Shown here: positions 1 through 64,000 of the stretch, piece after piece | How the letters are laid out: every line of letters starts with the position of its first letter | How positions within the stretch are numbered: the stretch's first letter is position 1 | Assembly (NCBI GenBank): GCA_964601505.1 | Contig: CAZRNR010000005.1 | Coordinates: forward strand, 101 to 64,100 | Length of the DNA: 64,000 bases | Direction: 5' to 3' | DNA from: an uncultured bacterium | GTDB taxonomy: Bacteria; Calescibacteriota; Calescibacteriia; Calescibacteriales; Calescibacteriaceae | Notes under the pieces: generated by a model | What the model saw: only the letters and a program-made list of their open reading frames with translations | What the model was told of the DNA's origin: nothing | Database searches by the model: none | Translations under genes and position numbers: made by a program

Positions 1-1
1 T

Positions 2-445
2 TTGAGTAGGGATGTGGATGTGAGAAAGATTTTTGAGAAGATAATGAATTATAGATTTTTGTCAAGACAGAAGTTAATGGAGTTAGTGAATAAGATATAT
101 ATACTATCAGTTTTGGTAGGGAGAGATAGGGAGGTGGAGAGGGAGATGGAAGAGGTAGCAAAGATAGATTTGACAAAAACAAGACTTTTCAGGAAAGGTT
201 TAAGGAAAGGTATAGAGAGAGGACTTAAGGAGGGGATAAAGAAAGGGCTTAAGGAAGGTATAGAGAAGGGGCTTAAGGAAGGGATTCAGATAGATATAGA
301 GGAAAGGTTTGGGGATGAGGGGAGATATTTGATAGAGATACTGAAAGACATAAAGGATATAGAGAAGCTGAAGGAAATAAAGAGAGCTATAAACAAAGCG
401 GAGGGTATTCAAGACATTGAAAAAATACTTCGGAACCCAAAATAA
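2..445 (+). CDS. C-terminal part of an Rpn/YhgA-like (PD-(D/E)XK, putative transposase) family protein; the 5' end lies outside the window
   Basis: The frame is open to the window edge. Four tandem 8-aa GLKEGIxK repeats are followed by an ...ERFGDEG...L helical tail, as in the C-termini (DUF4351-like) of Rpn-family proteins. Confidence 0.5.
   Translation: MSRDVDVRKIFEKIMNYRFLSRQKLMELVNKIYILSVLVGRDREVEREMEEVAKIDLTKTRLFRKGLRKGIERGLKEGIKKGLKEGIEKGLKEGIQIDIEERFGDEGRYLIEILKDIKDIEKLKEIKRAINKAEGIQDIEKILRNPK
197..292 (+). repeat. In-frame tandem repeat, 24 nt x 4 (GLRKGIER/GLKEGIKK/GLKEGIEK/GLKEGIQI)
   Basis: Direct reading of codons 197-292; the period is 24 nt and the copies are imperfect. Confidence 0.9.
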
Positions 446-546
446 ATTTGTAAAGCTCAATTTTTGTCAAAAGCTTTTTCTGAATTTTAATCCTAAAATT
501 CCATAAATTCTCAACAGAGCATTTTTAATTATAAATTTTCAGATTT

Positions 547-2853
547 ATGGCGATACATAAAATAAAAATAGAAGATGAACTTGTATCTTCTTACCTGAGT
601 TATTCCTTAAGCGTCATAATAGGTAGAGCAATACCAGATATAAGAGACGGACTGAAACCTGTTCAAAGAAGAATAATATGGACGATGTGGGAGGAGAATG
701 TAAAATCAAATTCACAGCACAGGAAAAGTGCAAAAATCGTCGGAAGCTGTATAGGGAAGTATCACCCACATGGAGACAAACCCGTTTATGATGCTCTTGT
801 GAGAATGGCACAACCTTTTGTAATGAGGTATCCGTTAATAGATGGTCAGGGTAATTTTGGTTCAATAGATGGAGATGAGCCAGCAGCAATGAGATACACA
901 GAAGCAAGGCTCACAAAAATCGCAGAAGAGCTGCTTGTAGATATAAATGAAGGGACAACAGATTTTTCTCCAAACTACGATGAAACACTTGAAGAACCTA
1001 AATATCTACCAACAAGGTTTCCAAACCTCCTTGTTAATGGGTGTTCAGGAATAGCTGTTGGAATGAGTACAAGTATCCCACCTCATAATATAGCCGAAGT
1101 CTCGGATGCTCTGATACACCTTGTAGATAACCCAACGGCATCATTAGATGAAATTCTAAAGATACTGAAAGGTCCCGATTTTCCTACTGGCGGAATAGTG
1201 GTAGGGGACCTCAAACAAATATACGAAGAAGGAAAAGGACAACTCACAATATACTCAAGATACAAGATTGAAAAAGGCGAAAAGGGGAGAAAAAACATTG
1301 TATTTTATGAAGTTCCATATCAAGAAAACAAATCAAAAATAGTAGAAAAGATAGCCCAACTTTCAAAAGATAAAATCATAGATGGAATAGCAAGAGTAGC
1401 AGACGAATCTGACAGGAGAGGTATAAGAGTAGTTGTTGAAGTAAAAGAAGGCTTTGAGATAGAACCAATAATAGCACAGCTCTATGAGAAAACAGGATTG
1501 AAATCAAACTTCCTTGTAAATATGCTTGTCGTTGATGGAATTCAGCCGATATCAGTGGACCTCAAAACCCTACTTGAAAAATTCATTGATTTCAGAAAAG
1601 ACATAGTCCTAAAGAGAACAAAATTCAGACTTGAGAAAGCAGAAAGGCACCTTCATATACTTGAAGGATATATCAAAGCACTTGGCTCAATAGATGAAAT
1701 AATATCCATAATCAGAAAGTCTCAAAATCAACAGGAAGCAAAAGAAAATTTGAAAAAGAGATTCGGATTTTCAGACATTCAAGCCCAAGCGATACTTGAC
1801 TTGAAACTCGGAAGACTCTCAAAACTTGATGCAGAAGAAATCAAAAAAGAACATGAAAAAACATCAAAAGAGGTTCAAGAACTAAAAGAAATATTGAAAA
1901 GCGAAAAGAAACTGAAAGAAATAATAAAACAGGAGTTTCTTGAGATCAAGAAAGAATACGGTGATCAAAGAAGAACAGAAATATCAGATAAACCACCCGT
2001 TAGGGAAGAGATATCACAAGAGTATAAGATAATAATAACACATGATTTTTATATAAACACTTTTGCAAAAACAGAAAGAACTCCTCGTCTTCCTGTAAAA
2101 AGTAGTTTTATATCTTCAGGGGACCTTGCCTGCGTTACGAATCTTGGGAAAGTATATAGAGTCAGACTTGAGAAAATAAAGACTTGGACAGAAAAGGGAA
2201 TGCCAGTAAAATCGCTTGTCAGAACGTCAAAAGAAGAAGAAATAATATATGTATGTCCAGCATATGAGGATAGGTATCTTGTATTCATAACGAAAATGGG
2301 TTTCACTAAAAAATTCAGGTTGAGTGAAGTTTATGATCTGACCGCAAGAGGAGAAGTAATATTTGAACTCGAACAAGGAGATGAAATTCGTGATGCAGTT
2401 GAGTGTTCAGAAGATGATCAGATATTCTTTATGACTAAAGGAGGAATGATTCTTGGAATAAATGCATCAGACATCACAGCAAGAGTTTCAAAGGCAATAG
2501 AACTCTCAAGAGGAGATACTACAGATGAAGTCTTACTTGTTATAAATAAAACAAAAGAAGATAATTTTCTTGTCTGTTCAACGGAAAATTATGTAAAAAG
2601 AATAAGAGCATCCGAACTCAAAGTTCAAGCAAAAGGCGGAGTCGGGATCACAGTCATACCAGAAAAAGCCCTACCAGCAGTTGATGCTATATTCATATCA
2701 TCTGAAGATGATACCGTAGCTATAACATATATTTCTAATGAAAAGGAAAACTATAAATATTTTCCTGCAAAGAAAATCCCACTCCTTACAAGACATGCCA
2801 TAGGTAAACAGCTGGTAGAAGGAAAAATTATATCCATTGGTAGGGTGATGTAA
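547..2853 (+). CDS. gyrA: Type IIA topoisomerase subunit A (GyrA/ParC family)
   Basis: Motifs [25 protein letters not shown] and [10 protein letters not shown] (catalytic Tyr) are present. The protein is 768 aa, with a coiled-coil region and a C-terminal beta-pinwheel region. No QRRGGKG-type GyrA box was seen, so ParC is not excluded. Confidence 0.9.
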
Positions 2854-3008
2854 AACACAATTACAATCCACGCTTCAACCAAAGAAAAACTAAAGTGAAT
2901 CTTCAAATCATCTAAAAATAAAGGGACATAAAATTACTTTAATGCTATTAAAAACAAGATTTTTCAAAAAGGAGTGATTATATTCAATTATGACGGGGTG
3001 AATGTGTC

Positions 3009-3464
3009 ATGACGAGGGTAAACAAAAAAGGATTAAACACAGTAATAAAATCAGGGATAATAGTAACATTAGGGTTAGTAGTTGCTCTAATCTTCTTTAA
3101 ACCTGTAAATTCCTCACCAGGAGAGGTGTATGTAATTGTAAATTCATCACTATCTAATATCTCTCTTGAAGATATAAAGAAAGCTTACAAAGGCGAAATA
3201 TCAAAAATACAGGGGAAGGATATAAAGCTTTATGAACCACCACTTGATAGTCCTGCAAAAAAGATGTTTATAGAAAAGTTCCTGGGATTAGACCTTGAGT
3301 CATACAGAAAGATATGGCTTGTTAAACTCATGGGAGGGCATCCCATTCCCAAAGTGGCTAAAGAAGATGAAATAATTAAAAATGTGTCATCTCAGGAAGG
3401 AGCAATAGGATATGTGCCTATACCAGCTCAAGAAGATTCAGTAAAAGTCATAGCTATAAAATAA
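3009..3464 (+). CDS. Small exported PBP-like (PstS/phosphate-binding-fold) domain protein
   Basis: N-terminal TM/signal segment; ISLEDIKKAYKGEI...GAIGYVP resembles the single PBP-like domain proteins. Confidence 0.4.
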   Translation: MTRVNKKGLNTVIKSGIIVTLGLVVALIFFKPVNSSPGEVYVIVNSSLSNISLEDIKKAYKGEISKIQGKDIKLYEPPLDSPAKKMFIEKFLGLDLESYRKIWLVKLMGGHPIPKVAKEDEIIKNVSSQEGAIGYVPIPAQEDSVKVIAIK

Positions 3465-3529
3465 AATTTCCTTTTTTGTTCGCAAGGATTTGGAGATTAG
3501 GATTGTTGAAAAATTGAACTTTACAATAT

Positions 3530-4501
3530 TCACCTTTGCTTTATTTTAAGTGATGATGTTCCAAGTGTAGCCTCCACAAGGTCATCAAAACTTATACCTC
3601 TCCAGAGAGCTATTTTTGGAAGCAATGATCTGTCAGTCATACCAGGAACGGTGTTGAGCTCAAGGAAAAAAACTTTTTGCCCTTTCATTTTAAAATCTAC
3701 TCTAACAGCACCATCCACTAAAAACTCTTCGCATATCTTTTGAGATATTGATAAAGCATAATTGCAAGCCTCCTGAGAAACATTACGTGGAGGAATGATA
3801 TATTCTGTCTCAGATCTATATTTTGCATCAAAGGAAAAAATTATATCACTTTTAGGAACTATTTCCATAACCCCAATTGATTTCCTTTGAAAAACACCAA
3901 CGGTTATTTCAGGTCCATCTAAAAACTCCTCAACGATAACTCTGGAAGAATACTTCAAAGCCTCATCAATAGCTTCCTTTAAATCTCCTATGTTTTTGAG
4001 CAGAGAAATTCCAAAAGATGACCCAGAAAAAGATGGTTTTATTATAACAGGCAGCTCAAATTCTTCTAACTTCCGGACTACCTGATTTATTGAATAATCT
4101 TTATTTATGACAAAAAAACGAGGATGATTGAGGAAACCGATGAGTTTGGTCATAATCTTATCCATAAAAAAAGCAGAGACAACTGGATCTGGTGATGAAT
4201 AAGGGATCTTCAGGATCTCAAGTAATCCTTGAACAGTTCCATCTTCACCGAACTTTCCGTGTAGTGCTATAAAGACCGCATCAAAACGAGATATCTTATC
4301 AAAAAAATTCGGTGATGGAAAATCAATTTCTTCAACTTCATAGCCTTTTTTCAAGAGAGCTTGTGACACACATTTTCCCGTTTTCAAGGAGATTTCCCTT
4401 TCTTCTGATTCTCCACCAACCAGAACAGCAACCCTTTTAAAATTCTCTTTTGCTCTATTCTGAAAATAGTTTATCAATTCTAAGATTTCATCGTTATGCA
4501 T
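3530..4501 (-). CDS. ddl: D-alanine--D-alanine ligase
   Basis: RVAVLVGGESEEREISLKTG N-terminus, FIALHGKFGEDGTVQGLLE, ATP-grasp C-terminal half (ELNTVPGMT); 323 aa. Confidence 0.9.
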   Translation of the reverse strand: MHNDEILELINYFQNRAKENFKRVAVLVGGESEEREISLKTGKCVSQALLKKGYEVEEIDFPSPNFFDKISRFDAVFIALHGKFGEDGTVQGLLEILKIPYSSPDPVVSAFFMDKIMTKLIGFLNHPRFFVINKDYSINQVVRKLEEFELPVIIKPSFSGSSFGISLLKNIGDLKEAIDEALKYSSRVIVEEFLDGPEITVGVFQRKSIGVMEIVPKSDIIFSFDAKYRSETEYIIPPRNVSQEACNYALSISQKICEEFLVDGAVRVDFKMKGQKVFFLELNTVPGMTDRSLLPKIALWRGISFDDLVEATLGTSSLKIKQR

Positions 4502-4584
4502 TATAAAGATAATGCTACAAAAATCAAGTGAGAAAACACAAATATTCTTAACAAAAAAATAGAAAAATTTTTATAATTTTTCGT

Positions 4585-5886
4585 ATGAATAAAATAATAG
4601 GCTTTCTGATTTTTACTTTGGTAGCAATTCTCGAGGCTTATGCTGACCCTTTTGATTTCTATTGCTCTGGACCAAAAGCGAGATCTATTGGTTGCACAGG
4701 AGTTGCTATATCAGAAGGATACGAATCAGCATATCTTAACCCTGCACTTATATCCGCAGCTAAAAAAGTTGGGATAGGGTATCTTTTCTCTTCACAAAAC
4801 TTAGATGTATCAATACAGGGACAAAAAAAGCCCGGGAATCCATTAGAAGATGTCTCACTTGTATATGCTGGGTTATCAATCGCTCTTTCTGACCTTTCTT
4901 TTATATTTGAAAAGTCAAAAATTTTAGACAACATTCATCTTGGATTATCTGCTGCACTTCCACCATCTGGAAGGCTTGTTAGAGTTTCAACCTCTCAAAC
5001 CAAAATACCATCTACCATACTATACGGAAACAGGAACACAAGATTCTCAGCATATATAGGATTATCCGGGAACATCCCGATAGAAAAGGTAAAAATATAT
5101 TTAGGAGGTGGTGTTCATTCTCTTGCAAAACTTCCAATATATGTGGATGCAAATTTTGCCCCGGACAGAGATTTATTGGGTATAGACGGGTGGCTTGAGT
5201 TACTTGAAGGTTTTGTCGGAGGGATAGCCATTGAAGCAAACTTTGAGTCTGCGTTTTTCCGTGTAGGTGGTGTTATAAGAACACCAGTTCAAACCGAGAT
5301 TCCAACATCTGTAAATGTCAAATTAGCTGGAGATGAATCTGTTTTATTGTTGAACGCTCTACTTATTGAACACTACACAGCACCTTACTTTGGTGGAGGT
5401 ATTGGAGGAGGGATAAAAACTTCCTCACTCAAATTGAGTTTAGGTGCCGATGTACTTCAGTATAAGTTTTCAAAATTGAAACTACCACTTCTTGAAATAA
5501 CAGGGGCTTCACCAGAGCAGGTAAAATCACTAATTCCAACTCACAAACTACCTGAAGTTGAGGATATACTTGTCATAAAGGGTGGAGCATCTGCAGATAT
5601 ATATGATGTTATAGGAGAAGCAGACATAATAATCGGAGCAGGAGCAAGTTTATTCCCATCTCCCTTAAAATCTCAAAATGGAAGTCTCTTCGTTGATTCA
5701 GATAGGCTTTCAATCTCCGGAGGGCTTGGAACAAGGTTCAAATCTCCCGGGGTAGTAAAAGGAGAAATTGAGTTCATACTTTCAGGCGGAGTTCAAATTA
5801 TTCAGAAGAAAGAATTTACAGAAACTAACACATCAATTGGTGGAACTCTTCCAACAATTTCCGGAACTCTAAACCTCACTTTCTAA
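4585..5886 (+). CDS. Outer-membrane beta-barrel protein (FadL/PorV-like N-terminal motif)
   Basis: Signal peptide; GPKARSIGCTGVAISEGYESAYLNPA motif; alternating beta-strand pattern; C-terminal ...LNLTF. Confidence 0.5.
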   Translation: MNKIIGFLIFTLVAILEAYADPFDFYCSGPKARSIGCTGVAISEGYESAYLNPALISAAKKVGIGYLFSSQNLDVSIQGQKKPGNPLEDVSLVYAGLSIALSDLSFIFEKSKILDNIHLGLSAALPPSGRLVRVSTSQTKIPSTILYGNRNTRFSAYIGLSGNIPIEKVKIYLGGGVHSLAKLPIYVDANFAPDRDLLGIDGWLELLEGFVGGIAIEANFESAFFRVGGVIRTPVQTEIPTSVNVKLAGDESVLLLNALLIEHYTAPYFGGGIGGGIKTSSLKLSLGADVLQYKFSKLKLPLLEITGASPEQVKSLIPTHKLPEVEDILVIKGGASADIYDVIGEADIIIGAGASLFPSPLKSQNGSLFVDSDRLSISGGLGTRFKSPGVVKGEIEFILSGGVQIIQKKEFTETNTSIGGTLPTISGTLNLTF

Positions 5887-5911
5887 TATACCGTCTTATA
5901 TTTTCTGTAAT

Positions 5912-7204
5912 ATGCTAAAATCAAAAAAGAATCTTCTGTGTATCGTATTTATTCTATTTTGTGATAAGGCTTTCTCATCCCAATCACCTATTCTTTTCTT
6001 GACTATAGATAGCTTAAGGCCTGATAAGATTTCTTGCTATGGTTTCGAGAAAAAAACAACCCCAAATATAGATAAACTGTGTGATCAGGCATTTGTCTTT
6101 CTTAACGCCTACGCTTCAGCAGGATGGACATCACCCTCACTAGTATCTATTTTTTCCTCCCTTTATCCTACAACACATGGAATTGAAGTTAGAGGATTAG
6201 TTCTAAACTCCAAAATAAAAACTCCTATAAAAATTCTCAACGAGAAAGGATGGAAAACATATGGAGAACACTCTGAAGGAGATACAATAGGGAACATCGG
6301 CTTTTATCCAACCAAAGGAACAATTACCAAATTTCTTGAGGAAATAAAAGATGAGAACTTTTTTGTATGGTATCACATTAGGACCCCACATCTTCCATAC
6401 GATCCACCTGAAGAATACATAAGAGAATTTTTAAATGGTCTTACAGCTGATCAAGAAAAAATAAGAATTATCAGAGAGAAAAAAATGATAGTGAAAGGAA
6501 AAGATAATATTGAATTCACAGATACAGAGAAGAAGTTCGTAGAGGTTTTATATGAAGCCGATGTAAAGTATCTGGATAGTCAGATAGGCGAGGTAATAGA
6601 GAAACTCAAGGAACTCGGTATCTTTGACAAAACCATAGTTGTTCTAACAGCAGATCATGGAGAAGAACTCTTTGAACATGGATGGATAGGGCATGCATCA
6701 ACATCTCTTGACGGTCATCTCTACAATGAAATCATTAAAATACCATTGATTATAAGAACTCCGGATATTAAGAAGAGAACATATATACAAACTCCTGTTT
6801 CACATGTTGATATTATGCCGATATTATTTTCAATGCTTGGAATAAAAGAAAAGTTTCTAACAGATTCAGGAGTTATTAAAGTCAGCAAAAGTAATATATC
6901 TAAAAAAGACAATGTTATATTCTCGTCAACTTCACCATGCGGTTGGCAGTGCAAAGAAGATGAGAAATGGAAAAGGATATATGTCATACAAGAAAAAAAC
7001 TGGAAACTCATCTACTACAACTATGATGGAAACAAACCAAAGGAAAGATTTGAATTATTTAAACTTCCAGATGAAAAAAATGACTTGTCTCAAGAAAATC
7101 CTGAAAAGCTTTCATATATGGTAAAAAAATTATTTGAGACTATTGGTGAACACAAAGCAAAACAAGCATTATTTCAGCCGGAAGTATATATAGAGAAAAA
7201 GTAA
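5912..7204 (+). CDS. Exported alkaline-phosphatase-superfamily (sulfatase-family) enzyme
   Basis: Signal peptide; LTIDSLRPD...TPNIDKL...GWTSPSLVSIFSSLYPTTHG and LTADHGEE metal-site motifs. Confidence 0.7.
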   Translation: MLKSKKNLLCIVFILFCDKAFSSQSPILFLTIDSLRPDKISCYGFEKKTTPNIDKLCDQAFVFLNAYASAGWTSPSLVSIFSSLYPTTHGIEVRGLVLNSKIKTPIKILNEKGWKTYGEHSEGDTIGNIGFYPTKGTITKFLEEIKDENFFVWYHIRTPHLPYDPPEEYIREFLNGLTADQEKIRIIREKKMIVKGKDNIEFTDTEKKFVEVLYEADVKYLDSQIGEVIEKLKELGIFDKTIVVLTADHGEELFEHGWIGHASTSLDGHLYNEIIKIPLIIRTPDIKKRTYIQTPVSHVDIMPILFSMLGIKEKFLTDSGVIKVSKSNISKKDNVIFSSTSPCGWQCKEDEKWKRIYVIQEKNWKLIYYNYDGNKPKERFELFKLPDEKNDLSQENPEKLSYMVKKLFETIGEHKAKQALFQPEVYIEKK

Positions 7205-7247
7205 AAAGGGCAAATTATTAGGAGTGAGAAGACGATATATATTATAA

Positions 7248-7820
7248 ATGATGAGAAGATTAATAGTTATATTATTTGTTGTTATTACTTATAATCTTTT
7301 TCTTAAAAAAAGTTATACACAGGTTTTAAATGTTCCAACAGGTTCATTTGCTACAGGGACAATTCTAACAGGAATATCAGTAGCTCTCCCCGGGGAGGTC
7401 ATAGATCCATCACCCGTTGTTTTCAGAATAGATGAAGGATTTTTCACACCTTCTGATTCCCTTGTAGATATGTCGGGGTGTTATGCTCACGGAACAGCGT
7501 ATTGGGCAGACCACATAAGCAGAGTTATAGTAGAAATAAAGGATATAACCTGCCCGCAAGGTGAAAAATTATATCACATAGAAGCTTTAGGTTATCTCTA
7601 TGATGAAGAAGGAGGATTCGGATTCGATGGAGAAATAACAAGATACGAAAAAGAGATATGGGGTATAAGAATAAGGACGGGATATGCTACTGTTCCAGCA
7701 TTTTCAAGAGGAATATTGTTTTTACGCCAGGGGTTTACCTTTGAGAGGAAGGATTTAAAACATCCTCAGTGGAGAAGACCTATGACATTCCCAGACAAAT
7801 TTAAAGACTTCCCTCCATAA
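7248..7820 (+). CDS. Exported protein with TrbI/VirB10-like beta-barrel signature
   Basis: Signal peptide; VPTGSFATGTILTGISVALPGEV...GCYAHG...RVIVEI..I.CPQGE...GFGFDGEI follows the VirB10/TrbI C-terminal pattern. Similarity was judged by eye only. Confidence 0.3.
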   Translation: MMRRLIVILFVVITYNLFLKKSYTQVLNVPTGSFATGTILTGISVALPGEVIDPSPVVFRIDEGFFTPSDSLVDMSGCYAHGTAYWADHISRVIVEIKDITCPQGEKLYHIEALGYLYDEEGGFGFDGEITRYEKEIWGIRIRTGYATVPAFSRGILFLRQGFTFERKDLKHPQWRRPMTFPDKFKDFPP

Positions 7821-8470
7821 TATACCAGATCAAAATCAAACAAAACCGATTGACAAGGCTATGAAATAAACGGAAATTATGAATTGATACATTGAATTTC
7901 GATTTCACACGATATGGATATAATTTACATAGGTTAAAAATATGGGACACGAAAGAAGATGATTTTTTATGTCTGATTTTTTATGTTTAAACAGCATAAA
8001 AATACCGCAAGCAATTAAGAAAACAATTCACTTGAGAACACAATGATGTAAAGACTAAACTGAAATCAAGTAATGTTTCATTTAATTTTTCAATTGTAAT
8101 CTGGGTTATTTTATGAGAACCTCTGTATTTGGGTTCTGGATATATAAGTAAGAATATACCGTTTTATCGGAAACCTAAAACAAAAACAGCTCTTACCAAC
8201 ATATGAACACTGTGAAAAATAATTTTAGGCAAGTAATTATTTATTTTATTCCACCAATGTTTTAATTGAGAATATGAAATTTCTCCCTGATACTCTAATA
8301 GATGTTCAGCTCTCTTTTACACACCCCATCACAGAATAATTGTGAAGATCTTGATTATTTCCTGCAGTTCCGTCCTTTAAATCACATCTCATCATAAATT
8401 CAAGTCTTTTCACCATAATCAAGGTGGAGCAAAACTAATAATTACCTAATTTTAAACGCAAGACGAAATA

Positions 8471-9676
8471 TCACATTTCATCACTTGGAAGTTCGAATAG
8501 CTTTCTTGCTATTATTATTCTTTGGATTTGTCCCGTTCCCTCAACGATATCAAGGGCTTTGACATCTCTATAGAGTTTTTCAACATAGTTATCATTCTGA
8601 ATCCCTGCATCTTGCATGATATCGAGACAAAGAGAAACTGATTTTTGAGCAACCATCGGGCAGAAAGCCTTTGCTTGAGAAGCTTCTACAATATTTTCAA
8701 TACCTTTATCAGCCATCCAAGCAGCTTTCCAGCATAACAATCTACCAACTTCTATATATCTTCTGACTCTAGCTATATTCTCTCTTATCTTTTGATATCT
8801 TGGTATTGGTCGTGAAAGGCTATAGTTTTCTTTTACAAAATTAAGGGTCCAATCGTATGCAGCACGAGCTATACCAATAGCCATAGCAGCAATAGTGGGA
8901 CGAGTCGCGTTGAATGACTTCATGGCAGACTTAAAACCTTGTCTTCCTTCATAAGATTTTTCTCCTCCAAGGAGGTTTTCTTCAGGGACTTCGCATTCTT
9001 CAAGACTCAAGGAACAAGAGGAGTAAGCAGAGAGTCCCATTTTTTTCTCTATCTTAACAATTGATAATCCTTTTGTTCCCTTTTCTACGATAAAGGCTCT
9101 ATGCCCTGCTCTTGCAAGCTTTGGGTCAACAGTTGCCCAGACAATAATAAAATCTGCCCTATCTGCGTTAGAGCAGAAAGCCTTCTGCCCATTCAGAACC
9201 CATCTTCCATCTTTCTTGACACACCGTGTTCGTATGCGAGCGACATCAGAACCGGCACCAGGCTCTGTCATAGCAAAGGCTCCCCAATGAGGATTTTCTC
9301 TATCCTTAAATATAGAAAGGTATTTTTCCTTTTGTTCAGGTGTCCCCAAAATAGCGAGCGGTGGCCCAGCAAGACCAGGACCTGGGAGAGAAACAGCAAC
9401 TCCCCTATCCCAATATGAAGTTTCCTCCCCAATCAAAACAGCTCTTCTCGCAGAAAATCTTTCTACTTTACTTGTATCTTCAATCTCTCTCCCCATACCA
9501 GCTACTCTTTCCTGATAACCAATCTGAGCAAGGAACTTGAAAAACTCGTGATCAGGTGGAATAGGTTCACCCTTTCTATCGTATTCAATACCAAGCGGTC
9601 TCATGTATTTTTCTCCCAAAAACCTGACCATCTCCAAAAGCTTTTTGTCTTCCTTTGTAAGAGTCAAATCAAACAT
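8471..9676 (-). CDS. Acyl-CoA dehydrogenase
   Basis: AFAMTEPGAGSD motif, 401 aa, typical ACAD N/M/C domain order. Confidence 0.85.
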   Translation of the reverse strand: MFDLTLTKEDKKLLEMVRFLGEKYMRPLGIEYDRKGEPIPPDHEFFKFLAQIGYQERVAGMGREIEDTSKVERFSARRAVLIGEETSYWDRGVAVSLPGPGLAGPPLAILGTPEQKEKYLSIFKDRENPHWGAFAMTEPGAGSDVARIRTRCVKKDGRWVLNGQKAFCSNADRADFIIVWATVDPKLARAGHRAFIVEKGTKGLSIVKIEKKMGLSAYSSCSLSLEECEVPEENLLGGEKSYEGRQGFKSAMKSFNATRPTIAAMAIGIARAAYDWTLNFVKENYSLSRPIPRYQKIRENIARVRRYIEVGRLLCWKAAWMADKGIENIVEASQAKAFCPMVAQKSVSLCLDIMQDAGIQNDNYVEKLYRDVKALDIVEGTGQIQRIIIARKLFELPSDEM

Positions 9677-9680
9677 TTCT

Positions 9681-11207
9681 TTATACCTCCTTTCCCTCCT
9701 TTTTTCTCAATTCCTGATAAATAACCTTCGCCTTTTCCTTAAGTTCATACTTCAAGACTTTACCTGTAGCATTTCTTGGAAGAGCATCTATAAAGGTATA
9801 ATATCTGGGGATTTCATTATCTGCGAGCTTATCTTTGAGAAAATTCATAATATCATTTTTTGAAAGCTCTGACTTTGCGACTACGAAAGCGAAGAGATCC
9901 TCTCCGAGCATATGATGCGGCACCGAGACAACAGCAGCTTCAATAACATCAGGATGCGACATAATTGCTCCCTCAACTTTTGCTGAGGAAATGTTAAAGC
10001 CACCCCTTATTATTATATCTTTTTTTCTATCAACTATATATATATATCCTTCTTCGTCCATATATCCAAGATCTCCTGTCTTTGTCCAACCATCTTGAGT
10101 CCATACTTTTTGTGTTGATTCGTCATCTTTAAAATATCTTCTGGGCTTCGAAGATGGGATTCTCATCCATATCTCACCTATTTGTCCACGCGGAAGTTCA
10201 TTTCCTTCGTCATCACATATTTTTACTTCCGTTGGAGGTAGAGGTATTCCAACAGAATCAGGTTTTAAAGAGGCCATACCTGGGGGAAGGAAGCAACCGG
10301 CCATTCCGGCTTCGGTAGCTCCGTAAAGGTTCATAATCCAGGTTTGCTTGAGTTTGTCAGCAAGTTTTTTGATTGCCCAGGATGGCATAGGCGCAGTGCC
10401 AAACATAATAAGTTTTATGTGATCATAATTTTCCTTCCAAAAATCTTCTATCTTCATGACTGATATTAGATGGAAAGGAACAGCATAGAGCATAACTAAA
10501 TCTTTTCTCTTCATCAATTGAAGGAAGTCCTGAGTGTTGAATGCCGGTAATATGACGGCGTTTAGGGCATATCTTAAAGGTATAAGCATCATAGCGTGGG
10601 AACCAGCAAAAGTAAAAAGAGGAACTGAATGCATAAATGTTTTACCAGCATATAAATTTTCATACAAAGAGTCATCTCTGACAAAAAGGCTACTATGCAC
10701 TGATAATACTCCTTTCGGGAAACCAGTGGTTCCTGAAGTATATATTATATCAAGATAATCATCACTTCTTATATCAACTTGAGGAAGTTCATGAGGCATA
10801 GATTTCATTTGCTCCTCACATTCAGTGCGAGACATCATAAAGCTTAACTCAAAATTTTTCAAAAGGTCTCTGAATTCCTCTCCATATATAATCCCCTTCG
10901 CTTCAGAATTTTTGAGAATGTACTCTACACCTTCTTTCGGTAGTCTAACATTTATTGGCACGGGTAAAGCTCCTGCCTTTGATACGGCAAAATATGATAT
11001 CTTGTAGAAAATTCCATCCTTGTTTGAGAACATTATAGCAACTCTATCTCCTTTTCTCACACCTTTCTTTATCAGAAGATGTGAAAGTTGAGATGATTTT
11101 TTACTCCACTCAGAAAAAGTCATTGATTCCACTTTATATATCTCAATAGTATTGTTCGGGTAGAGCTTTGCCTTATCTTCAAGTAATTCAACAACAGTAT
11201 TTGGCAT
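9681..11207 (-). CDS. AMP-dependent acyl-CoA synthetase/ligase (FadD-like)
   Basis: YTSGTTGFPKGV AMP-binding motif, GYMDEEGYIYIVDRKKD, C-terminal PRNATGKVLK; lies 4 nt upstream of the ACAD gene. Confidence 0.85.
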   Translation of the reverse strand: MPNTVVELLEDKAKLYPNNTIEIYKVESMTFSEWSKKSSQLSHLLIKKGVRKGDRVAIMFSNKDGIFYKISYFAVSKAGALPVPINVRLPKEGVEYILKNSEAKGIIYGEEFRDLLKNFELSFMMSRTECEEQMKSMPHELPQVDIRSDDYLDIIYTSGTTGFPKGVLSVHSSLFVRDDSLYENLYAGKTFMHSVPLFTFAGSHAMMLIPLRYALNAVILPAFNTQDFLQLMKRKDLVMLYAVPFHLISVMKIEDFWKENYDHIKLIMFGTAPMPSWAIKKLADKLKQTWIMNLYGATEAGMAGCFLPPGMASLKPDSVGIPLPPTEVKICDDEGNELPRGQIGEIWMRIPSSKPRRYFKDDESTQKVWTQDGWTKTGDLGYMDEEGYIYIVDRKKDIIIRGGFNISSAKVEGAIMSHPDVIEAAVVSVPHHMLGEDLFAFVVAKSELSKNDIMNFLKDKLADNEIPRYYTFIDALPRNATGKVLKYELKEKAKVIYQELRKKEGKEV

Positions 11208-11253
11208 ATATGAATTTTATTGTTTTACTGGAAAGGAAACCGAAAAAACAAAA

Positions 11254-11269
11254 AGTGTAGATTTACACT
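11254..11269. promoter_or_regulatory. Candidate operator: perfect inverted repeat AGTGTA-GATT-TACACT between the divergent acyl-CoA ligase and MerR-like genes
   Basis: 6-4-6 palindrome read directly in the 77-nt divergent intergenic region. A TATACT -10-like hexamer follows at 11271-11276. Confidence 0.3.
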
Positions 11270-11284
11270 ATATACTTAATTCAA

Positions 11285-12016
11285 ATGAGCAAGAGAAATA
11301 TGGAAGAAGAAAAGAAAAAGAAAGTCAGAGAACTGAAAGAAAAAGGTTACCTACCTATAAGGGAGGTAAGCAGATTAGCCGGTGTAGAAAAATCCCTCAT
11401 ACATTTCTATCTGAATCAAAAACTTATTCCAAAACCTATAAAGGTATCAAAGCAAATGGCATACTATCATCGCGATGTTGTTGATAGGATAAAGCTCATA
11501 AAACAACTACAAAAAAGGTATCTGCCAATAAAGGAGATAAAAAGAATAATTAAAACAACAAGAAATATAGAAGATATAAAAAAAACACTCATAAAGATAG
11601 ATTCGCAAATCATAGAAGAATATTATAATGAGCGGAAAGAAAAAGAAACTGTGAAACTTGATGAAAAAACAATAAGAGAATTGGAGAAATTAAAAATAAT
11701 AGACAAAAAAAATTCTCTCTTCAGAAATGAGATAATCGAGATAATATCAAAACTACGAGATATAGGTTTGAATGAGAAAAATGGTTTTTCTGTTAAATTT
11801 CTAAAGAATTATATGGACATATGCAGAAAACTTATTGAAATTGAGTTCAGGGAATTTAATTCGAAAATAATTGGGAATCTTGAACCAGAGGATGTAATTA
11901 AGATAGCCAAAATATCAATAGATGAAGTTTCCGAGCTTATAAAGATTCTTCATAAAAAACTTTTGCTTGAAAAACTCAAGGAGATACAGGACCAAATAAT
12001 CACAATCAAAAAATAG
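11285..12016 (+). CDS. MerR-family transcriptional regulator with a long helical C-terminal domain
   Basis: LPIREVSRLAGVEKSLIHFYLNQKLIP helix-turn-helix near the N-terminus; 243 aa. Confidence 0.65.
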   Translation: MSKRNMEEEKKKKVRELKEKGYLPIREVSRLAGVEKSLIHFYLNQKLIPKPIKVSKQMAYYHRDVVDRIKLIKQLQKRYLPIKEIKRIIKTTRNIEDIKKTLIKIDSQIIEEYYNERKEKETVKLDEKTIRELEKLKIIDKKNSLFRNEIIEIISKLRDIGLNEKNGFSVKFLKNYMDICRKLIEIEFREFNSKIIGNLEPEDVIKIAKISIDEVSELIKILHKKLLLEKLKEIQDQIITIKK

Positions 12017-12357
12017 AAAATCTCACGGTGATACCTTAACTAACTTCTATCTATTCAGATAGATTCAATATCATTCCTAAAAATAGACTTAAAAAGATAG
12101 AATGAGCCTTAGAGATAGATTTTTAAATCAGAATAAATGCAAAGCGATCTTACAATCTTTCTTCCCTCGTATTGAGCTAATATGCCAAGCACAATTCTTA
12201 CAAGTTTTGATGAAACCTTAACTGTTGTGTCAAAAAATTTTTATCCTCCACTTACAATGCAAATTGACAATTTTTGGTACATATTTAGTTGACACAGCAC
12301 TCAACACAAAATTCAGTATAAAAACAAAATTTTAGCTTTTCACAATAAAATCAGAAT

Positions 12358-12849
12358 ATGAGGAGCTTCTCTCTCATAGAGTTATTGATTGTCCTTGCAA
12401 TTCTAGCAGTATTAGCCTCACTCGGGATACCACAATACAGAAAGTTCATTTATAAATCAAAAGTAGCTGAGGTAAGAACTATATTACCAGCAATAATGCA
12501 GCTCCAAGAGATGAGAAGTTCTGAAAATGGGAAATATATAACATGCGGATTTTATCCCCCAAATTCTGGTAGTTCAAAGCTAAACTGGGATGAAGAAAAC
12601 TGCCTTTCAAGAAGGCTAAACTTTAATGTCAAGGGAGGAACATTCTGTCAATACGCTGTGGCAAGCGGTGATTACTCCCTCAACCCTGCATCCGCTTCAC
12701 CTTCAGACGGAACAGAAGTAGAACAGACTCCAGGGGTAGATATAACTGCAATAGCAAAGTGCGACATTGATGGGGATAACAAACCATCATTCTACACACT
12801 AACAGATGAATCAACAGATATAAAAGGTCCATTCAACGATGATTTCTAA
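12358..12849 (+). CDS. Type IV pilin-like protein (prepilin-type N-terminal methylation domain)
   Basis: MRS-FSLIELLIVLAILAVLASLGIPQY class III signal/hydrophobic helix; 163 aa. Confidence 0.75.
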   Translation: MRSFSLIELLIVLAILAVLASLGIPQYRKFIYKSKVAEVRTILPAIMQLQEMRSSENGKYITCGFYPPNSGSSKLNWDEENCLSRRLNFNVKGGTFCQYAVASGDYSLNPASASPSDGTEVEQTPGVDITAIAKCDIDGDNKPSFYTLTDESTDIKGPFNDDF

Positions 12850-12870
12850 TCAAAGAAATTTTCAATCAAT

Positions 12871-14253
12871 CTAATTTACCGGTTGTATATCTTTGATCGC
12901 CTGAATTATAGAAGTAATATCACTTGGGAAAAGATAGACCGACTTTTTATCCATAAGCCCACCGACGATACCAGAGACTCCCCCGTCTGAACTTTTCTCT
13001 CCGAGTAATAGATAATAAGGTTCAGCCCTACCCTCCACATTAATCCTTACCCTGAAAATAGGATTCTTTACAAATTCAGCAACATCTACATTGTCCCCCA
13101 AAAACTTCAGAACGGAAATATCAGAAAGTTTGCTCAAAGATTCCTTAACCTTTGAGGTTTCAAGATTTTTCTTTTCTCCACCACTCAAAACAAGATACCA
13201 TTTTTCGGTATCAACTGGATCCCTCTGGATTATTCTTGATTCTGTAGGAGTTTCTATTGATATCTCCTTTACACGCCACACATAAAACTTGATAACTTGC
13301 CTATTTCTAAAATTTTCGGATAAAATCGGTTCTTGAATAGATTTATCAACTTCAACACTGAATATATTCGGTTTATCTGGCTTTTTAGCATAAACTTGGC
13401 CATCTGCGAACTTCAAATGGATAGAAAATTCCTCCAGTTCCTGATCCTTTGATGAAACATATACATTTAAAGTCATATCTGGGATATCAAGTCCATATTT
13501 AGGTTCAGTGACATCTGAGATAAATTCTTTGACTTTAATACCAGAGATTTTATATAGTAGGTCTCTGATTTTTGAATCATCTGCTTCAGCAAAAGTAGTA
13601 AGATCAGGAAAGAGAATCACCCAATCATTTGTTTCTTGTCTTTCAAAAAGGAATTTTTTATCACCACGCGAAATAATCAACTTTTTAACATCTGTTGTTA
13701 TAAAATCCATAGGTCTTCTCTCTCTAAAATCGGAAAAAGGTTTGTCTATTGAAGCTTCAATAGCAGCACTAACGAGAAAAACTCTATTATCCCCTTCTTT
13801 TTGAACATACACACTATAACCAACTTGAGATTTATTTCCGATACGAATAGAAAAACTTTGTTCATCTGTTTTCAATTCAACAATAAATCTAGGTTTGTCA
13901 AGTCCATAAGGAGCAAAATCACCGGCTTCATTTATAAGTCGCTCTATCTCAATTGAAGAATATCTTGACGCTATCGGATTAACAGAGAATCTATCTGCAT
14001 CTGCAAGGAAAGGATAAATAATACTCCATCTATTTTTGCTCTCTTTCCTAAAACCAATCTTTTCACCGTCTTGTTTTGTTATCCATATCTCCCGAATCTT
14101 CTCTTGGTCAATATTTATAAGTTTTTTTTCATCTTCTTGTATTTTTTTCTTTTTTTCCTCATGTGGTTTGAGGTATAGGAAGTAGAATCCAGCAATTGCC
14201 GCAAAGACCAAAAGCAATATAATTGTTTGTTTAAAGACCCTCATTGCTTTCAA
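12871..14253 (-). CDS. DUF4340-like protein, the usual partner of GldG
   Basis: Single N-terminal TM, repeated beta-rich modules, located immediately downstream of the GldG-like gene. The likely true start is ATG at 14244. Confidence 0.5.
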   Translation of the reverse strand: MKAMRVFKQTIILLLVFAAIAGFYFLYLKPHEEKKKKIQEDEKKLINIDQEKIREIWITKQDGEKIGFRKESKNRWSIIYPFLADADRFSVNPIASRYSSIEIERLINEAGDFAPYGLDKPRFIVELKTDEQSFSIRIGNKSQVGYSVYVQKEGDNRVFLVSAAIEASIDKPFSDFRERRPMDFITTDVKKLIISRGDKKFLFERQETNDWVILFPDLTTFAEADDSKIRDLLYKISGIKVKEFISDVTEPKYGLDIPDMTLNVYVSSKDQELEEFSIHLKFADGQVYAKKPDKPNIFSVEVDKSIQEPILSENFRNRQVIKFYVWRVKEISIETPTESRIIQRDPVDTEKWYLVLSGGEKKNLETSKVKESLSKLSDISVLKFLGDNVDVAEFVKNPIFRVRINVEGRAEPYYLLLGEKSSDGGVSGIVGGLMDKKSVYLFPSDITSIIQAIKDIQPVN

Positions 14254-15677
14254 AGTTTTCTTTTTCTTATGTAAGTGATTAAAGCTAGTATCAAAAACAA
14301 AGAAGGCATTCCAAAAAGAAAGATATTTCTAATAGTTCCTATTTGCCTTGGTGTTAGGACAAGAGATCTTCTTTTTCTTTCCTTTGGTCTCATAGCTACA
14401 AGTTCTCCCCTTTCAGCAACCCAATTGACAGCATTGAGTATAAGGTTTTTATTTCCCAAAAGACCTATAAATCCATTTGAGACAAAATCAGAATCCCCAA
14501 AAACAACGATTCTTGCTTGAGCTGTTGTAGGATTTTGCATAGTACCATATACAACCTCACCTCCTTGTGTTCCTGGAATTCCGGAAGCAGCGACAGCTAC
14601 AGGAACAGGTCCTCTTATATCTTTCCCCTGCTCAAAAGAAACAGTTCCAGAAGCCCAATCATATTCTGCCCATGAGGATTCAGAAGTTTTTGCTATCTCC
14701 GAAATCTCAATACCTGAGATTCTACTTTTTATAAATACCCTGCGTGTTAGCCTCGTTATAACTCCAAGATTGAAATCACGAGTTATGCCATGAGAGTTAT
14801 CATAGTGAATCAAGATGGGCATGGCAGGAGAAGCTCCAAGGGCGCGAGAGCTTGGATCTACAACAACAGAGTTATCAATACCTATACCCCACCCTTCAAC
14901 GATACTTTGAACATTATCCTTTGAATCCGGATCAGATAGAAAAACCGCTCTTCCACCTGTAAGAATGTAGTCTGATATGGATCTTACCTCCTCTTGAGAA
15001 AAGGCAACAACAGGTCCGGCAAAGAAAAGCACATCACATTGAGTTAGTGCCCCCTGTTCCCATGTTCTTATTTTTATCGTTCTAAAACCTTCATTCTTTA
15101 AAGCGTTCGCAAGTTCGGAAAGACCTTGAGGACCCGAATCATTTGGATCTTTCTCACCATGCCCTTCAACAAAACATACCTGAGGTTCATCAACCCTCAC
15201 AAGCTTTAAAAGTGTATTTGTTATTTCAGATTCTATAGTTTTCGTCGGATCATCAAAAGCAAGATTTACCTTCAATCTTCTCTCTCCAAGCTGAAAGACC
15301 ACAGTGCCAAGCTCTCTAATGTCATAGCTTGCGGCAATCTGAGGCTTTTTCTCGGGATCAATAATCTCCCATTTGAAAACACCCGATTCATAGCTATAAA
15401 CCTGCATTACATCTTGAAATTTCTTGGACTCTGGATTATCCTCTCTCATAAAAGCAATAACCTTGAATTCTTTTCCTCCTTCTTTAACCTTTTTCTCTAG
15501 TTCTTTCAGTATATTTTTTGTTTGCTCAGAAAGTGAATGAATCCGCTCTTCTGTCAAATCTTTCAGGTAATAATATTTGTAGGATATAAGATTCAAAATC
15601 ACTATTATTCCAATTAGGAAGGAAGTAGAAATGAAAAAGTTAGTCCAGAATGAAAAAGTTCTACCTGTTATTCTCAT
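14250..15677 (-). CDS. GldG-family protein (auxiliary component of ABC-type transport systems)
   Basis: N- and C-terminal TM segments; VCFVEGHGEKDPND...LSELANALKNEGF and VVFGDSDFVSN motifs typical of GldG. Confidence 0.7.
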   Translation of the reverse strand: MRITGRTFSFWTNFFISTSFLIGIIVILNLISYKYYYLKDLTEERIHSLSEQTKNILKELEKKVKEGGKEFKVIAFMREDNPESKKFQDVMQVYSYESGVFKWEIIDPEKKPQIAASYDIRELGTVVFQLGERRLKVNLAFDDPTKTIESEITNTLLKLVRVDEPQVCFVEGHGEKDPNDSGPQGLSELANALKNEGFRTIKIRTWEQGALTQCDVLFFAGPVVAFSQEEVRSISDYILTGGRAVFLSDPDSKDNVQSIVEGWGIGIDNSVVVDPSSRALGASPAMPILIHYDNSHGITRDFNLGVITRLTRRVFIKSRISGIEISEIAKTSESSWAEYDWASGTVSFEQGKDIRGPVPVAVAASGIPGTQGGEVVYGTMQNPTTAQARIVVFGDSDFVSNGFIGLLGNKNLILNAVNWVAERGELVAMRPKERKRRSLVLTPRQIGTIRNIFLFGMPSLFLILALITYIRKRKL

Positions 15678-16140
15678 AATTTTATACTTTAATAATAAAA
15701 CAAAATAGCATTACACATTTTTCACTTTATTTAAAATTTTGGATTATTCAATAGAAGCTTAATAACTATTATAATGCGTTCTTGAACCTTTACAGTGCTA
15801 TAATAGAGATTCAAGTTTCCTTTCAAGTAGATGCACTATAATTAATAAACCAATACACTTTTTTCTTCTTCTTTTTAGACTTGTCAAGCTTGTCTCCAAT
15901 ATATCAAATCACATATCTGAATTTCGTCTGTACATTGATAGACAACATATCCCATATCTACATAAACAAGAAGTTTAAATGGTGAGGGATTTTGAATTAT
16001 ACCAAGACATTCATTATAAAACCATATATCGATTGTTTCCAATTTATAGGGAAATCCAAAAAGAAAATAGATTACTTGTGGTTCTACATAGATCCTACAA
16101 TCTTATACATTAATTAAAGTTCTTATGTTAATCTGAAAAG

Positions 16141-16176
16141 TCTTGTGAATCAATGATTAATACAAGAGTTTTTTCT
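16141..16176. terminator. Weak hairpin with flanking T/A runs just downstream of the DUF721 gene (possible bidirectional terminator)
   Basis: TCTTGT-15 nt-ACAAGA followed by GTTTTTTCT on the + strand, and by CTTTTC on the - strand. The stem is AT-rich. Confidence 0.25.
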
Positions 16177-16195
16177 GCCATACAAAAACTTTAAA

Positions 16196-16531
16196 TTATC
16201 TTTTATTCATCTTATAAGAAAATCTCTTATATATAGGTACTTGGACCCCATAGACTTCTATTTTTTTGATTAGATCTTCCTTAAGGATATCTTTATTTAT
16301 TTTCTGGATTATTTTTTGCTCGTTTATAGTTATGTAATTTCTCAGTGCTGAGTCATAAAAGCTCATTTTTAGAACTCCTCCTTTGAGAGATATGTTTTTA
16401 GGTTTTGTTTTACCTCCGACTGACTTCCAGTTCTTAACTATTTCAACACAAGCCCAAATCTCTCTATCATAATCTTTCAAAACAGAAGAGATAGAGGATG
16501 AAATATCTTCTATTTTCACTCCTGTTGGCAT
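16196..16531 (-). CDS. DUF721/DciA-like protein
   Basis: 111 aa; IVKNWKSVGG...ISLKGGVLKMSFYDSALRNYI...IIQKIN follows the DUF721 pattern. Confidence 0.5.
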   Translation of the reverse strand: MPTGVKIEDISSSISSVLKDYDREIWACVEIVKNWKSVGGKTKPKNISLKGGVLKMSFYDSALRNYITINEQKIIQKINKDILKEDLIKKIEVYGVQVPIYKRFSYKMNKR

Positions 16532-16580
16532 ACTCCTTACCTTAATTTTAAAAAGACAAGCAAAGCAAATCTACAAAAAT

Positions 16581-17441
16581 TTACAACTGTAAGTCCTTAT
16601 CTTTATCTCTATGATTTATCACACAGGTCAGACCAAGTTCCTTTTCTATAAAATCTTTTATTTTCTCCGCAAAGGCTATTGACCTATGCCTTCCCCCCGT
16701 GCAACCTATAGCTATCGTGGCAGTATATCTCCCATCTTCTATGAACCTGTCTTTCATAAAAATTATCATATCTTTTATCATATCAAGATATTTGACAGCA
16801 TTGGTATCAGAAAAAACATATTCCTGAACTTCCGGATATGTTCCATCTAACTTTCTCAAATCTGGATGAAAATTTGGATTTTTAACAAATCTAACATCAA
16901 AAACAAGATCTGTCTCGGGAGGTATACCGTATTTGAAACCAAATGATATGACATGAAATACTATAGAACCTTTTTCCAAACCAGCTACCTCTCTTATCCT
17001 TTGCCTCAGCTGATGAATATTTATGTCAGATGTATCTATTCTTACATCTGAAAAATCTAATATCTTCAGAAGCAAATCCCTCTCTATCTTTATTGCTCTG
17101 TCTATGGTATTGCCCGCTTCAAAAGGATGTTTTCTCCTTGTTTCCTTATACCTTCTCACAATAACCTCGTCCTTTGCATCAAGAAAAACCAAAATAACTT
17201 CGTAATCTTTTTCTTTTCTCAAGTCCTGTAATGTATCTATAAATTTCTTAACCATTTCAGGGTCTCTTGGAGAAACACCAAAAGTTATAAGGTCGATACC
17301 AGCCCTTTTTGTTAGAGATAAAACCTCGTGTATCAGATCAACTGGAATATTATCAACTGTATAGTAACCAAGATCCTCGAGGGTTTTTAAAGCAGTGGTT
17401 TTTCCAGAACCTGATATACCTGTTATAAAGATAATCTTCAC
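16581..17441 (-). CDS. rapZ: RNase adapter protein RapZ (YhbJ family P-loop ATPase)
   Basis: IFITGISGSGKTTALKTLEDLGYYTVDNIP, C-terminal IGCTGGRHRSIAFAE; 286 aa. Confidence 0.9.
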   Translation of the reverse strand: MKIIFITGISGSGKTTALKTLEDLGYYTVDNIPVDLIHEVLSLTKRAGIDLITFGVSPRDPEMVKKFIDTLQDLRKEKDYEVILVFLDAKDEVIVRRYKETRRKHPFEAGNTIDRAIKIERDLLLKILDFSDVRIDTSDINIHQLRQRIREVAGLEKGSIVFHVISFGFKYGIPPETDLVFDVRFVKNPNFHPDLRKLDGTYPEVQEYVFSDTNAVKYLDMIKDMIIFMKDRFIEDGRYTATIAIGCTGGRHRSIAFAEKIKDFIEKELGLTCVINHRDKDKDLQL

Positions 17442-17636
17442 AACATAGATTATATATCATAAGAAGCAAACAATTTGTTTTTTGGGAATACTTTACTGAA
17501 TTCGTATTTATATCATTATAAAATGAATATCCCTCAATCCCCTTCCACTATTCGCTGCACTTCAAAACCATTATAACGAAAAATCCATAGTGAAAACACA
17601 TAAAATATCAAAATATCTATATATTAATTTTTCAAT

Positions 17637-18404
17637 ATGATCACGGTCTTCATACTCATGTTAGCCTTTGATGAGAATTGTTATAATGGAGTCATTACAG
17701 ATTGCTTGAACGCTGCAAAACTATATGAAAAAGAGAAGAACTACGCAAAAAGTATTGAATTTTTAGACGCAGCTTGCATACTCGGAGATGGATATTCATG
17801 TCTAAAGTTATCACACATATATTTAAAAAACCTCTGGGAAAACGTAAGAACGATAGATGATAAAACAAGACACAAAGTTAGTTATGCCTACTCTTTAAGA
17901 GCGTACGAGATTTTAGGTATCGAAAAAGTATATTATGCGTTTTGCAAAGATTTTGAATTATCAAGTGGATGTTTATACCTTAGCAACATATACGGGGAAC
18001 AAGGAAAAACAGAGGAGAGAAACAAACTTCTACAGAAGGCTCATGAAATAGCGTCAAAAGGTTGCACAGCAGGGAAAGGAGAGGATTGCTTTACACTTGG
18101 TATTATGTATTATTACGGCGTGCTTTTGAATAAAGATGAGAAAAAAGCAATAGAGATTTTGCAAAAATCATGCGATCTTAAAATTGCTGGAGCATGCTTT
18201 TATCTTAAAGATATATATGAATCCGGGAACATCATCCCTAAAGATGAAAAAAAGTCGTTTGAATACCTCAAAAAAGCCTGCGAATATTTTGAACCAAATG
18301 CTTGTTATGAACTCTGGAAGAAGAAAAAAAATAAAGAGTATCTCCTAACAGCATGTGATCTTGGACATAAACAATCATGTTCTGAACTGAACACAAAGAA
18401 ATGA
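17637..18404 (+). CDS. Sel1-like repeat protein of the Hcp (cysteine-rich) type
   Basis: Seven repeats, each bracketed by a Cys pair (six C-x7-C and one C-x8-C), with the A/G/Y pattern typical of SLR repeats. Confidence 0.8.
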   Translation: MITVFILMLAFDENCYNGVITDCLNAAKLYEKEKNYAKSIEFLDAACILGDGYSCLKLSHIYLKNLWENVRTIDDKTRHKVSYAYSLRAYEILGIEKVYYAFCKDFELSSGCLYLSNIYGEQGKTEERNKLLQKAHEIASKGCTAGKGEDCFTLGIMYYYGVLLNKDEKKAIEILQKSCDLKIAGACFYLKDIYESGNIIPKDEKKSFEYLKKACEYFEPNACYELWKKKKNKEYLLTACDLGHKQSCSELNTKK

Positions 18405-18702
18405 AAAAGTCCTTACGCCTATTTAGCAGTATGAAAAAATAGATGTATCAAAGTATGAAGCCTCAAAAATCCGGATTCCAAAATTATAAAGAAGGCTTAC
18501 CAGATGTTGCTTCAATTATAGAATAAATGTTTTAAGTTCCAATGATCCAATCAAATAGTCAAAGTGAATCCAGAAAGTTGAGTTGGAAATATGATTAGAT
18601 GTGAGAGATTTAATTTTTACAGATTTTAACCGTAATATGATCTTTGGTCTTCAATGAGGATTTCCTTACATTTTGATTGATTTGAAATAGAGAAAGAAGA
18701 TT

Positions 18703-20349
18703 CTATTTCTCCGAGGATATTACCATATACGCTTGATTTTTAAAAAGGATATTCATATCAATTCCTTCATATCTTGCAGATTCTTTGAACATATCTTCAA
18801 ACCTTGCATCTATCAGGACATACTTAGTTTTCCGCAGAAGGAATCTTATTATTTTTAACTTATCTTCTTTTTCACCTCTATGGTATGCAAGTAGGACAAG
18901 CGGAGGATTTGCTTTAGCGCCACTATAGTACCAAAAAGCTATAGGCATAGAGAAGACATAAATTTCATTTTCCAATTTGTTTTGCAAAACGAAATTAACC
19001 ACATCTTTTGTTTCTTTTTCCTTAAAGTATGGCAGATAGTAATCACTTATCTTATACACATCTGAGATACGAAGCAACATAGCTAAAACAAGGATAACCC
19101 ACAAGTCTTTTGCAAAATTTTCTATCTTAAAAAGCACTTTTACAAAGAGGCAGGAGAAAACCGGAAGTATAGTATAGAGCATCTTTGGTACAGCAGGTAT
19201 TATTACATCCAATAAAAGGAACAAGAATAAGCTAACGATTATAAAGATGACCTCAAAACTTTTTGTAAAAAAAATTATTCCGAATATCAAAGTTATAGCG
19301 AGAACAATTGTATTAGCTGTATCAGAGATAAAGTGCAGGTCTGATTTCTGAGATATAAAGCCATAACCTAAGTATATATCTGACAAAGAAAAAGAGCTTT
19401 TTAATTTTACGAATGCTTCTTTGACGAAACAACAACTGGACAAAGTCTGTGATAATCCTTGAAATATTTTTGGGATGATTTTATCTAATGAGAAACCTTC
19501 AACTTTTTGACCGAAGAAATTATATAATTCAGTATAAGCGTTGTAAAATATGCAATCCTTACAAACCTTTTGATAGTGATCTGCCATTTTTTCAGCTAGT
19601 TTTATGTGTATGATGTAAGGGATCAGAAAGGATAAACTTATGATCGATGATAAAAGAACAGCTTTAAGATTTTTTGTTCTGATAATCTGAGTTATGTAAG
19701 CACCAAGAACAAGGTGTATTGAAGGAGCATAAGAGTAAAGAGCAAGTCCACCAAAAATAGAGGAGATCTTATATCTCCCTTCAAGAAGGAATGCGATGAA
19801 CAAATTTAGAAATATAGCAGATTGAAGGTGATGGAACTGAAGAATCAAGGAATAAAATGAAGGAGAAAAGATGATAAATAACAAAAAAAATAGTTTAGTT
19901 ATCTCCTTCCTTATAAAGTTTTGAAAAAGAACGGAAGCCAACTTCAGAGAAGAAAAGAAGTATAAAATAACCATGGAGATAAAGGTTAAAGCTATAGACT
20001 CTGGAATTAATTTGAACCTTCTTAAAGGTTCGGAAATATAATACGTTAGAAAAGGAGTGTAATAGAAAACCCAAGAGATCATTATTTCTTTTCCGAAAAT
20101 GGTGAGTGTAAGATAAGGGAAAAAAGATTTCAGTTTGATTTTAATAAATCCAATATTGAAGACCAACTCTTCCATCTCTTGAGAGTATATAAATTCATCT
20201 TTCTGGAAATCAATACCAAATATCACCGGTGGCCAGACCGAAACAATTCCAACTCCTTCTGAATGCACTGACTGACGCAAATAGATGGAAACAATGATAG
20301 AAAAGGAAAAGCAAATAAAAGCAAATAGAATGTAATGCACCTTTTTCAT
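18703..20349 (-). CDS. Large polytopic membrane protein with a C-terminal soluble domain (GT-C/ArnT-PMT_2-like candidate)
   Basis: 548 aa, more than 10 predicted hydrophobic helices by eye, ~100-aa non-membrane C-terminus. Family assignment is tentative. Confidence 0.4.
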   Translation of the reverse strand: MKKVHYILFAFICFSFSIIVSIYLRQSVHSEGVGIVSVWPPVIFGIDFQKDEFIYSQEMEELVFNIGFIKIKLKSFFPYLTLTIFGKEIMISWVFYYTPFLTYYISEPLRRFKLIPESIALTFISMVILYFFSSLKLASVLFQNFIRKEITKLFFLLFIIFSPSFYSLILQFHHLQSAIFLNLFIAFLLEGRYKISSIFGGLALYSYAPSIHLVLGAYITQIIRTKNLKAVLLSSIISLSFLIPYIIHIKLAEKMADHYQKVCKDCIFYNAYTELYNFFGQKVEGFSLDKIIPKIFQGLSQTLSSCCFVKEAFVKLKSSFSLSDIYLGYGFISQKSDLHFISDTANTIVLAITLIFGIIFFTKSFEVIFIIVSLFLFLLLDVIIPAVPKMLYTILPVFSCLFVKVLFKIENFAKDLWVILVLAMLLRISDVYKISDYYLPYFKEKETKDVVNFVLQNKLENEIYVFSMPIAFWYYSGAKANPPLVLLAYHRGEKEDKLKIIRFLLRKTKYVLIDARFEDMFKESARYEGIDMNILFKNQAYMVISSEK

Positions 20350-20368
20350 GAAAACTTATTAATATCTT

Positions 20369-21448
20369 ATGGTAATGTTCATCGACTTCGTAATGAGCAG
20401 GTTTGGCATCTCAAAAATAACTAGAGACATTCAAAAGATAAATTTCATAATAAAAAAGATATTACCGAAAGACAATCCGGAAATATCTATAAAAAGGTTA
20501 AAAAATCTTTTTCTATCTTTCATAGCATGGAGATACGGCTTTTTTTTAGGTGATATAAAACCGATCATTCTGCAAGTCGAGACGGTAAGCGGATGTAATT
20601 TCAACTGCATAATGTGCAGGGCTGGGAGTCTCAAAAAAGAGTTCATGACCTATGATGAATTTGAGAAAATATTATACAAAATCCCGGAAGCTTTCGTGAT
20701 AATAATGAATCTTGCTGGAGAACCATTTCTGTCTAAAGATACATTGAAATTGATAAGATACGCAAGCCTTGAAAGAAAAGCAATAGTTAATATATTTTCT
20801 AATTTCTCCGTTTTACCAGATCCGTATGAAGTTTTAAATTCAGGACTTTACGAGATACACGCTTCAATAGATACATTTGATCCAATAAAGTTCTCAAAGA
20901 TAAGAGAAGGAGGTAAGCTTGAAAAGGTAATTTCAAATCTTGAAACACTCATCGAAACAAGGAAGAAAATTAAGAAATCACTCCCGATAATAAGCATAAA
21001 CGCTGTTTGTTCTGAAGAAACCATAGAGGATACAGAGGATATAATTTTGAATGCTATAAAAATAGGAGTAGATAGAGTAAAGTTTCAAAGATTATTGTTC
21101 GATATTCCCGAACTGCATCGTCCTTCTCAGAAATCTCAGCAATATCTTCTTTATCTGAAAAAGAAATACAAGGATAAAATAGATGTCATCCTGAACAACT
21201 TTGAAAATATTGGTGATAAATCAGATGGTTATTGTTACCTTGCATACTTTATGTTAGCGATAAAAGTAAACGGGGATGTTTATCCTTGCTGTATGCCTTA
21301 TCCGAATTTCTTTCCTTTTGAGTCAATTATGGGCAATATATTTGCTTCAAACAACTCATGGAATAAAAAAAGAATGGAATTTGTGAGCAATTTCCGAGAT
21401 TCTCCACCAAACTTTTGCCAAATATGTCCGCTATACTATAGAAAATGA
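20369..21448 (+). CDS. Radical SAM protein with Cys-rich (SPASM/twitch-like) C-terminus, paralog A
   Basis: CNFNCIMC (CX3CX2C), GEPFLS SAM-binding motif, C-terminal CYLAY..x14..PCC..x40..CQIC. Confidence 0.8.
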   Translation: MVMFIDFVMSRFGISKITRDIQKINFIIKKILPKDNPEISIKRLKNLFLSFIAWRYGFFLGDIKPIILQVETVSGCNFNCIMCRAGSLKKEFMTYDEFEKILYKIPEAFVIIMNLAGEPFLSKDTLKLIRYASLERKAIVNIFSNFSVLPDPYEVLNSGLYEIHASIDTFDPIKFSKIREGGKLEKVISNLETLIETRKKIKKSLPIISINAVCSEETIEDTEDIILNAIKIGVDRVKFQRLLFDIPELHRPSQKSQQYLLYLKKKYKDKIDVILNNFENIGDKSDGYCYLAYFMLAIKVNGDVYPCCMPYPNFFPFESIMGNIFASNNSWNKKRMEFVSNFRDSPPNFCQICPLYYRK

Positions 21449-22917
21449 AATTAAATCTAGCTTCAGCTTTTTTCATACTTTGCTCACTCCTCATCTTGTA
21501 TCCGAAAAATCTGGAAGAACTTTTCTACTATGATGATAACCCAGTAAGATATGCGATAGCAAAAAAGTGGGTCGAAAACAAGTTAAGCTATGATGAAAAA
21601 ATTCTCTTCCTTGCTTATGGATCTTCTGAGATCTACATACCATTCTTTTACATTGCGAAATTTTTGAACATAAGCTATGAACTCACATACAATCTAGTAT
21701 CTCTGGTACTATTTATCTCCACACTTTTATATGTTATGTCTCTTACAAGAAGAGAAGAGAAAAATTTTTATTTCATAACAGGATTATTTACTCTATTTGG
21801 AATAGTATGTGTCGCGAAAGGTTCTCTACACTGGTTTATAGCATCGAGCATAATTTTTGGCGTGTTATATTCTAAATCTGTAAAAATTTTACACTATGTT
21901 ATGGTCGGATTTTCTTACATAATCTCTCCACCGTCAATAGTACCATCAGTTCTCATATCATTGGCTCTGTTGTTCAATGGAGAAAGAAAAAAATCTATGG
22001 TTTTTATCCTATCACTACCAATGCTTTTGGTGAAAATAGTGTTGGTTCATCCTATAGTTATACTCGATGCGAAAAGATCTTTAGATAGGAATTTTGGAAA
22101 AGACATCATAGATTGGTCACTTAATTCTTTCTGTCCTCCGGATTTGCGTGTATTCATCAGACCGATATTATTAGATTATTTCAAAGCACCCGTTCTCCCA
22201 GCGTTAGTTCTGTACACGATATCAATGAGGGCTATTTTAACGAAAGATAGATTTGCAATTTTATTATTCTCATTTTTCTATGTAACCGCTTTCTTCTCAG
22301 TTTTTATCATCAAATTACAGTTAAAAGGATATGAAATATCAAAGTATTTAGTTTCAATCTTCTCCTTTATTTTCGCGTCGAACCCGTTTAGGCATGTTCC
22401 ACTGCTTATGAGCTATCTCATTATTAAATCTGACCAGAATAAATACGACAAAATATTAACGAAATTTATTCTTGTATCACTATTTTTTTATTCAATATCA
22501 TCTTTGATCAAAGATGAGGGTGAACTACCAACGGGTTTTCCAAAAGAAATAAAAAGTATTATAGAATTCCTTAGGAATTCTGATTCAAAAAACATCCTTT
22601 TTGAAGGAGATATACACACCATACAAAACAATAAATTAATCCATCCGCTTTACAACTCTCACATAATACCATACATATCAGAAGAAGTAGAAGGTAAAAA
22701 ATTTTACGGTGGAATAATTCCGTTGTATTCTAGCAAATACAATTTTTTCGCCGGAAGGTTTAACCTGAAACCCCTTGAAAATTCTGATATACTGGATTTC
22801 ATTGAAGATAAAAAAATAGACATGGTTATCTGCTGGACAGATATCTGTTCAGAATTTTTCAGCTCGAGCTATGAAAAAGAGGAAATAGGGAAATTCAAAA
22901 TCATAAGGTTAAAGTAG
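21445..22917 (+). CDS. Polytopic membrane protein with a C-terminal soluble domain, paralog A (function unknown; GT-C-like layout)
   Basis: 490 aa; YYDDNP acidic motif directly after TM1; ATGA start/stop overlap with radical SAM paralog A. Confidence 0.5.
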   Translation: MKLNLASAFFILCSLLILYPKNLEELFYYDDNPVRYAIAKKWVENKLSYDEKILFLAYGSSEIYIPFFYIAKFLNISYELTYNLVSLVLFISTLLYVMSLTRREEKNFYFITGLFTLFGIVCVAKGSLHWFIASSIIFGVLYSKSVKILHYVMVGFSYIISPPSIVPSVLISLALLFNGERKKSMVFILSLPMLLVKIVLVHPIVILDAKRSLDRNFGKDIIDWSLNSFCPPDLRVFIRPILLDYFKAPVLPALVLYTISMRAILTKDRFAILLFSFFYVTAFFSVFIIKLQLKGYEISKYLVSIFSFIFASNPFRHVPLLMSYLIIKSDQNKYDKILTKFILVSLFFYSISSLIKDEGELPTGFPKEIKSIIEFLRNSDSKNILFEGDIHTIQNNKLIHPLYNSHIIPYISEEVEGKKFYGGIIPLYSSKYNFFAGRFNLKPLENSDILDFIEDKKIDMVICWTDICSEFFSSSYEKEEIGKFKIIRLK

Positions 22918-22998
22918 ATATTAAATCAATATAGAAACATCAAGCAAAAACCAAATTCATACCCAAAATACATTGAGTGAATTAATTATATATAACTA

Positions 22999-24048
22999 AT
23001 GATACTGAAAAGCAAACTCGGAATTTCATTTATTGGAAAAGCAAATATAGAAAGGTTGATTTATATAACTTGCAAGATTTTCCCTCAAGATTCAAAAACA
23101 TTAAAAAGGCTTAAAAATCTATTGCTTTCTCTGATAGCTTGGAGATACGGTATAATTTTAGAAAGTATAAAGCCTGTCATCTTACAGGTTGAAGTTGTAA
23201 GAGGATGCAATTTCAATTGCATAATGTGCAGAGCTGGGGAGCTTGAAAAGGAATTCATGGAATTTGAACAATTCAAAAAAATTTTAGATAAATTTGAAGA
23301 ATCTATAGCATTAATACTCAACCTTGAAGGAGAACCATTTCTGTCAAAAGATATATTGAGGATGATAAACTATGCAAGTGAAAGAAAAAAAATGATAGTA
23401 AGCTTGTTTTCGAATTTTTCAGTAATACCAAAACCAGAAGAGATAATAAGTTCTGGCTTATACGAGATAAATGCATCTATTGATACCTTTGATGCCAAGA
23501 AATTCTCACAATTAAGACAGAATGGAAACCTAAAAATAGTTCTTAAGAATTTATCAGCAGTCATTGAGACGAGAAAGAAAATGGGGAAAAGTATACCTAT
23601 AATAAGCTTGAATGCAACATACTCTAAAGAGAACGCTGAAGATGCAGAAAACATAATTCAAAACTCAATAAATTTAGGTGTAGATAGAGTTAAATTTCAG
23701 AAACTTCTCAAAAACCTCCCCAGAACTCATGTCAAATTAAATATTCCCGGTAAATCAGAAATTGAGCATCTTATAAAGCTGAAGGATAAATATAGAAAAA
23801 AGATAGATGTCATATTGAACAATTTTGAATTCAGCGACCCCAAAGGTTACTGCTATCTTGCGTATCTAATGCAGGTAATAAGAGTGAACGGAGAAACATA
23901 TCCTTGCTGTATGCCGCATCCGTTTTTAGAAAATGGTTCTTTTGGATATCTTCTGAAAGATGAGAACAGAAGAGAAAGATTTATCAGAGATTTTAGAAAG
24001 TCGCCTAAAAAATTTTGTCAGCAATGTGAAATGTATTACAGGAAGTGA
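22999..24048 (+). CDS. Radical SAM protein with Cys-rich C-terminus, paralog B
   Basis: CNFNCIMC, GEPFLS, CYLAY...PCC...CQQC; collinear with paralog A over its full length. Confidence 0.8.
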   Translation: MILKSKLGISFIGKANIERLIYITCKIFPQDSKTLKRLKNLLLSLIAWRYGIILESIKPVILQVEVVRGCNFNCIMCRAGELEKEFMEFEQFKKILDKFEESIALILNLEGEPFLSKDILRMINYASERKKMIVSLFSNFSVIPKPEEIISSGLYEINASIDTFDAKKFSQLRQNGNLKIVLKNLSAVIETRKKMGKSIPIISLNATYSKENAEDAENIIQNSINLGVDRVKFQKLLKNLPRTHVKLNIPGKSEIEHLIKLKDKYRKKIDVILNNFEFSDPKGYCYLAYLMQVIRVNGETYPCCMPHPFLENGSFGYLLKDENRRERFIRDFRKSPKKFCQQCEMYYRK

Positions 24049-25130
24049 AATTTATGGTTAAAAATAAACTGAAAAGGTTTCTAAATAAAATCAAGATGAA
24101 TTGTCTTATCTTTTTAAAAGCATTCCCCCCACAAAAACCAATATTAGCTTCCAAGAGGCTAGAAAACTTTATCAAAACATATATGTCTTGGAAATATGGA
24201 GCCAAGTTTGAAGATTTACAACCGTGTATGATTCAGATAGAGAATGTAAGAGGATGTAATATAAACTGCACCATGTGCAATGCCGGAAACTTTCCCAAAA
24301 TGTTCATTTCCTTTGATCAGTTCAAGAAAACTTTGAACATGTTTCCGAAAACCTTTCTTCTCGCACTTTACTACTGGGGAGAACCATTCTTATCAAGGGA
24401 AACTCTTAAAATTTCAAAATATGCTAGCTTCGAAAAAAATATGCTAGTCAAAACATCCTCAAACTTCACAGTTATACCAGACCCGAAAGAAATCATCGAA
24501 TCGGGAATATATCATATAAAAGCATCAATAGATACATTTGATGAGAAGAAATTTGCTGAAATCAGAAAAAATGGGAATCTAAAAAAGATAACCTCAAACC
24601 TGGAAAATCTGATAAAAACAAAAAATAAAATGAAGAAATTTTTCCCCATAATAAGCATAAATTCCGTAGTCATGGATGAAAACTTGGAAGATCTTGAAGA
24701 CATCGTAAAAAAATCAATAGATCTTGGAGTAGATAGTGTTGAATTTTTGAGATTTCTCGGAATCCCGGGAAAGTCAAATTATGAATACAAAGATAAGAGA
24801 AAGGTTTTCAGTACTCTGAAAAAAATTCAGGAGAAGTATTCTGGTGAGATAGACATACTCATTCATAATTTTGAGAATTTTGGGACATATCAGAATAGAT
24901 TTTGCCACTATGCATATTTTTCAAGTGTTATTGATATATATGGGAACATGTTTTGTCAGTTCTTTATTCTTGATCCTAATTTTCAACCAGAATTATCAGG
25001 ATTTGGCAATATATTCAAATCAGAAGTGAGAGATGTTTTAAGAAGAAGAAATTTTTTCATTTCAGATTTCAGGAAAGGCTCACCCGAACGCTGCAGATAT
25101 TGTCCCCTTGATCTCAGAAGACAACAATGA
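24045..25130 (+). CDS. Radical SAM protein with Cys-rich C-terminus, paralog C (more divergent)
   Basis: CNINCTMC, GEPFLS, C-terminal CHYAY...C...CRYC. The GTG at 24045 overlaps the paralog B stop; an alternative ATG lies at 24054. Confidence 0.75.
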   Translation: MKFMVKNKLKRFLNKIKMNCLIFLKAFPPQKPILASKRLENFIKTYMSWKYGAKFEDLQPCMIQIENVRGCNINCTMCNAGNFPKMFISFDQFKKTLNMFPKTFLLALYYWGEPFLSRETLKISKYASFEKNMLVKTSSNFTVIPDPKEIIESGIYHIKASIDTFDEKKFAEIRKNGNLKKITSNLENLIKTKNKMKKFFPIISINSVVMDENLEDLEDIVKKSIDLGVDSVEFLRFLGIPGKSNYEYKDKRKVFSTLKKIQEKYSGEIDILIHNFENFGTYQNRFCHYAYFSSVIDIYGNMFCQFFILDPNFQPELSGFGNIFKSEVRDVLRRRNFFISDFRKGSPERCRYCPLDLRRQQ

Positions 25131-26620
25131 AAAGATATGCTATAAACTTTATTTTTCTGATTCTCTGCTCCGCGGCTATTTTGTACCCTAAAAACATTAA
25201 AGAACTTTTCTACTACGATGATAACCCGATAAGGTACATGGTAGCAAAAATGTTTGTGGATGGTAGGTTATCCCGAGAAGATAAGATGTTTTTCATATCT
25301 TATGGTTCTTCTGAAATATACCTTCCATTTTTCTTTATAGCCAAGCACATAAAAGCAGAATACCAGATCACATATAATATAGTATCTTTAATTTTTTTCG
25401 TGCTCTGCATATCATATATTTCTTTCATTTTTCGAAAAGATGAGGGAAACTTGAAACTTGTCACATATATTATGACATTACTCGGAATAATATGTGTGAA
25501 AAAAGGTTCAATACACTGGCTTATCTCATCGACAATTTTCCTTTCAACTCTTTTATCAACCAAGCTCTCGATAACTCGGTTCTTACTTATGGGTTTAGCA
25601 TATTTGATATCCCCTACACTAATAATTACCTCAATTATATTTTCCATAATATTTCTGGTTCGAGGAGAAAAGAAAAGAGCTATATTTCTAATCAGCCCAT
25701 TCTTGATAATTCTTCCAAAAACAATAATCATATCTGAAATGACGCTCAATGAAATAAGAGAACTGATATCTCTGGATTCTATAACGAGCAGAAAGATATC
25801 AGAGACGATAAAACCAACTATACCTGCAAGCTTTTATGCTTTTTTAAGATTCTTTTCAGTTGATTATGTTGATAACAAAATTTCTGCCATCCTTATAACA
25901 TACATAATATCCGCAAGGGCTATTTTTCTCACAAAACATAAAAAAGCTTTATTTATCTTTGCGCTGTTCTATATACTGGTTGGATTTTCAATTGCGGCTT
26001 TCAAAATATGGGGGAGTGGATTGAGAACATGGGAAAGTATTATAATCAGTATATTTGGAGTTCTATTTGTCTCAAATCCTTTCAGACATGCTCCTATTAT
26101 CGTCTCATATCTAATCGCCACCTCAGATGTCAATAGATATGATAAAATCATCAACAAAGCAGTCATATTCATACTTGTATTTTGGTCTATAACGAATCTG
26201 ATCAAAGGCAAAGGTGAGCTACCAGAAAAGGTTCCACATGATGTCAAGAACCTCATAGAATTTCTAAATAATTCAGAAATAAAGAACATACTCATAGAAG
26301 GAGATACCCATATTTTGGAAAAATGGAAACTTATCCATCCAATCTATAATTCCCACATTGTATCATACATAGTAGCCGAAACAGAAAACAAGAAATTCTA
26401 TGGTGGTATTATACCTTGGGATTCTTTCAAATTCAATTTTATTGCTGGAAAGTTCAAATCAAAACCCATCCATGAATCAGATATAAAAGACTTCATAAAA
26501 GAAAAAAATATAGATATGGTTGTATGCTGGACAAATAAGTGTAAAAATTTCTTTAGAAATTCAGGAGAGATTGATGAATTTGGATTTTTCTTAGTGGTAA
26601 CGCTTGAAAGACAGAAATAA
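25127..26620 (+). CDS. Polytopic membrane protein with a C-terminal soluble domain, paralog B
   Basis: 497 aa; same YYDDNP motif and the same C-terminal KFYGGIIP...DMV.CWT block as paralog A; ATGA overlap with radical SAM paralog C. Confidence 0.5.
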   Translation: MKRYAINFIFLILCSAAILYPKNIKELFYYDDNPIRYMVAKMFVDGRLSREDKMFFISYGSSEIYLPFFFIAKHIKAEYQITYNIVSLIFFVLCISYISFIFRKDEGNLKLVTYIMTLLGIICVKKGSIHWLISSTIFLSTLLSTKLSITRFLLMGLAYLISPTLIITSIIFSIIFLVRGEKKRAIFLISPFLIILPKTIIISEMTLNEIRELISLDSITSRKISETIKPTIPASFYAFLRFFSVDYVDNKISAILITYIISARAIFLTKHKKALFIFALFYILVGFSIAAFKIWGSGLRTWESIIISIFGVLFVSNPFRHAPIIVSYLIATSDVNRYDKIINKAVIFILVFWSITNLIKGKGELPEKVPHDVKNLIEFLNNSEIKNILIEGDTHILEKWKLIHPIYNSHIVSYIVAETENKKFYGGIIPWDSFKFNFIAGKFKSKPIHESDIKDFIKEKNIDMVVCWTNKCKNFFRNSGEIDEFGFFLVVTLERQK

Positions 26621-27553
26621 TGAGAGAGATTCAAGAACTAGAGCTGTTGTGAGAGCTTCCGAACCATAGGATACACGAAAAAGACTATACAGACCCTCTG
26701 TGAAAAAATCAAAAGAATCCCAACCCTGCTGCTTATTCTGGGTTTCAAGAAGGAAAGAAATCATCTGGTGAAAGTTATTTTTCACTCCAAGAAGAACTGA
26801 CGAAGAAAGAATCAAAGCACAATCAAGAGGATTATTCCAATTAACCTCTTGTAAGTATTTTATCAAAGATTTATGAGGAGAAATTTTAAGCTCAAAATAG
26901 ACCCTAGATAAGAAATAAACAAAAGCCAAAGGAGTTTCATAATACAAACTTCTTATCTTAAAAAGCCCACTATCTATTATTTTTGAAATAAATCTTTCCG
27001 TATCAGGTAGCCTTACACCAAAGAGAGAGAAGAAAAAAAGAATATTTGCATTCACACACCAATCTATATCATTTATCCTTTTCAGATATGGGGCTCCTCT
27101 ATCTTCAATCCAAGTGAAAAAAGAACCATCTTTTCTTTTGTATCTCAGAATATGACATGCTACATCGTAATAGTCAAAATTCACACCAAATCTTCTCAGC
27201 GCAGAAAGACAACACGATGTTGTATCAAGGTCAAAGTGAATATTTGAACCTTTTCCAAAGAATCTAAAGAAACCATCTTCACTTTGAGAATGAATGAAAC
27301 ATATCAACCTATTTATCATGTTAGAAAGAGTAATTTCATCTCCAAGAACGATTCTCACAGCCTTCATAGAATTCAGAATAACAGCATTCGCAAAAACATC
27401 TCTAACATATTCTTTTTGCCAGATTCTTGACTTTATACATCTTGTGCTTAAAAACTCTCCAGAATTAGTCTGGAGAGATGACAAGAAGCCCAAACCCTTT
27501 TTCAATGCAGATATAATATTTTCATAAGATGATATGAAATCAAAAGAATACAT
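26591..27553 (-). CDS. Prenyltransferase/squalene-hopene-cyclase-repeat (alpha-alpha toroid) protein, half-size
   Basis: 320 aa; repeated Q..G.F/W motifs (LQTNSGEF, SQSEDGFF, RKDGSFFTW, QNKQQGWDSF); FDLDTTSCCLSAL resembles the DxDDTA..L.AL cyclase motif. Confidence 0.55.
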   Translation of the reverse strand: MYSFDFISSYENIISALKKGLGFLSSLQTNSGEFLSTRCIKSRIWQKEYVRDVFANAVILNSMKAVRIVLGDEITLSNMINRLICFIHSQSEDGFFRFFGKGSNIHFDLDTTSCCLSALRRFGVNFDYYDVACHILRYKRKDGSFFTWIEDRGAPYLKRINDIDWCVNANILFFFSLFGVRLPDTERFISKIIDSGLFKIRSLYYETPLAFVYFLSRVYFELKISPHKSLIKYLQEVNWNNPLDCALILSSSVLLGVKNNFHQMISFLLETQNKQQGWDSFDFFTEGLYSLFRVSYGSEALTTALVLESLSLFLSFKRYH

Positions 27554-27559
27554 GATCTC

Positions 27560-28339
27560 TCATCTTGAAATAAGTATTAGAATACAGGCATTAGAAAAAA
27601 TTAACCTGTAAAACATCCTATAAAAATTAATATAAGCTCTATTTGCAAATACAATCAAAGATGATATAAGATGAAATATAAAAAGCATTGAGAAAAGTAA
27701 ATTTAGAAAACCTTTATCCATTATATAATACGCAATAATGATATAAGCAACAGAGAAGAAAATAGACGAGATAATAAAAACAAGTTTATCTCCCAAAAAT
27801 ATAGTGATGTTTTTCTGCTTGAGTATTTTATCTTCCTCAACATCTTGTATAAGGTCTATCATATACCCAGCTGTAAAGGCAAAAGAAATAGCAGAAGCAA
27901 GCATAAAAACTTTTAGGGAAAAAATTCCCGGATAACCAGAAAAAAGAGCGCCAAAATAAAATTGCAAAATACCCCCAAGAAAATGAAGGAAAATATCTGC
28001 TATGATTAAAAATCTTCTTGAAAGATAATAAAGAAACCAGTTCAAAAATATAAATGTTGGAAATAGTTTGATATATATATTCTCTCCAAGGAGAATGAAA
28101 GAACTTACAAGTAAAAAACAAAGTGATAACAGAAACCACTTAACTGAGATAAAAAACTCTCCTAGGCTAAAGACTGAAAGTGCGCAGAACAAACTTGATG
28201 TATAGAGAGAAATAACTTCGATAGGATTTGAGACATCAGAATATATAAAATAAGCAAACAAAGGTATACCGGATAAAAAAGATGCTTCAAAGAAGCGCAA
28301 TCTTACCAGAAAATCTACAAAATTTTTTAAAACAAACAC
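27560..28339 (-). CDS. Polytopic membrane protein, divergent UbiA-like prenyltransferase candidate
   Basis: 259 aa, about 8 hydrophobic helices. GYMIDLIQDVEEDK resembles the second Asp-rich motif of UbiA enzymes. No canonical first NDxxDxxxD motif was seen. Confidence 0.35.
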   Translation of the reverse strand: MFVLKNFVDFLVRLRFFEASFLSGIPLFAYFIYSDVSNPIEVISLYTSSLFCALSVFSLGEFFISVKWFLLSLCFLLVSSFILLGENIYIKLFPTFIFLNWFLYYLSRRFLIIADIFLHFLGGILQFYFGALFSGYPGIFSLKVFMLASAISFAFTAGYMIDLIQDVEEDKILKQKNITIFLGDKLVFIISSIFFSVAYIIIAYYIMDKGFLNLLFSMLFIFHLISSLIVFANRAYINFYRMFYRLIFSNACILILISR

Positions 28340-28623
28340 TTATTTTTATAATAATAATTTTAGTCAACCAAATGTATCTAGAGCTCCTACATTTTTAACC
28401 AATACACAAGAAGATTAATAAAAGATATAAAAGAATTTTAAAATATGAATCTTTGGATTTTCAAAAAATAACTCATATCCGAAAAATTGGATAACTTGAT
28501 AACTCCACAGATAATAAACTTTAATATCTGAATGTAAATGTATTGATGTAAAAGATTACAACTTTTTAAGTAAATAAAATTACACAGAAGCTTCAAATAC
28601 TATGGTATCAGTAGTTAGAAATA

Positions 28624-30330
28624 GTGGAACCAATTAGAAAAGTAATTAAGCGAGCAAGAAATCGTTCTCAAAGAGAAAAAGGATCAACAAAGTTATTAAA
28701 ATATCTGGATATGCTCAAGAAACAAATAGTTTTGGTGATTCTGTTTTGGTTTTTGGCATACTGTGCAAACGAGCCTGGGGAACAACAGCAAACCAGACAA
28801 CAACAAATTACTCAACAGCAGACTCAAAACATACAACAATCTCCTACTGTCCCAACATACAATCAAGATATAAAACCTATATTTGACCAAAATTGTGTAT
28901 CTTGCCATAGAGCTGGCGGACAAGCTTCATCCTACCCTCTTGACTCATACCAGAATATAATGAACGGAAGAACAAACTGTACCTCTACAACTGAAAAAAG
29001 ATACATCGTTCCTTCAAATTCAAACTCAAGCTATCTTTATAAGAAAATAATAGGCACACAAGATATTTGTGGTGGTAAAATGCCCCCTTCAGGAAACCTT
29101 CCCCAAGACAAAATAGAACTTATCAAAAAATGGATAGATGCTGGAGCACCCGAGTCAACCACAACCAGCGGAGGAACATCTGGTGAATCAGGTAGTGGAT
29201 CAACGTCAGGTGGAAACTCAGGAAGTAGTTCGGATACAACATCTGGAGGCTCAAGTGGCAGTTCTGATGGTATTTCTGATGGAACATCTGGTGGAACTTC
29301 TGGAGGAAGCTCGGGAGGAACATCTGGGAGTTCAAGTGGTGGATCTGGTGGTGGTGGAGGGAAAACACCTCCAGCTGTATTTGGAAAATACATATACACT
29401 GTTTCGGAGGAAGGTAAGATAATAAGGTGGGATGGTAGCAGAAAAGAAATATTCTTTGATATAGGAAGCAATACAAGAATAGTCTCTCCATCAATAGATG
29501 AATACGGAAACCTTTATTTTTCTGCATGGGATGGACATACATACTCCATTGATAATAATGGAAACTTAAGATGGAAGATACACTTTGGAAAATGCGACGG
29601 AGTATCAATACATGATAACATATTTTTCGGATGTGAAAATGGAGTATTCTATGAATTAACAAAGGATGGTTATATAATTCATTCAATCTTTCTTGGTGGT
29701 CCAATTGTTTCAGCTCCCCTAATACTACAAGACGGGAAAGCTGTCATAGGATCGGACAACGGGAAGATATATGAGATCAAAGATGGAAAAGTTCTGAAAT
29801 CTTTTGAAACAAATGGTAAAATAAGAGAAACCCCAGCAATAGACAAGAACAGCAATATATACTTTGGATCATACGACACTTATATCTATTCAATCTCACC
29901 TGATTTCAAAATCAGATGGAAATTCAAAACAGGTGGAGGTATATATTCTGGTTGCTCGCTATGGGAAAAATCAGGTAAAACGGTATGCACGATAGGATCA
30001 AAAGATGGTTATACATACACAGTAGATGAGAACGGGAATCTTGTTTGGAAAGTTCAAACAGGAGATGTTTCCACTGTCCCACTCATAGGAATCAAGAACA
30101 TATATGTCTTATCTGATGATAATGAAATCTTCGCAATATCTAAGGAAGGAATTATAATATCTCGGTATAAAACAGAACCAACATACTATTCATCACCTGC
30201 TATTGCTTTCGGAGAGGTTGTAGTGAGCACAGAACTTGGAGAAATTCTGAAATTCGGTTTTCAAGATGAGCTACTCCCTGGCTGGACAACAGCTCGTGGA
30301 AATTTACAAAGAACAGGAGGATTAAAATAG
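28624..30330 (+). CDS. Fusion protein: N-terminal anchor, heme-c (PSCyt1-like CxxCH) domain, Gly/Ser/Thr linker, PQQ/BamB-like beta-propeller
   Basis: CVSCH...GGKMPP...LIKKWIDAGAP, ~65-aa S/G/T low-complexity stretch, then repeated G.IY/W..DG propeller blades. An alternative start ATG lies at 28711. Confidence 0.65.
   Translation: MEPIRKVIKRARNRSQREKGSTKLLKYLDMLKKQIVLVILFWFLAYCANEPGEQQQTRQQQITQQQTQNIQQSPTVPTYNQDIKPIFDQNCVSCHRAGGQASSYPLDSYQNIMNGRTNCTSTTEKRYIVPSNSNSSYLYKKIIGTQDICGGKMPPSGNLPQDKIELIKKWIDAGAPESTTTSGGTSGESGSGSTSGGNSGSSSDTTSGGSSGSSDGISDGTSGGTSGGSSGGTSGSSSGGSGGGGGKTPPAVFGKYIYTVSEEGKIIRWDGSRKEIFFDIGSNTRIVSPSIDEYGNLYFSAWDGHTYSIDNNGNLRWKIHFGKCDGVSIHDNIFFGCENGVFYELTKDGYIIHSIFLGGPIVSAPLILQDGKAVIGSDNGKIYEIKDGKVLKSFETNGKIRETPAIDKNSNIYFGSYDTYIYSISPDFKIRWKFKTGGGIYSGCSLWEKSGKTVCTIGSKDGYTYTVDENGNLVWKVQTGDVSTVPLIGIKNIYVLSDDNEIFAISKEGIIISRYKTEPTYYSSPAIAFGEVVVSTELGEILKFGFQDELLPGWTTARGNLQRTGGLK
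29154..29360 (+). repeat. Low-complexity Gly/Ser/Thr-coding tract (interdomain linker)
   Basis: Reiterated GGT/GGA/AGT/TCT/TCA-rich codons encoding SGGTSGESGSGSTSGG...GGGGG. It generates spurious antisense ORFs. Confidence 0.9.
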
Positions 30331-30740
30331 TGGGATTTATCAAATCATTTTATCTTTTCTTGGTTTTTCCAATATTCTACCCTAACACGGTTGCTTCAAG
30401 CGAGCTGAATCCGAAAGAAATATATATAAACTACAGATGTGTAAAGTGCCATTCTATGAAAGTTGAAAACATCGAGCCTCTTGAAGAAGAAATTATTAAA
30501 GGTAAAAAGATAGTAGATCATTCTGGAGTTGGTTTAAAATATTCAAACGAATGGATAAAAAGATGGCTACTGAAACAAGAGGAAAAAGATGGCAAAAAAC
30601 ATAAGATAAAATTCAAAGGAACAGAAGAAGAATTAGAAACACTTTCAAAATGGTTAGCTGAGAAGAAAGCAGAAATATCGGAACAAGAACTTAAAGACTG
30701 GTATAGCGAGATAATTAACAGAATAAGAAACAGTAAGTAA
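30330..30740 (+). CDS. Small exported monoheme c-type cytochrome-like protein
   Basis: Signal peptide, single CVKCH motif; GTG start overlaps the upstream stop by 1 nt. Confidence 0.5.
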   Translation: MGFIKSFYLFLVFPIFYPNTVASSELNPKEIYINYRCVKCHSMKVENIEPLEEEIIKGKKIVDHSGVGLKYSNEWIKRWLLKQEEKDGKKHKIKFKGTEEELETLSKWLAEKKAEISEQELKDWYSEIINRIRNSK

Positions 30741-30767
30741 GGAACAAAATTATTCGTTATATTAATT

Positions 30768-31610
30768 CTATAACCTATTATAATCCAGATAGCGAACTGC
30801 ACACTCCTTTGCTATGTTTCTTATTCGCGATATAAATTCTGCTCTCTTCTCTGGACCTATAACTCCACGAGCGTCAAGTATATTAAATATATGGGAACAT
30901 TTAACACAAAAATCATAAGCTGGAATATAAAGATTTTCAGAAAGAAGCCTTTTGGACTCTTTCTCACAAGCGTCAAACATATTAAACAACATATCCGTAT
31001 CTGCCTTCTCAAAGTTGTAAATACTCCATTGTCTCTCCCTTTCCCTATAGAAATCCCCGTAAGAGATTTCTCCCCACTTTATATCAAAGACATTTGTTTT
31101 TCCTGTTATGAAAAGAGAAATTCTTTCAAGACCGTATGTTATCTCAAAAGATGGTGGATCAAGTTCAATTGATCCCATCTGTTGGAAAAAAGTAAGTTGT
31201 GTTATTTCCATTCCGTCAAGCCTTGCTTCCCATCCAAGTCCCCAGGCTCCCAAAGTTGGAGATTCCCAGTTGTCTTCAATAAGGCGAAAATCTCTTGAGC
31301 TTACATCAATTCCTATACTTTTAAGACTCTCTATGTAAATCTCCACAGGATCCTGAGGTATCGGCTTGAGTATAACTTGAAGTTGAAAATAATGCTGAAG
31401 CCTTTGCGGGTTTTTGCCATATCTTCCATCCTGTGGTCTTCTTGATGGCTGGACATACGCAACCTTCCAAGGAGAGCTTCCAAGAACCCCGAAAAAAGTT
31501 GCCGGATGGAAAGTTCCAGCTCCAACCTCAACGTCATAAGGCTGCATTATTGTGCAACCCTTTGAATTCCAGAAATCAAGTATCTTGGATGTTATGTTCC
31601 AAAAATCCAT
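30768..31610 (-). CDS. glyQ: Glycine--tRNA ligase alpha subunit
   Basis: [52 protein letters not shown]; 280 aa. Confidence 0.95.
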
Positions 31611-31975
31611 CTCTCACTCAAACCAATATACTGCAATAATCTCAAAAAATTCAAGAACCAAAAAAATTATTTTAAGTCCAGATTTGTCCCAAAATGCTAT
31701 AAAATTCACAATCAGGATCGATAAAACTTTTATCTATCTCTGAAAATCCTGAATAATACAATGGAGCAAAAAATTTTTCCAATTTTTTCCTTACCTCTCT
31801 GGAGAATAATGAAAACCTTAAAAAGCAAAAAAATTAATCTTCTGAAGATCGGATAATGGTATCTGATAAAAGTTTAATTACTACAAATCAAGGATTACAT
31901 AGATTTCTGCATTATTTTTAACTTTAAGAGTAATTGTAAAAATAATCATCGGATAAAGGAAAGAGTTTATAATTT

Positions 31976-32929
31976 ATGAAGTTTCTCAAAGATGGATATG
32001 GTAGAAGATTTGATTATATCAGAATTTCATTGACGGATAGGTGTAATCTTGGGTGTTTTTATTGCAAAAAGAGTCTTTTCAAACCTCTTCCAAGAAGTGA
32101 AATATTAACGCTTGAGGAAATAACTTTTCTTGTTTCAGTATTCAGAGAACAATTTGGAATTCAGAAAGTTCGCTTGACGGGCGGAGAACCTCTATTGAGA
32201 AAAGAAATAAATAAACTTATAGAAAACATCTCTGGAATGAATGTAAAAATAAAGATCACAACAAACGGAGTCTTTCTTGATAATTTTATAGAATTCTTCA
32301 AAGAGAAGAAAGTGTCCGTTAATGTAAGCTTAGATACATTAAATGAAGAAAAATTCTTCAAAATAAGTGGTGATAGAAACTTGAAAAAGGTGATTGATAA
32401 CATACAGAGGTGTGCTTCTTCTGGAATAAATCTAAAGATAAACACTGTAGCACTCAGAGGAATAAACGATGATGAAATTCTAAACCTTATAAATTTTTCA
32501 AACTCAATAGGAACAGAAATTAGATTCATAGAATTCATGCCTTTTGTAGATCCTGAAACTTGGAGAACTTACTTTATACCTGAGGAAGAAATAAAGAGAA
32601 AAATTCTTGAAAAATTTTCAATGAGATTTTTAGAAGACAGCGGCACAGCCTATGTTTATAAACTTGATAACGGTGGAAGAGTTGGATTTATATCAACGGT
32701 TTCAAGGCCATTTTGTGATTCCTGTTCAAGATTGAGGATAACAGCTGATGGTAAGATTGTTCTTTGCATGTTTGATAAGGTTTCATACCCACTGATGGAT
32801 TTCTTGAGACCAAATATAAGAGAATCAGACCTTATTGATTTCATAACAAAAGTAGTAAAGAATAAACCACGAGGTTTTATAGAACTCAAGGGAGAGCCAG
32901 CTTTCGAGATGACAAGACTTGGGGGGTAA
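31976..32929 (+). CDS. moaA: GTP 3',8-cyclase MoaA (radical SAM)
   Basis: RISLTDRCNLGCFYC cluster motif, C-terminal CDSCSRLRITADGK, terminal GG. Confidence 0.9.
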   Translation: MKFLKDGYGRRFDYIRISLTDRCNLGCFYCKKSLFKPLPRSEILTLEEITFLVSVFREQFGIQKVRLTGGEPLLRKEINKLIENISGMNVKIKITTNGVFLDNFIEFFKEKKVSVNVSLDTLNEEKFFKISGDRNLKKVIDNIQRCASSGINLKINTVALRGINDDEILNLINFSNSIGTEIRFIEFMPFVDPETWRTYFIPEEEIKRKILEKFSMRFLEDSGTAYVYKLDNGGRVGFISTVSRPFCDSCSRLRITADGKIVLCMFDKVSYPLMDFLRPNIRESDLIDFITKVVKNKPRGFIELKGEPAFEMTRLGG

Positions 32930-32932
32930 TAA

Positions 32933-33163
32933 ATGAGAGTTTTACTTTTTGGAAAGCTAAAAGATATAATAGGTACAAATTCCATAGAAGTCAGAGGTCT
33001 AAAGAGAATCTCCGATCTCAAAGAATTTTTATTTCAGAAATTTCCAGAGCTTAAAAACCAAACTTTTTCTATTTCGGTAAATTTTGAAATAGTTTTAGAA
33101 GAAGATTTGGAGATCAAAGAAAATGATGAGATAGCTCTGCTTCCACCAATTTCAGGAGGGTAA
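32933..33163 (+). CDS. moaD: Molybdopterin synthase sulfur-carrier subunit MoaD
   Basis: 76 aa, ubiquitin-like size, C-terminal ...PPISGG; located between moaA and moaE. Confidence 0.8.
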   Translation: MRVLLFGKLKDIIGTNSIEVRGLKRISDLKEFLFQKFPELKNQTFSISVNFEIVLEEDLEIKENDEIALLPPISGG

Positions 33164-33164
33164 A

Positions 33165-33587
33165 ATGAAAGGTAAGAAATTTAGGGAGTATCTTGTTTAC
33201 GGAAAGATAAAAAATTCCGTAAGAAAACACTGTCTGAACTGTGGAGCGATTATAACATTTGAAGGTGTAGTAAGGGGAGATAAAGTAGGGAACTCACGTG
33301 TTAAAAAGATAAAGTATGAATCATATGAACAGATGGCAGAAAAAGAGATAGACAAAATAAGAAGGGAGGCAATAGAAAAGTTCAAATTGCACGATGCAGT
33401 GATAAAACACAGGATTGGTGAGGTGAAGGTTGGTGAAACGGCTTTGTTTGTAGCAGTCTTATCGGAACACAGAAAAGAAGGATTCAAAGCAATAGATTAC
33501 ATTGTTGATGAAGTTAAGAAAAAAGTCCCTATATGGAAAAAAGAGATTCTTGAAAACAAACAATCAAGATGGAAGGAAAACGATTAG
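33165..33587 (+). CDS. moaE: Molybdopterin synthase catalytic subunit MoaE
   Basis: 140 aa; ITFEGVVR...VKHRIGEVKVGE..LFVAV.SEHRKE.F.A..Y.VD..K..VPIWKKE pattern. Confidence 0.85.
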   Translation: MKGKKFREYLVYGKIKNSVRKHCLNCGAIITFEGVVRGDKVGNSRVKKIKYESYEQMAEKEIDKIRREAIEKFKLHDAVIKHRIGEVKVGETALFVAVLSEHRKEGFKAIDYIVDEVKKKVPIWKKEILENKQSRWKEND

Positions 33588-33681
33588 CTTGAACACAAAA
33601 TTCTTGAGTTTCTATAAATTTATCCGTAAATAAGCACAAAAATTACGAGAGTAAATTTATATGATTTAACAAGTAAAAAAA

Positions 33682-34074
33682 TCAATTGCTTATCTTTTCA
33701 GATCTATAGGATGATATTCCAAGCATTTCTACTTTCTTCTCAGATGGAGTTTTGACAAAAGCAATAGGGACTGGTGTAAGATTTATATCACTCAAGAAGG
33801 GCAATCCAGCAGCTATTGCGGATAGGTCAAAGATTTCTGTTTCCATCTTATATTTCTCAGGATAATCTATAGGAGGTATTTCTGCATTGTATTTTGCTTG
33901 CAAATATCCTCTCATCCTAGCATCATACAGTATAAAGATGGCCTGGGAAATCTCGTCTATATTTTTTGAGAATTTTATATTTCCGATATTTAGTCCAACT
34001 ATAGCAACAAGGGTAGTTCCAATTATCCATACTGAGACAAGAACTTCCATAAGTGTAAATCCTTTTTTACTCAT
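33682..34074 (-). CDS. Prepilin-type N-terminal cleavage/methylation domain protein (minor pilin/pseudopilin)
   Basis: MSKKG-FTLMEVLVSVWIIG canonical class III signal; 130 aa. Confidence 0.7.
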   Translation of the reverse strand: MSKKGFTLMEVLVSVWIIGTTLVAIVGLNIGNIKFSKNIDEISQAIFILYDARMRGYLQAKYNAEIPPIDYPEKYKMETEIFDLSAIAAGLPFLSDINLTPVPIAFVKTPSEKKVEMLGISSYRSEKISN

Positions 34075-34165
34075 CTAAATAATCTTTAAATAATTCTATT
34101 ACTCATTTTCATTTTTTTTGAAAATCAAATCTTTAGCGATATGCTGATAATTTTATAAAAGCATT

Positions 34166-34960
34166 ATGCCAATTGAATTGAGGTTCAAGGACGATTACTA
34201 CAAGTTCTTAGATCAGATAGAATTTACTCCTGGTATAACCATAAAGGATATACTTGAAAATGGAATACACTTTGGGCACAATGCGGAAAAGTGGAACCCA
34301 AAGATGAAACCATACATTTTTGGAGAAAGAAATGGGATACATATAATAGATGTCCAAAAAACCCAAGACCTCCTGACAAAAGCTTGCAAGTATGCATTTT
34401 ACCTCGCATCAGAAGGAGGAACAATACTTTTTGTCGGAACGAAAAACATAGGGAAGGAACTCGTTAAAAACTATGCCATAGAGTGTGGGATGCCTTATAT
34501 TATAGAAAGATGGCTTGGTGGAACCCTGACGAATTTTCAAGCTATACTAAACGGAATAGCAAGATACAACAGATATGTTGAAATGATTGAAAGTGGAGAA
34601 ATCTATAAACTCTACACAAAAAAAGAAGCAAACAGCATAAAAAGAGTAACAGAAAAGATGGGAAAATATTACGAAGGTATAAAAAATCTGAAAAAACTTC
34701 CTGATGCTGTTTTTGTAGTAGGGGTGATTGAAGAGAAAACTTGTATAGCTGAAGCTATAAATATGAAGATACCAATAATAGCTCCGGTTGATACAAACTG
34801 TGATCCAGATATGATAACATTCCCATTTCCCGGGAATGATGACGGTATAAGAGCAATAAAATTCTATTGTTCCCATATATCAAGAGCAATAAAGTCTGGA
34901 AGGAAGAAATTTGAAGAACGACAGGCAATGGCTAAAGAATCGGGAGAAGCAACTGTGTGA
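34166..34960 (+). CDS. rpsB: 30S ribosomal protein S2
   Basis: ILENGIHFGHNAEKWNPKMKPYIFGERNGIHIIDVQKT..., FVGTK, VDTNCDPD. Confidence 0.95.
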   Translation: MPIELRFKDDYYKFLDQIEFTPGITIKDILENGIHFGHNAEKWNPKMKPYIFGERNGIHIIDVQKTQDLLTKACKYAFYLASEGGTILFVGTKNIGKELVKNYAIECGMPYIIERWLGGTLTNFQAILNGIARYNRYVEMIESGEIYKLYTKKEANSIKRVTEKMGKYYEGIKNLKKLPDAVFVVGVIEEKTCIAEAINMKIPIIAPVDTNCDPDMITFPFPGNDDGIRAIKFYCSHISRAIKSGRKKFEERQAMAKESGEATV

Positions 34961-35688
34961 TAAAAGAAATACGAGCCTTCCTTTTGGTCTTTTCTTTTTT
35001 TTCAAGATTTCCAATAAAAGCACCTGAAGATTTTGAAAAAATTCTTCCAAGATCCATAAAGTATATTCCACTATTTGCTTTGATTTCTGGAATTTTTCTG
35101 TTTCTGCTGATAAAAATCCTTTCTTTTTTCCTAAAAGATGAAATAACTGCAATAATTGTCTTCATTATCCAATATTTAATTTTTAACTACTTTCATTTTG
35201 ACGGATTTCTAGACACATCAGATGCATTCCTTTCAGGTAAAACAAAAAAAGAAGAAATCTTGAGCATCATGGAAGATACCCACGTTGGTGCTTTCGCTGT
35301 TCTCCTTGGTTCAACATACATTGCAACAAAGCTATACATATATACGATTTTCTTGATCCCCAATAATCCAGAACTGATAATTTTCTCTTTTTCTGTAGGA
35401 AGGATATTCATCGTGCTCTTTTCATATGTATTTGGATCAAGCGCTAAAGATTACGGACTTGGTTATATTTTCGTCTCAAATGCTAAAAAAGGGTTTATCT
35501 CATCATCTATCGCATTCCTAATAATATCGGCTATATATTTTTATGAAACTATAATAACCTTTTTTATATGTTTGATATTCTGTATATACTTTGTGAGAAA
35601 AGTCGGAGGACTTACCGGTGATATACTTGGGTGGATATGTGAATTTTCCGAACTTGTTTGGCTTCTCGTATCCTGGCAGATGTCATGA
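34957..35688 (+). CDS. cobS: Adenosylcobinamide-GDP ribazoletransferase (cobalamin synthase CobS)
   Basis: Polytopic 243-aa membrane protein with HFDGFLDTSDA and GGLTGD motifs. Confidence 0.75.
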   Translation: MIKEIRAFLLVFSFFSRFPIKAPEDFEKILPRSIKYIPLFALISGIFLFLLIKILSFFLKDEITAIIVFIIQYLIFNYFHFDGFLDTSDAFLSGKTKKEEILSIMEDTHVGAFAVLLGSTYIATKLYIYTIFLIPNNPELIIFSFSVGRIFIVLFSYVFGSSAKDYGLGYIFVSNAKKGFISSSIAFLIISAIYFYETIITFFICLIFCIYFVRKVGGLTGDILGWICEFSELVWLLVSWQMS

Positions 35689-36692
35689 TTGACAGAAAAG
35701 AAAGAATTGAAGAAGAAAAAGAAGAGGAACAGATAATCAAGGCAGCAGAAATAATAAAAGGTGGGGGAATTGTAGCATTTCCAACTGAAACCGTCTATGG
35801 TCTTGGAGCAAACGCATTTGACGAGAAAGCTGTCAGAAAAATATTTGAACTGAAAGGGAGACCACAAGATAACCCGCTTATAGTACATATATGCTCGCTA
35901 GATGATCTGAATATTGTAGCTTCAAATATACCAGATAAGGCATATAAACTAATTGAGAGGTTTTGGCCCGGACCACTTACTTTAGTGCTTACAAGGAATC
36001 CGTCAGTTCCAGACATAGTTAGTTCCGGCCTCACAACAGTCGCAGTCCGAATGCCATCTCATCCAGTAGCTCTAAAACTCATCAGGTATGCAGGAACACC
36101 TATTGCGGCTCCCAGTGCCAATCCATCTGGAAAACCAAGTGCAACAAAACCAGAACACATTAAACACTACTTTGGAGAAAAAGTATTCATAGTAGAAGGA
36201 CAAACAGAAATAGGAATAGAATCTACAGTATTAGATATGACATCCGACCAAATAGTTATTCTAAGACCCGGAGGACTTGAACTGGAAAAAATAAGAGAAG
36301 TTCTAAAAGAAGATATCTTTATTAAAACCTCTGATCTCCCAAAAAGTCCGGGAATGAAATATCCACACTACAAACCACAGTTATATTTTATCGTTATTGG
36401 AGAGAGAAGAAATATAAGCGAACTCAAAAAACTTCTGAAACCTAAGGCTAAAATACTCTATGTTGCAACATACGATATTCCCGAAGACATCAAATCAGAG
36501 CTAAAGAAAGTTTATAATATAGACTTCATTCTTGCAGGATCAGATGAGAAAGAGATCGCGAGAAACTTCTTTGATATACTCATAACAAAAAGTAAAGGAT
36601 ATGACATCATGGTATTTGAGAGTGTTCAAGAAAAAGGAGTGGGTCTTGGAATAATGAACAGACTAAAAAAAGCAGCAGATATTATAATTTGA
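35658..36692 (+). CDS. tsaC: L-threonylcarbamoyladenylate synthase (Sua5/YwlC long form)
   Basis: GGIVAFPTETVYGLGANA, KGRP..NPLIVH, SANPSGKPS, plus a Sua5 C-terminal domain. The likely start is ATG 35685, which overlaps the cobS stop as ATGA. Confidence 0.85.
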   Translation: MASRILADVMIDRKERIEEEKEEEQIIKAAEIIKGGGIVAFPTETVYGLGANAFDEKAVRKIFELKGRPQDNPLIVHICSLDDLNIVASNIPDKAYKLIERFWPGPLTLVLTRNPSVPDIVSSGLTTVAVRMPSHPVALKLIRYAGTPIAAPSANPSGKPSATKPEHIKHYFGEKVFIVEGQTEIGIESTVLDMTSDQIVILRPGGLELEKIREVLKEDIFIKTSDLPKSPGMKYPHYKPQLYFIVIGERRNISELKKLLKPKAKILYVATYDIPEDIKSELKKVYNIDFILAGSDEKEIARNFFDILITKSKGYDIMVFESVQEKGVGLGIMNRLKKAADIII

Positions 36693-37221
36693 ACTGATTA
36701 ATTCCACAATCTAAAAAACAAACATACAAGGATGATACAAAATTTATAAAAATGTTATATACAAATTTTCGGAAGCTTATCTTACCGTCGTTGCCAAAAT
36801 TTCAAAATTCTTTTAAGTGAAAGATCATTGAGAAATTTATAAAAGAAAAACTTTTTAGTCCTTTTCAATAATGGCTGATACCCTTTCAATTTACAGAACG
36901 CTCTAAAAGAAATCAAATTCTGATAGTCAAATATTATCTTCTTCGGCTTAAACAATCTGAAAACTTGCTTACACTTTTTAAGGAAAAAATTCTTCCTAAA
37001 ACGGGAATATGTTCAAAATTTTTTTGAAATATATCACTTACTACAATTTAATGTCTGATATACCACAAGAGCTTTTATATTTATATTGGAATTAGCTTTA
37101 TTACATTTATCAGATACTTTTCTAAATAAGAAAATGCTTTTTAAATAAGAATAGGATTTGAGAAGTAGAAAACATAGATCAATATTTTGATTATGATTAC
37201 AACAGAGCAATTCGCAATAAA

Positions 37222-38256
37222 TTATTTAAACTTTATCCTTATTATATCTCTATCCTTGACTTTATAATCTCTTCCGACTGTTCTGAAAAGACCCTTCTTA
37301 TAAGCCTCCTGATCATTCTGGCATTTGATATATTCCATAGCACTTGTAACCTCAGCAGAGATAAATCCTTTTTGTATATCAGAATGTATAAAACCTGCAG
37401 CTTCATAGACTGTTATATCTTTCCCCCCAATCCATCCTCTCAATTCTTTCCCTTCAAAACCTGTGTAATATATGATTATATCAGCCACATCAAATATAGC
37501 TTCTGTCATTTTAATTCTTAAAGGAGTTATTCCTTCATTAATAAGATCTTTTTCCTCAAATTCAAGTTCCATCTGAGCATCGCAGACAATAACTTTTTTG
37601 GAATCAAAACCAGAGAACAATTTATCCCACTTATCACGAGCCACATCTGTATTTATTATAACAAAATAAGGCTTAGAACAGATCAGTTCTATCTCTGATT
37701 TCATTGGGAATTTCAAGGATACTACGAATTCATTAACAGCTTCTTTCAATTTTTGCACTTCAGCGAGTTTAGATTTTGCATCTTTATCTCCGCTCATCGC
37801 TGGTTTTCTGAGTTTATCCTCATATCTGGAAAGGATCTCAAGATCTTTCATAGCAACCTCATAACGAAGTATATCAAAGTCCCTTTTTATGTCGTCATAA
37901 CCTTCAATATGGGGAACAGACTTAAGATATCTCAGAACATACACTATTATATCGAGGGGCCTTATATATGATAAAAATTCATTACCTAGCCCTTCACCCG
38001 TATGAGCTCCCTTGACCAGTCCCGCTACATCAACTATTTCTAAAGCAGGATACTTTACCTGAGATGATTTCATAACATCAGATATCCTATCTATTAACTC
38101 ATCATGAAGTATCATAATCCCATGATTTTTATCTTTTGTCGTAAAAGGATAAGGAGCAACCTCAGCAGATGATTTAGTGAGAAGATTGAAAATCGTTGTC
38201 TTACCGCTTGAAGGTATACCCACAAGCCCAGCTCTTATCCTCTCTCCGTATATCAT
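37222..38256 (-). CDS. ychF: Obg-family GTPase/ATPase YchF
   Basis: GLVGIPSSGKTTIFNLLT P-loop, DVAGLVKGAHTGEGLGNEFL, C-terminal IHSDIQKGFISAEV TGS-like domain. Confidence 0.8.
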   Translation of the reverse strand: MIYGERIRAGLVGIPSSGKTTIFNLLTKSSAEVAPYPFTTKDKNHGIMILHDELIDRISDVMKSSQVKYPALEIVDVAGLVKGAHTGEGLGNEFLSYIRPLDIIVYVLRYLKSVPHIEGYDDIKRDFDILRYEVAMKDLEILSRYEDKLRKPAMSGDKDAKSKLAEVQKLKEAVNEFVVSLKFPMKSEIELICSKPYFVIINTDVARDKWDKLFSGFDSKKVIVCDAQMELEFEEKDLINEGITPLRIKMTEAIFDVADIIIYYTGFEGKELRGWIGGKDITVYEAAGFIHSDIQKGFISAEVTSAMEYIKCQNDQEAYKKGLFRTVGRDYKVKDRDIIRIKFK

Positions 38257-38419
38257 CTCATTACACCATTCCCTAATATCCTAATAAATATATCTTTTTA
38301 TAAAATCCTGAAACATCTCAAATCCCAGAACTCACAACTCCTAAATATCCAGTAATTCCCAAATTCAAATGCAAAAAACGATAAAAATAATCACATGCTT
38401 CTGATCCTCACCACAATAC

Positions 38420-39100
38420 TTGGTATCTTCCTTCCTTCATAGCCAAAATTCCTACGCACAAGAAGATTTAAATAATATCACAAAAAACTTAGAACTCGCA
38501 AAAAATTTAGCCCTAAAATTTGAAATAAAAAAATCTAAAAATATCACAACTGAAATAAGAAAAACCATAATACATAAATGCAACGATAAAAAATTCCTCA
38601 AAGTCTATGCTGAAACATTCGCAATAGATGGAATATCTTCATATCTCTCCGGAAATAAAGAAGAAGCTCTAGAGCTTTTCAAGAGAGCTATATCTCTATC
38701 TCCTGAAATCAAAAATAACATGAGCGCTGATGAAATGATACCTCAAAAAATAAGAAATGATTTAATAACACTAGAACCAGAAGAAAACACATTTTTTGTT
38801 GAAATAATTTCAGAAGGCGATATATTTGTTAATGGTGAAAAAATATGCCAAGCTCCGTGTCAAACTAATATAAAATCCGGTATGAAGATAATATGCACAG
38901 AAAAAATATGCATAGAAAAAGAGATAAACCAGAACGAAAAGATATTTCTTCCGGAACCAGAAAGAAGCAAGAGATCTTTTACGAAAACATTTTTGACCAT
39001 AGGAATACCTATAGCAATCGCAACAACTACCATAGCAATAATACTTATAACCTCAAATGACAAAAAAACCCAAGGTATAAGAATAATTATACTTGAATAA
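38420..39100 (+). CDS. Helical-repeat plus PEGA-like domain protein with C-terminal TM anchor; the 5' end is probably disrupted or mis-framed
   Basis: TTG start only. TPR-like helical N-half, FFVEIISEGDIFVNGEKI..APC PEGA-like segment, FLTIGIPIAIATTTIAIILI anchor. A signal-peptide-like ORF lies in another frame just upstream. Confidence 0.45.
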   Translation: MVSSFLHSQNSYAQEDLNNITKNLELAKNLALKFEIKKSKNITTEIRKTIIHKCNDKKFLKVYAETFAIDGISSYLSGNKEEALELFKRAISLSPEIKNNMSADEMIPQKIRNDLITLEPEENTFFVEIISEGDIFVNGEKICQAPCQTNIKSGMKIICTEKICIEKEINQNEKIFLPEPERSKRSFTKTFLTIGIPIAIATTTIAIILITSNDKKTQGIRIIILE

Positions 39101-39205
39101 GAGAATCTTTATATTATCTCCAAAGCGAAAACAATAACATTCAAATTTACTCTTCGTTATATCGAAAGATAAATAATTGTAATTATAGATGCACAGAATT
39201 TTGAA

Positions 39206-40450
39206 TCACTTGGAGATTTCTCGTTTTATCTCGACCCTCATATTGGTAAGGTCTGCAAAAATAAAAATTTTCTCACTATTCTGAACATCTATTTTTGTTC
39301 TGTATGAAGTTAGGTTGTTCCTGAATTCAACAAAATGATATCCTTCCTGAACCTTCAGATTCACTACGGGTGTCCTATCTACCATCTTTCCATCAAGATA
39401 TACTTCCGAATCAGGCAAAGAGTTTATAAAAATGTATCCGAAATTCTCTGTATTTTTATTTTTCTCAGTTGGATGAAACATAGACTTAAAATCTTTTTTA
39501 GATTGCTCGGGTTTTCTGGAATCCCTGATCTTTTCTGTTTCTTGAGATTTTTCCTCTACCTTCTCATGAACCTGTCTTCTCTCCCCTGGTATCAATGAAA
39601 CCATTTCTATATTCTGTGAGAGCGGGTTCACATAAGTTTCTTTTTTAGCTTCAGTATTCCTTGTTGAAAAATATAATCTTTTTCTCAAAATATCCGGTAG
39701 AATAAGCCCGGCAAGAAAAGATGGTATTGATATAGAAAGAACCAAAATTATTCCTTTAGATAAATTTCTTGTCCGAGAACCAGAATTGATTATATTTCCA
39801 GTAGTGATAAAGAGTGATGCTTCTCTTTCAAAGAAAGATCCGAATTCATAGATCTTTTTAGCAATATCCAAGATAAAATCCCTTGGTCTTGAATAGTCCT
39901 TTTCTGAAATATCTCTGAAAACACCAGGACACATATATTCAATGACTTTCCCAAGAGCCTTAAGGTCTGATACTATATCTTTTTTTGAATTTCTATCGTA
40001 ATATCCTGGGGTTATAACATCTTGTGATTTTGCGCAGTCAAGGATCTTGATTTGACCATCAAATCCAATAATTATGTTTGAAGGAGTTATGTCTCCGTTG
40101 AATTCTCCTTTGGAGTCAATAAAATCAAGGAATCTCAAAATTTCTGAAGCTATGAAAAGAGCAAGCTGAGGTGGTAATTTGCCCTTCTCCTCAACTATTT
40201 CCCTTAAAGTTTTTCCGGGAATGTATTCTCTTACGATATATACATACTCATCGCTCTCAAACATATCATAAACTTCAGGGGTTTTGTATCTTATCTTTGA
40301 AAGAAAGAGATATTCTGTTTGAGCCAGATCTTTATTTTTCTTTGGAAATTCTTTCAATACAACATTCTTTGAAATATTTCTATCATATGCAAGGTATGTT
40401 TTGGAGAAATTCCCCTCCCAGATCTGAACTTTGTTTTCAAATCTACTCAC
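39206..40450 (-). CDS. Membrane Ser/Thr protein kinase-like protein with an extracytoplasmic PEGA domain
   Basis: Kinase fold motifs VVLKEF (Lys), NGDITPSNIII (catalytic loop), KILDCA (DFG position); one TM; C-terminal GYIFINSLPDSEVYLDGKMVDRTP PEGA domain. Confidence 0.7.
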   Translation of the reverse strand: MSRFENKVQIWEGNFSKTYLAYDRNISKNVVLKEFPKKNKDLAQTEYLFLSKIRYKTPEVYDMFESDEYVYIVREYIPGKTLREIVEEKGKLPPQLALFIASEILRFLDFIDSKGEFNGDITPSNIIIGFDGQIKILDCAKSQDVITPGYYDRNSKKDIVSDLKALGKVIEYMCPGVFRDISEKDYSRPRDFILDIAKKIYEFGSFFEREASLFITTGNIINSGSRTRNLSKGIILVLSISIPSFLAGLILPDILRKRLYFSTRNTEAKKETYVNPLSQNIEMVSLIPGERRQVHEKVEEKSQETEKIRDSRKPEQSKKDFKSMFHPTEKNKNTENFGYIFINSLPDSEVYLDGKMVDRTPVVNLKVQEGYHFVEFRNNLTSYRTKIDVQNSEKIFIFADLTNMRVEIKREISK

Positions 40451-40481
40451 GTATATAAAGTAATGTTTGCTTTTCTTCTCT

Positions 40482-41837
40482 TTATATATTCAATTTAAGA
40501 TCTTTGATATACTTTTTGATGAGTTTTTCCATATACTTTCTGTTAATCTTCGCCATCCGAGCGCATTCCGATATATTTCCCCTACAAATTGAATATAAAG
40601 TTTTTACATAATTTTCTTCAAATTCCTCAATCAACTTGTGTTTCAGACTCTTGAAGTCTTGTTCCAGATCAACTTTGAATTTTGAATCTCCTCCAACCAG
40701 AATATCTATTTGCAATTCATTTGTTGCCTTCCAGATTTTATAAAATCTTTCAATAAAATTTTTAAGCTCTCTTACATTTCCTGGCCAGCTATAGCCCAAA
40801 ATCAGTGCAGAATTATCCGACAAAAAACCATAAAGTTTTTCAAACTCCTTCTTATCTTCGCAATTCCTTTCAAGGAAGAAATGAACAAGTGGGAATATAT
40901 CTTCTTTTCTTTCCCGAAGAGGTGGGATCTTGATTCTTACTTGAGCAAGGCGAAAAAAAAGATCACTTCTGAAATTTCCCCTCTCTATCTCTTCATCTAT
41001 TTTTCTTGATGTAGCAGATATTATTCTTGTATCAGAGTATAGAACTTTTGTTGAACCTACAGGCCTATACTCTTTCTTCTCAACAAATCTCAAAAGATGT
41101 ATCTGATCTTGTATAGGAATTTCTCCGATCTCATCTAAAAACAGTGTCCCCAGATTTGCGAGAGAAACGATACCATCTTTACTCTTTTCTGCACCGGTAA
41201 AAGCTCCTTTTTCATATCCGAAAATTTCAGACAAAAAAAGATTTTTATCAACTGTTGTGAGATCGCAGATTACAAAATCTTTATTTCTTCTTGGGCTTGC
41301 AAGGTGAATCGCTCGCGCAAGCTCCTCTTTGCCAACTCCTGTTTCACCCTCTATAAGTATATTAAGATCTGTTTGAGCAAACTTAAAAGCTCTTGCAAAA
41401 ATCTCCCTCATAGCTAAACTTTTTCCAACGCAACCAAAAAAATTTTCTTCCGGGAAAATATCAATCACCCTTCTCTCTCCAATCGCCTTAAATACTATTT
41501 CAGTCTGCCCCACCCTTATAGTTATTCCATTCTGAGACAGGAATGCAGAAACAATTTTCACACCGTTAAGATATGTCCCATTGGTGCTCTCAAGGTCCTG
41601 AATTTTGTAAAGCTTTGACTCATCATCCCATGTTATTCTCGCATGCTCCTTAGATACGGTAGGGTCAGAGAGGCGGATTTCACAAGAAGCTGAACTTCCC
41701 ATTATCAGATCCCTCGATGATAATCTGAAAACCTTCCCCCTATCAGGTCCCTTTATAACCTCTAACTCACAAAGTTCTATTTCAATAGCCCGCCTTTCTA
41801 TCCTTATAGTCTTCTCCATAATCTTATTGTAAAACAT
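40482..41837 (-). CDS. Sigma-54-dependent transcriptional activator with an N-terminal FHA domain
   Basis: FHA (SCEIRLSDPTVSKEHARI...STNGTYLNG), AAA+ Walker A GETGVGKE, GAFTGA loop, C-terminal Fis-type HTH. Confidence 0.85.
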   Translation of the reverse strand: MFYNKIMEKTIRIERRAIEIELCELEVIKGPDRGKVFRLSSRDLIMGSSASCEIRLSDPTVSKEHARITWDDESKLYKIQDLESTNGTYLNGVKIVSAFLSQNGITIRVGQTEIVFKAIGERRVIDIFPEENFFGCVGKSLAMREIFARAFKFAQTDLNILIEGETGVGKEELARAIHLASPRRNKDFVICDLTTVDKNLFLSEIFGYEKGAFTGAEKSKDGIVSLANLGTLFLDEIGEIPIQDQIHLLRFVEKKEYRPVGSTKVLYSDTRIISATSRKIDEEIERGNFRSDLFFRLAQVRIKIPPLRERKEDIFPLVHFFLERNCEDKKEFEKLYGFLSDNSALILGYSWPGNVRELKNFIERFYKIWKATNELQIDILVGGDSKFKVDLEQDFKSLKHKLIEEFEENYVKTLYSICRGNISECARMAKINRKYMEKLIKKYIKDLKLNI

Positions 41838-41866
41838 TTAGAAATGGCTACAGAAGTATCCATAAA

Positions 41867-41886
41867 TTGGTTATCAGAGTAACCAA
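41867..41886. promoter_or_regulatory. Candidate enhancer/UAS: inverted repeat TTGGTTA-N6-TAACCAA
   Basis: Perfect 7-bp arms, located 28 nt upstream of the sigma-54 -24 element and next to the activator gene. Confidence 0.35.
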
Positions 41887-41913
41887 AATTCAAAAAATAT
41901 CTCCTGAAATCTA

Positions 41914-41929
41914 TGGCACAGACTTTGCT
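41914..41929 (+). promoter_or_regulatory. Sigma-54 (-24/-12) promoter TGGCAC-AGACT-TTGCT
   Basis: Exact match to TGGCAC-N5-TTGC with correct GG/GC spacing, 25 nt upstream of the ATG at 41954 and divergent from the sigma-54 activator gene. A GAGGAGG Shine-Dalgarno follows. Confidence 0.7.
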
Positions 41930-41953
41930 GTAAATAAGAGGAGGTGAAAAAAT

Positions 41954-43486
41954 ATGTTTGAAAGGCTTTTTTTAATTATTTTAATCTTGGTGGCTTTGTT
42001 CAGATGTGCAGGATCGGAAACAAAAAAAGAAGTAACATTTAATCAACTTACACAAGACGAACAGACACAAATAGCAAACACCACAGATGATACATTGGGT
42101 GATCTATATATAGTGTTTGAAACCGAACTTAACCCAGCACTTATAGAGGCTGATATAAATGAAATCATGACCGCGCGCGCTCCAGCTCTAACTCCAGAAG
42201 ATGATTCATCAGTAAGCTCACAAGAAGATCCCACAGATGAAATGGAAAAAGAAATAGATCTCTCCAAAACATTGGAACACTCTATGAACACCGAAAGAAT
42301 AGAGAAAATCAAAAGTCTTGAAAATAACCTTAAAGATATACGCAGGTTAGGGAATGGATATGGAAAACTTGTATTAAGTCTGTTCCAACTCCAGAATCTC
42401 GGGAAATGCTTCGAAGACAAAAAAATACAACCCAAAACATGTGAAAAAGTTAGGCAAGGAGAAATCTCTTCCTGCACACTTGAAATAAATGGATGTAGCT
42501 TAGATGATAATGGATACTCTGTCTCTGGAATCATATATGTTGATTATGTTACGGCACAATCAGGAACTATATATTACTCTTTGAATCTTACAAATGCGAA
42601 GTTTGAGAAGAATGGGAAATATGTCAATTTTTCAGGGAGTATTCTTGGAAAAATCATTCAGGGTGAGTCAGAGCAGGAAATCAAAAACATAAATATAGAA
42701 GATACAGAAAGGGGGATAATATTGAGAATTGGAAGTGGTCTTAACAGGGTTGAACTCATGAGCAGTGGAACAGCTAAAGCCAAATCTCAATTCACCAATG
42801 TATATTTCAAAAGTGCGACGAAAGAAGTATGGTTTAATACGGACATAGAAGTTAATAGAGATGGGAAGAACTTGAGTATATCTTTCAGCGCTTCCGCTAC
42901 AAATACATCTGGCGAAAAAGCAGAAGTAAGTGGAGTGCATAATAGGGTAAAGAGTTCCGATCCAAAGATGGTATCACGCGAGGATAGACTCAATGTATCT
43001 TTCAGCTCACCTACAACATCTTTCAGTTCATCTACATATAGATACAAATCAGTTAAGCACGAAAAGACCCCAGATGGTAAGACATTTTCTCTTTCTATAA
43101 CGAATGATGTAAAATCAAATGGGCAAACAATATACTCTTTCTCAAAAGACCTTACAATTGTCAAAAGCACAAATCGTGTGATATCAGGGAAATCTACAAT
43201 ATTAAAGAAGAATGGAGTAAAGCTTGAAATAACATACGATAATATTGAGATGGAAAAAGGATGTAAAAAACCCGTTGGTGGAAAGGTTACGGTTATCCGA
43301 ACAGCACCAAATGAGGAAAAAACAAAGATAGAGGTAACATTCAAATCAGGATGCGTTTGTGAAGCAGACGTAAAAGTTGAAAAATCAGATAAAATTATCA
43401 CAACTTCACGCAATATGTGTGAAGCAGGAGAAAAAGCAAAAACTAATATGATGAATAGGATGGGAGGAAATCACGGTATGATGTGA
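41954..43486 (+). CDS. Secreted/lipoprotein-like protein of unknown function (510 aa)
   Basis: Signal peptide ending ...ALFRCAGSE, acidic N-region, several Cys pairs, Met-rich C-terminus. I recognised no family. Confidence 0.5.
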   Translation: MFERLFLIILILVALFRCAGSETKKEVTFNQLTQDEQTQIANTTDDTLGDLYIVFETELNPALIEADINEIMTARAPALTPEDDSSVSSQEDPTDEMEKEIDLSKTLEHSMNTERIEKIKSLENNLKDIRRLGNGYGKLVLSLFQLQNLGKCFEDKKIQPKTCEKVRQGEISSCTLEINGCSLDDNGYSVSGIIYVDYVTAQSGTIYYSLNLTNAKFEKNGKYVNFSGSILGKIIQGESEQEIKNINIEDTERGIILRIGSGLNRVELMSSGTAKAKSQFTNVYFKSATKEVWFNTDIEVNRDGKNLSISFSASATNTSGEKAEVSGVHNRVKSSDPKMVSREDRLNVSFSSPTTSFSSSTYRYKSVKHEKTPDGKTFSLSITNDVKSNGQTIYSFSKDLTIVKSTNRVISGKSTILKKNGVKLEITYDNIEMEKGCKKPVGGKVTVIRTAPNEEKTKIEVTFKSGCVCEADVKVEKSDKIITTSRNMCEAGEKAKTNMMNRMGGNHGMM

Positions 43487-43505
43487 GATAACCATACGAA
43501 TCAAT

Positions 43506-43531
43506 GGGGGAGAAAAACTCCCCCTACTTTT
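43506..43531 (+). terminator. Rho-independent terminator
   Basis: GGGGGAG-AAAAA-CTCCCCC hairpin followed by TACTTTT, 20 nt after the stop codon. Confidence 0.75.
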
Positions 43532-43793
43532 CCCTCGGAAGCAAAATAAAATATAAAGAAATCACTTACAAATTGAACTCCATTCTTCATAAATCCTCAA
43601 GCTGGATTACTCTATGAAAAACTATCTATCTTCCATATCAACGAAAAACACTACAGACTTAAATCTACAAATAATCATACGAGAATGAAAAATGTTAAGG
43701 CAACACTCAAGGTTTGTTCGGAATCAATTCACATAACAAAAAAATATGTGAATGTCTGCTTGAACAAAAAGATAACTAACATTTTTGAATCTC

Positions 43794-46505
43794 TTATATC
43801 TTAACTTTTCCGGAAACGAAACTAAATATTGCGGGCATAAGTATCACAGATACAAAAGCTGAAAAGGCTATACCGATTGTGAGAATTTCTCCGAGATCTT
43901 TAAGTCCGGGAAAATGTGCTGCAAGCATAGAACCAAATCCGACAATTGTAGTAATAGCTGCGATAAAGATAGCAGTTCCAGTTCCTGCTATAGCTTTCTT
44001 GATATCTTTCTCTTCAATCAATCTATGGACTATATGAACACCATAATCAACTCCAACTCCAAGTAGCAGAGCATAGGCTCCCATATTTATATAATGTATT
44101 TTCACACCAAGAAGCGAAGCGATACCAGATGAGATAATCAGAGAAGACATAACAGGAATCAGAGATAAAACAGTCTGGGATAACTTTCTGAATCCTAAAA
44201 ATACTATGAACGAGACAATAAAGGCAGATAGTATTAATGATCTGAGGAAATCTTTTTTGACCCTATCAGTAACATTAAGGAATATCGAAATTATGCTGAA
44301 AGACTTTGGATCTATTTGTTCCATTTCTTTTTTTATCTGACGCATATAGTTTTCATCTTCCCATATGGCTCTTTTTGGATAAGCGAAAACCATGAAAGAG
44401 CCATCTTTTCCAACAAATGCATTCTTTATATCCCTTGGTATGTCATTTATGTCAAAACCTCTGCTTTGAGAAGCGAGCTTTAAATCATTCAGCATTTCTG
44501 ATACCGAATCTAAATTAACAACCTGAAGTGTAGTCATATCAATATAAGTTCTTTGTGATATATTCTGTATAATGTTATCCACCATATCTTTGAGTTTTCT
44601 TGCTTCATTCTCACCTTGAAAAGTTCCTGAAAGCACAGAAAGTTCTATCATAGCAGATGCTACTTCTCTTAAGGATTCAAAGACTTCTGAAACATGCTTT
44701 GAATCTGCAACATATGGTAAATTTGGTTTCTTACCAAGATTTATATCCTTCACAACATTATAAATAGAGCGAACATATGGAATCTTCTCCTGAATATCTT
44801 GAGGATAAAAAATCCTTATTGATTCAACAGATTTGACAGTTGAAGATGATTCTATTTTTTTTATGTTCTCGTCAAGTTCATTAAGATTTTCAAAAACGAA
44901 AACTGTATAGTCTTTTGGTCTTCCAAACTCTTTTATTATCAAATCCTCAGCATGAATAGCTGGTAAATCTGGTAGAATCTTTCTCAAATTGTATTCAAAC
45001 CCAAATTTAGAAATCAAACCAAATATACCAAGAAAAATGAGAACGGAATAAATAATGAGGAAAGGAAATCTCATTTTGGAAACAAGGTCTGAGACAAATC
45101 TCAGTGGTAGATCTAACGTTATAACCTTTTCTTTTACAAGCATTTTTCTCAAGAGTATTATAAGAGAAGAAGTAAAGAAAAGCGATGTTATAAGATATAT
45201 GATAATTCCACTTCCTGCTATAACACCAAGAATTTTTGTTCCTGTTATTTCACTTATGGTTACGGAGAGAAAAGCAGCAGATGTAGTTATAGCTCCAACA
45301 AACATCGGAGGGATAACTTTCTTCAGAGTTAATCTCATAGCTTGCTTTGGTTCTTCTCCTTCCTGGATGAATTCTTTCCATCTTGAAAAAACATATGCCT
45401 GAAAATCTACTCCAAGACCAATTAGAAAAGCTCCAAAAAGAGCGCTTATAACTGTTATATACCCATAAACGAGCATGAGAAAACCAAATGAGAGAGCCAA
45501 ACCAACACCCAGAGCCGACGCTATTACAATCATACCCCCTAAACCTCTGAAAACCAAGAGAAACACAATAACCCCGAGTATCCCAGATATAAGCGTGGTG
45601 GTCTTCATATCTCTTATCGTAACCAACCTCTGCTCCTCAAGAGCGATATATGTCCCCCCAAGATAAACATTAGGACAAGACTTCAGATTACCTTTGATAT
45701 CAACAAGTTTTCTATATATCAATTTATTGAAGTTGTAGTCATCAGATGGTCTGACAGGTATTGCGAACACAGCTATCGTATCAAGATCCTTTGAGATCAT
45801 AAACTCATGGTCAATATCATACTCATTGGTGCTATTTGAAGCAGAACCGACAAGAAAAGCTTTACGGAAAAGGCTTCTGTATTTCTCCTGATCAATGTAG
45901 CCAGTTCGAAAATATTCATCTATAGCGCTCAACCAATCTCTTAAATTTGTAATTGATTTGACAAACTCTTCTTCATCTCCTACATCTTCTCTCTGGAGGA
46001 TTTCTCTTTCCATAATTCCTGACCAAGTCTTAACAAAGTGCAGGAAATCAAGGTCGTCAAACAAGCTTGCAAACTCTTTCTCACGCCTTCTCAAAAAATC
46101 TTCAAGCTCTTCAAGATTATCTCTTTCCACGAAAAACAAAGCATGCTGCTTCAAAAAATCTATAGGAATCTTACCCCTGACAGATTTTATCTCCTCTAAA
46201 GCTTCAAGATTATTCTGAACTTCCTCCGCACATTTTTTAAGTTCAGATAAATTTTCAGACTGTATTACAAAAAAGACCATATCTACACCACCATATTTTT
46301 CCGAGACCTCCTTGTATCTAACAACCTGTGGATGATTTGGAGGAAGCTCATCAAAAAATGATAGCTTTATCACCATTTTCTTAGCTGACAAAGCTGAAAC
46401 AACCGCAAGAAATATGAACAAAGGGACAAACAACCAATAAAACTTTAAAGGTAATTCAGATATAATGCCTATTATTCTATTCCCAAGATTTTCTTTTGAA
46501 TTCAT
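43794..46505 (-). CDS. MMPL/RND-superfamily exporter (HpnN-like architecture)
   Basis: 903 aa; two 6-TM bundles, each preceded by a large soluble loop; GVDYGVH-type motifs in both halves. Confidence 0.7.
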   Translation of the reverse strand: MNSKENLGNRIIGIISELPLKFYWLFVPLFIFLAVVSALSAKKMVIKLSFFDELPPNHPQVVRYKEVSEKYGGVDMVFFVIQSENLSELKKCAEEVQNNLEALEEIKSVRGKIPIDFLKQHALFFVERDNLEELEDFLRRREKEFASLFDDLDFLHFVKTWSGIMEREILQREDVGDEEEFVKSITNLRDWLSAIDEYFRTGYIDQEKYRSLFRKAFLVGSASNSTNEYDIDHEFMISKDLDTIAVFAIPVRPSDDYNFNKLIYRKLVDIKGNLKSCPNVYLGGTYIALEEQRLVTIRDMKTTTLISGILGVIVFLLVFRGLGGMIVIASALGVGLALSFGFLMLVYGYITVISALFGAFLIGLGVDFQAYVFSRWKEFIQEGEEPKQAMRLTLKKVIPPMFVGAITTSAAFLSVTISEITGTKILGVIAGSGIIIYLITSLFFTSSLIILLRKMLVKEKVITLDLPLRFVSDLVSKMRFPFLIIYSVLIFLGIFGLISKFGFEYNLRKILPDLPAIHAEDLIIKEFGRPKDYTVFVFENLNELDENIKKIESSSTVKSVESIRIFYPQDIQEKIPYVRSIYNVVKDINLGKKPNLPYVADSKHVSEVFESLREVASAMIELSVLSGTFQGENEARKLKDMVDNIIQNISQRTYIDMTTLQVVNLDSVSEMLNDLKLASQSRGFDINDIPRDIKNAFVGKDGSFMVFAYPKRAIWEDENYMRQIKKEMEQIDPKSFSIISIFLNVTDRVKKDFLRSLILSAFIVSFIVFLGFRKLSQTVLSLIPVMSSLIISSGIASLLGVKIHYINMGAYALLLGVGVDYGVHIVHRLIEEKDIKKAIAGTGTAIFIAAITTIVGFGSMLAAHFPGLKDLGEILTIGIAFSAFVSVILMPAIFSFVSGKVKI

Positions 46506-46694
46506 AGAATTACGATAATAATTTATCAGTCATTTTATATGAAAATTCAACAGATTAAAAATTATGCTTTACAGAATTACCGCATTACTAAAACAGATAT
46601 TTAATACAAGTTTAAAAAATAAGTGGCTGAAAGAAGCAAAAGAATAGGGAGAACAAAACCGAAATTTATATGAGTTAGGCAGAAAAAACGATAA

Positions 46695-47279
46695 ATGAAG
46701 CAAGGGAAAAATATTCTATCCTTACTACCACTAGTGATAATTTCAATTTTACTATCATGCGCTGGCAGGAAAGCTCCACCCTGGACAATTCAAGATATCA
46801 CAATAGAACAAGGTAAAATAGATAAAGGATATGTGACAGAATCTGTTGGACTTAAACCTTCCGAGAGCTTAGCTCAACTAAAATGTATGACTCAAGGAAA
46901 AATAAAGCTACAAAACGTGGTAAGAGGTAAAATAGAAGAAAAATTCAAAGAATTTCTGAACTACACAAAAAATATAGAACCATACAGGGAAAAGGTAAAA
47001 ATATTCCGCGAGATGATGGTTGAGATCTCAAAGGAAATAATAAAAAAGTTATCCGATAAAATAGAACAAGAGGGAATACACATTGATAAAGAAAACTATG
47101 TGCTTTTCTGCAGAATGTCATTGAAATTTGATGAAGAGTTTTATAGGGTCTTGAACGAAACAAGTCTTGACATAATGAAATCAAATTATTACAGAACTAT
47201 TTACGACGAGGAAGCACCACAAAAGTTGTCTGAGTACATAGAAGAAAACATAAGAAAAATAAAAGGGGGTAAAAAATAA
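46695..47279 (+). CDS. Lipoprotein of unknown function
   Basis: Signal peptide with lipobox ILLSC; 194 aa, Lys/Glu-rich helical. Confidence 0.5.
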   Translation: MKQGKNILSLLPLVIISILLSCAGRKAPPWTIQDITIEQGKIDKGYVTESVGLKPSESLAQLKCMTQGKIKLQNVVRGKIEEKFKEFLNYTKNIEPYREKVKIFREMMVEISKEIIKKLSDKIEQEGIHIDKENYVLFCRMSLKFDEEFYRVLNETSLDIMKSNYYRTIYDEEAPQKLSEYIEENIRKIKGGKK

Positions 47280-47328
47280 AAAGGAACTCAGACAAATTAA
47301 AGGAGAGAAAGGCATCAAAGAAAAAGCA

Positions 47329-48393
47329 TTAAAGAAAATAAGATAAAGAAAGTGCAAGGATATAGGACAAAGAGAAATCTGCGTTAAATATAAACGCTCC
47401 ACCAACATACCACATTGGCCAGAATTCTTTCGGATAGAAATCCGGAGATTCTTCTACCCTACTTGGTTTTGGTTCATCAAGACCCTTGAACATCAATAAG
47501 GCACGGGGAAAAGAAATAAAAGATAAAAGAATTGGATACTCCCGAGTTAAAAAAGCAATAACAATAACAAAAAGATATGGGACGAGAACGAGAATCTTAC
47601 AAAGCTTTTTAGTTTTTTGTTCCCCCAAAATCACTGGTAAAGTTCTGGCCCCTTTTTCCTTATCTTGATCTATTTTGTCAAGGTGTTTCCCAAAGAGAAC
47701 CAAGGAAGAGGTTATTCCATAAGGAACAGACGCTAAAAAAGCTTTGAAATCGAAACTGCCTGTTATTACGAAGAAGCTTCCGCATATCATGATTGGTCCC
47801 CAGACCAGGAAAACAATTAGTTCTCCAAGCCCAATATATTTGAAGCGAAATGGAGGACCGGAATATGAGAAAAGAGCAATAAAACCTAAAAGAGCGAGGA
47901 TTAAAACCCATATACCTCTTTGAAGGAAAAGATAAAAACCACATAAAAAAGCCAAGAATACCAGAACTAATCCAAGAAGTATGGTTCTTCTTTCCCCGAG
48001 AGCAAAAACAGGATGGACACCATAAACATTTCTAAAATAATCAGGAGAATCAACTTTATTTTTGTAATCCCAAAAGTCGTTTATGACATTGCTTGAAGCA
48101 TGCGCTAGGAGAAGACCGGCTGTATTGATAAGAAAAAGATCCAAGTTAAAACTTCCGAAAATACTAGAAAGCAAACCACCAATAACAGCAGAAAAAAGAG
48201 TTATTGGCAAAGATACTAACCTTATTAATCCCAAAATCCTATTTTTCTCAAAACCCGAACTTACTTTCAAAAAATTGCTCCAAAACTTTGCCTCAATAAT
48301 ACCAAAACGGGAATAAAGCATATTATCATTTGTGATTTTAAAAGAAAAGGCTTGCGAAATATAAGAAGCTGAAAGTTCCCAATGTGGAGACAA
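47329..48393 (-). CDS. UbiA-family prenyltransferase (MenA-like)
   Basis: NVINDFWDYKNKVD (NDxxD) and DKIDQDKEKGARTLPVILG second Asp-rich motif; polytopic, 354 aa. Confidence 0.65.
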   Translation of the reverse strand: MSPHWELSASYISQAFSFKITNDNMLYSRFGIIEAKFWSNFLKVSSGFEKNRILGLIRLVSLPITLFSAVIGGLLSSIFGSFNLDLFLINTAGLLLAHASSNVINDFWDYKNKVDSPDYFRNVYGVHPVFALGERRTILLGLVLVFLAFLCGFYLFLQRGIWVLILALLGFIALFSYSGPPFRFKYIGLGELIVFLVWGPIMICGSFFVITGSFDFKAFLASVPYGITSSLVLFGKHLDKIDQDKEKGARTLPVILGEQKTKKLCKILVLVPYLFVIVIAFLTREYPILLSFISFPRALLMFKGLDEPKPSRVEESPDFYPKEFWPMWYVGGAFIFNADFSLSYILALSLSYFL

Positions 48394-48411
48394 ATATCAA
48401 TCATAGAGATT

Positions 48412-50784
48412 TCAGTATTCTTCAAATTCTGGATAGAATGTAAATAGCCCAAGGGAGAAATCAAAAGTTCTAATTTGGTCGTCCTTTTTCTTCAAAATTG
48501 GGATACCAAATGAGAATCTCAGTGGTCCAAATGGAGAAATCCATCTTAACTCAAATCCGGAGGAGACTCTGAAATCAAGTGGATTAATGAAATCTTGTTC
48601 TCTGAAAACTTGACCTATATCAACAAATGGGACAAAAAATAAACCTATTGTTTTTGATATTGGTAAAACAAGGTCAAGATTTGATATGAACATCTTATTT
48701 CCACCAAGAATTATGCTCTTGAATGAATTATTCTGTTCATAGCTTTGTCGTGGTCCGAGAGTAAAGTAGTCAAACCCTCTTACGGTATATATTCCTCCAG
48801 CGAAAAATCTTTCTGGATATGGTAGGAAGCGAGATGATGTAAGACCAAAACCAACACCAAATCTGAATGAAGGAGAAAAAACAGTTCCAAGAACACCAGT
48901 AGGTATGTAGAAAGATGTTATATTTCCGAACTTCACAAAATACATATCACCACCAAAGGCTCCACCTATTTTTGTCCAAAAAGTGATATATCTACCAGCT
49001 GATGGAGAAAGAACATTATTGCGTGTATCGTTTATAACTTCAATGCGTAAGAATCTGGATTGACTTCTTGAAAAGCCAGCACCAGGATCATCTTGGTAAA
49101 GGGGTATACGCTCACCACTCCTGCTATAAACATCTATAACCTCAAAACCCGGATACAAAACGACCTTCGTTCTTCTTGACAAAAACAGACCAAAATTTGG
49201 TTTTGCACCAAGAGTTCTCTTTATAAAAGGTAGGAAAAAGCTCTGATAACTGAAAAGATTTAAACCTGCGATATAATCTGTATCAAATATATGTTCATCA
49301 CGTAGATAGAAGTTGAAAAATGCGATTCCACCACCAAAAAGAACATAGAAACCAAGGTTTTGCCCGAGCCCCCTAAAATTCGCTATGTTCCCCTGAAACA
49401 TAAGAAAAAGTGATTGAGATACGTTTCCGGCTTGAGGAGAAAAGCCTCCTCCAAGAGATACTGCGCCTATCCTTCCTTCCTTTACATTCACATTTATATC
49501 TGCAGAATTACCTTGGAAAAAATATGGGTTGATCTCTACATTCTCAAAATAACCACTTCTCATAAGACGAACATAAGAGTCAAAAAGCATAGTTCTACCA
49601 AAAACTTCTCCCTCCAAAAGAGAGATATCACGCCTTATTACAAAATCCCGAGTTCTTGAGTTCCCCGTTATGTTTATCTTCCTAACGTAATACATACCGC
49701 TCCTTTCTATCTTAAAATCCACCGATACATAACCTGGTTCATCAGATTTTGATATAGAAGGAACAACCATGGTCTGAGCAAATCCGACATCCTGATAAAG
49801 AGATGAGAGCCATTCTATATCCTCAAGAATCTTCTTGCGGGAAGAGAAATCACCTTCCTTTGTTTTAAGATTAGCAAAGATCTGATCCTTCGGGAAAATT
49901 ATATCGCCATACAAACCAATGCTTCTGACCTTATATCTTATTCCTTCGGATACCTTGTATATCAAGATAGCTTCTCTCTTGATTGGATTGAAAAGAACAA
50001 CAGGGCTTTCAGAAATTATATCTAAAAAACCGTTATCAAGATAGATAATTTTCAACTTTGAAGTATCTCTTTGAACTTTTAGCACATCAAATTTTGATTC
50101 TCCTCCGATATCTCTGAGAATACCTTTTTCTTTAGACTCAAATTCTTTTTTTATTTCCTGTTCCGTCAAAGCTTCCGCACCACTTATCAGAATTCTCCTG
50201 ATAGAAAACTTCTGCCCTTCCTTTATCTTTATTGTTAAATTAACTCTGTTTTCAGCTTCTATTCTCTGAACATCTGAAGTAATATCAACAAGGATAAAAC
50301 CTTCCTTTACATATTGTTCTTTTATTTTTTCAATCTGATTCAATATCTTCTGTTCATCAAAAAAATCACCTTTTTTTAGGAATAGAGCATTTTTTAGCGT
50401 TTCCTCTTCAAGCTCATCTCTGCCTTCAATTTTTATATCAGATATTATAGGTTTCTCTTTAAACTTAAATGTGAGAATACCCTCGTCAAAAACTACATCT
50501 ATATCTTCAAAAAAATCAAGCTTGAAAAGCCTTTCAATATCCTTTCTTATTTTTATGCTATCTATTTGTTCTCCGACTTGTGTCATTATGACAGAAACAA
50601 CATACTCCTGACTGACCCTTTCAAGACCCTCTATTCTTATTTCCCTTATGACCTCCTGGTTCGATGCATACAAGATTTTACCGAACGAGAGAAAAAGAAT
50701 AGTTGCTAATAGTATAACGCGCATCTTCTTGAAGATTAATCGGAGTGTTTTCAAATATACAGAATTCAGCTTACCTTTGAGCAA
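48412..50784 (-). CDS. bamA: Outer-membrane protein assembly factor BamA
   Basis: Repeated POTRA modules then a C-terminal beta-barrel (RGF..LGP, GGN.M). The likely true start is the MRVILLATILF Met at 50724. Confidence 0.85.
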   Translation of the reverse strand: MLKGKLNSVYLKTLRLIFKKMRVILLATILFLSFGKILYASNQEVIREIRIEGLERVSQEYVVSVIMTQVGEQIDSIKIRKDIERLFKLDFFEDIDVVFDEGILTFKFKEKPIISDIKIEGRDELEEETLKNALFLKKGDFFDEQKILNQIEKIKEQYVKEGFILVDITSDVQRIEAENRVNLTIKIKEGQKFSIRRILISGAEALTEQEIKKEFESKEKGILRDIGGESKFDVLKVQRDTSKLKIIYLDNGFLDIISESPVVLFNPIKREAILIYKVSEGIRYKVRSIGLYGDIIFPKDQIFANLKTKEGDFSSRKKILEDIEWLSSLYQDVGFAQTMVVPSISKSDEPGYVSVDFKIERSGMYYVRKINITGNSRTRDFVIRRDISLLEGEVFGRTMLFDSYVRLMRSGYFENVEINPYFFQGNSADINVNVKEGRIGAVSLGGGFSPQAGNVSQSLFLMFQGNIANFRGLGQNLGFYVLFGGGIAFFNFYLRDEHIFDTDYIAGLNLFSYQSFFLPFIKRTLGAKPNFGLFLSRRTKVVLYPGFEVIDVYSRSGERIPLYQDDPGAGFSRSQSRFLRIEVINDTRNNVLSPSAGRYITFWTKIGGAFGGDMYFVKFGNITSFYIPTGVLGTVFSPSFRFGVGFGLTSSRFLPYPERFFAGGIYTVRGFDYFTLGPRQSYEQNNSFKSIILGGNKMFISNLDLVLPISKTIGLFFVPFVDIGQVFREQDFINPLDFRVSSGFELRWISPFGPLRFSFGIPILKKKDDQIRTFDFSLGLFTFYPEFEEY

Positions 50785-51613
50785 ATTTCAAGGCACCATA
50801 TGCTCCAGAAAACTCCCCAAGCTTTGCAGAAAGAATATGAAGGCCAGAATATATAGGCTTTATCAGAAAGACTTTAATGAACTCATCTATAAAATCATAG
50901 ACATGGGGGAAGTGATGTATGATACCTCCAGATATAACTATAGCATTTGGGTTGAAGATGTGAGAGAGTATTTGAATAACCTTTGATGTATAAAAGGCAA
51001 ACTTTTTTAGCGATTGTATTGCATATTCTTCACCTTGATTCGCTCTTTTGACTATTTCTTCAGAAGATAAATCTTTATCTGTAATTTCTTTGTAGTATCT
51101 TGAAATAGCTCTTGAAGAGACATATTCTTCAACACACCCATATCTTCCGCAAGAGCAAACACGTGAAGCATCTTCAGTAAGAGGAATATGGCCAATTTCC
51201 ATCGAAATTCCATTGGAACCCAAGAAAGGTTTCCCGTCTATAACCAATCCCCCTCCAAGACCTGTTCCCAAGGTTAAACACACGACAATCCCCTTTTTCA
51301 TCCACTTTCTTGCAGATCCGAAATGAACTTCTCCGTATGCAGCTAATGTTGCGTCGTTAGCGACATAAGTCTTTTTTCCCCTGATACAAATAAATTTACC
51401 ATTTATATATGGTATATTTGGTGATTCGTGAATAAAACCTTTGAGATCAACAAATCCAGCAACCGCTATGCCTACAGAAGTGTAATTTTTTGAAATATCT
51501 CTCAAAACCTTCATCAGATCATCAAAGTTCCCCGGGTTTTTTATTTTGAACTTCCTCTTACGATAATCAACAGCCTTTATATAAGAGCCTCCTATATCTA
51601 TTCCAAGAGCCAT
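50771..51613 (-). CDS. ROK-family sugar kinase (glucokinase-like)
   Basis: LGIDIGGS, LTLGTGLGGG, zinc motif CSCGRYGCVEEY. Confidence 0.8.
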   Translation of the reverse strand: MALGIDIGGSYIKAVDYRKRKFKIKNPGNFDDLMKVLRDISKNYTSVGIAVAGFVDLKGFIHESPNIPYINGKFICIRGKKTYVANDATLAAYGEVHFGSARKWMKKGIVVCLTLGTGLGGGLVIDGKPFLGSNGISMEIGHIPLTEDASRVCSCGRYGCVEEYVSSRAISRYYKEITDKDLSSEEIVKRANQGEEYAIQSLKKFAFYTSKVIQILSHIFNPNAIVISGGIIHHFPHVYDFIDEFIKVFLIKPIYSGLHILSAKLGEFSGAYGALKFAQR

Positions 51614-51699
51614 TCAGTAAAATATATCTTGACTTACAATTTTCTTCAAATGTTCTGGTTTTTTGTAGCCCAAAAGAATGCTTTGCAAAATTTTTCTTC

Positions 51700-52758
51700 A
51701 TGCAATATCCTTTTGCTGAAAAATATGATGCATCAGACTATATAATTTTGAACTCAAACATAAATCCTTTTGGAACATCTCCGTTAGCACTCAAAGCTAT
51801 ATCAGAAAACCTATCAAAAATCAACATGTATCCATCAAGAGAGGAACACGAGAAAGTGAAAAATCAGATTGTTACAAAGATGAAAAGAGAATATATAAAT
51901 GTAAATGAAAAACAAATCGTTCTAGGAAATGGTTCTGATGAGGTCATAGAATTTTTCATAAAATTTGGTATCCGAAAATTCAAAAGGCCAAAGGTAATAG
52001 TTGGAGATAAAACTTTTGCTTTCTACGAATATTGTGCCAGAAGCTATGGACTTGATGTCATAAAAGTTCCGCTAAAGAATTTTGGATACGATACAGAAAA
52101 GATAATTGAAACAGCAAAGAAAAACAGTCCATGTCTCATTATGATATGTAATCCCATAAATCCAACTGGTAAGATAATTCCAAAAAAAGAGCTTGAAGAT
52201 TTTATAAATGAAATTCCTCAGGATTCTTTCCTTCTATCAGACGAAGCATACTTTGAATTTGCATTCTATTTGAACTGTAAAGATTGGAGAGGAGATGATT
52301 ACAGAAGCGCTCTACAGCTCAATATAAAAAGACCTGTCTTTATATCAAGAACATTTTCAAAGGCTTATGGACTTGCCGGATTAAGACTTGGGTATCTAAT
52401 ATGTGATTTTTCAGATGAGATAGAACGTCATATAAGTCCACCATTTAATGTAAATTATCTTGCAATAAAGGCAGGGGAAAAAGCAATTCTTGATATAGAC
52501 TTTCTACAAAAAACAGTTGAAAATAACTACAATGGCTTGAGGATTCTTGAATCTATAGAAGGGGCCATACCATCCTGGGCAAACTTTGTACTTATAAAAG
52601 TAAAGAAAAAAGATATATATAACGAGTTAAAAAACAACAGGATATTGGTTAGGAATATGGAACAATACGGATTTGAAGGTTTCATAAGAGTAAGCGTAGG
52701 CAAGATAGAAGAGATAGAAATATTCCAAAAAATTTTCCGAAAAATATTAAACCAATAG
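51700..52758 (+). CDS. hisC: Class I/II aminotransferase of the HisC/CobD family (histidinol-phosphate aminotransferase-like)
   Basis: LNSNINPFG, CNPINPTG, SRTFSKAYGLAGLRLGY (PLP Lys). HisC and CobD cannot be separated by eye. Confidence 0.6.
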   Translation: MQYPFAEKYDASDYIILNSNINPFGTSPLALKAISENLSKINMYPSREEHEKVKNQIVTKMKREYINVNEKQIVLGNGSDEVIEFFIKFGIRKFKRPKVIVGDKTFAFYEYCARSYGLDVIKVPLKNFGYDTEKIIETAKKNSPCLIMICNPINPTGKIIPKKELEDFINEIPQDSFLLSDEAYFEFAFYLNCKDWRGDDYRSALQLNIKRPVFISRTFSKAYGLAGLRLGYLICDFSDEIERHISPPFNVNYLAIKAGEKAILDIDFLQKTVENNYNGLRILESIEGAIPSWANFVLIKVKKKDIYNELKNNRILVRNMEQYGFEGFIRVSVGKIEEIEIFQKIFRKILNQ

Positions 52759-52795
52759 ATTGAATTGCTAACTATTTATAGTTTGAAAGATAATA

Positions 52796-53977
52796 ATGAT
52801 GAAGAAAAAAAATAAAAAGAAGGAAGTAAAAAGTCAGAATAAAGAGAAAAAAGAAGCGAAGATTAAAAACACCAACGGTAAAATAGAGAGCGCAATAGAT
52901 AATGTTCTTTCAGAAAAACTTAAGATCAAAAAGAGTATAGAGCCCCAGAAAAAAGGAATCAATCATATAAAAGAAAACCTTTCAAAAACTCCATTTGCTT
53001 ACCTTCTAAAAGAGGTATCAAAATATCCTCTGCTGACGCCTGAAGAAGAAAAGAAGCTAGCTACAAGGTTCAAAAAATATGGAGATCGTGAAGCGGCAAA
53101 AAGGTTAGTGCTTGCAAACCTAAGATTTGTCATAAAAATAGCTTTGGATTACAAAAACTGGGGAGTCCCAGTTGAAGATCTCGTTTCTGAGGGAATAGTC
53201 GGCCTCCTGAATGCTATGAAAAAATTTGACCCGAGCAAAGGAGTTAAATTCATCTCTTACGCTTCATACTGGATTAAGGCTTTCATACACAACTATATTC
53301 TTTCTAATTTCTCAATAATAAAGCTCGGGACAACTCAAGATGAAAGAAAAATATTCGCTAACATATTCAAAATAAGAGAGGAAACATATGCAGAGGATGT
53401 AAAAGAACAAGGTAAAAAGCTCGGCGTTGATGAAGAAAAAATAAAACTTATGTCATCCCGCGTAAGGTCAAGAGATATATCTTTGGAAAACCCACAAGAT
53501 GAAGAAGGGAGCCTGAAACTCGCTGACATTTTAAAAGCAGACGAAAGTTACGAGCCTATAACAAGAGTTGAATTAGAGGATTCAAGAGATTTCATTCAGT
53601 CCCGCCTTAATGATGCTTTCTTACACCTCACATCTCAAGAAAGACAAGTAATACAGCAAAGATATCTTAACCCAAGACCTAAAACTTTGAAAGAGCTATC
53701 GGATGAGCTAAAGATATCAAAAGAGAGAATAAGACAGGTTGAAAAAAGAGCATTTCAGAAGTTAAGAACTATCCTTTCAAAATACGCTAAAACCTTTAGA
53801 ATAGATATGCTTAAAGATAAAGTAAGGAGAAAGAGAAGAACGAAAGAAGAAATGGAACTTGCGAGAATGATTCAAGGAGAAATTAAGCAGAAAAAAAAGA
53901 GAAGAAGAAAGACCCTAACAAAAGTAGAACCAACAACAACAGAATTCTTTGACATCAAAGATAAAATGATAGAGTAA
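52796..53977 (+). CDS. rpoH: Sigma-70-family factor, RpoH-like, with Lys-rich N- and C-terminal extensions
   Basis: Region 2 (LRFVIKIALDYKNWGVPVEDLVSEGIVGLLNAMKKFDP), RpoH-box-like TQDERKIFANIFKI, region 4 (LKELSDELKISKERIRQVEKRA); 393 aa. Confidence 0.65.
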   Translation: MMKKKNKKKEVKSQNKEKKEAKIKNTNGKIESAIDNVLSEKLKIKKSIEPQKKGINHIKENLSKTPFAYLLKEVSKYPLLTPEEEKKLATRFKKYGDREAAKRLVLANLRFVIKIALDYKNWGVPVEDLVSEGIVGLLNAMKKFDPSKGVKFISYASYWIKAFIHNYILSNFSIIKLGTTQDERKIFANIFKIREETYAEDVKEQGKKLGVDEEKIKLMSSRVRSRDISLENPQDEEGSLKLADILKADESYEPITRVELEDSRDFIQSRLNDAFLHLTSQERQVIQQRYLNPRPKTLKELSDELKISKERIRQVEKRAFQKLRTILSKYAKTFRIDMLKDKVRRKRRTKEEMELARMIQGEIKQKKKRRRKTLTKVEPTTTEFFDIKDKMIE

Positions 53978-54219
53978 ATAAGATGAAGTTTTGTCGCTGT
54001 CCAAAAGCACAAAACTTTGACGGCTGACCTTTGCGTATTGAAAAGTTATCTTTGATACATCCTGTTTCTAAGGCAATATACTATAGGCTCTGGTGTCCTG
54101 CTCCAACACCAACTACATACCTAACTTCACAAAATACTTTAATAATTTTTGATGACCTGACCGATGTAAGAAGAAACCTTTTCACCTTATCAAAATCTGA
54201 ATGTCAGACTCTAGGTTCT

Positions 54220-54534
54220 CTATAACCACAAAATAATATATAAAGTCATATTTGTTTTCAGATTCAGAGTCAGGAAAAAGATTTTTAAACTATAGTTTTG
54301 GTTCCTGGGGACAATTGAACTACTCCATCTTATATAAGATGGAGCTTCCTGCTTCAACAAGGCTATAAGCCTCTCCACAGTTCGGGTAGTTCCTACCCTA
54401 CCATCATTGACAACCCTTTGGTTATCAGGGTTACATATAATATCCGAAACTGACTTCTTGTCAAGTATTTGTAACTCATCTCCACCCTGTAGAGGATTGA
54501 GACCTCTTGCTAAATTTATGTTAAAGATGAAAAA
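54220..54534 (-). pseudogene. Start-less 104-codon open frame (gene remnant or unannotated gene)
   Basis: I verified codon by codon that there is no stop between TAG (54537-54535) and TAG (54222-54220). No ATG/GTG/TTG occurs in the first 50 codons. G+C is higher than in the flanks. See findings. Confidence 0.4.
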
Positions 54535-54547
54535 CTAATTCCATCAG

Positions 54548-55000
54548 TTATCTTGAAGCGAAAAGGTCAAAACCTACAGATATAGAGAGAATATATCCTC
54601 CAACTGGCCCGATGTGAGCAGAAAATGAAGGTAAGACGAAACCAACAAGTCTCAAGGGGACTATATATGTTCCGATCTTCAGACTAGTAGAGAGCATAAG
54701 GTGAGCATAGTTTTTATTCTTAAAGATTAAAGATGGACCAAGTATCCCACCAAGAGAAGCTGAGAAATTCTCTGAATCAAACCTTAGTCCTAAATCAGCT
54801 CCTAGGGAAAAGATATCTAAAGATGGATAAAAATTAAAGATAGCTCCTGCGTAAAAAGAATCATATTCAGACATACCAAGACCAAATGAAAAAGATGCAG
54901 AATTCTTCTTGCCGTATGCTAAATCTTGGTAAGGGATTGCGATTCCTCCTGAGCCATTTAGATAGAACTTATAGGATAGAACAATCAATAATAGAAACAT
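54548..55000 (-). CDS. Small beta-barrel-like envelope protein (hypothetical)
   Basis: 150 aa; alternating hydrophobic pattern rich in G/S/F/Y; hydrophobic N-terminus. Confidence 0.35.
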   Translation of the reverse strand: MFLLLIVLSYKFYLNGSGGIAIPYQDLAYGKKNSASFSFGLGMSEYDSFYAGAIFNFYPSLDIFSLGADLGLRFDSENFSASLGGILGPSLIFKNKNYAHLMLSTSLKIGTYIVPLRLVGFVLPSFSAHIGPVGGYILSISVGFDLFASR

Positions 55001-55005
55001 AATTT

Positions 55006-55094
55006 ATGGTGGGGAGGAAGGGATTTGAACCCCTGTAGGCGCTAGGGCCACCCGGTTTACAGCCGGGCCCGATTGACCGCTCCGGCACCTCCCC
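55006..55094 (-). tRNA. tRNA-Tyr (anticodon GTA), long variable arm, CCA encoded
   Basis: Hand fold: acceptor GGGGAGG/CCTCCCC, U8, D arm with AGCGG, anticodon stem CCCGG/CCGGG with loop CTGTAAA, ~16-nt variable arm, T arm AGGGG-TTCAAAT-CCCCT, ACCA end. It is a GC-rich island in AT-rich DNA. Confidence 0.85.
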
Positions 55095-55855
55095 TACGCG
55101 GTAGCCATAAATCTCTCAAGTTCTTCGTCCTCTATCTCAAAATTAGACCAGACTTTATTTACATCGTCATGTTCATCAAGTGCTTCCATAAGCTTTAGAG
55201 CACTCTCAGCAACCTTTCCAGAAACCTTGACTGTGTTCTTTGGTATATAAGTCACCTCTGCGGACTCACATACGAAACCAGAATCTTTTAACTTGTTTTT
55301 GAGCTCATCAAAATTTTTCGGTTCGCATATCACATATACATTATCCTTATCTTCGTTTATATCTTCTGCTCCATACTCTATAGCGAAATCTGCAAGCTGA
55401 TTTTTCTTTTCTCCTAATTGAGCTTTTTGGAATGTCAAAACTCCTCTCATCTCAAACATCCATGAAACCGCTCCAGCCTCCGCTAGAGTTCCACCATACT
55501 TTGAGAATATCGCCCTTATCTGCGATGAGGTCCTATTCCTATTATCAGTTATAGCTGAAACATAAAGCGCAACACCCCCCGGACCATATCCCTCAAAAAG
55601 TATCTCTTCAACATTTTCTGCCTCTGTTCCACCAACTGCTTTTTTAATGGCTCTCTCCACATTATCTTTTGGCATATTGAATTCTTTTGCCATTTCTATC
55701 GCAAGTCTCAGCCGAGGGTTATTATCCGGATTTGGCCCCCCTTGTTTAGCTGCAACATATATCTCTCTCATAATCTTTGTAAAAATCTTTCCCCTCTTTT
55801 GATCCTGCGCAGCCTTCTTGTGCTTTATATTATGCCATTTTGAATGACCAGCCAT
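55094..55855 (-). CDS. yebC: YebC/PmpR-family transcriptional regulator
   Basis: MAGHSKWHNIKHKKAAQDQKRGKIFTK...; 253 aa. Confidence 0.9.
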   Translation of the reverse strand: MAGHSKWHNIKHKKAAQDQKRGKIFTKIMREIYVAAKQGGPNPDNNPRLRLAIEMAKEFNMPKDNVERAIKKAVGGTEAENVEEILFEGYGPGGVALYVSAITDNRNRTSSQIRAIFSKYGGTLAEAGAVSWMFEMRGVLTFQKAQLGEKKNQLADFAIEYGAEDINEDKDNVYVICEPKNFDELKNKLKDSGFVCESAEVTYIPKNTVKVSGKVAESALKLMEALDEHDDVNKVWSNFEIEDEELERFMATA

Positions 55856-55984
55856 AATCTAAATTTATATATTCTATACAAAAAAAATACTTCATCCAGA
55901 AAATCCGAAATTTTTTAATCAAAACAATAACATAAATCAAAACAATAATTCAATCACTGAAATCTGGGAAAAATAGCAGAAAAA

Positions 55985-56797
55985 CTATACACCAGAAGGT
56001 AATAAAACCTTAAAACTCGTTCCCCTTCCCAACTGTGATTTGACATCTATATGCCCCCCATGAAGCTGAATTATCTTTTTCACAACACTTAGACCAAGAC
56101 CAGTTCCCTGTGTCTTTGTTGTATAGAAAGGAATGAATATCTTCTGCAATTTATCTTCGGGGATTCCACAACCGGTGTCTTCAAATTCACAAACGATATA
56201 TTTTCCTTCGTCATAAGTTCTCACATATATTTCCCTTTTTTGTGATTTCTCTAAACTTTCTACACCATTCAAAATTATGTTGTAAAAACACCTTTTAAGC
56301 AAAAAGTCATCAGCTTCAACAAAAAGATTTTCAGAATCGTATGACCTATATATTTCAAAATCATAACTGAAGATTTCCTTTAACTCCGAAATCTCCTTTA
56401 TGCAATCCTCAAGAATTGCTTCAATATTTACCCTTTTCCTAATTCCAAGATTTTGCTCCTTAACAAATATACTGGTGTTTGATATTATAGAATCTATCCT
56501 ATTCATAATAGACCTTATAACTTTCATATCCTTACTCTCTTCCAAGTTAAGCGAGAGTATTTTTGACTTCAGAGCAAAGAAAGGATTTTTTATCTCATGC
56601 GTTATGAAAGATGCCATATCTACCATACCTCTGAACTTCTCTTCAAGTAGTAAGTCAGATAGCAAATCTCTAATAGTATCCCCAGATAACCTAAGGCTTA
56701 TCAGACCATCGGAAAAACTAATTTCAACTTCATCCTTCTTTGAGTCATCAATCTCTATTTTGAAATTATCCTTTGATACTACCTTAAAACTCATCAA
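55985..56797 (-). CDS. Soluble sensor histidine kinase (HisKA + HATPase_c)
   Basis: H-box ITHEIKNPFFAL, N/G boxes, GTGLGLSVVKKIIQLHGG. No TM segment and no adjacent response regulator. Confidence 0.8.
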   Translation of the reverse strand: MMSFKVVSKDNFKIEIDDSKKDEVEISFSDGLISLRLSGDTIRDLLSDLLLEEKFRGMVDMASFITHEIKNPFFALKSKILSLNLEESKDMKVIRSIMNRIDSIISNTSIFVKEQNLGIRKRVNIEAILEDCIKEISELKEIFSYDFEIYRSYDSENLFVEADDFLLKRCFYNIILNGVESLEKSQKREIYVRTYDEGKYIVCEFEDTGCGIPEDKLQKIFIPFYTTKTQGTGLGLSVVKKIIQLHGGHIDVKSQLGRGTSFKVLLPSGV

Positions 56798-56805
56798 AAA
56801 AAATT

Positions 56806-57930
56806 TTATTCACTTTCAATAGCAACTGCAAGAGTAATCCCGCTGCCATTTTTAGACCTAGTTTTTTGCTTTTCAACTAATAGTTTCCCATTTTTAGCAC
56901 AAAACAAAGCGCAAGCTTCCGAAACAGATGGTATCCCAAGATATTTCCTTGCTTGTTCAGATGGATTCTTCACCTCTATTGAGCTAAGTTTATGCTTCTC
57001 AACGAAAAAGACATCAACACCTAATATATTCCTAGCCATATCTGAAAATTTCCTGAACTCCTCATCTTCTTTCTTCACATCAACTGTTGATATAGTCTTT
57101 ATAGATTTCAAAGAAAGTCGATGAGAATCAAAAATTCCGACCAGAAAATCGTATATCTCTTTTGATTCAACACCCTTATCAAAACCAATCCCCACATGAA
57201 GAACGCGAGGATTATAAAAAACTGTAGGAACTTTGAAAATATCTTTTGAAACAAATCTATGCGATATGAAAAGACAAGCTTTAAATTCATTCTGATTCTG
57301 AAGGAATTCTTCAAGATTTGAAAAGTAAGAGAAATTCTCCTGAGGATAAAAGATTTTTTCTCCTGATTCCTGAACTATTGCAACCTTATCATGATTCACA
57401 ACAGATGAAGAAACCTTAACCAGTGTATCGTGATCAGCGGTAATCTTCCACCCAAATTCTCTCCCAAGTATATCAACAGGTATAGTTCCTATTGAATCCG
57501 ATGCTGTTGTTATTACTGGAGTTGCGTTTAGGATCTTGGCAATTTCTCTGCATAACTCATTTGCCCCACCAACATGTCCGGAAATCACACTTATGACAAA
57601 TTTTCCAGCTTCATCTATACACAAAACTGCTGGATCTTGATCTTTACTTTTGAGTTTAGAAGCTATGAGCCTTATAAGAGCTCCCAAAGATATAACAGCA
57701 ATAATGCCATCGTACTTATCAAAAATATCAGATATCAGCTCTTTTACATTTTCAAATGATGTAGCTCCTTCAACATCTGATGCAAACCTCTTGGGCACGA
57801 ATACCGAAACTTTATCAACAAAATCAATGTTTTTTGCAATTGAAGAGATTATTTTCACCCCACCGCGAGTTATAGACAAAAGAGCTACACCATTTTTAAA
57901 TATATTCCTCAGAAGTTCCCGTCTTTCCAT
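56806..57930 (-). CDS. cbiG: Cobalt-precorrin-5A hydrolase CbiG
   Basis: SLGALIRLIASKLKSKDQDPAVLCIDEAGKFVISVISGHVGGANELC...VITTASD, plus a CbiG C-terminal domain. Confidence 0.8.
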   Translation of the reverse strand: MERRELLRNIFKNGVALLSITRGGVKIISSIAKNIDFVDKVSVFVPKRFASDVEGATSFENVKELISDIFDKYDGIIAVISLGALIRLIASKLKSKDQDPAVLCIDEAGKFVISVISGHVGGANELCREIAKILNATPVITTASDSIGTIPVDILGREFGWKITADHDTLVKVSSSVVNHDKVAIVQESGEKIFYPQENFSYFSNLEEFLQNQNEFKACLFISHRFVSKDIFKVPTVFYNPRVLHVGIGFDKGVESKEIYDFLVGIFDSHRLSLKSIKTISTVDVKKEDEEFRKFSDMARNILGVDVFFVEKHKLSSIEVKNPSEQARKYLGIPSVSEACALFCAKNGKLLVEKQKTRSKNGSGITLAVAIESE

Positions 57931-58688
57931 CAGCTTTTCCTTCTCTTCATAACAATATCAGAATAACTTTTTGAATAAACGAAAGATCTTTTACCTTTTA
58001 CTTCAAAAGCCTTTGAAATTATAAAGAGAGCCTGAGAACTTATTCCTTCTTCCCTTACTTTTGAAGCTATATCAGAAAGCTTACCATAAATTATCTTCTG
58101 ATCTTTCCAACTGACCTTATAGCAAACAGCACAAGGAAAATCCGGGGGGAACGAAGAATCAATAAGATCCTTAACTATCTTCTCGACAAAAGAAGCAGAA
58201 AGAAAAAATATAATGGTCGGTTTTTGTTTCATAAATTCCTTTATATCTTCCGGAACTGGTGTTTTTCCAGGATAACGAGTTATGACAATTGTTTGAGTAA
58301 CTTCAGGTATAGTGTATTCTATCTTCAAAGCTGAAGCAGCAGCAATAAAAGATGAAACTCCTGGAACAATTTCAAAATCAATACCCTCCTTTTCCAACAA
58401 GTCAAAATACTCTTTTGTTGAACCGAATATACATGGATCCCCATCGTGAGCTCGCACAACAATTTTTCCCTGATTAAATCTCTCCTTCATCAGATTTACT
58501 ATCTCCTCGACAGTCATACCATGAGAATCTATCTTCTCAGCACGAGGAAACATATCAAGCATTTCCTTATTCATCAATGAACCTGTATATATGATGACAT
58601 CTGCTGAACTCATTATCTTTTGTGCCCTAACCGTCATAAGCTCCGGATCTCCTGGTCCAACACCGACAAAATATATCTTCCCAAACAT
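57930..58688 (-). CDS. cbiF: Precorrin-4/cobalt-precorrin-4 C11-methyltransferase
   Basis: IYFVGVGPGDPELMTVRA, TGSLMN, HDGDPCIFG; 252 aa. Confidence 0.85.
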   Translation of the reverse strand: MFGKIYFVGVGPGDPELMTVRAQKIMSSADVIIYTGSLMNKEMLDMFPRAEKIDSHGMTVEEIVNLMKERFNQGKIVVRAHDGDPCIFGSTKEYFDLLEKEGIDFEIVPGVSSFIAAASALKIEYTIPEVTQTIVITRYPGKTPVPEDIKEFMKQKPTIIFFLSASFVEKIVKDLIDSSFPPDFPCAVCYKVSWKDQKIIYGKLSDIASKVREEGISSQALFIISKAFEVKGKRSFVYSKSYSDIVMKRRKS

Positions 58689-58900
58689 AAATCAGATTAT
58701 TATAGCAGTTTATTTTTGAAATTTATGAATTTTAAATAGGTCTTCAAAAATCCCATAAGCTCGAAAAATCATTCCTAACCATCGGTATCAAAACTCCCTA
58801 TACTATACCAAGCAGACCATTTGGTTTCCTACGTAGTTCTCTTTTGGCAATTTTCAATTCAGTTTGATAATGCCACCAAAAACCATATTTTTTCATTTTC

Positions 58901-59896
58901 TTGCAATTTATAACTAATGTTGAGCTTATGTTTGAAAGGATAGCTGAAGGATTCTTACAGCAAGACAAACTATCGTTGGCAAAAGCAATAAGCTTTGTAG
59001 AAAGAAATCCAGATAAAGCATATGAACTTATAACAGTTCTGTCCCAGAAGACAAATAGAAACCTTTTAGATGAGAAAACTCACATTATTGGTATAACAGG
59101 TCCCCCGGGTGTTGGCAAGAGCACGATATTATCGCAGATAATACAGAGAACAAACTGCGGGGTTATACTATGCGATCCATCATCTCAAGAAGGAGGAGCA
59201 ATACTTGGAGATAGGATAAGGATGGGAGGAGTACAATCAAAAGAGAAAGTCTTCATAAGGAGTCTTGGCACAAGAGGGGAACTTGGTGGGATATCTCTGA
59301 ACACAGGAGACATAATAAATCTATATATACTTTTTGGAATGGAGAAAATAATAGTTGAAACTGTGGGAGTTGGACAGATAGAAACAGAAATATACAAAAT
59401 CGCCGACACCGTGATACTTGTAGTTTCTCCAGAGAGTGGAGACGAAATCCAATTTATGAAAAGTGGGATATATGAAGTTGCGGATATAATAGTTATAAAC
59501 AAGGCAGATAGACCTGCAGCTGACAAGATATATAACGAAATAAAAACGGCAGTTAATCTTGCCAAAACTGTTTTATCTAATCTATCAAAGAAGCAAGAGT
59601 GGGATATTCCAATATTGAAGGTTGTAGCAAAAACAGGGGAAGGAATAGATGAAATGATGAACTATGCAGAAAAGCACAAAGATTTTCTGAAGTCAAAGGG
59701 AATTCTCACAGAGAGGAGGAAAAAAAGATTAGAAAGAGATTTTATTAGTGCAATAGCTAGGGATCTTATAAATAAAATAAAATCAAGCAAAATATATGAT
59801 GAGAAACTAAAAGAAATGCTTGACGGTAAAAAAGATCCATATTCAGCAGCAAGATCAATAGTTCAAAAACTTACAGAGAGCATAAACCAAATATGA
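58901..59896 (+). CDS. meaB: MeaB/ArgK-family G3E GTPase (methylmalonyl-CoA mutase chaperone family)
   Basis: GITGPPGVGKSTI, ETVGVGQ, INKADR. The probable true start is ATG 58928. Confidence 0.8.
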   Translation: MQFITNVELMFERIAEGFLQQDKLSLAKAISFVERNPDKAYELITVLSQKTNRNLLDEKTHIIGITGPPGVGKSTILSQIIQRTNCGVILCDPSSQEGGAILGDRIRMGGVQSKEKVFIRSLGTRGELGGISLNTGDIINLYILFGMEKIIVETVGVGQIETEIYKIADTVILVVSPESGDEIQFMKSGIYEVADIIVINKADRPAADKIYNEIKTAVNLAKTVLSNLSKKQEWDIPILKVVAKTGEGIDEMMNYAEKHKDFLKSKGILTERRKKRLERDFISAIARDLINKIKSSKIYDEKLKEMLDGKKDPYSAARSIVQKLTESINQI

Positions 59897-60042
59897 GAAA
59901 ACGAAATCTAAGCTTGATATCATTTATGCAAAAACCTTATTGTAATAAAGTGTAGGAGTAATTTGTTGATTTATTATTTTTATCTTTATGAATAACATAA
60001 CAAAATATTCACATCAATTAGATTTTATTAAAATTAAATTTA

Positions 60043-60504
60043 GTGCTATATTTCGGAAAAACAGTAAAAAAACTAATGATGATAACCATTTATAACTTAC
60101 TGGTTATTCCTCTTGTATACGCCCAAAATGAAATAAATCTAAAGAAAATTACCGAAGATATAAAACAAAATATCGATAATATAAACTTAATAATACTTGG
60201 AATAAAAAAAAGCCTTGAAGAGAGGACAGAAGAAATCAAAAATTTCAAGGAAAGCATAACTAAAACAGATGCAGCTATAAAATCAATATCCGAAAGGGTG
60301 AAAGAGCTTGAGGAAAAAACAAAGGACAATATGGAGAGAATAAGAGAGTATGAAAGAAAAATAGAAGAAAGCCGAAGACAAATACAAACCAACCTCATGA
60401 TAATAAAAACTTTAGGAATATTAGCCGTACTTTCCACATTCATCTCAATAATAGCACTTATAAGAGCAGAAAAAAAGAGGAGATCAAGAACACTCAGATT
60501 TTAA
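60043..60504 (+). CDS. Exported coiled-coil protein with C-terminal TM anchor (hypothetical)
   Basis: Signal peptide ...PLVYAQNE, heptad-rich Lys/Glu region, C-terminal LGILAVLSTFISIIALI then KKRRSR. Confidence 0.4.
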   Translation: MLYFGKTVKKLMMITIYNLLVIPLVYAQNEINLKKITEDIKQNIDNINLIILGIKKSLEERTEEIKNFKESITKTDAAIKSISERVKELEEKTKDNMERIREYERKIEESRRQIQTNLMIIKTLGILAVLSTFISIIALIRAEKKRRSRTLRF

Positions 60505-60795
60505 ATGAATACGAAAAAAATCAGGATATTTCTTGGAGAAAAAAACGATAGTAAGAGAATATTTGAGACAATACGAATGGCACTAGGAATAACTCTGAAG
60601 GGAAATATAGTTGAACTTTATATCTCAAAAGATGTAAAAATTGATGAACTTGAAAAAGAAAAAAGAGAAGAAATAGATGAATTCCTGCAAGCTCTCACAT
60701 ATATGGGAGGGAAATATGAATTTGTAGAAAACATAAAAAGTATTATAAACCAAAAAGTCATTGAAAAGGGAATTCATGATATATTGGTCTTGTAA
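60505..60795 (+). CDS. Small hypothetical protein (96 aa; weak DsrE/TusD-fold resemblance)
   Basis: ORF starts immediately after the preceding stop codon. Only a vague IRIF....ALG....G..V.LY pattern supports the fold. Confidence 0.3.
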   Translation: MNTKKIRIFLGEKNDSKRIFETIRMALGITLKGNIVELYISKDVKIDELEKEKREEIDEFLQALTYMGGKYEFVENIKSIINQKVIEKGIHDILVL

Positions 60796-60878
60796 ATCAG
60801 GGAATCAAGCGGATTCAAAATCTGTAATAAAATTACAAAAAAGCAAATAAATGATGCAATCTAAATAATAAAAATGAT

Positions 60879-61187
60879 ATGCTTACGAAGGAAGAAATAA
60901 AAAGGAAGATCGAAGAGGAATTGGTAAGTTGGCATTATGACGAATCTTCAAAATACATAAAAAGAGAGATAAAAACGAAAAACTTTAAAGAAACAATGTT
61001 AATTTTGGGACTAATAGGTGGGCTTTCGGAAGCGCATTTTCATCATCCAGATGTAGAGTTCAGCTATAACAGAATACTCATAAAACTCAAAACGCATTCA
61101 GAAAACGCAATAACTCAAAAAGATATAGAATTAGCAAAAGACATAGAAAAACATATAACATCAATACTTGAAAGAGATAAAAAGTAG
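60879..61187 (+). CDS. phhB: Pterin-4-alpha-carbinolamine dehydratase
   Basis: W....S.KYIKREIKTKNFKE...I..LSEAHFHHPDVEFSYNRI.I.L.THS pattern; 102 aa. Confidence 0.8.
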   Translation: MLTKEEIKRKIEEELVSWHYDESSKYIKREIKTKNFKETMLILGLIGGLSEAHFHHPDVEFSYNRILIKLKTHSENAITQKDIELAKDIEKHITSILERDKK

Positions 61188-61190
61188 AAA

Positions 61191-63485
61191 TCAGAACTTC
61201 TTTGAAAGTATTGTTAGAGAGTTCAAGACAACAAGGATTGAGCTAAAAGACATAGATAAAGCAGCAAGCATGGGGTTTATGTAAAGTTTAGTAAAAATTC
61301 CCGCAGCAATTGGAATGAGAACTATGTTGTAAATAAAGGCCCAAAAAAGGTTCATCTTTATAACTTTCACAACGTAATCTGAAATCTTGAAAAGCAATGG
61401 TATATGCTTCAGAGATTGCACAACTACATCAGCTGCCATCTTTGATATATCAGATGCAGAACCAACTGCTATTCCTACATCAGCTAAAGAGAGAACTGGG
61501 GCATCATTTATTCCATCTCCTATCATAGCAACTTTTCCTTTCTCCTTTCTTATCTTCTCCAAAACTTCAATCTTCTCATCTGGGAGCAGACCAGAAAAAA
61601 CTTTATCTATTTTCAATTTCTCTCCAATATTAGATTCAGAAGTATCTCCAGTTAAGATATATAGGTTTTTCTTCCTTTCTTTCAGAAAGTTGACGACCTC
61701 AAAAGAATTTTGATCAAGTTCTTCTTCAAGTAATACCATCCCAACAAATTTTTTTTGCAAAAAAACGAAAATCTCCAAAAGACCTTTATGACGCTCAATT
61801 TTTGGGACTTCAAGTGAAAAATCTTTCAAAATTTTCTCATTTCCCACAATAACTTCTATTCCATCAACTTTTGCATAAACACCCTTACCTTTAAGTGAAA
61901 AGAAGTTTTCGGGAGCTTTTATACTAACATCATGAGCATATTCAAGAATTGATCTGGCTATGATATGTTCTGAAAAGCATTCAGAACTCGCTAAAAGTTC
62001 AAGAAACTTTTCTTTGCTATATGAATTATCAAATATCAATATATCTTTTACCTTCATTTTGCCTCTGGTAAGAGTTCCTGTCTTATCAAAAATCACATTT
62101 TTCAGATGAGAAATGTTTTCAAAAACAGAAGCATTTTTTACTATTATACCATATTTTGAAGACTTACCAAGTGCAGAAACCAGAGCTGTGGGCGTAGCAA
62201 GACCAAGAGCACATGGACAAGAAACAACCAGAACAGATATAGCACGCTCAATGGCAAATGCAAAATCATAAAAAAACCAAAAAGAAAATGCTAAAACAGA
62301 AATAAAAATCACCGTAGGAACAAAAAAGTAGGAAACTCTATCTGCCAGACGCTCGGCAGATGTCTTCTTGAACCTTGACGCCTTTATGGAGCTAATCATC
62401 TTGCGTAAAACAGTCTGCTCCCCAGAACCTTCTACCCTGATCAAACCCCATCCACCTATAACTAAAGACCCACAGAAAACCTTTTCACCCCCTTCCTTCT
62501 CCACAGCTTCAAGATTACCAGTTATGTGAGATTCATCAACCTTTAACCTACCATTTATTACTACACCATCGACAGGGATTCTTGTTCCTTCCTTGCAAAC
62601 GACAATGTCTCCCAAAGCTAAATCAGATGTATCTACAACCGATTCCTTTCCGTCCTTTAGAACAACCGCAGTCTTTGGTTCCATATCTCCTAATTTTTTT
62701 AAAGCTTCGTATGTCTTTCCTCTCACAGAATTCTCTATATACCTTCCAAAAAGAACAACAGAAGTTATAATCGCTGAGGTTTCATAAAAAAGAAAATCTC
62801 CTGGTAGAAAATTTGGGAGAAATGTTTCAATTAAGCTAAATATGTAAGCAGAGAAAACTCCAATTGCTACAAGCACATTCATATCTGCACTAAAAGATAT
62901 AAGCTTTCTAAAGAAACCTTTTGCAAATCTCCTATAAGCTATGGGTATAACGAAAGAGCAGACAGCAAAATCAAGATACTTCAAATCATAATGTAAAAAC
63001 ATTCTCAAGATAAAATACAGAGCAGGTGGTAATGAGATGAGAAAATCCCGTTTCATTTTTCCACTTTCATAAGAAGGTAAATCTTTCACGACCTTTAAAA
63101 CCTTGATCCCAAGCTTTTCAATATCTCTTCGAAGATCTTCAAAACTTCGCGATATATATTCTATTTCTATCTCATCCATAAATACTTCAGCGCGTACAAC
63201 TCCATCTATCTGTTCTATCTTCCTCTCAATTCCAGGATGGTTTGAAAGATTTTCAGTCATAACAGTTATACTATCAGTTATAACCTGATATCCACTTTTG
63301 AGAATAGACAAAGCTATATTTTTGAGTATATTTTTATTGCTATCATTTTCATAGACAATGTAAGCACTTGATTCATCAAGGTCTACTCTAACCTCCTTTA
63401 CACCATCAATTTTCCTTATAGAATTTTCAACAGATGCAACACATCCAGAACATGTCATTCCTCCCAGCCTTACATGTGCATACAT
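61191..63485 (-). CDS. copA: Copper-translocating P1B-type ATPase
   Basis: N-terminal GMTCSGCV metal-binding domain, CPCALGLATP, DKTGTLT, GDGINDAP. Confidence 0.9.
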   Translation of the reverse strand: MYAHVRLGGMTCSGCVASVENSIRKIDGVKEVRVDLDESSAYIVYENDSNKNILKNIALSILKSGYQVITDSITVMTENLSNHPGIERKIEQIDGVVRAEVFMDEIEIEYISRSFEDLRRDIEKLGIKVLKVVKDLPSYESGKMKRDFLISLPPALYFILRMFLHYDLKYLDFAVCSFVIPIAYRRFAKGFFRKLISFSADMNVLVAIGVFSAYIFSLIETFLPNFLPGDFLFYETSAIITSVVLFGRYIENSVRGKTYEALKKLGDMEPKTAVVLKDGKESVVDTSDLALGDIVVCKEGTRIPVDGVVINGRLKVDESHITGNLEAVEKEGGEKVFCGSLVIGGWGLIRVEGSGEQTVLRKMISSIKASRFKKTSAERLADRVSYFFVPTVIFISVLAFSFWFFYDFAFAIERAISVLVVSCPCALGLATPTALVSALGKSSKYGIIVKNASVFENISHLKNVIFDKTGTLTRGKMKVKDILIFDNSYSKEKFLELLASSECFSEHIIARSILEYAHDVSIKAPENFFSLKGKGVYAKVDGIEVIVGNEKILKDFSLEVPKIERHKGLLEIFVFLQKKFVGMVLLEEELDQNSFEVVNFLKERKKNLYILTGDTSESNIGEKLKIDKVFSGLLPDEKIEVLEKIRKEKGKVAMIGDGINDAPVLSLADVGIAVGSASDISKMAADVVVQSLKHIPLLFKISDYVVKVIKMNLFWAFIYNIVLIPIAAGIFTKLYINPMLAALSMSFSSILVVLNSLTILSKKF

Positions 63486-63738
63486 AACAAAAAGTTATGT
63501 CAATAAAGCTACTGACGTATAAAACTCTGAAAATATAAGCCGACAATTCAACTTTCTTCACGGGAATTAACAAGATTCAATGTAAATTAAGTTATCATGT
63601 TCATAAGTTCAGCGTTACTGTAGCAAAAGATGCAAAAATAGATTTGCAATATCTGTTTTCTTTTAATCACCTTAAATTAAATACAAAAAATAAAAAAACA
63701 AAAAAGAAAAAATTAATAAATTACGATTTTTTCAAGAT

Positions 63739-64000
63739 ATGAGGAAGATAAAAGTGGCACTACTAGGATGTGGAAATGTTGGGAAATATGTAATAAAGAA
63801 CATCTACGAGCTATCGGAACACATTAGAAAAACCGAGAACATAGATATCGAAATAACAAAAGTTTTAGTTAGAGACAAGATCAAGCCAAGGGAAATAAAT
63901 GGATTTAAGATTCCAAGAGAAATCTTAACGGTGAGCTTTTCAGATATCATTAATTCAAAACCAGATATAGTAGTTGAGCTAATAGGTGATTATGAGAACG
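63739..64000 (+). CDS. hom: Homoserine dehydrogenase, N-terminal part (runs off the window)
   Basis: MRKIKVALLGCGNVGKYV NAD-binding fold start, ...PDIVVELIG. Not in the ORF track because it is truncated by the window end. Confidence 0.6.
   Translation, partial: MRKIKVALLGCGNVGKYVIKNIYELSEHIRKTENIDIEITKVLVRDKIKPREINGFKIPREILTVSFSDIINSKPDIVVELIGDYEN

What the first reader, a model, noticed from the sequence alone, without database searches (positions are those of the whole stretch)
18703..28339. Candidate undescribed system: duplicated radical-SAM + polytopic-membrane-protein modules with prenyl-handling genes
Eight consecutive genes form an accessory-looking block. (1) Three paralogous ~350-aa radical SAM proteins carry CN[FI]NC[IT]MC and GEPFLS motifs. 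Each has a C-terminal Cys set (C..x14..PCC..x40..CxxC in A and B; C..C..CxxC in C) that resembles a reduced SPASM/twitch auxiliary-cluster domain. All three share a conserved ~60-aa basic/amphipathic N-terminal extension (..KRLKNL.LS.IAWRYG..). (2) Two paralogous ~490-aa membrane proteins share an acidic YYDDNP motif right after TM1, a conserved NPFRH motif and a ~140-aa C-terminal soluble domain (KFYGGIIP...DMV.CWT). This layout resembles GT-C glycosyltransferases that use polyprenyl-phosphate-linked donors. (3) Each membrane gene overlaps the preceding radical SAM gene by ATGA (21445-21448 and 25127-25130), and radical SAM genes B and C overlap by GTGA. The order is therefore [rSAM-A|Mem-A][rSAM-B|rSAM-C|Mem-B]. 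(4) A third large membrane protein (18703-20349) is divergently transcribed. (5) A terpene-cyclase-like toroid protein and a UbiA-like membrane protein converge on the block, with a 30-nt 3' overlap at 26591-26620. No short precursor-peptide ORF is present in the 0-81-nt gaps, which argues against a classical RiPP locus. The gene content instead suggests radical modification of a polyprenyl-linked or isoprenoid envelope lipid or glycoconjugate. I cannot match this combination to a described pathway.
Basis: partly seen in the sequence, partly recalled or inferred. Interest (0 to 1): 0.8.

Follow-up and report, generated by a model that had tools for sequence, protein, structure and literature searches.

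The report
Uncharacterised GT-C, UbiA, radical-SAM envelope gene cluster
A hot-spring bacterium (Candidatus Calescibacterium) carries a conserved, undescribed gene cluster that joins three membrane proteins with a lipid-linked-sugar transferase (GT-C) fold to a degenerate UbiA-like protein, a terpene-cyclase-like protein and several radical-SAM enzymes; it most likely builds an unusual cell-envelope modification, but its chemistry is unknown.

Summary
A ninth gene, a Sel1-repeat protein at 17637-18404, belongs to the cluster.

Mem-A has a confident AlphaFold model, and MemX a weak one. For both, the best structural matches are GT-C glycosyltransferases (ArnT, AftD, ALG12, STT3/PglB, DPY19). 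Neither family matches any Pfam or NCBIfam model. An exhaustive profile search of 1.84 billion proteins found only 12 Mem relatives.

The 320-aa protein is a stand-alone class II terpene-cyclase beta domain with the catalytic DxDTT motif aligned to drimenol synthase. It is absent from all other loci. The UbiA-like protein has lost the first Asp-rich motif. The three rSAMs are twitch-type and fall far below every curated family cut-off.

Co-occurrence is real. Mem, MemX, UbiA-like, Sel1 and 3 to 9 or more rSAM paralogs recur across Calescibacterota. Remote Mem homologs elsewhere sit beside a UbiA or a polyprenyl-phosphate-sugar-synthase-type GT2, and beside rSAMs of other subfamilies.

Best model, at about 45% confidence: transfer on the outer face of the membrane of a radical-SAM-modified group from a polyprenyl-phosphate carrier. 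I rate it a new variant of a known kind. The function is untested.

The parts
17637..18404 (+).
   Evidence: Pfam Sel1 46 bits. Homologs at 39-45% identity lie next to the UbiA-like and rSAM genes in L007, L009, L011, L012, L016, L020 and L025-L027.
18703..20349 (-). MemX, a 548-aa polytopic membrane protein with a GT-C fold, transcribed divergently from rSAM-A
   Evidence: No Pfam or NCBIfam hit. Only 6 homolog clusters in 5.8 billion proteins. The AF2 model is weak (pLDDT 59, pTM 0.62), yet the 13 best Foldseek PDB hits are all GT-C enzymes (ALG12 E 3.5e-5, DPY19, STT3, ArnT, PglB, ALG9, all prob 1.00; AftA prob 0.82). It lies next to Mem in L007, L009, L010, L016, L020-L027 and L039.
20369..21448 (+). 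rSAM-A, a twitch/reduced-SPASM radical SAM enzyme (359 aa)
   Evidence: Pfam Radical_SAM 41 bits and SPASM 30 bits. Best NCBIfam is TIGR04317 at 84 bits against a cut-off of 380. Cys at 76/80/83 (CxxxCxxC) and at 289, 307, 308, 350 and 353. Only 39 homolog clusters at E<=1e-10. 64% identical to its L007 ortholog.
21445..22917 (+). Mem-A, a 490-aa membrane protein of a new GT-C-fold family; its start overlaps the rSAM-A stop (ATGA)
   Evidence: AF2 pLDDT 85.8, pTM 0.88. Foldseek PDB: the hits with prob >=0.94 are ArnT, AftD (two entries), ALG12 and a chain of a translocon complex that I take to be STT3; the other hits in the top eight have prob <=0.23. No Pfam, NCBIfam or PDB sequence hit. 14 homolog clusters in 5.8 billion proteins and 12 in the exhaustive profile search. 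Nearly invariant D30/D31 in YYDDNP.
22999..24048 (+). rSAM-B, a paralog of rSAM-A (56% identity)
   Evidence: Pfam Radical_SAM 37 bits, SPASM 21.0 bits against a gathering score of 21.5. TIGR04317 95 bits against a cut-off of 380. Same Cys pattern as A.
24045..25130 (+). rSAM-C, a more divergent paralog (41% to A and to B); the start is either GTG 24045 or ATG 24054
   Evidence: Pfam Radical_SAM 40 bits, no SPASM hit. Only four C-terminal Cys (287, 304, 350, 353). Junction read. Gene callers chose the 358-aa form in L001.
25127..26620 (+). Mem-B, a paralog of Mem-A (45% identity); its start overlaps the rSAM-C stop (ATGA)
   Evidence: Alignment A1. Junction read. Its closest relatives (L010, 47.5%) differ from those of Mem-A, so the duplication is old.
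26591..27553 (-). Stand-alone class II terpene-cyclase beta-domain protein (320 aa) with a DxDTT motif; specific to this species
   Evidence: phmmer against PDB: drimenol synthase 9mhs_B E 1.7e-10 (residues 45-312 against 262-524) and AstC E 4e-4. FDLDTTSCC aligns on AsDMS DDLDTTSMV, which holds the catalytic DxDTT331-335 (PMC9128629). No HAD domain. Absent by tblastn from the eleven other loci searched: L007, L009-L012 and L014-L019.
27560..28339 (-). UbiA-superfamily-like membrane protein (259 aa) lacking the first Asp-rich motif; lies 6 nt upstream of the cyclase gene on the same strand
   Evidence: Pfam UbiA 23.6 bits, below the gathering score of 34.2. Orthologs in L009, L010 and L012 carry precomputed UbiA hits with no weak mark, meaning E<=1e-5. 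Alignments A2 and A4: SS(F/L)xCAxSV stands where canonical members have NDxxD, while DLxxDxEEDK is retained. Profile against PDB gives only chlorophyll synthase at E 0.08.

Best explanation
The block is a conserved envelope-modification cluster built around a previously unrecognised family of GT-C-fold membrane transferases (Mem-A, Mem-B and the separate MemX family). Proposed mechanism: on the cytoplasmic face, a head group, most likely a sugar, is attached to a polyprenyl-phosphate carrier. The UbiA-like protein either makes that donor or holds the carrier. The twitch-type radical SAM enzymes, possibly held at the membrane by their basic N-terminal helix, remodel the lipid-linked group; candidate reactions are oxidation, epimerisation, ring contraction or C-C bond formation. 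After flipping, the GT-C-fold proteins use the acidic YYDDNP loop that follows TM1 to transfer the group on the outer face of the membrane to an envelope acceptor. In sister genomes the likely acceptor is the giant Cys-rich surface protein encoded directly upstream of MemX and Mem. The Sel1-repeat protein would act as an extracytoplasmic adaptor. The stand-alone class II terpene cyclase is a species-specific addition that may cyclise the isoprenoid part. Shown: the folds, motifs, paralogy and gene linkage. Inferred: the donor, the acceptor, every reaction and the order of steps.
For: GT-C fold: for Mem-A (pLDDT 85.8), the Foldseek hits with prob >=0.94 are all GT-C enzymes and the other top-eight hits have prob <=0.23. 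For MemX, the top 13 hits are all GT-C, with E down to 3.5e-5. An acidic motif directly after TM1 is nearly invariant (D30, D31) and is retained as (F/Y)TDD(N/H) in homologs of only 20-24% identity. This is where GT-C enzymes carry their catalytic Asp or Glu (established knowledge of PglB, ArnT, PMT and Emb). Linkage to enzymes that use polyprenyl substrates: a UbiA-family gene is adjacent to or overlaps Mem in L010, L017/L035 and L019, and lies within the cluster in the window, L007/L016, L009, L012 and L025-L027. In L019 a PMT_2 GT-C sits between them. In L036/L037 the place is taken by a 272-aa GT2 whose best matches are PpgS, AglJ and a dolichyl-phosphate hexose transferase. Linkage to rSAMs of different subfamilies: twitch-type arrays in Calescibacterota, two SPASM-type in Elusimicrobiota, a B12-type plus a Tes/TrsS-like rSAM in L018, and a B12-type HpnJ-like rSAM in L036. 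Recurrent coupling through non-orthologous rSAMs points to a shared substrate rather than chance. The precedent for UbiA plus GT-C is the three-component pentofuranose system and mycobacterial DPPRS with Emb/Aft (PMC11127046). No conserved precursor peptide. Translational coupling of rSAM to Mem by ATGA, twice.
Against: No biochemical data exist for any member. TM-scores to GT-C structures are only 0.39-0.48, and the MemX model is of low confidence. The UbiA-like protein has lost the first Asp-rich motif that binds Mg2+ and diphosphate in all characterised UbiA enzymes, and it shows no specific similarity to DPPRS/PPPRS, so it may not make a donor at all. No flippase (GtrA, MATE or MOP), no nucleotide-sugar enzyme and no Leloir glycosyltransferase lies in the window block. 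The closest solved rSAM is SkfB, a peptide thioether synthase. The giant candidate acceptor is absent from the 64-kb window. L010 has Mem, UbiA-like and MemX but no rSAM within 10 kb, so the rSAMs are not obligatory partners.
Confidence: 0.45

Rival explanations
1. Isoprenoid membrane-lipid pathway. The UbiA-like protein, the class II cyclase and the rSAMs build a modified (cyclised, cross-linked or methylated) isoprenoid lipid for a bacterium living near 80 C, in the way Tes, Grs, HpnH and HpnJ act on archaeal lipids and hopanoids. The GT-C-fold proteins add or move its head group. The end product is a lipid, not a glycosylated polymer or protein.
For: UbiA-like and DxDTT cyclase genes are 6 nt apart on one strand. 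L017 and L019 UbiAs score best, though weakly, against archaeal prenyltransferase and DGGGPS-type models and AfUbiA. L018 places a Mem-like gene next to a Tes/TrsS-like rSAM (155-166 bits) and a rSAM that best matches the 'lipid biosynthesis B12-binding' family. GDGT-MAS is among the PDB hits of the rSAM profile. The organism lives at 82-84 C (PMC11696919).
Against: The cyclase is absent from every other locus. All lipid-enzyme similarities are far below the family cut-offs. The L018 genes are convergent on a 5-kb contig. No polyprenyl synthase, GGGP synthase or other lipid gene lies in the block. All characterised GT-C enzymes are glycosyltransferases (established knowledge). The UbiA-like protein lacks the first Asp motif.
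Confidence: 0.2
2. Protein or peptide maturation. The twitch-type rSAMs install thioether or other cross-links in a Cys-rich substrate, such as the giant 2,100-aa surface protein or the Cys-rich Sel1 protein. The membrane proteins glycosylate, export or anchor that substrate.
For: The best solved relative of the rSAM profile is the sactionine-forming SkfB (E 1e-13). PapB, WgkB, StsB and SkfB families appear among the weak NCBIfam hits. The giant protein is 4.7% Cys, with 99 Cys, and sits directly upstream of MemX and Mem in most Calescibacterota loci. The Sel1 protein is also Cys-rich. rSAM paralog arrays could serve many sites.
Against: No conserved short precursor ORF. No RiPP recognition domain was detected by Pfam or NCBIfam, and the N-terminal extension is only about 60 aa. 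A 2,100-aa secreted protein cross-linked in the cytoplasm would be hard to export (inference). The window has no giant protein. This model does not explain the recurring UbiA or GT2 partner. BlsE, viperin, MoaA and BtrN, which act on small molecules, are comparably close.
Confidence: 0.2
3. No system. These are unrelated, lineage-specific genes that happen to be neighbours in a compact genome.
For: The function of every component is unknown. Gene order and rSAM copy number vary among loci.
Against: The same families stay linked at 28-49% protein identity across Calescibacterota. Remote Mem homologs in other lineages, including Elusimicrobiota, again have a UbiA or GT2 plus rSAM neighbours. Start and stop codons overlap twice.
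Confidence: 0.05

Closest known systems
Three-component extracytoplasmic glycosylation systems: UbiA-family polyprenyl phosphoribose synthase + flippase + GT-C (Citrobacter GT136 system; mycobacterial DPPRS Rv3806c with Emb/Aft; also GtrA/GtrB/GtrC) (PMC11127046)
   Same: A UbiA-superfamily membrane protein is encoded with GT-C-fold transferases that carry a C-terminal soluble domain. AftD and AftA are among the structural matches. One remote locus uses a GT2 of the polyprenyl-phosphate sugar synthase type instead.
   Different: No flippase gene. The UbiA-like protein lacks the NDxxD motif mutated in PPPRS and shows no specific similarity to DPPRS. The Mem and MemX families have no sequence similarity to any known GT-C family. 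Three to nine or more radical SAM genes are integral to the cluster, which no described system of this kind has. The cluster is not embedded in a polysaccharide locus.
Radical SAM remodelling of lipid-linked sugars: hopanoid HpnJ (with HpnI and HpnK) and archaeal calditol synthase Cds (from my own knowledge of those pathways)
   Same: Radical SAM enzymes are encoded with glycosyl-transfer functions acting on isoprenoid lipids. The rSAM next to a remote Mem homolog scores best against HpnJ (202 bits).
   Different: HpnJ is a B12-type rSAM, whereas the window's rSAMs are twitch-type. Those pathways use Leloir-type (GT-A or GT-B) transferases, not GT-C. All scores are below the family cut-offs.
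Twitch-domain radical SAM enzymes: SkfB, BtrN, MoaA, BlsE, viperin
   Same: CxxxCxxC core plus a short C-terminal Cys-rich auxiliary domain. The profile matches SkfB at E 1e-13 and the BtrN twitch region at E 8e-4.
   Different: Identity is low. No curated family cut-off is reached; the best is TIGR04317 at 84-95 bits against 380. There is a distinct conserved N-terminal extension of about 60 aa, and the substrates of the solved relatives are too diverse to transfer a function.
HAD-TC-beta drimenol / drimenyl-diphosphate synthases (AsDMS, AstC) (PMC9128629)
   Same: The 320-aa protein aligns over about 265 residues with the TC-beta domain, including the catalytic DxDTT motif.
   Different: It has no HAD domain, which supplies the diphosphate-binding DDxxE in AsDMS. 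It is a stand-alone beta domain next to a UbiA-like gene, and its substrate is unknown.

Membership tests
Radical SAM superfamily (PF04055) | CxxxCxxC cluster motif and a Pfam score above the gathering threshold | tested here: met
   CN[FI]NC[IT]MC in all three. Radical_SAM scores 37-41 bits against a gathering score of 29.5.
SPASM domain (PF13186 / TIGR04085) | Seven-Cys motif binding two auxiliary 4Fe-4S clusters | tested here: not met
   Only 5 C-terminal Cys in A and B, and 4 in C. Pfam SPASM passes in A (30 bits), is borderline in B (21.0 against 21.5) and is absent in C. The region aligns to the BtrN twitch domain, so the fit is twitch or reduced SPASM.
Any curated rSAM equivalog (TIGR04317 W_rSAM_matur, MoaA, AhbD, NirJ, HpnH, Tes, PapB, SkfB, BlsE, anSME and others) | Whole-protein score at or above the NCBIfam cut-off | tested here: not met
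   The best hit is TIGR04317 at 84-95 bits against a cut-off of 380. All others score lower relative to their cut-offs.
GT-C glycosyltransferases | GT-C fold: a polytopic membrane module with a long first external loop, plus a soluble domain | tested here: met
   Foldseek prob 0.94-1.00 to ArnT, AftD, ALG12 and a translocon chain I take to be STT3 for Mem-A, and to ALG12, DPY19, STT3, ArnT, PglB, ALG9 and AftA for MemX. TM-scores are 0.39-0.48, so this is fold-level similarity only, and the MemX model has pLDDT 59.
GT-C glycosyltransferases | Conserved acidic residue(s) in the first external loop after TM1 | tested here: met
   YYDDNP at residues 28-33 follows the TM1 helix (2-18) in the model. 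D30 and D31 are nearly invariant, and the motif is kept as (F/Y)TDD(N/H) in remote homologs. MemX has invariant E31 and D47 after TM1.
GT-C glycosyltransferases | Use of a polyprenyl-phosphate-linked sugar donor | not testable with these tools
   Inferred only from the fold and from the UbiA or GT2 neighbours.
Known GT-C sequence families (PMT_2, GT39, GT83, STT3, Emb/Aft, GT136 and others) | Sequence-profile match | tested here: not met
   No Pfam or NCBIfam hit at E<=0.1. No PDB sequence hit. The exhaustive profile search returns only 12 proteins, all of the same family.
UbiA prenyltransferase superfamily (PF01040) | Pfam score above the gathering threshold | tested here: inconclusive
   The window protein scores 23.6 bits against 34.2. 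Orthologs in L009, L010 and L012 carry precomputed UbiA hits with no weak mark, meaning E<=1e-5. These are homologous, but the window protein is very divergent.
UbiA prenyltransferase superfamily (PF01040) | Two Asp-rich motifs (NDxxDxxxD and DxxxD) that bind Mg2+ and diphosphate | tested here: not met
   The first motif is replaced by SS(F/L)xCAxSV in all Calescibacterium members, while L017, L019 and the canonical L010 UbiA retain ND...D. The second motif, DLxxDxEEDK, is retained.
Three-component pentofuranose glycosylation system (PPPRS + flippase + GT-C) | A PPPRS/DPPRS-type synthase and a dedicated flippase encoded with the GT-C | tested here: not met
   No similarity to DPPRS (8j8j) in PDB searches. 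No MATE, GtrA or MOP protein in the block. Only the GT-C component is met, and only at fold level.
Class II terpene cyclase (TC-beta domain) | Homology to a TC-beta domain with the catalytic DxDD or DxDTT motif | tested here: met
   E 1.7e-10 to AsDMS residues 262-524. DLDTT is aligned on DxDTT331-335. PMC9128629 shows that the middle Asp is essential.
Bifunctional drimenol synthase (HAD-TC-beta) | N-terminal HAD-like domain with DDxxE | tested here: not met
   The protein is 320 aa, and the match covers only the C-domain of AsDMS. No HAD hit in Pfam.
RiPP biosynthetic cluster with an rSAM maturase | A precursor peptide gene and a recognition (RRE) domain | tested here: not met
   No small intergenic ORF is conserved between loci; all cross-locus hits have E>=0.008. 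No RRE or PqqD hit.

The most novel reading that the evidence does not exclude
Mem and MemX are founding members of new GT-C-fold families whose real partners are radical SAM enzymes. Together they make and export a radical-derived head group, for example a carbocyclic or C-C-linked pseudo-sugar, or a cyclised isoprenoid unit, carried on a polyprenyl lipid. The expanded rSAM arrays (9 or more paralogs in some genomes) would each install a different modification on a heat-stable surface layer. This would be a new class of envelope chemistry that couples cytoplasmic radical SAM catalysis to GT-C transfer outside the cytoplasm.
Probability: 0.2. Interest if true: 0.85.

Novelty: new variant of a known kind. 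Interest (0 to 1): 0.62.

Why it matters
GT-C enzymes build the key surface structures of bacteria, archaea and eukaryotes, including N-glycans, arabinogalactan and lipid A modifications. New GT-C families are rare. Here two sequence-orphan GT-C-fold families are repeatedly encoded next to radical SAM enzymes of several different subfamilies, and next to enzymes related to those that charge polyprenyl carriers. I found no described pathway that couples these chemistries. If the link is functional, it points to an unknown envelope modification in deep-branching hyperthermophilic bacteria, possibly a heat-stable one. It would also add a new substrate class for twitch-type radical SAM enzymes and supply a marker set (Mem + UbiA or GT2 + rSAM) for finding related systems. 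The practical limit is that every host is uncultured, so testing needs heterologous expression of thermophile membrane proteins.

Tried and rejected
1. Mem-cyclase fusion. P0066 (866 aa) is a Mem protein with a 330-aa C-terminal extension containing 'DFDDTS'. I tested it as a Mem-terpene-cyclase fusion. BLASTP against the window cyclase gave a best E of about 0.9, and phmmer against the PDB gave nothing. Rejected.

2. Mem and MemX as distant paralogs. hhalign gave 3.9% probability, with only a faint C-terminal alignment. Not shown. They share a fold class, not detectable sequence homology.

3. Sequence searches of the Mem and MemX profiles against the PDB found nothing. Only structure comparison revealed the GT-C fold.

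4. The first genome-contig scan, with a single protein, found nothing. The alignment-based scan worked.

5. Precursor-peptide search. The first all-ORF comparison was swamped by shadow ORFs inside conserved genes. Restricted to intergenic ORFs, it found no conserved peptide.

6. The UbiA-like protein as a DPPRS/PPPRS ortholog is not supported.

7. The window rSAMs as anSME (a sulfatase gene lies 12 kb upstream), MqnC/MqnE, HpnH, Tes or AhbD: all below cut-offs or absent from the hit lists.

8. Horizontal-transfer island: G+C is no different from the flanks, and the flanks are core genes.

9. Literature searches for the gene combination or for Calescamantes radical SAM enzymes returned nothing relevant.

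The MemX model was therefore built from only 6 sequences and is of low confidence.

Full report
**1. What is in the sequence**

| Gene | Coordinates | Strand | Length |
|---|---|---|---|
| MemX | 18703-20349 | - | 548 aa |
| rSAM-A | 20369-21448 | + | 359 aa |
| Mem-A | 21445-22917 | + | 490 aa |
| rSAM-B | 22999-24048 | + | 349 aa |
| rSAM-C | 24045-25130 | + | 361 aa |
| Mem-B | 25127-26620 | + | 497 aa |
| 320-aa protein | 26591-27553 | - | 320 aa |
| UbiA-like | 27560-28339 | - | 259 aa |

The two ATGA start/stop overlaps (21445, 25127) and the GTGA at 24045 were read directly. For rSAM-C an in-frame ATG at 24054 is an equally good start, and it is the one used by gene callers on identical metagenome contigs.

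Mem-A and Mem-B are 45% identical. The rSAMs are 56% (A/B) and 41% (A/C and B/C) identical.

G+C of the block (0.31-0.33) does not stand out from the window (0.31-0.38). The flanks are core genes: GyrA, Ddl, RapZ, GlyQ, MoaA, ribosomal protein S2, Sua5 and YchF. This is a chromosomal cluster, not an island.

**2. Source**

Identical copies occur on hot-spring metagenome contigs. Homologs carry NCBI names of Candidatus Calescibacterium, of the phylum Calescamantes/Calescibacterota. A Calescibacterium MAG from Octopus Spring (82-84 C) has 33.7% G+C, matching the window (PMC11696919).

**3. The membrane proteins**

Mem-A, Mem-B and MemX have no Pfam or NCBIfam hit at E<=0.1, and their profiles match no PDB sequence. 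The families are tiny:

- Mem has 14 clusters among 5.8 billion proteins.
- A word-free HMMER profile search of 1.84 billion representatives found only 12 Mem relatives.
- MemX has 6 clusters.

An AlphaFold2 model of Mem-A built on 15 homologs is confident (pLDDT 85.8, pTM 0.88). In Foldseek against the PDB, the matches with probability 0.94-1.00 are ArnT, AftD (two entries), ALG12 and a chain of a translocon complex that I take to be STT3. Every other hit in the top eight has probability 0.23 or less. Pmt4 follows lower down at 0.57.

The MemX model is weak (pLDDT 59), yet its 13 best matches are again all GT-C enzymes: ALG12 at E 3.5e-5, then DPY19, STT3, ArnT, PglB, ALG9 and AftA. TM-scores are 0.36-0.48, so this is a fold-level assignment.

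Two sequence features agree with it.

- A nearly invariant acidic motif (YYDDNP, D30/D31) follows TM1 at the start of a long helix-containing loop. It is kept as (F/Y)TDD(N/H) in homologs that are only 20-24% identical.
- There is a C-terminal soluble alpha/beta domain with invariant or nearly invariant E387, H391, H400, H406, C463 and W464.

Mem and MemX are not detectably related to each other by sequence (hhalign probability 3.9%). The block therefore encodes three GT-C-fold proteins from two orphan families.

**4. The radical SAM proteins**

All three pass Pfam Radical_SAM. SPASM passes in A, is borderline in B and is absent in C. Only 4-5 Cys follow the core (C-x17-CC-x~40-CxxC), and the region aligns to the BtrN twitch domain.

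No curated family is reached. The best is TIGR04317 at 84-95 bits against a cut-off of 380.

A 16-sequence profile finds these solved relatives: SkfB (E 1e-13), BlsE, viperin, GDGT-MAS, MoaA and BtrN. Their substrates range from peptide to sugar, nucleotide and lipid, so homology does not fix the substrate.

The basic N-terminal extension of about 60 aa is conserved in all 17 Calescibacterium paralogs aligned. Those paralogs fall into about three clades, and the window's three all belong to one clade.

**5. The two convergent genes**

The 320-aa protein matches the class II cyclase (TC-beta) domain of solved bacterial drimenol synthases at E 1.7e-10 over residues 45-312, and matches AstC more weakly. 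Its FDLDTTSCC aligns exactly on the catalytic DxDTT331-335 of AsDMS. The middle Asp of that motif is essential (PMC9128629). The protein lacks the HAD domain of those enzymes. tblastn does not find it in any of the eleven other loci searched, so it is a species-specific addition.

The 259-aa protein is a very divergent UbiA-superfamily member (23.6 bits against a gathering score of 34.2). Its orthologs in other loci carry stronger UbiA hits. In every Calescibacterium locus the first Asp-rich motif is replaced by SS(F/L)xCAxSV, while DLxxDxEEDK is kept. The UbiA partners of remote Mem homologs retain ND...D. No search shows specific similarity to the mycobacterial DPPRS.

**6. Conservation of the neighbourhood**

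Within Calescibacterota I found two locus types.

- Type 1: Giant (about 2,100 aa), MemX and Mem on one strand, followed by five rSAMs, sometimes a Big_2 protein and a methyltransferase, then UbiA-like, Sel1 and one more rSAM.
- Type 2: a Mem gene embedded in tandem arrays of rSAM paralogs. L029 has seven upstream, alternating between two clades, and two downstream.

The window is a compact variant: Sel1, MemX, [rSAM-A, Mem-A], [rSAM-B, rSAM-C, Mem-B], then the cyclase and UbiA-like genes. It has no Giant within 64 kb.

The giant protein has a signal anchor, a C-terminal TM helix with a basic tail, 99 Cys (4.7%) and no Pfam domain.

L010, from an unclassified MAG, has Mem overlapping UbiA-like, with MemX beside them and no rSAM within 10 kb.

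Remote Mem homologs outside this group show related neighbourhoods:

| Locus | Arrangement |
|---|---|
| L017/L035 (Elusimicrobiota MAG) | UbiA (70 bits), Mem-like, SPASM rSAM, rSAM |
| L019 | UbiA, PMT_2 GT-C, Mem-like |
| L036/L037 | Mem-like, B12-rSAM (best match HpnJ, 202 bits), GT2 whose best matches are PpgS, AglJ and a dolichyl-phosphate hexose transferase |
| L018 | Mem-like next to a B12-rSAM and a Tes/TrsS-like rSAM |
| L039 | MemX homolog divergent from an 866-aa Mem |

All these family scores are below the curated cut-offs, so they indicate type, not identity.

The Mem family is thus repeatedly linked to two kinds of partner: (i) an enzyme of a type that acts on polyprenyl carriers, and (ii) radical SAM enzymes that are not orthologous between lineages. 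That pattern is hard to explain by chance or by shared ancestry of an operon.

**7. Mechanism**

The best-supported reading is a variant of extracytoplasmic glycosylation. In that scheme a polyprenyl-phosphate-linked donor is made in the cytoplasm, flipped, and used by a GT-C enzyme outside. Examples are the three-component systems and mycobacterial DPPRS with Emb/Aft (PMC11127046).

In the variant proposed here, twitch-type rSAMs remodel the lipid-linked group before transfer. The giant surface protein is a likely acceptor in sister genomes.

The fold, motifs and linkage are shown. The donor, the acceptor and all reactions are inferred.

The weak points of this reading are:

- the degenerate UbiA-like protein;
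- the missing flippase and sugar-activation genes;
- the low TM-scores;
- SkfB being the closest solved rSAM.

I give this model 0.45. The rivals are:

- an isoprenoid membrane-lipid pathway (0.20), supported by the UbiA-like/cyclase pair and by lipid-type rSAM neighbours in L018, and weakened by the cyclase being non-core;
- maturation of a Cys-rich protein or peptide (0.20), supported by SkfB similarity and the Cys-rich giant and Sel1 proteins, and weakened by the lack of a precursor or RRE and by the UbiA/GT2 partners;
- no system at all (0.05).

The remaining 0.10 is left for explanations I have not thought of.

**8. Comparison with what is known, and novelty**

The cluster works most like a three-component GT-C glycosylation system, but it fails the membership tests: there is no PPPRS-type synthase, no flippase, and no match to a known GT-C sequence family. 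It fails the RiPP tests as well.

No paper in the searchable library describes rSAM + UbiA + GT-C together, or this cluster in Calescamantes.

I classify it as a new variant of a known kind: two sequence-orphan GT-C-fold families coupled to radical SAM enzymes.

The rSAMs are in no characterised family. The membrane proteins are not ordinary Wzy, ligase or known GT-C members in a polysaccharide locus. The genes do co-occur elsewhere.

**9. Verdict**

The function is unresolved. Interest 0.62.

Noticed in passing
L009:1915-8289 (also L007:16723-21506 and L020-L027): A giant (2,124 aa) protein with no Pfam domain lies directly upstream of MemX and Mem in most Calescibacterota loci. It has an N-terminal signal anchor, a C-terminal TM helix with a basic tail, 4.7% Cys (99 residues, densest at 965-1340) and 11% Gly. 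There is no homolog in the 64-kb window.
   Followed up: partly
L029:1-11000 (also L030-L034): A second locus type in which one Mem gene is flanked by tandem arrays of at least 9 twitch-type radical SAM paralogs, alternating between two clades. This is an unusually large local rSAM expansion.
   Followed up: partly
window 28624-30330 and 30330-30740: A 568-aa fusion of a c-type cytochrome domain, a Gly/Ser/Thr-rich linker of about 70 aa and a PQQ/BamB-like beta-propeller. It is followed by a 136-aa CxxCH protein whose start abuts its stop. The pair is not conserved next to the cluster in other species.
   Followed up: no
window 5912-7204: A sulfatase-family protein lies 12 kb upstream of the block. 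The block's rSAMs do not hit the anSME family, so no link is shown.
   Followed up: partly
L011:8761-9750: An IS element (HTH_32 plus a DDE_3 transposase) is inserted inside the rSAM array of one Calescibacterota locus.
   Followed up: no
L012:5189-5356 (-): A 55-aa ORF duplicates the N-terminus of the UbiA-like protein (MMSLVRNFDLDALKKSVFQALFLSGI...). It is probably a gene fragment left by a rearrangement.
   Followed up: no
L023:912-5120: Two MemX genes in tandem upstream of Mem.
   Followed up: no
P0016 and P0075 (NCBI MAG labelled Thermoplasmata archaeon): These proteins are 68-69% identical to the window's rSAM-A and MemX, yet are deposited under an archaeal MAG name. The contig is probably mis-binned.
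   Followed up: no
P0066 / L039:7865-10465: An 866-aa Mem homolog with a C-terminal extension of about 330 aa and unknown fold. It contains DFDDTS but shows no detectable similarity to the window cyclase or to any PDB entry.
   Followed up: yes
window 16196-16531: A 111-aa protein with a weak DciA-like hit (17.9 bits, below the cut-off), lying between RapZ and the GldG-like ABC auxiliary genes.
   Followed up: no
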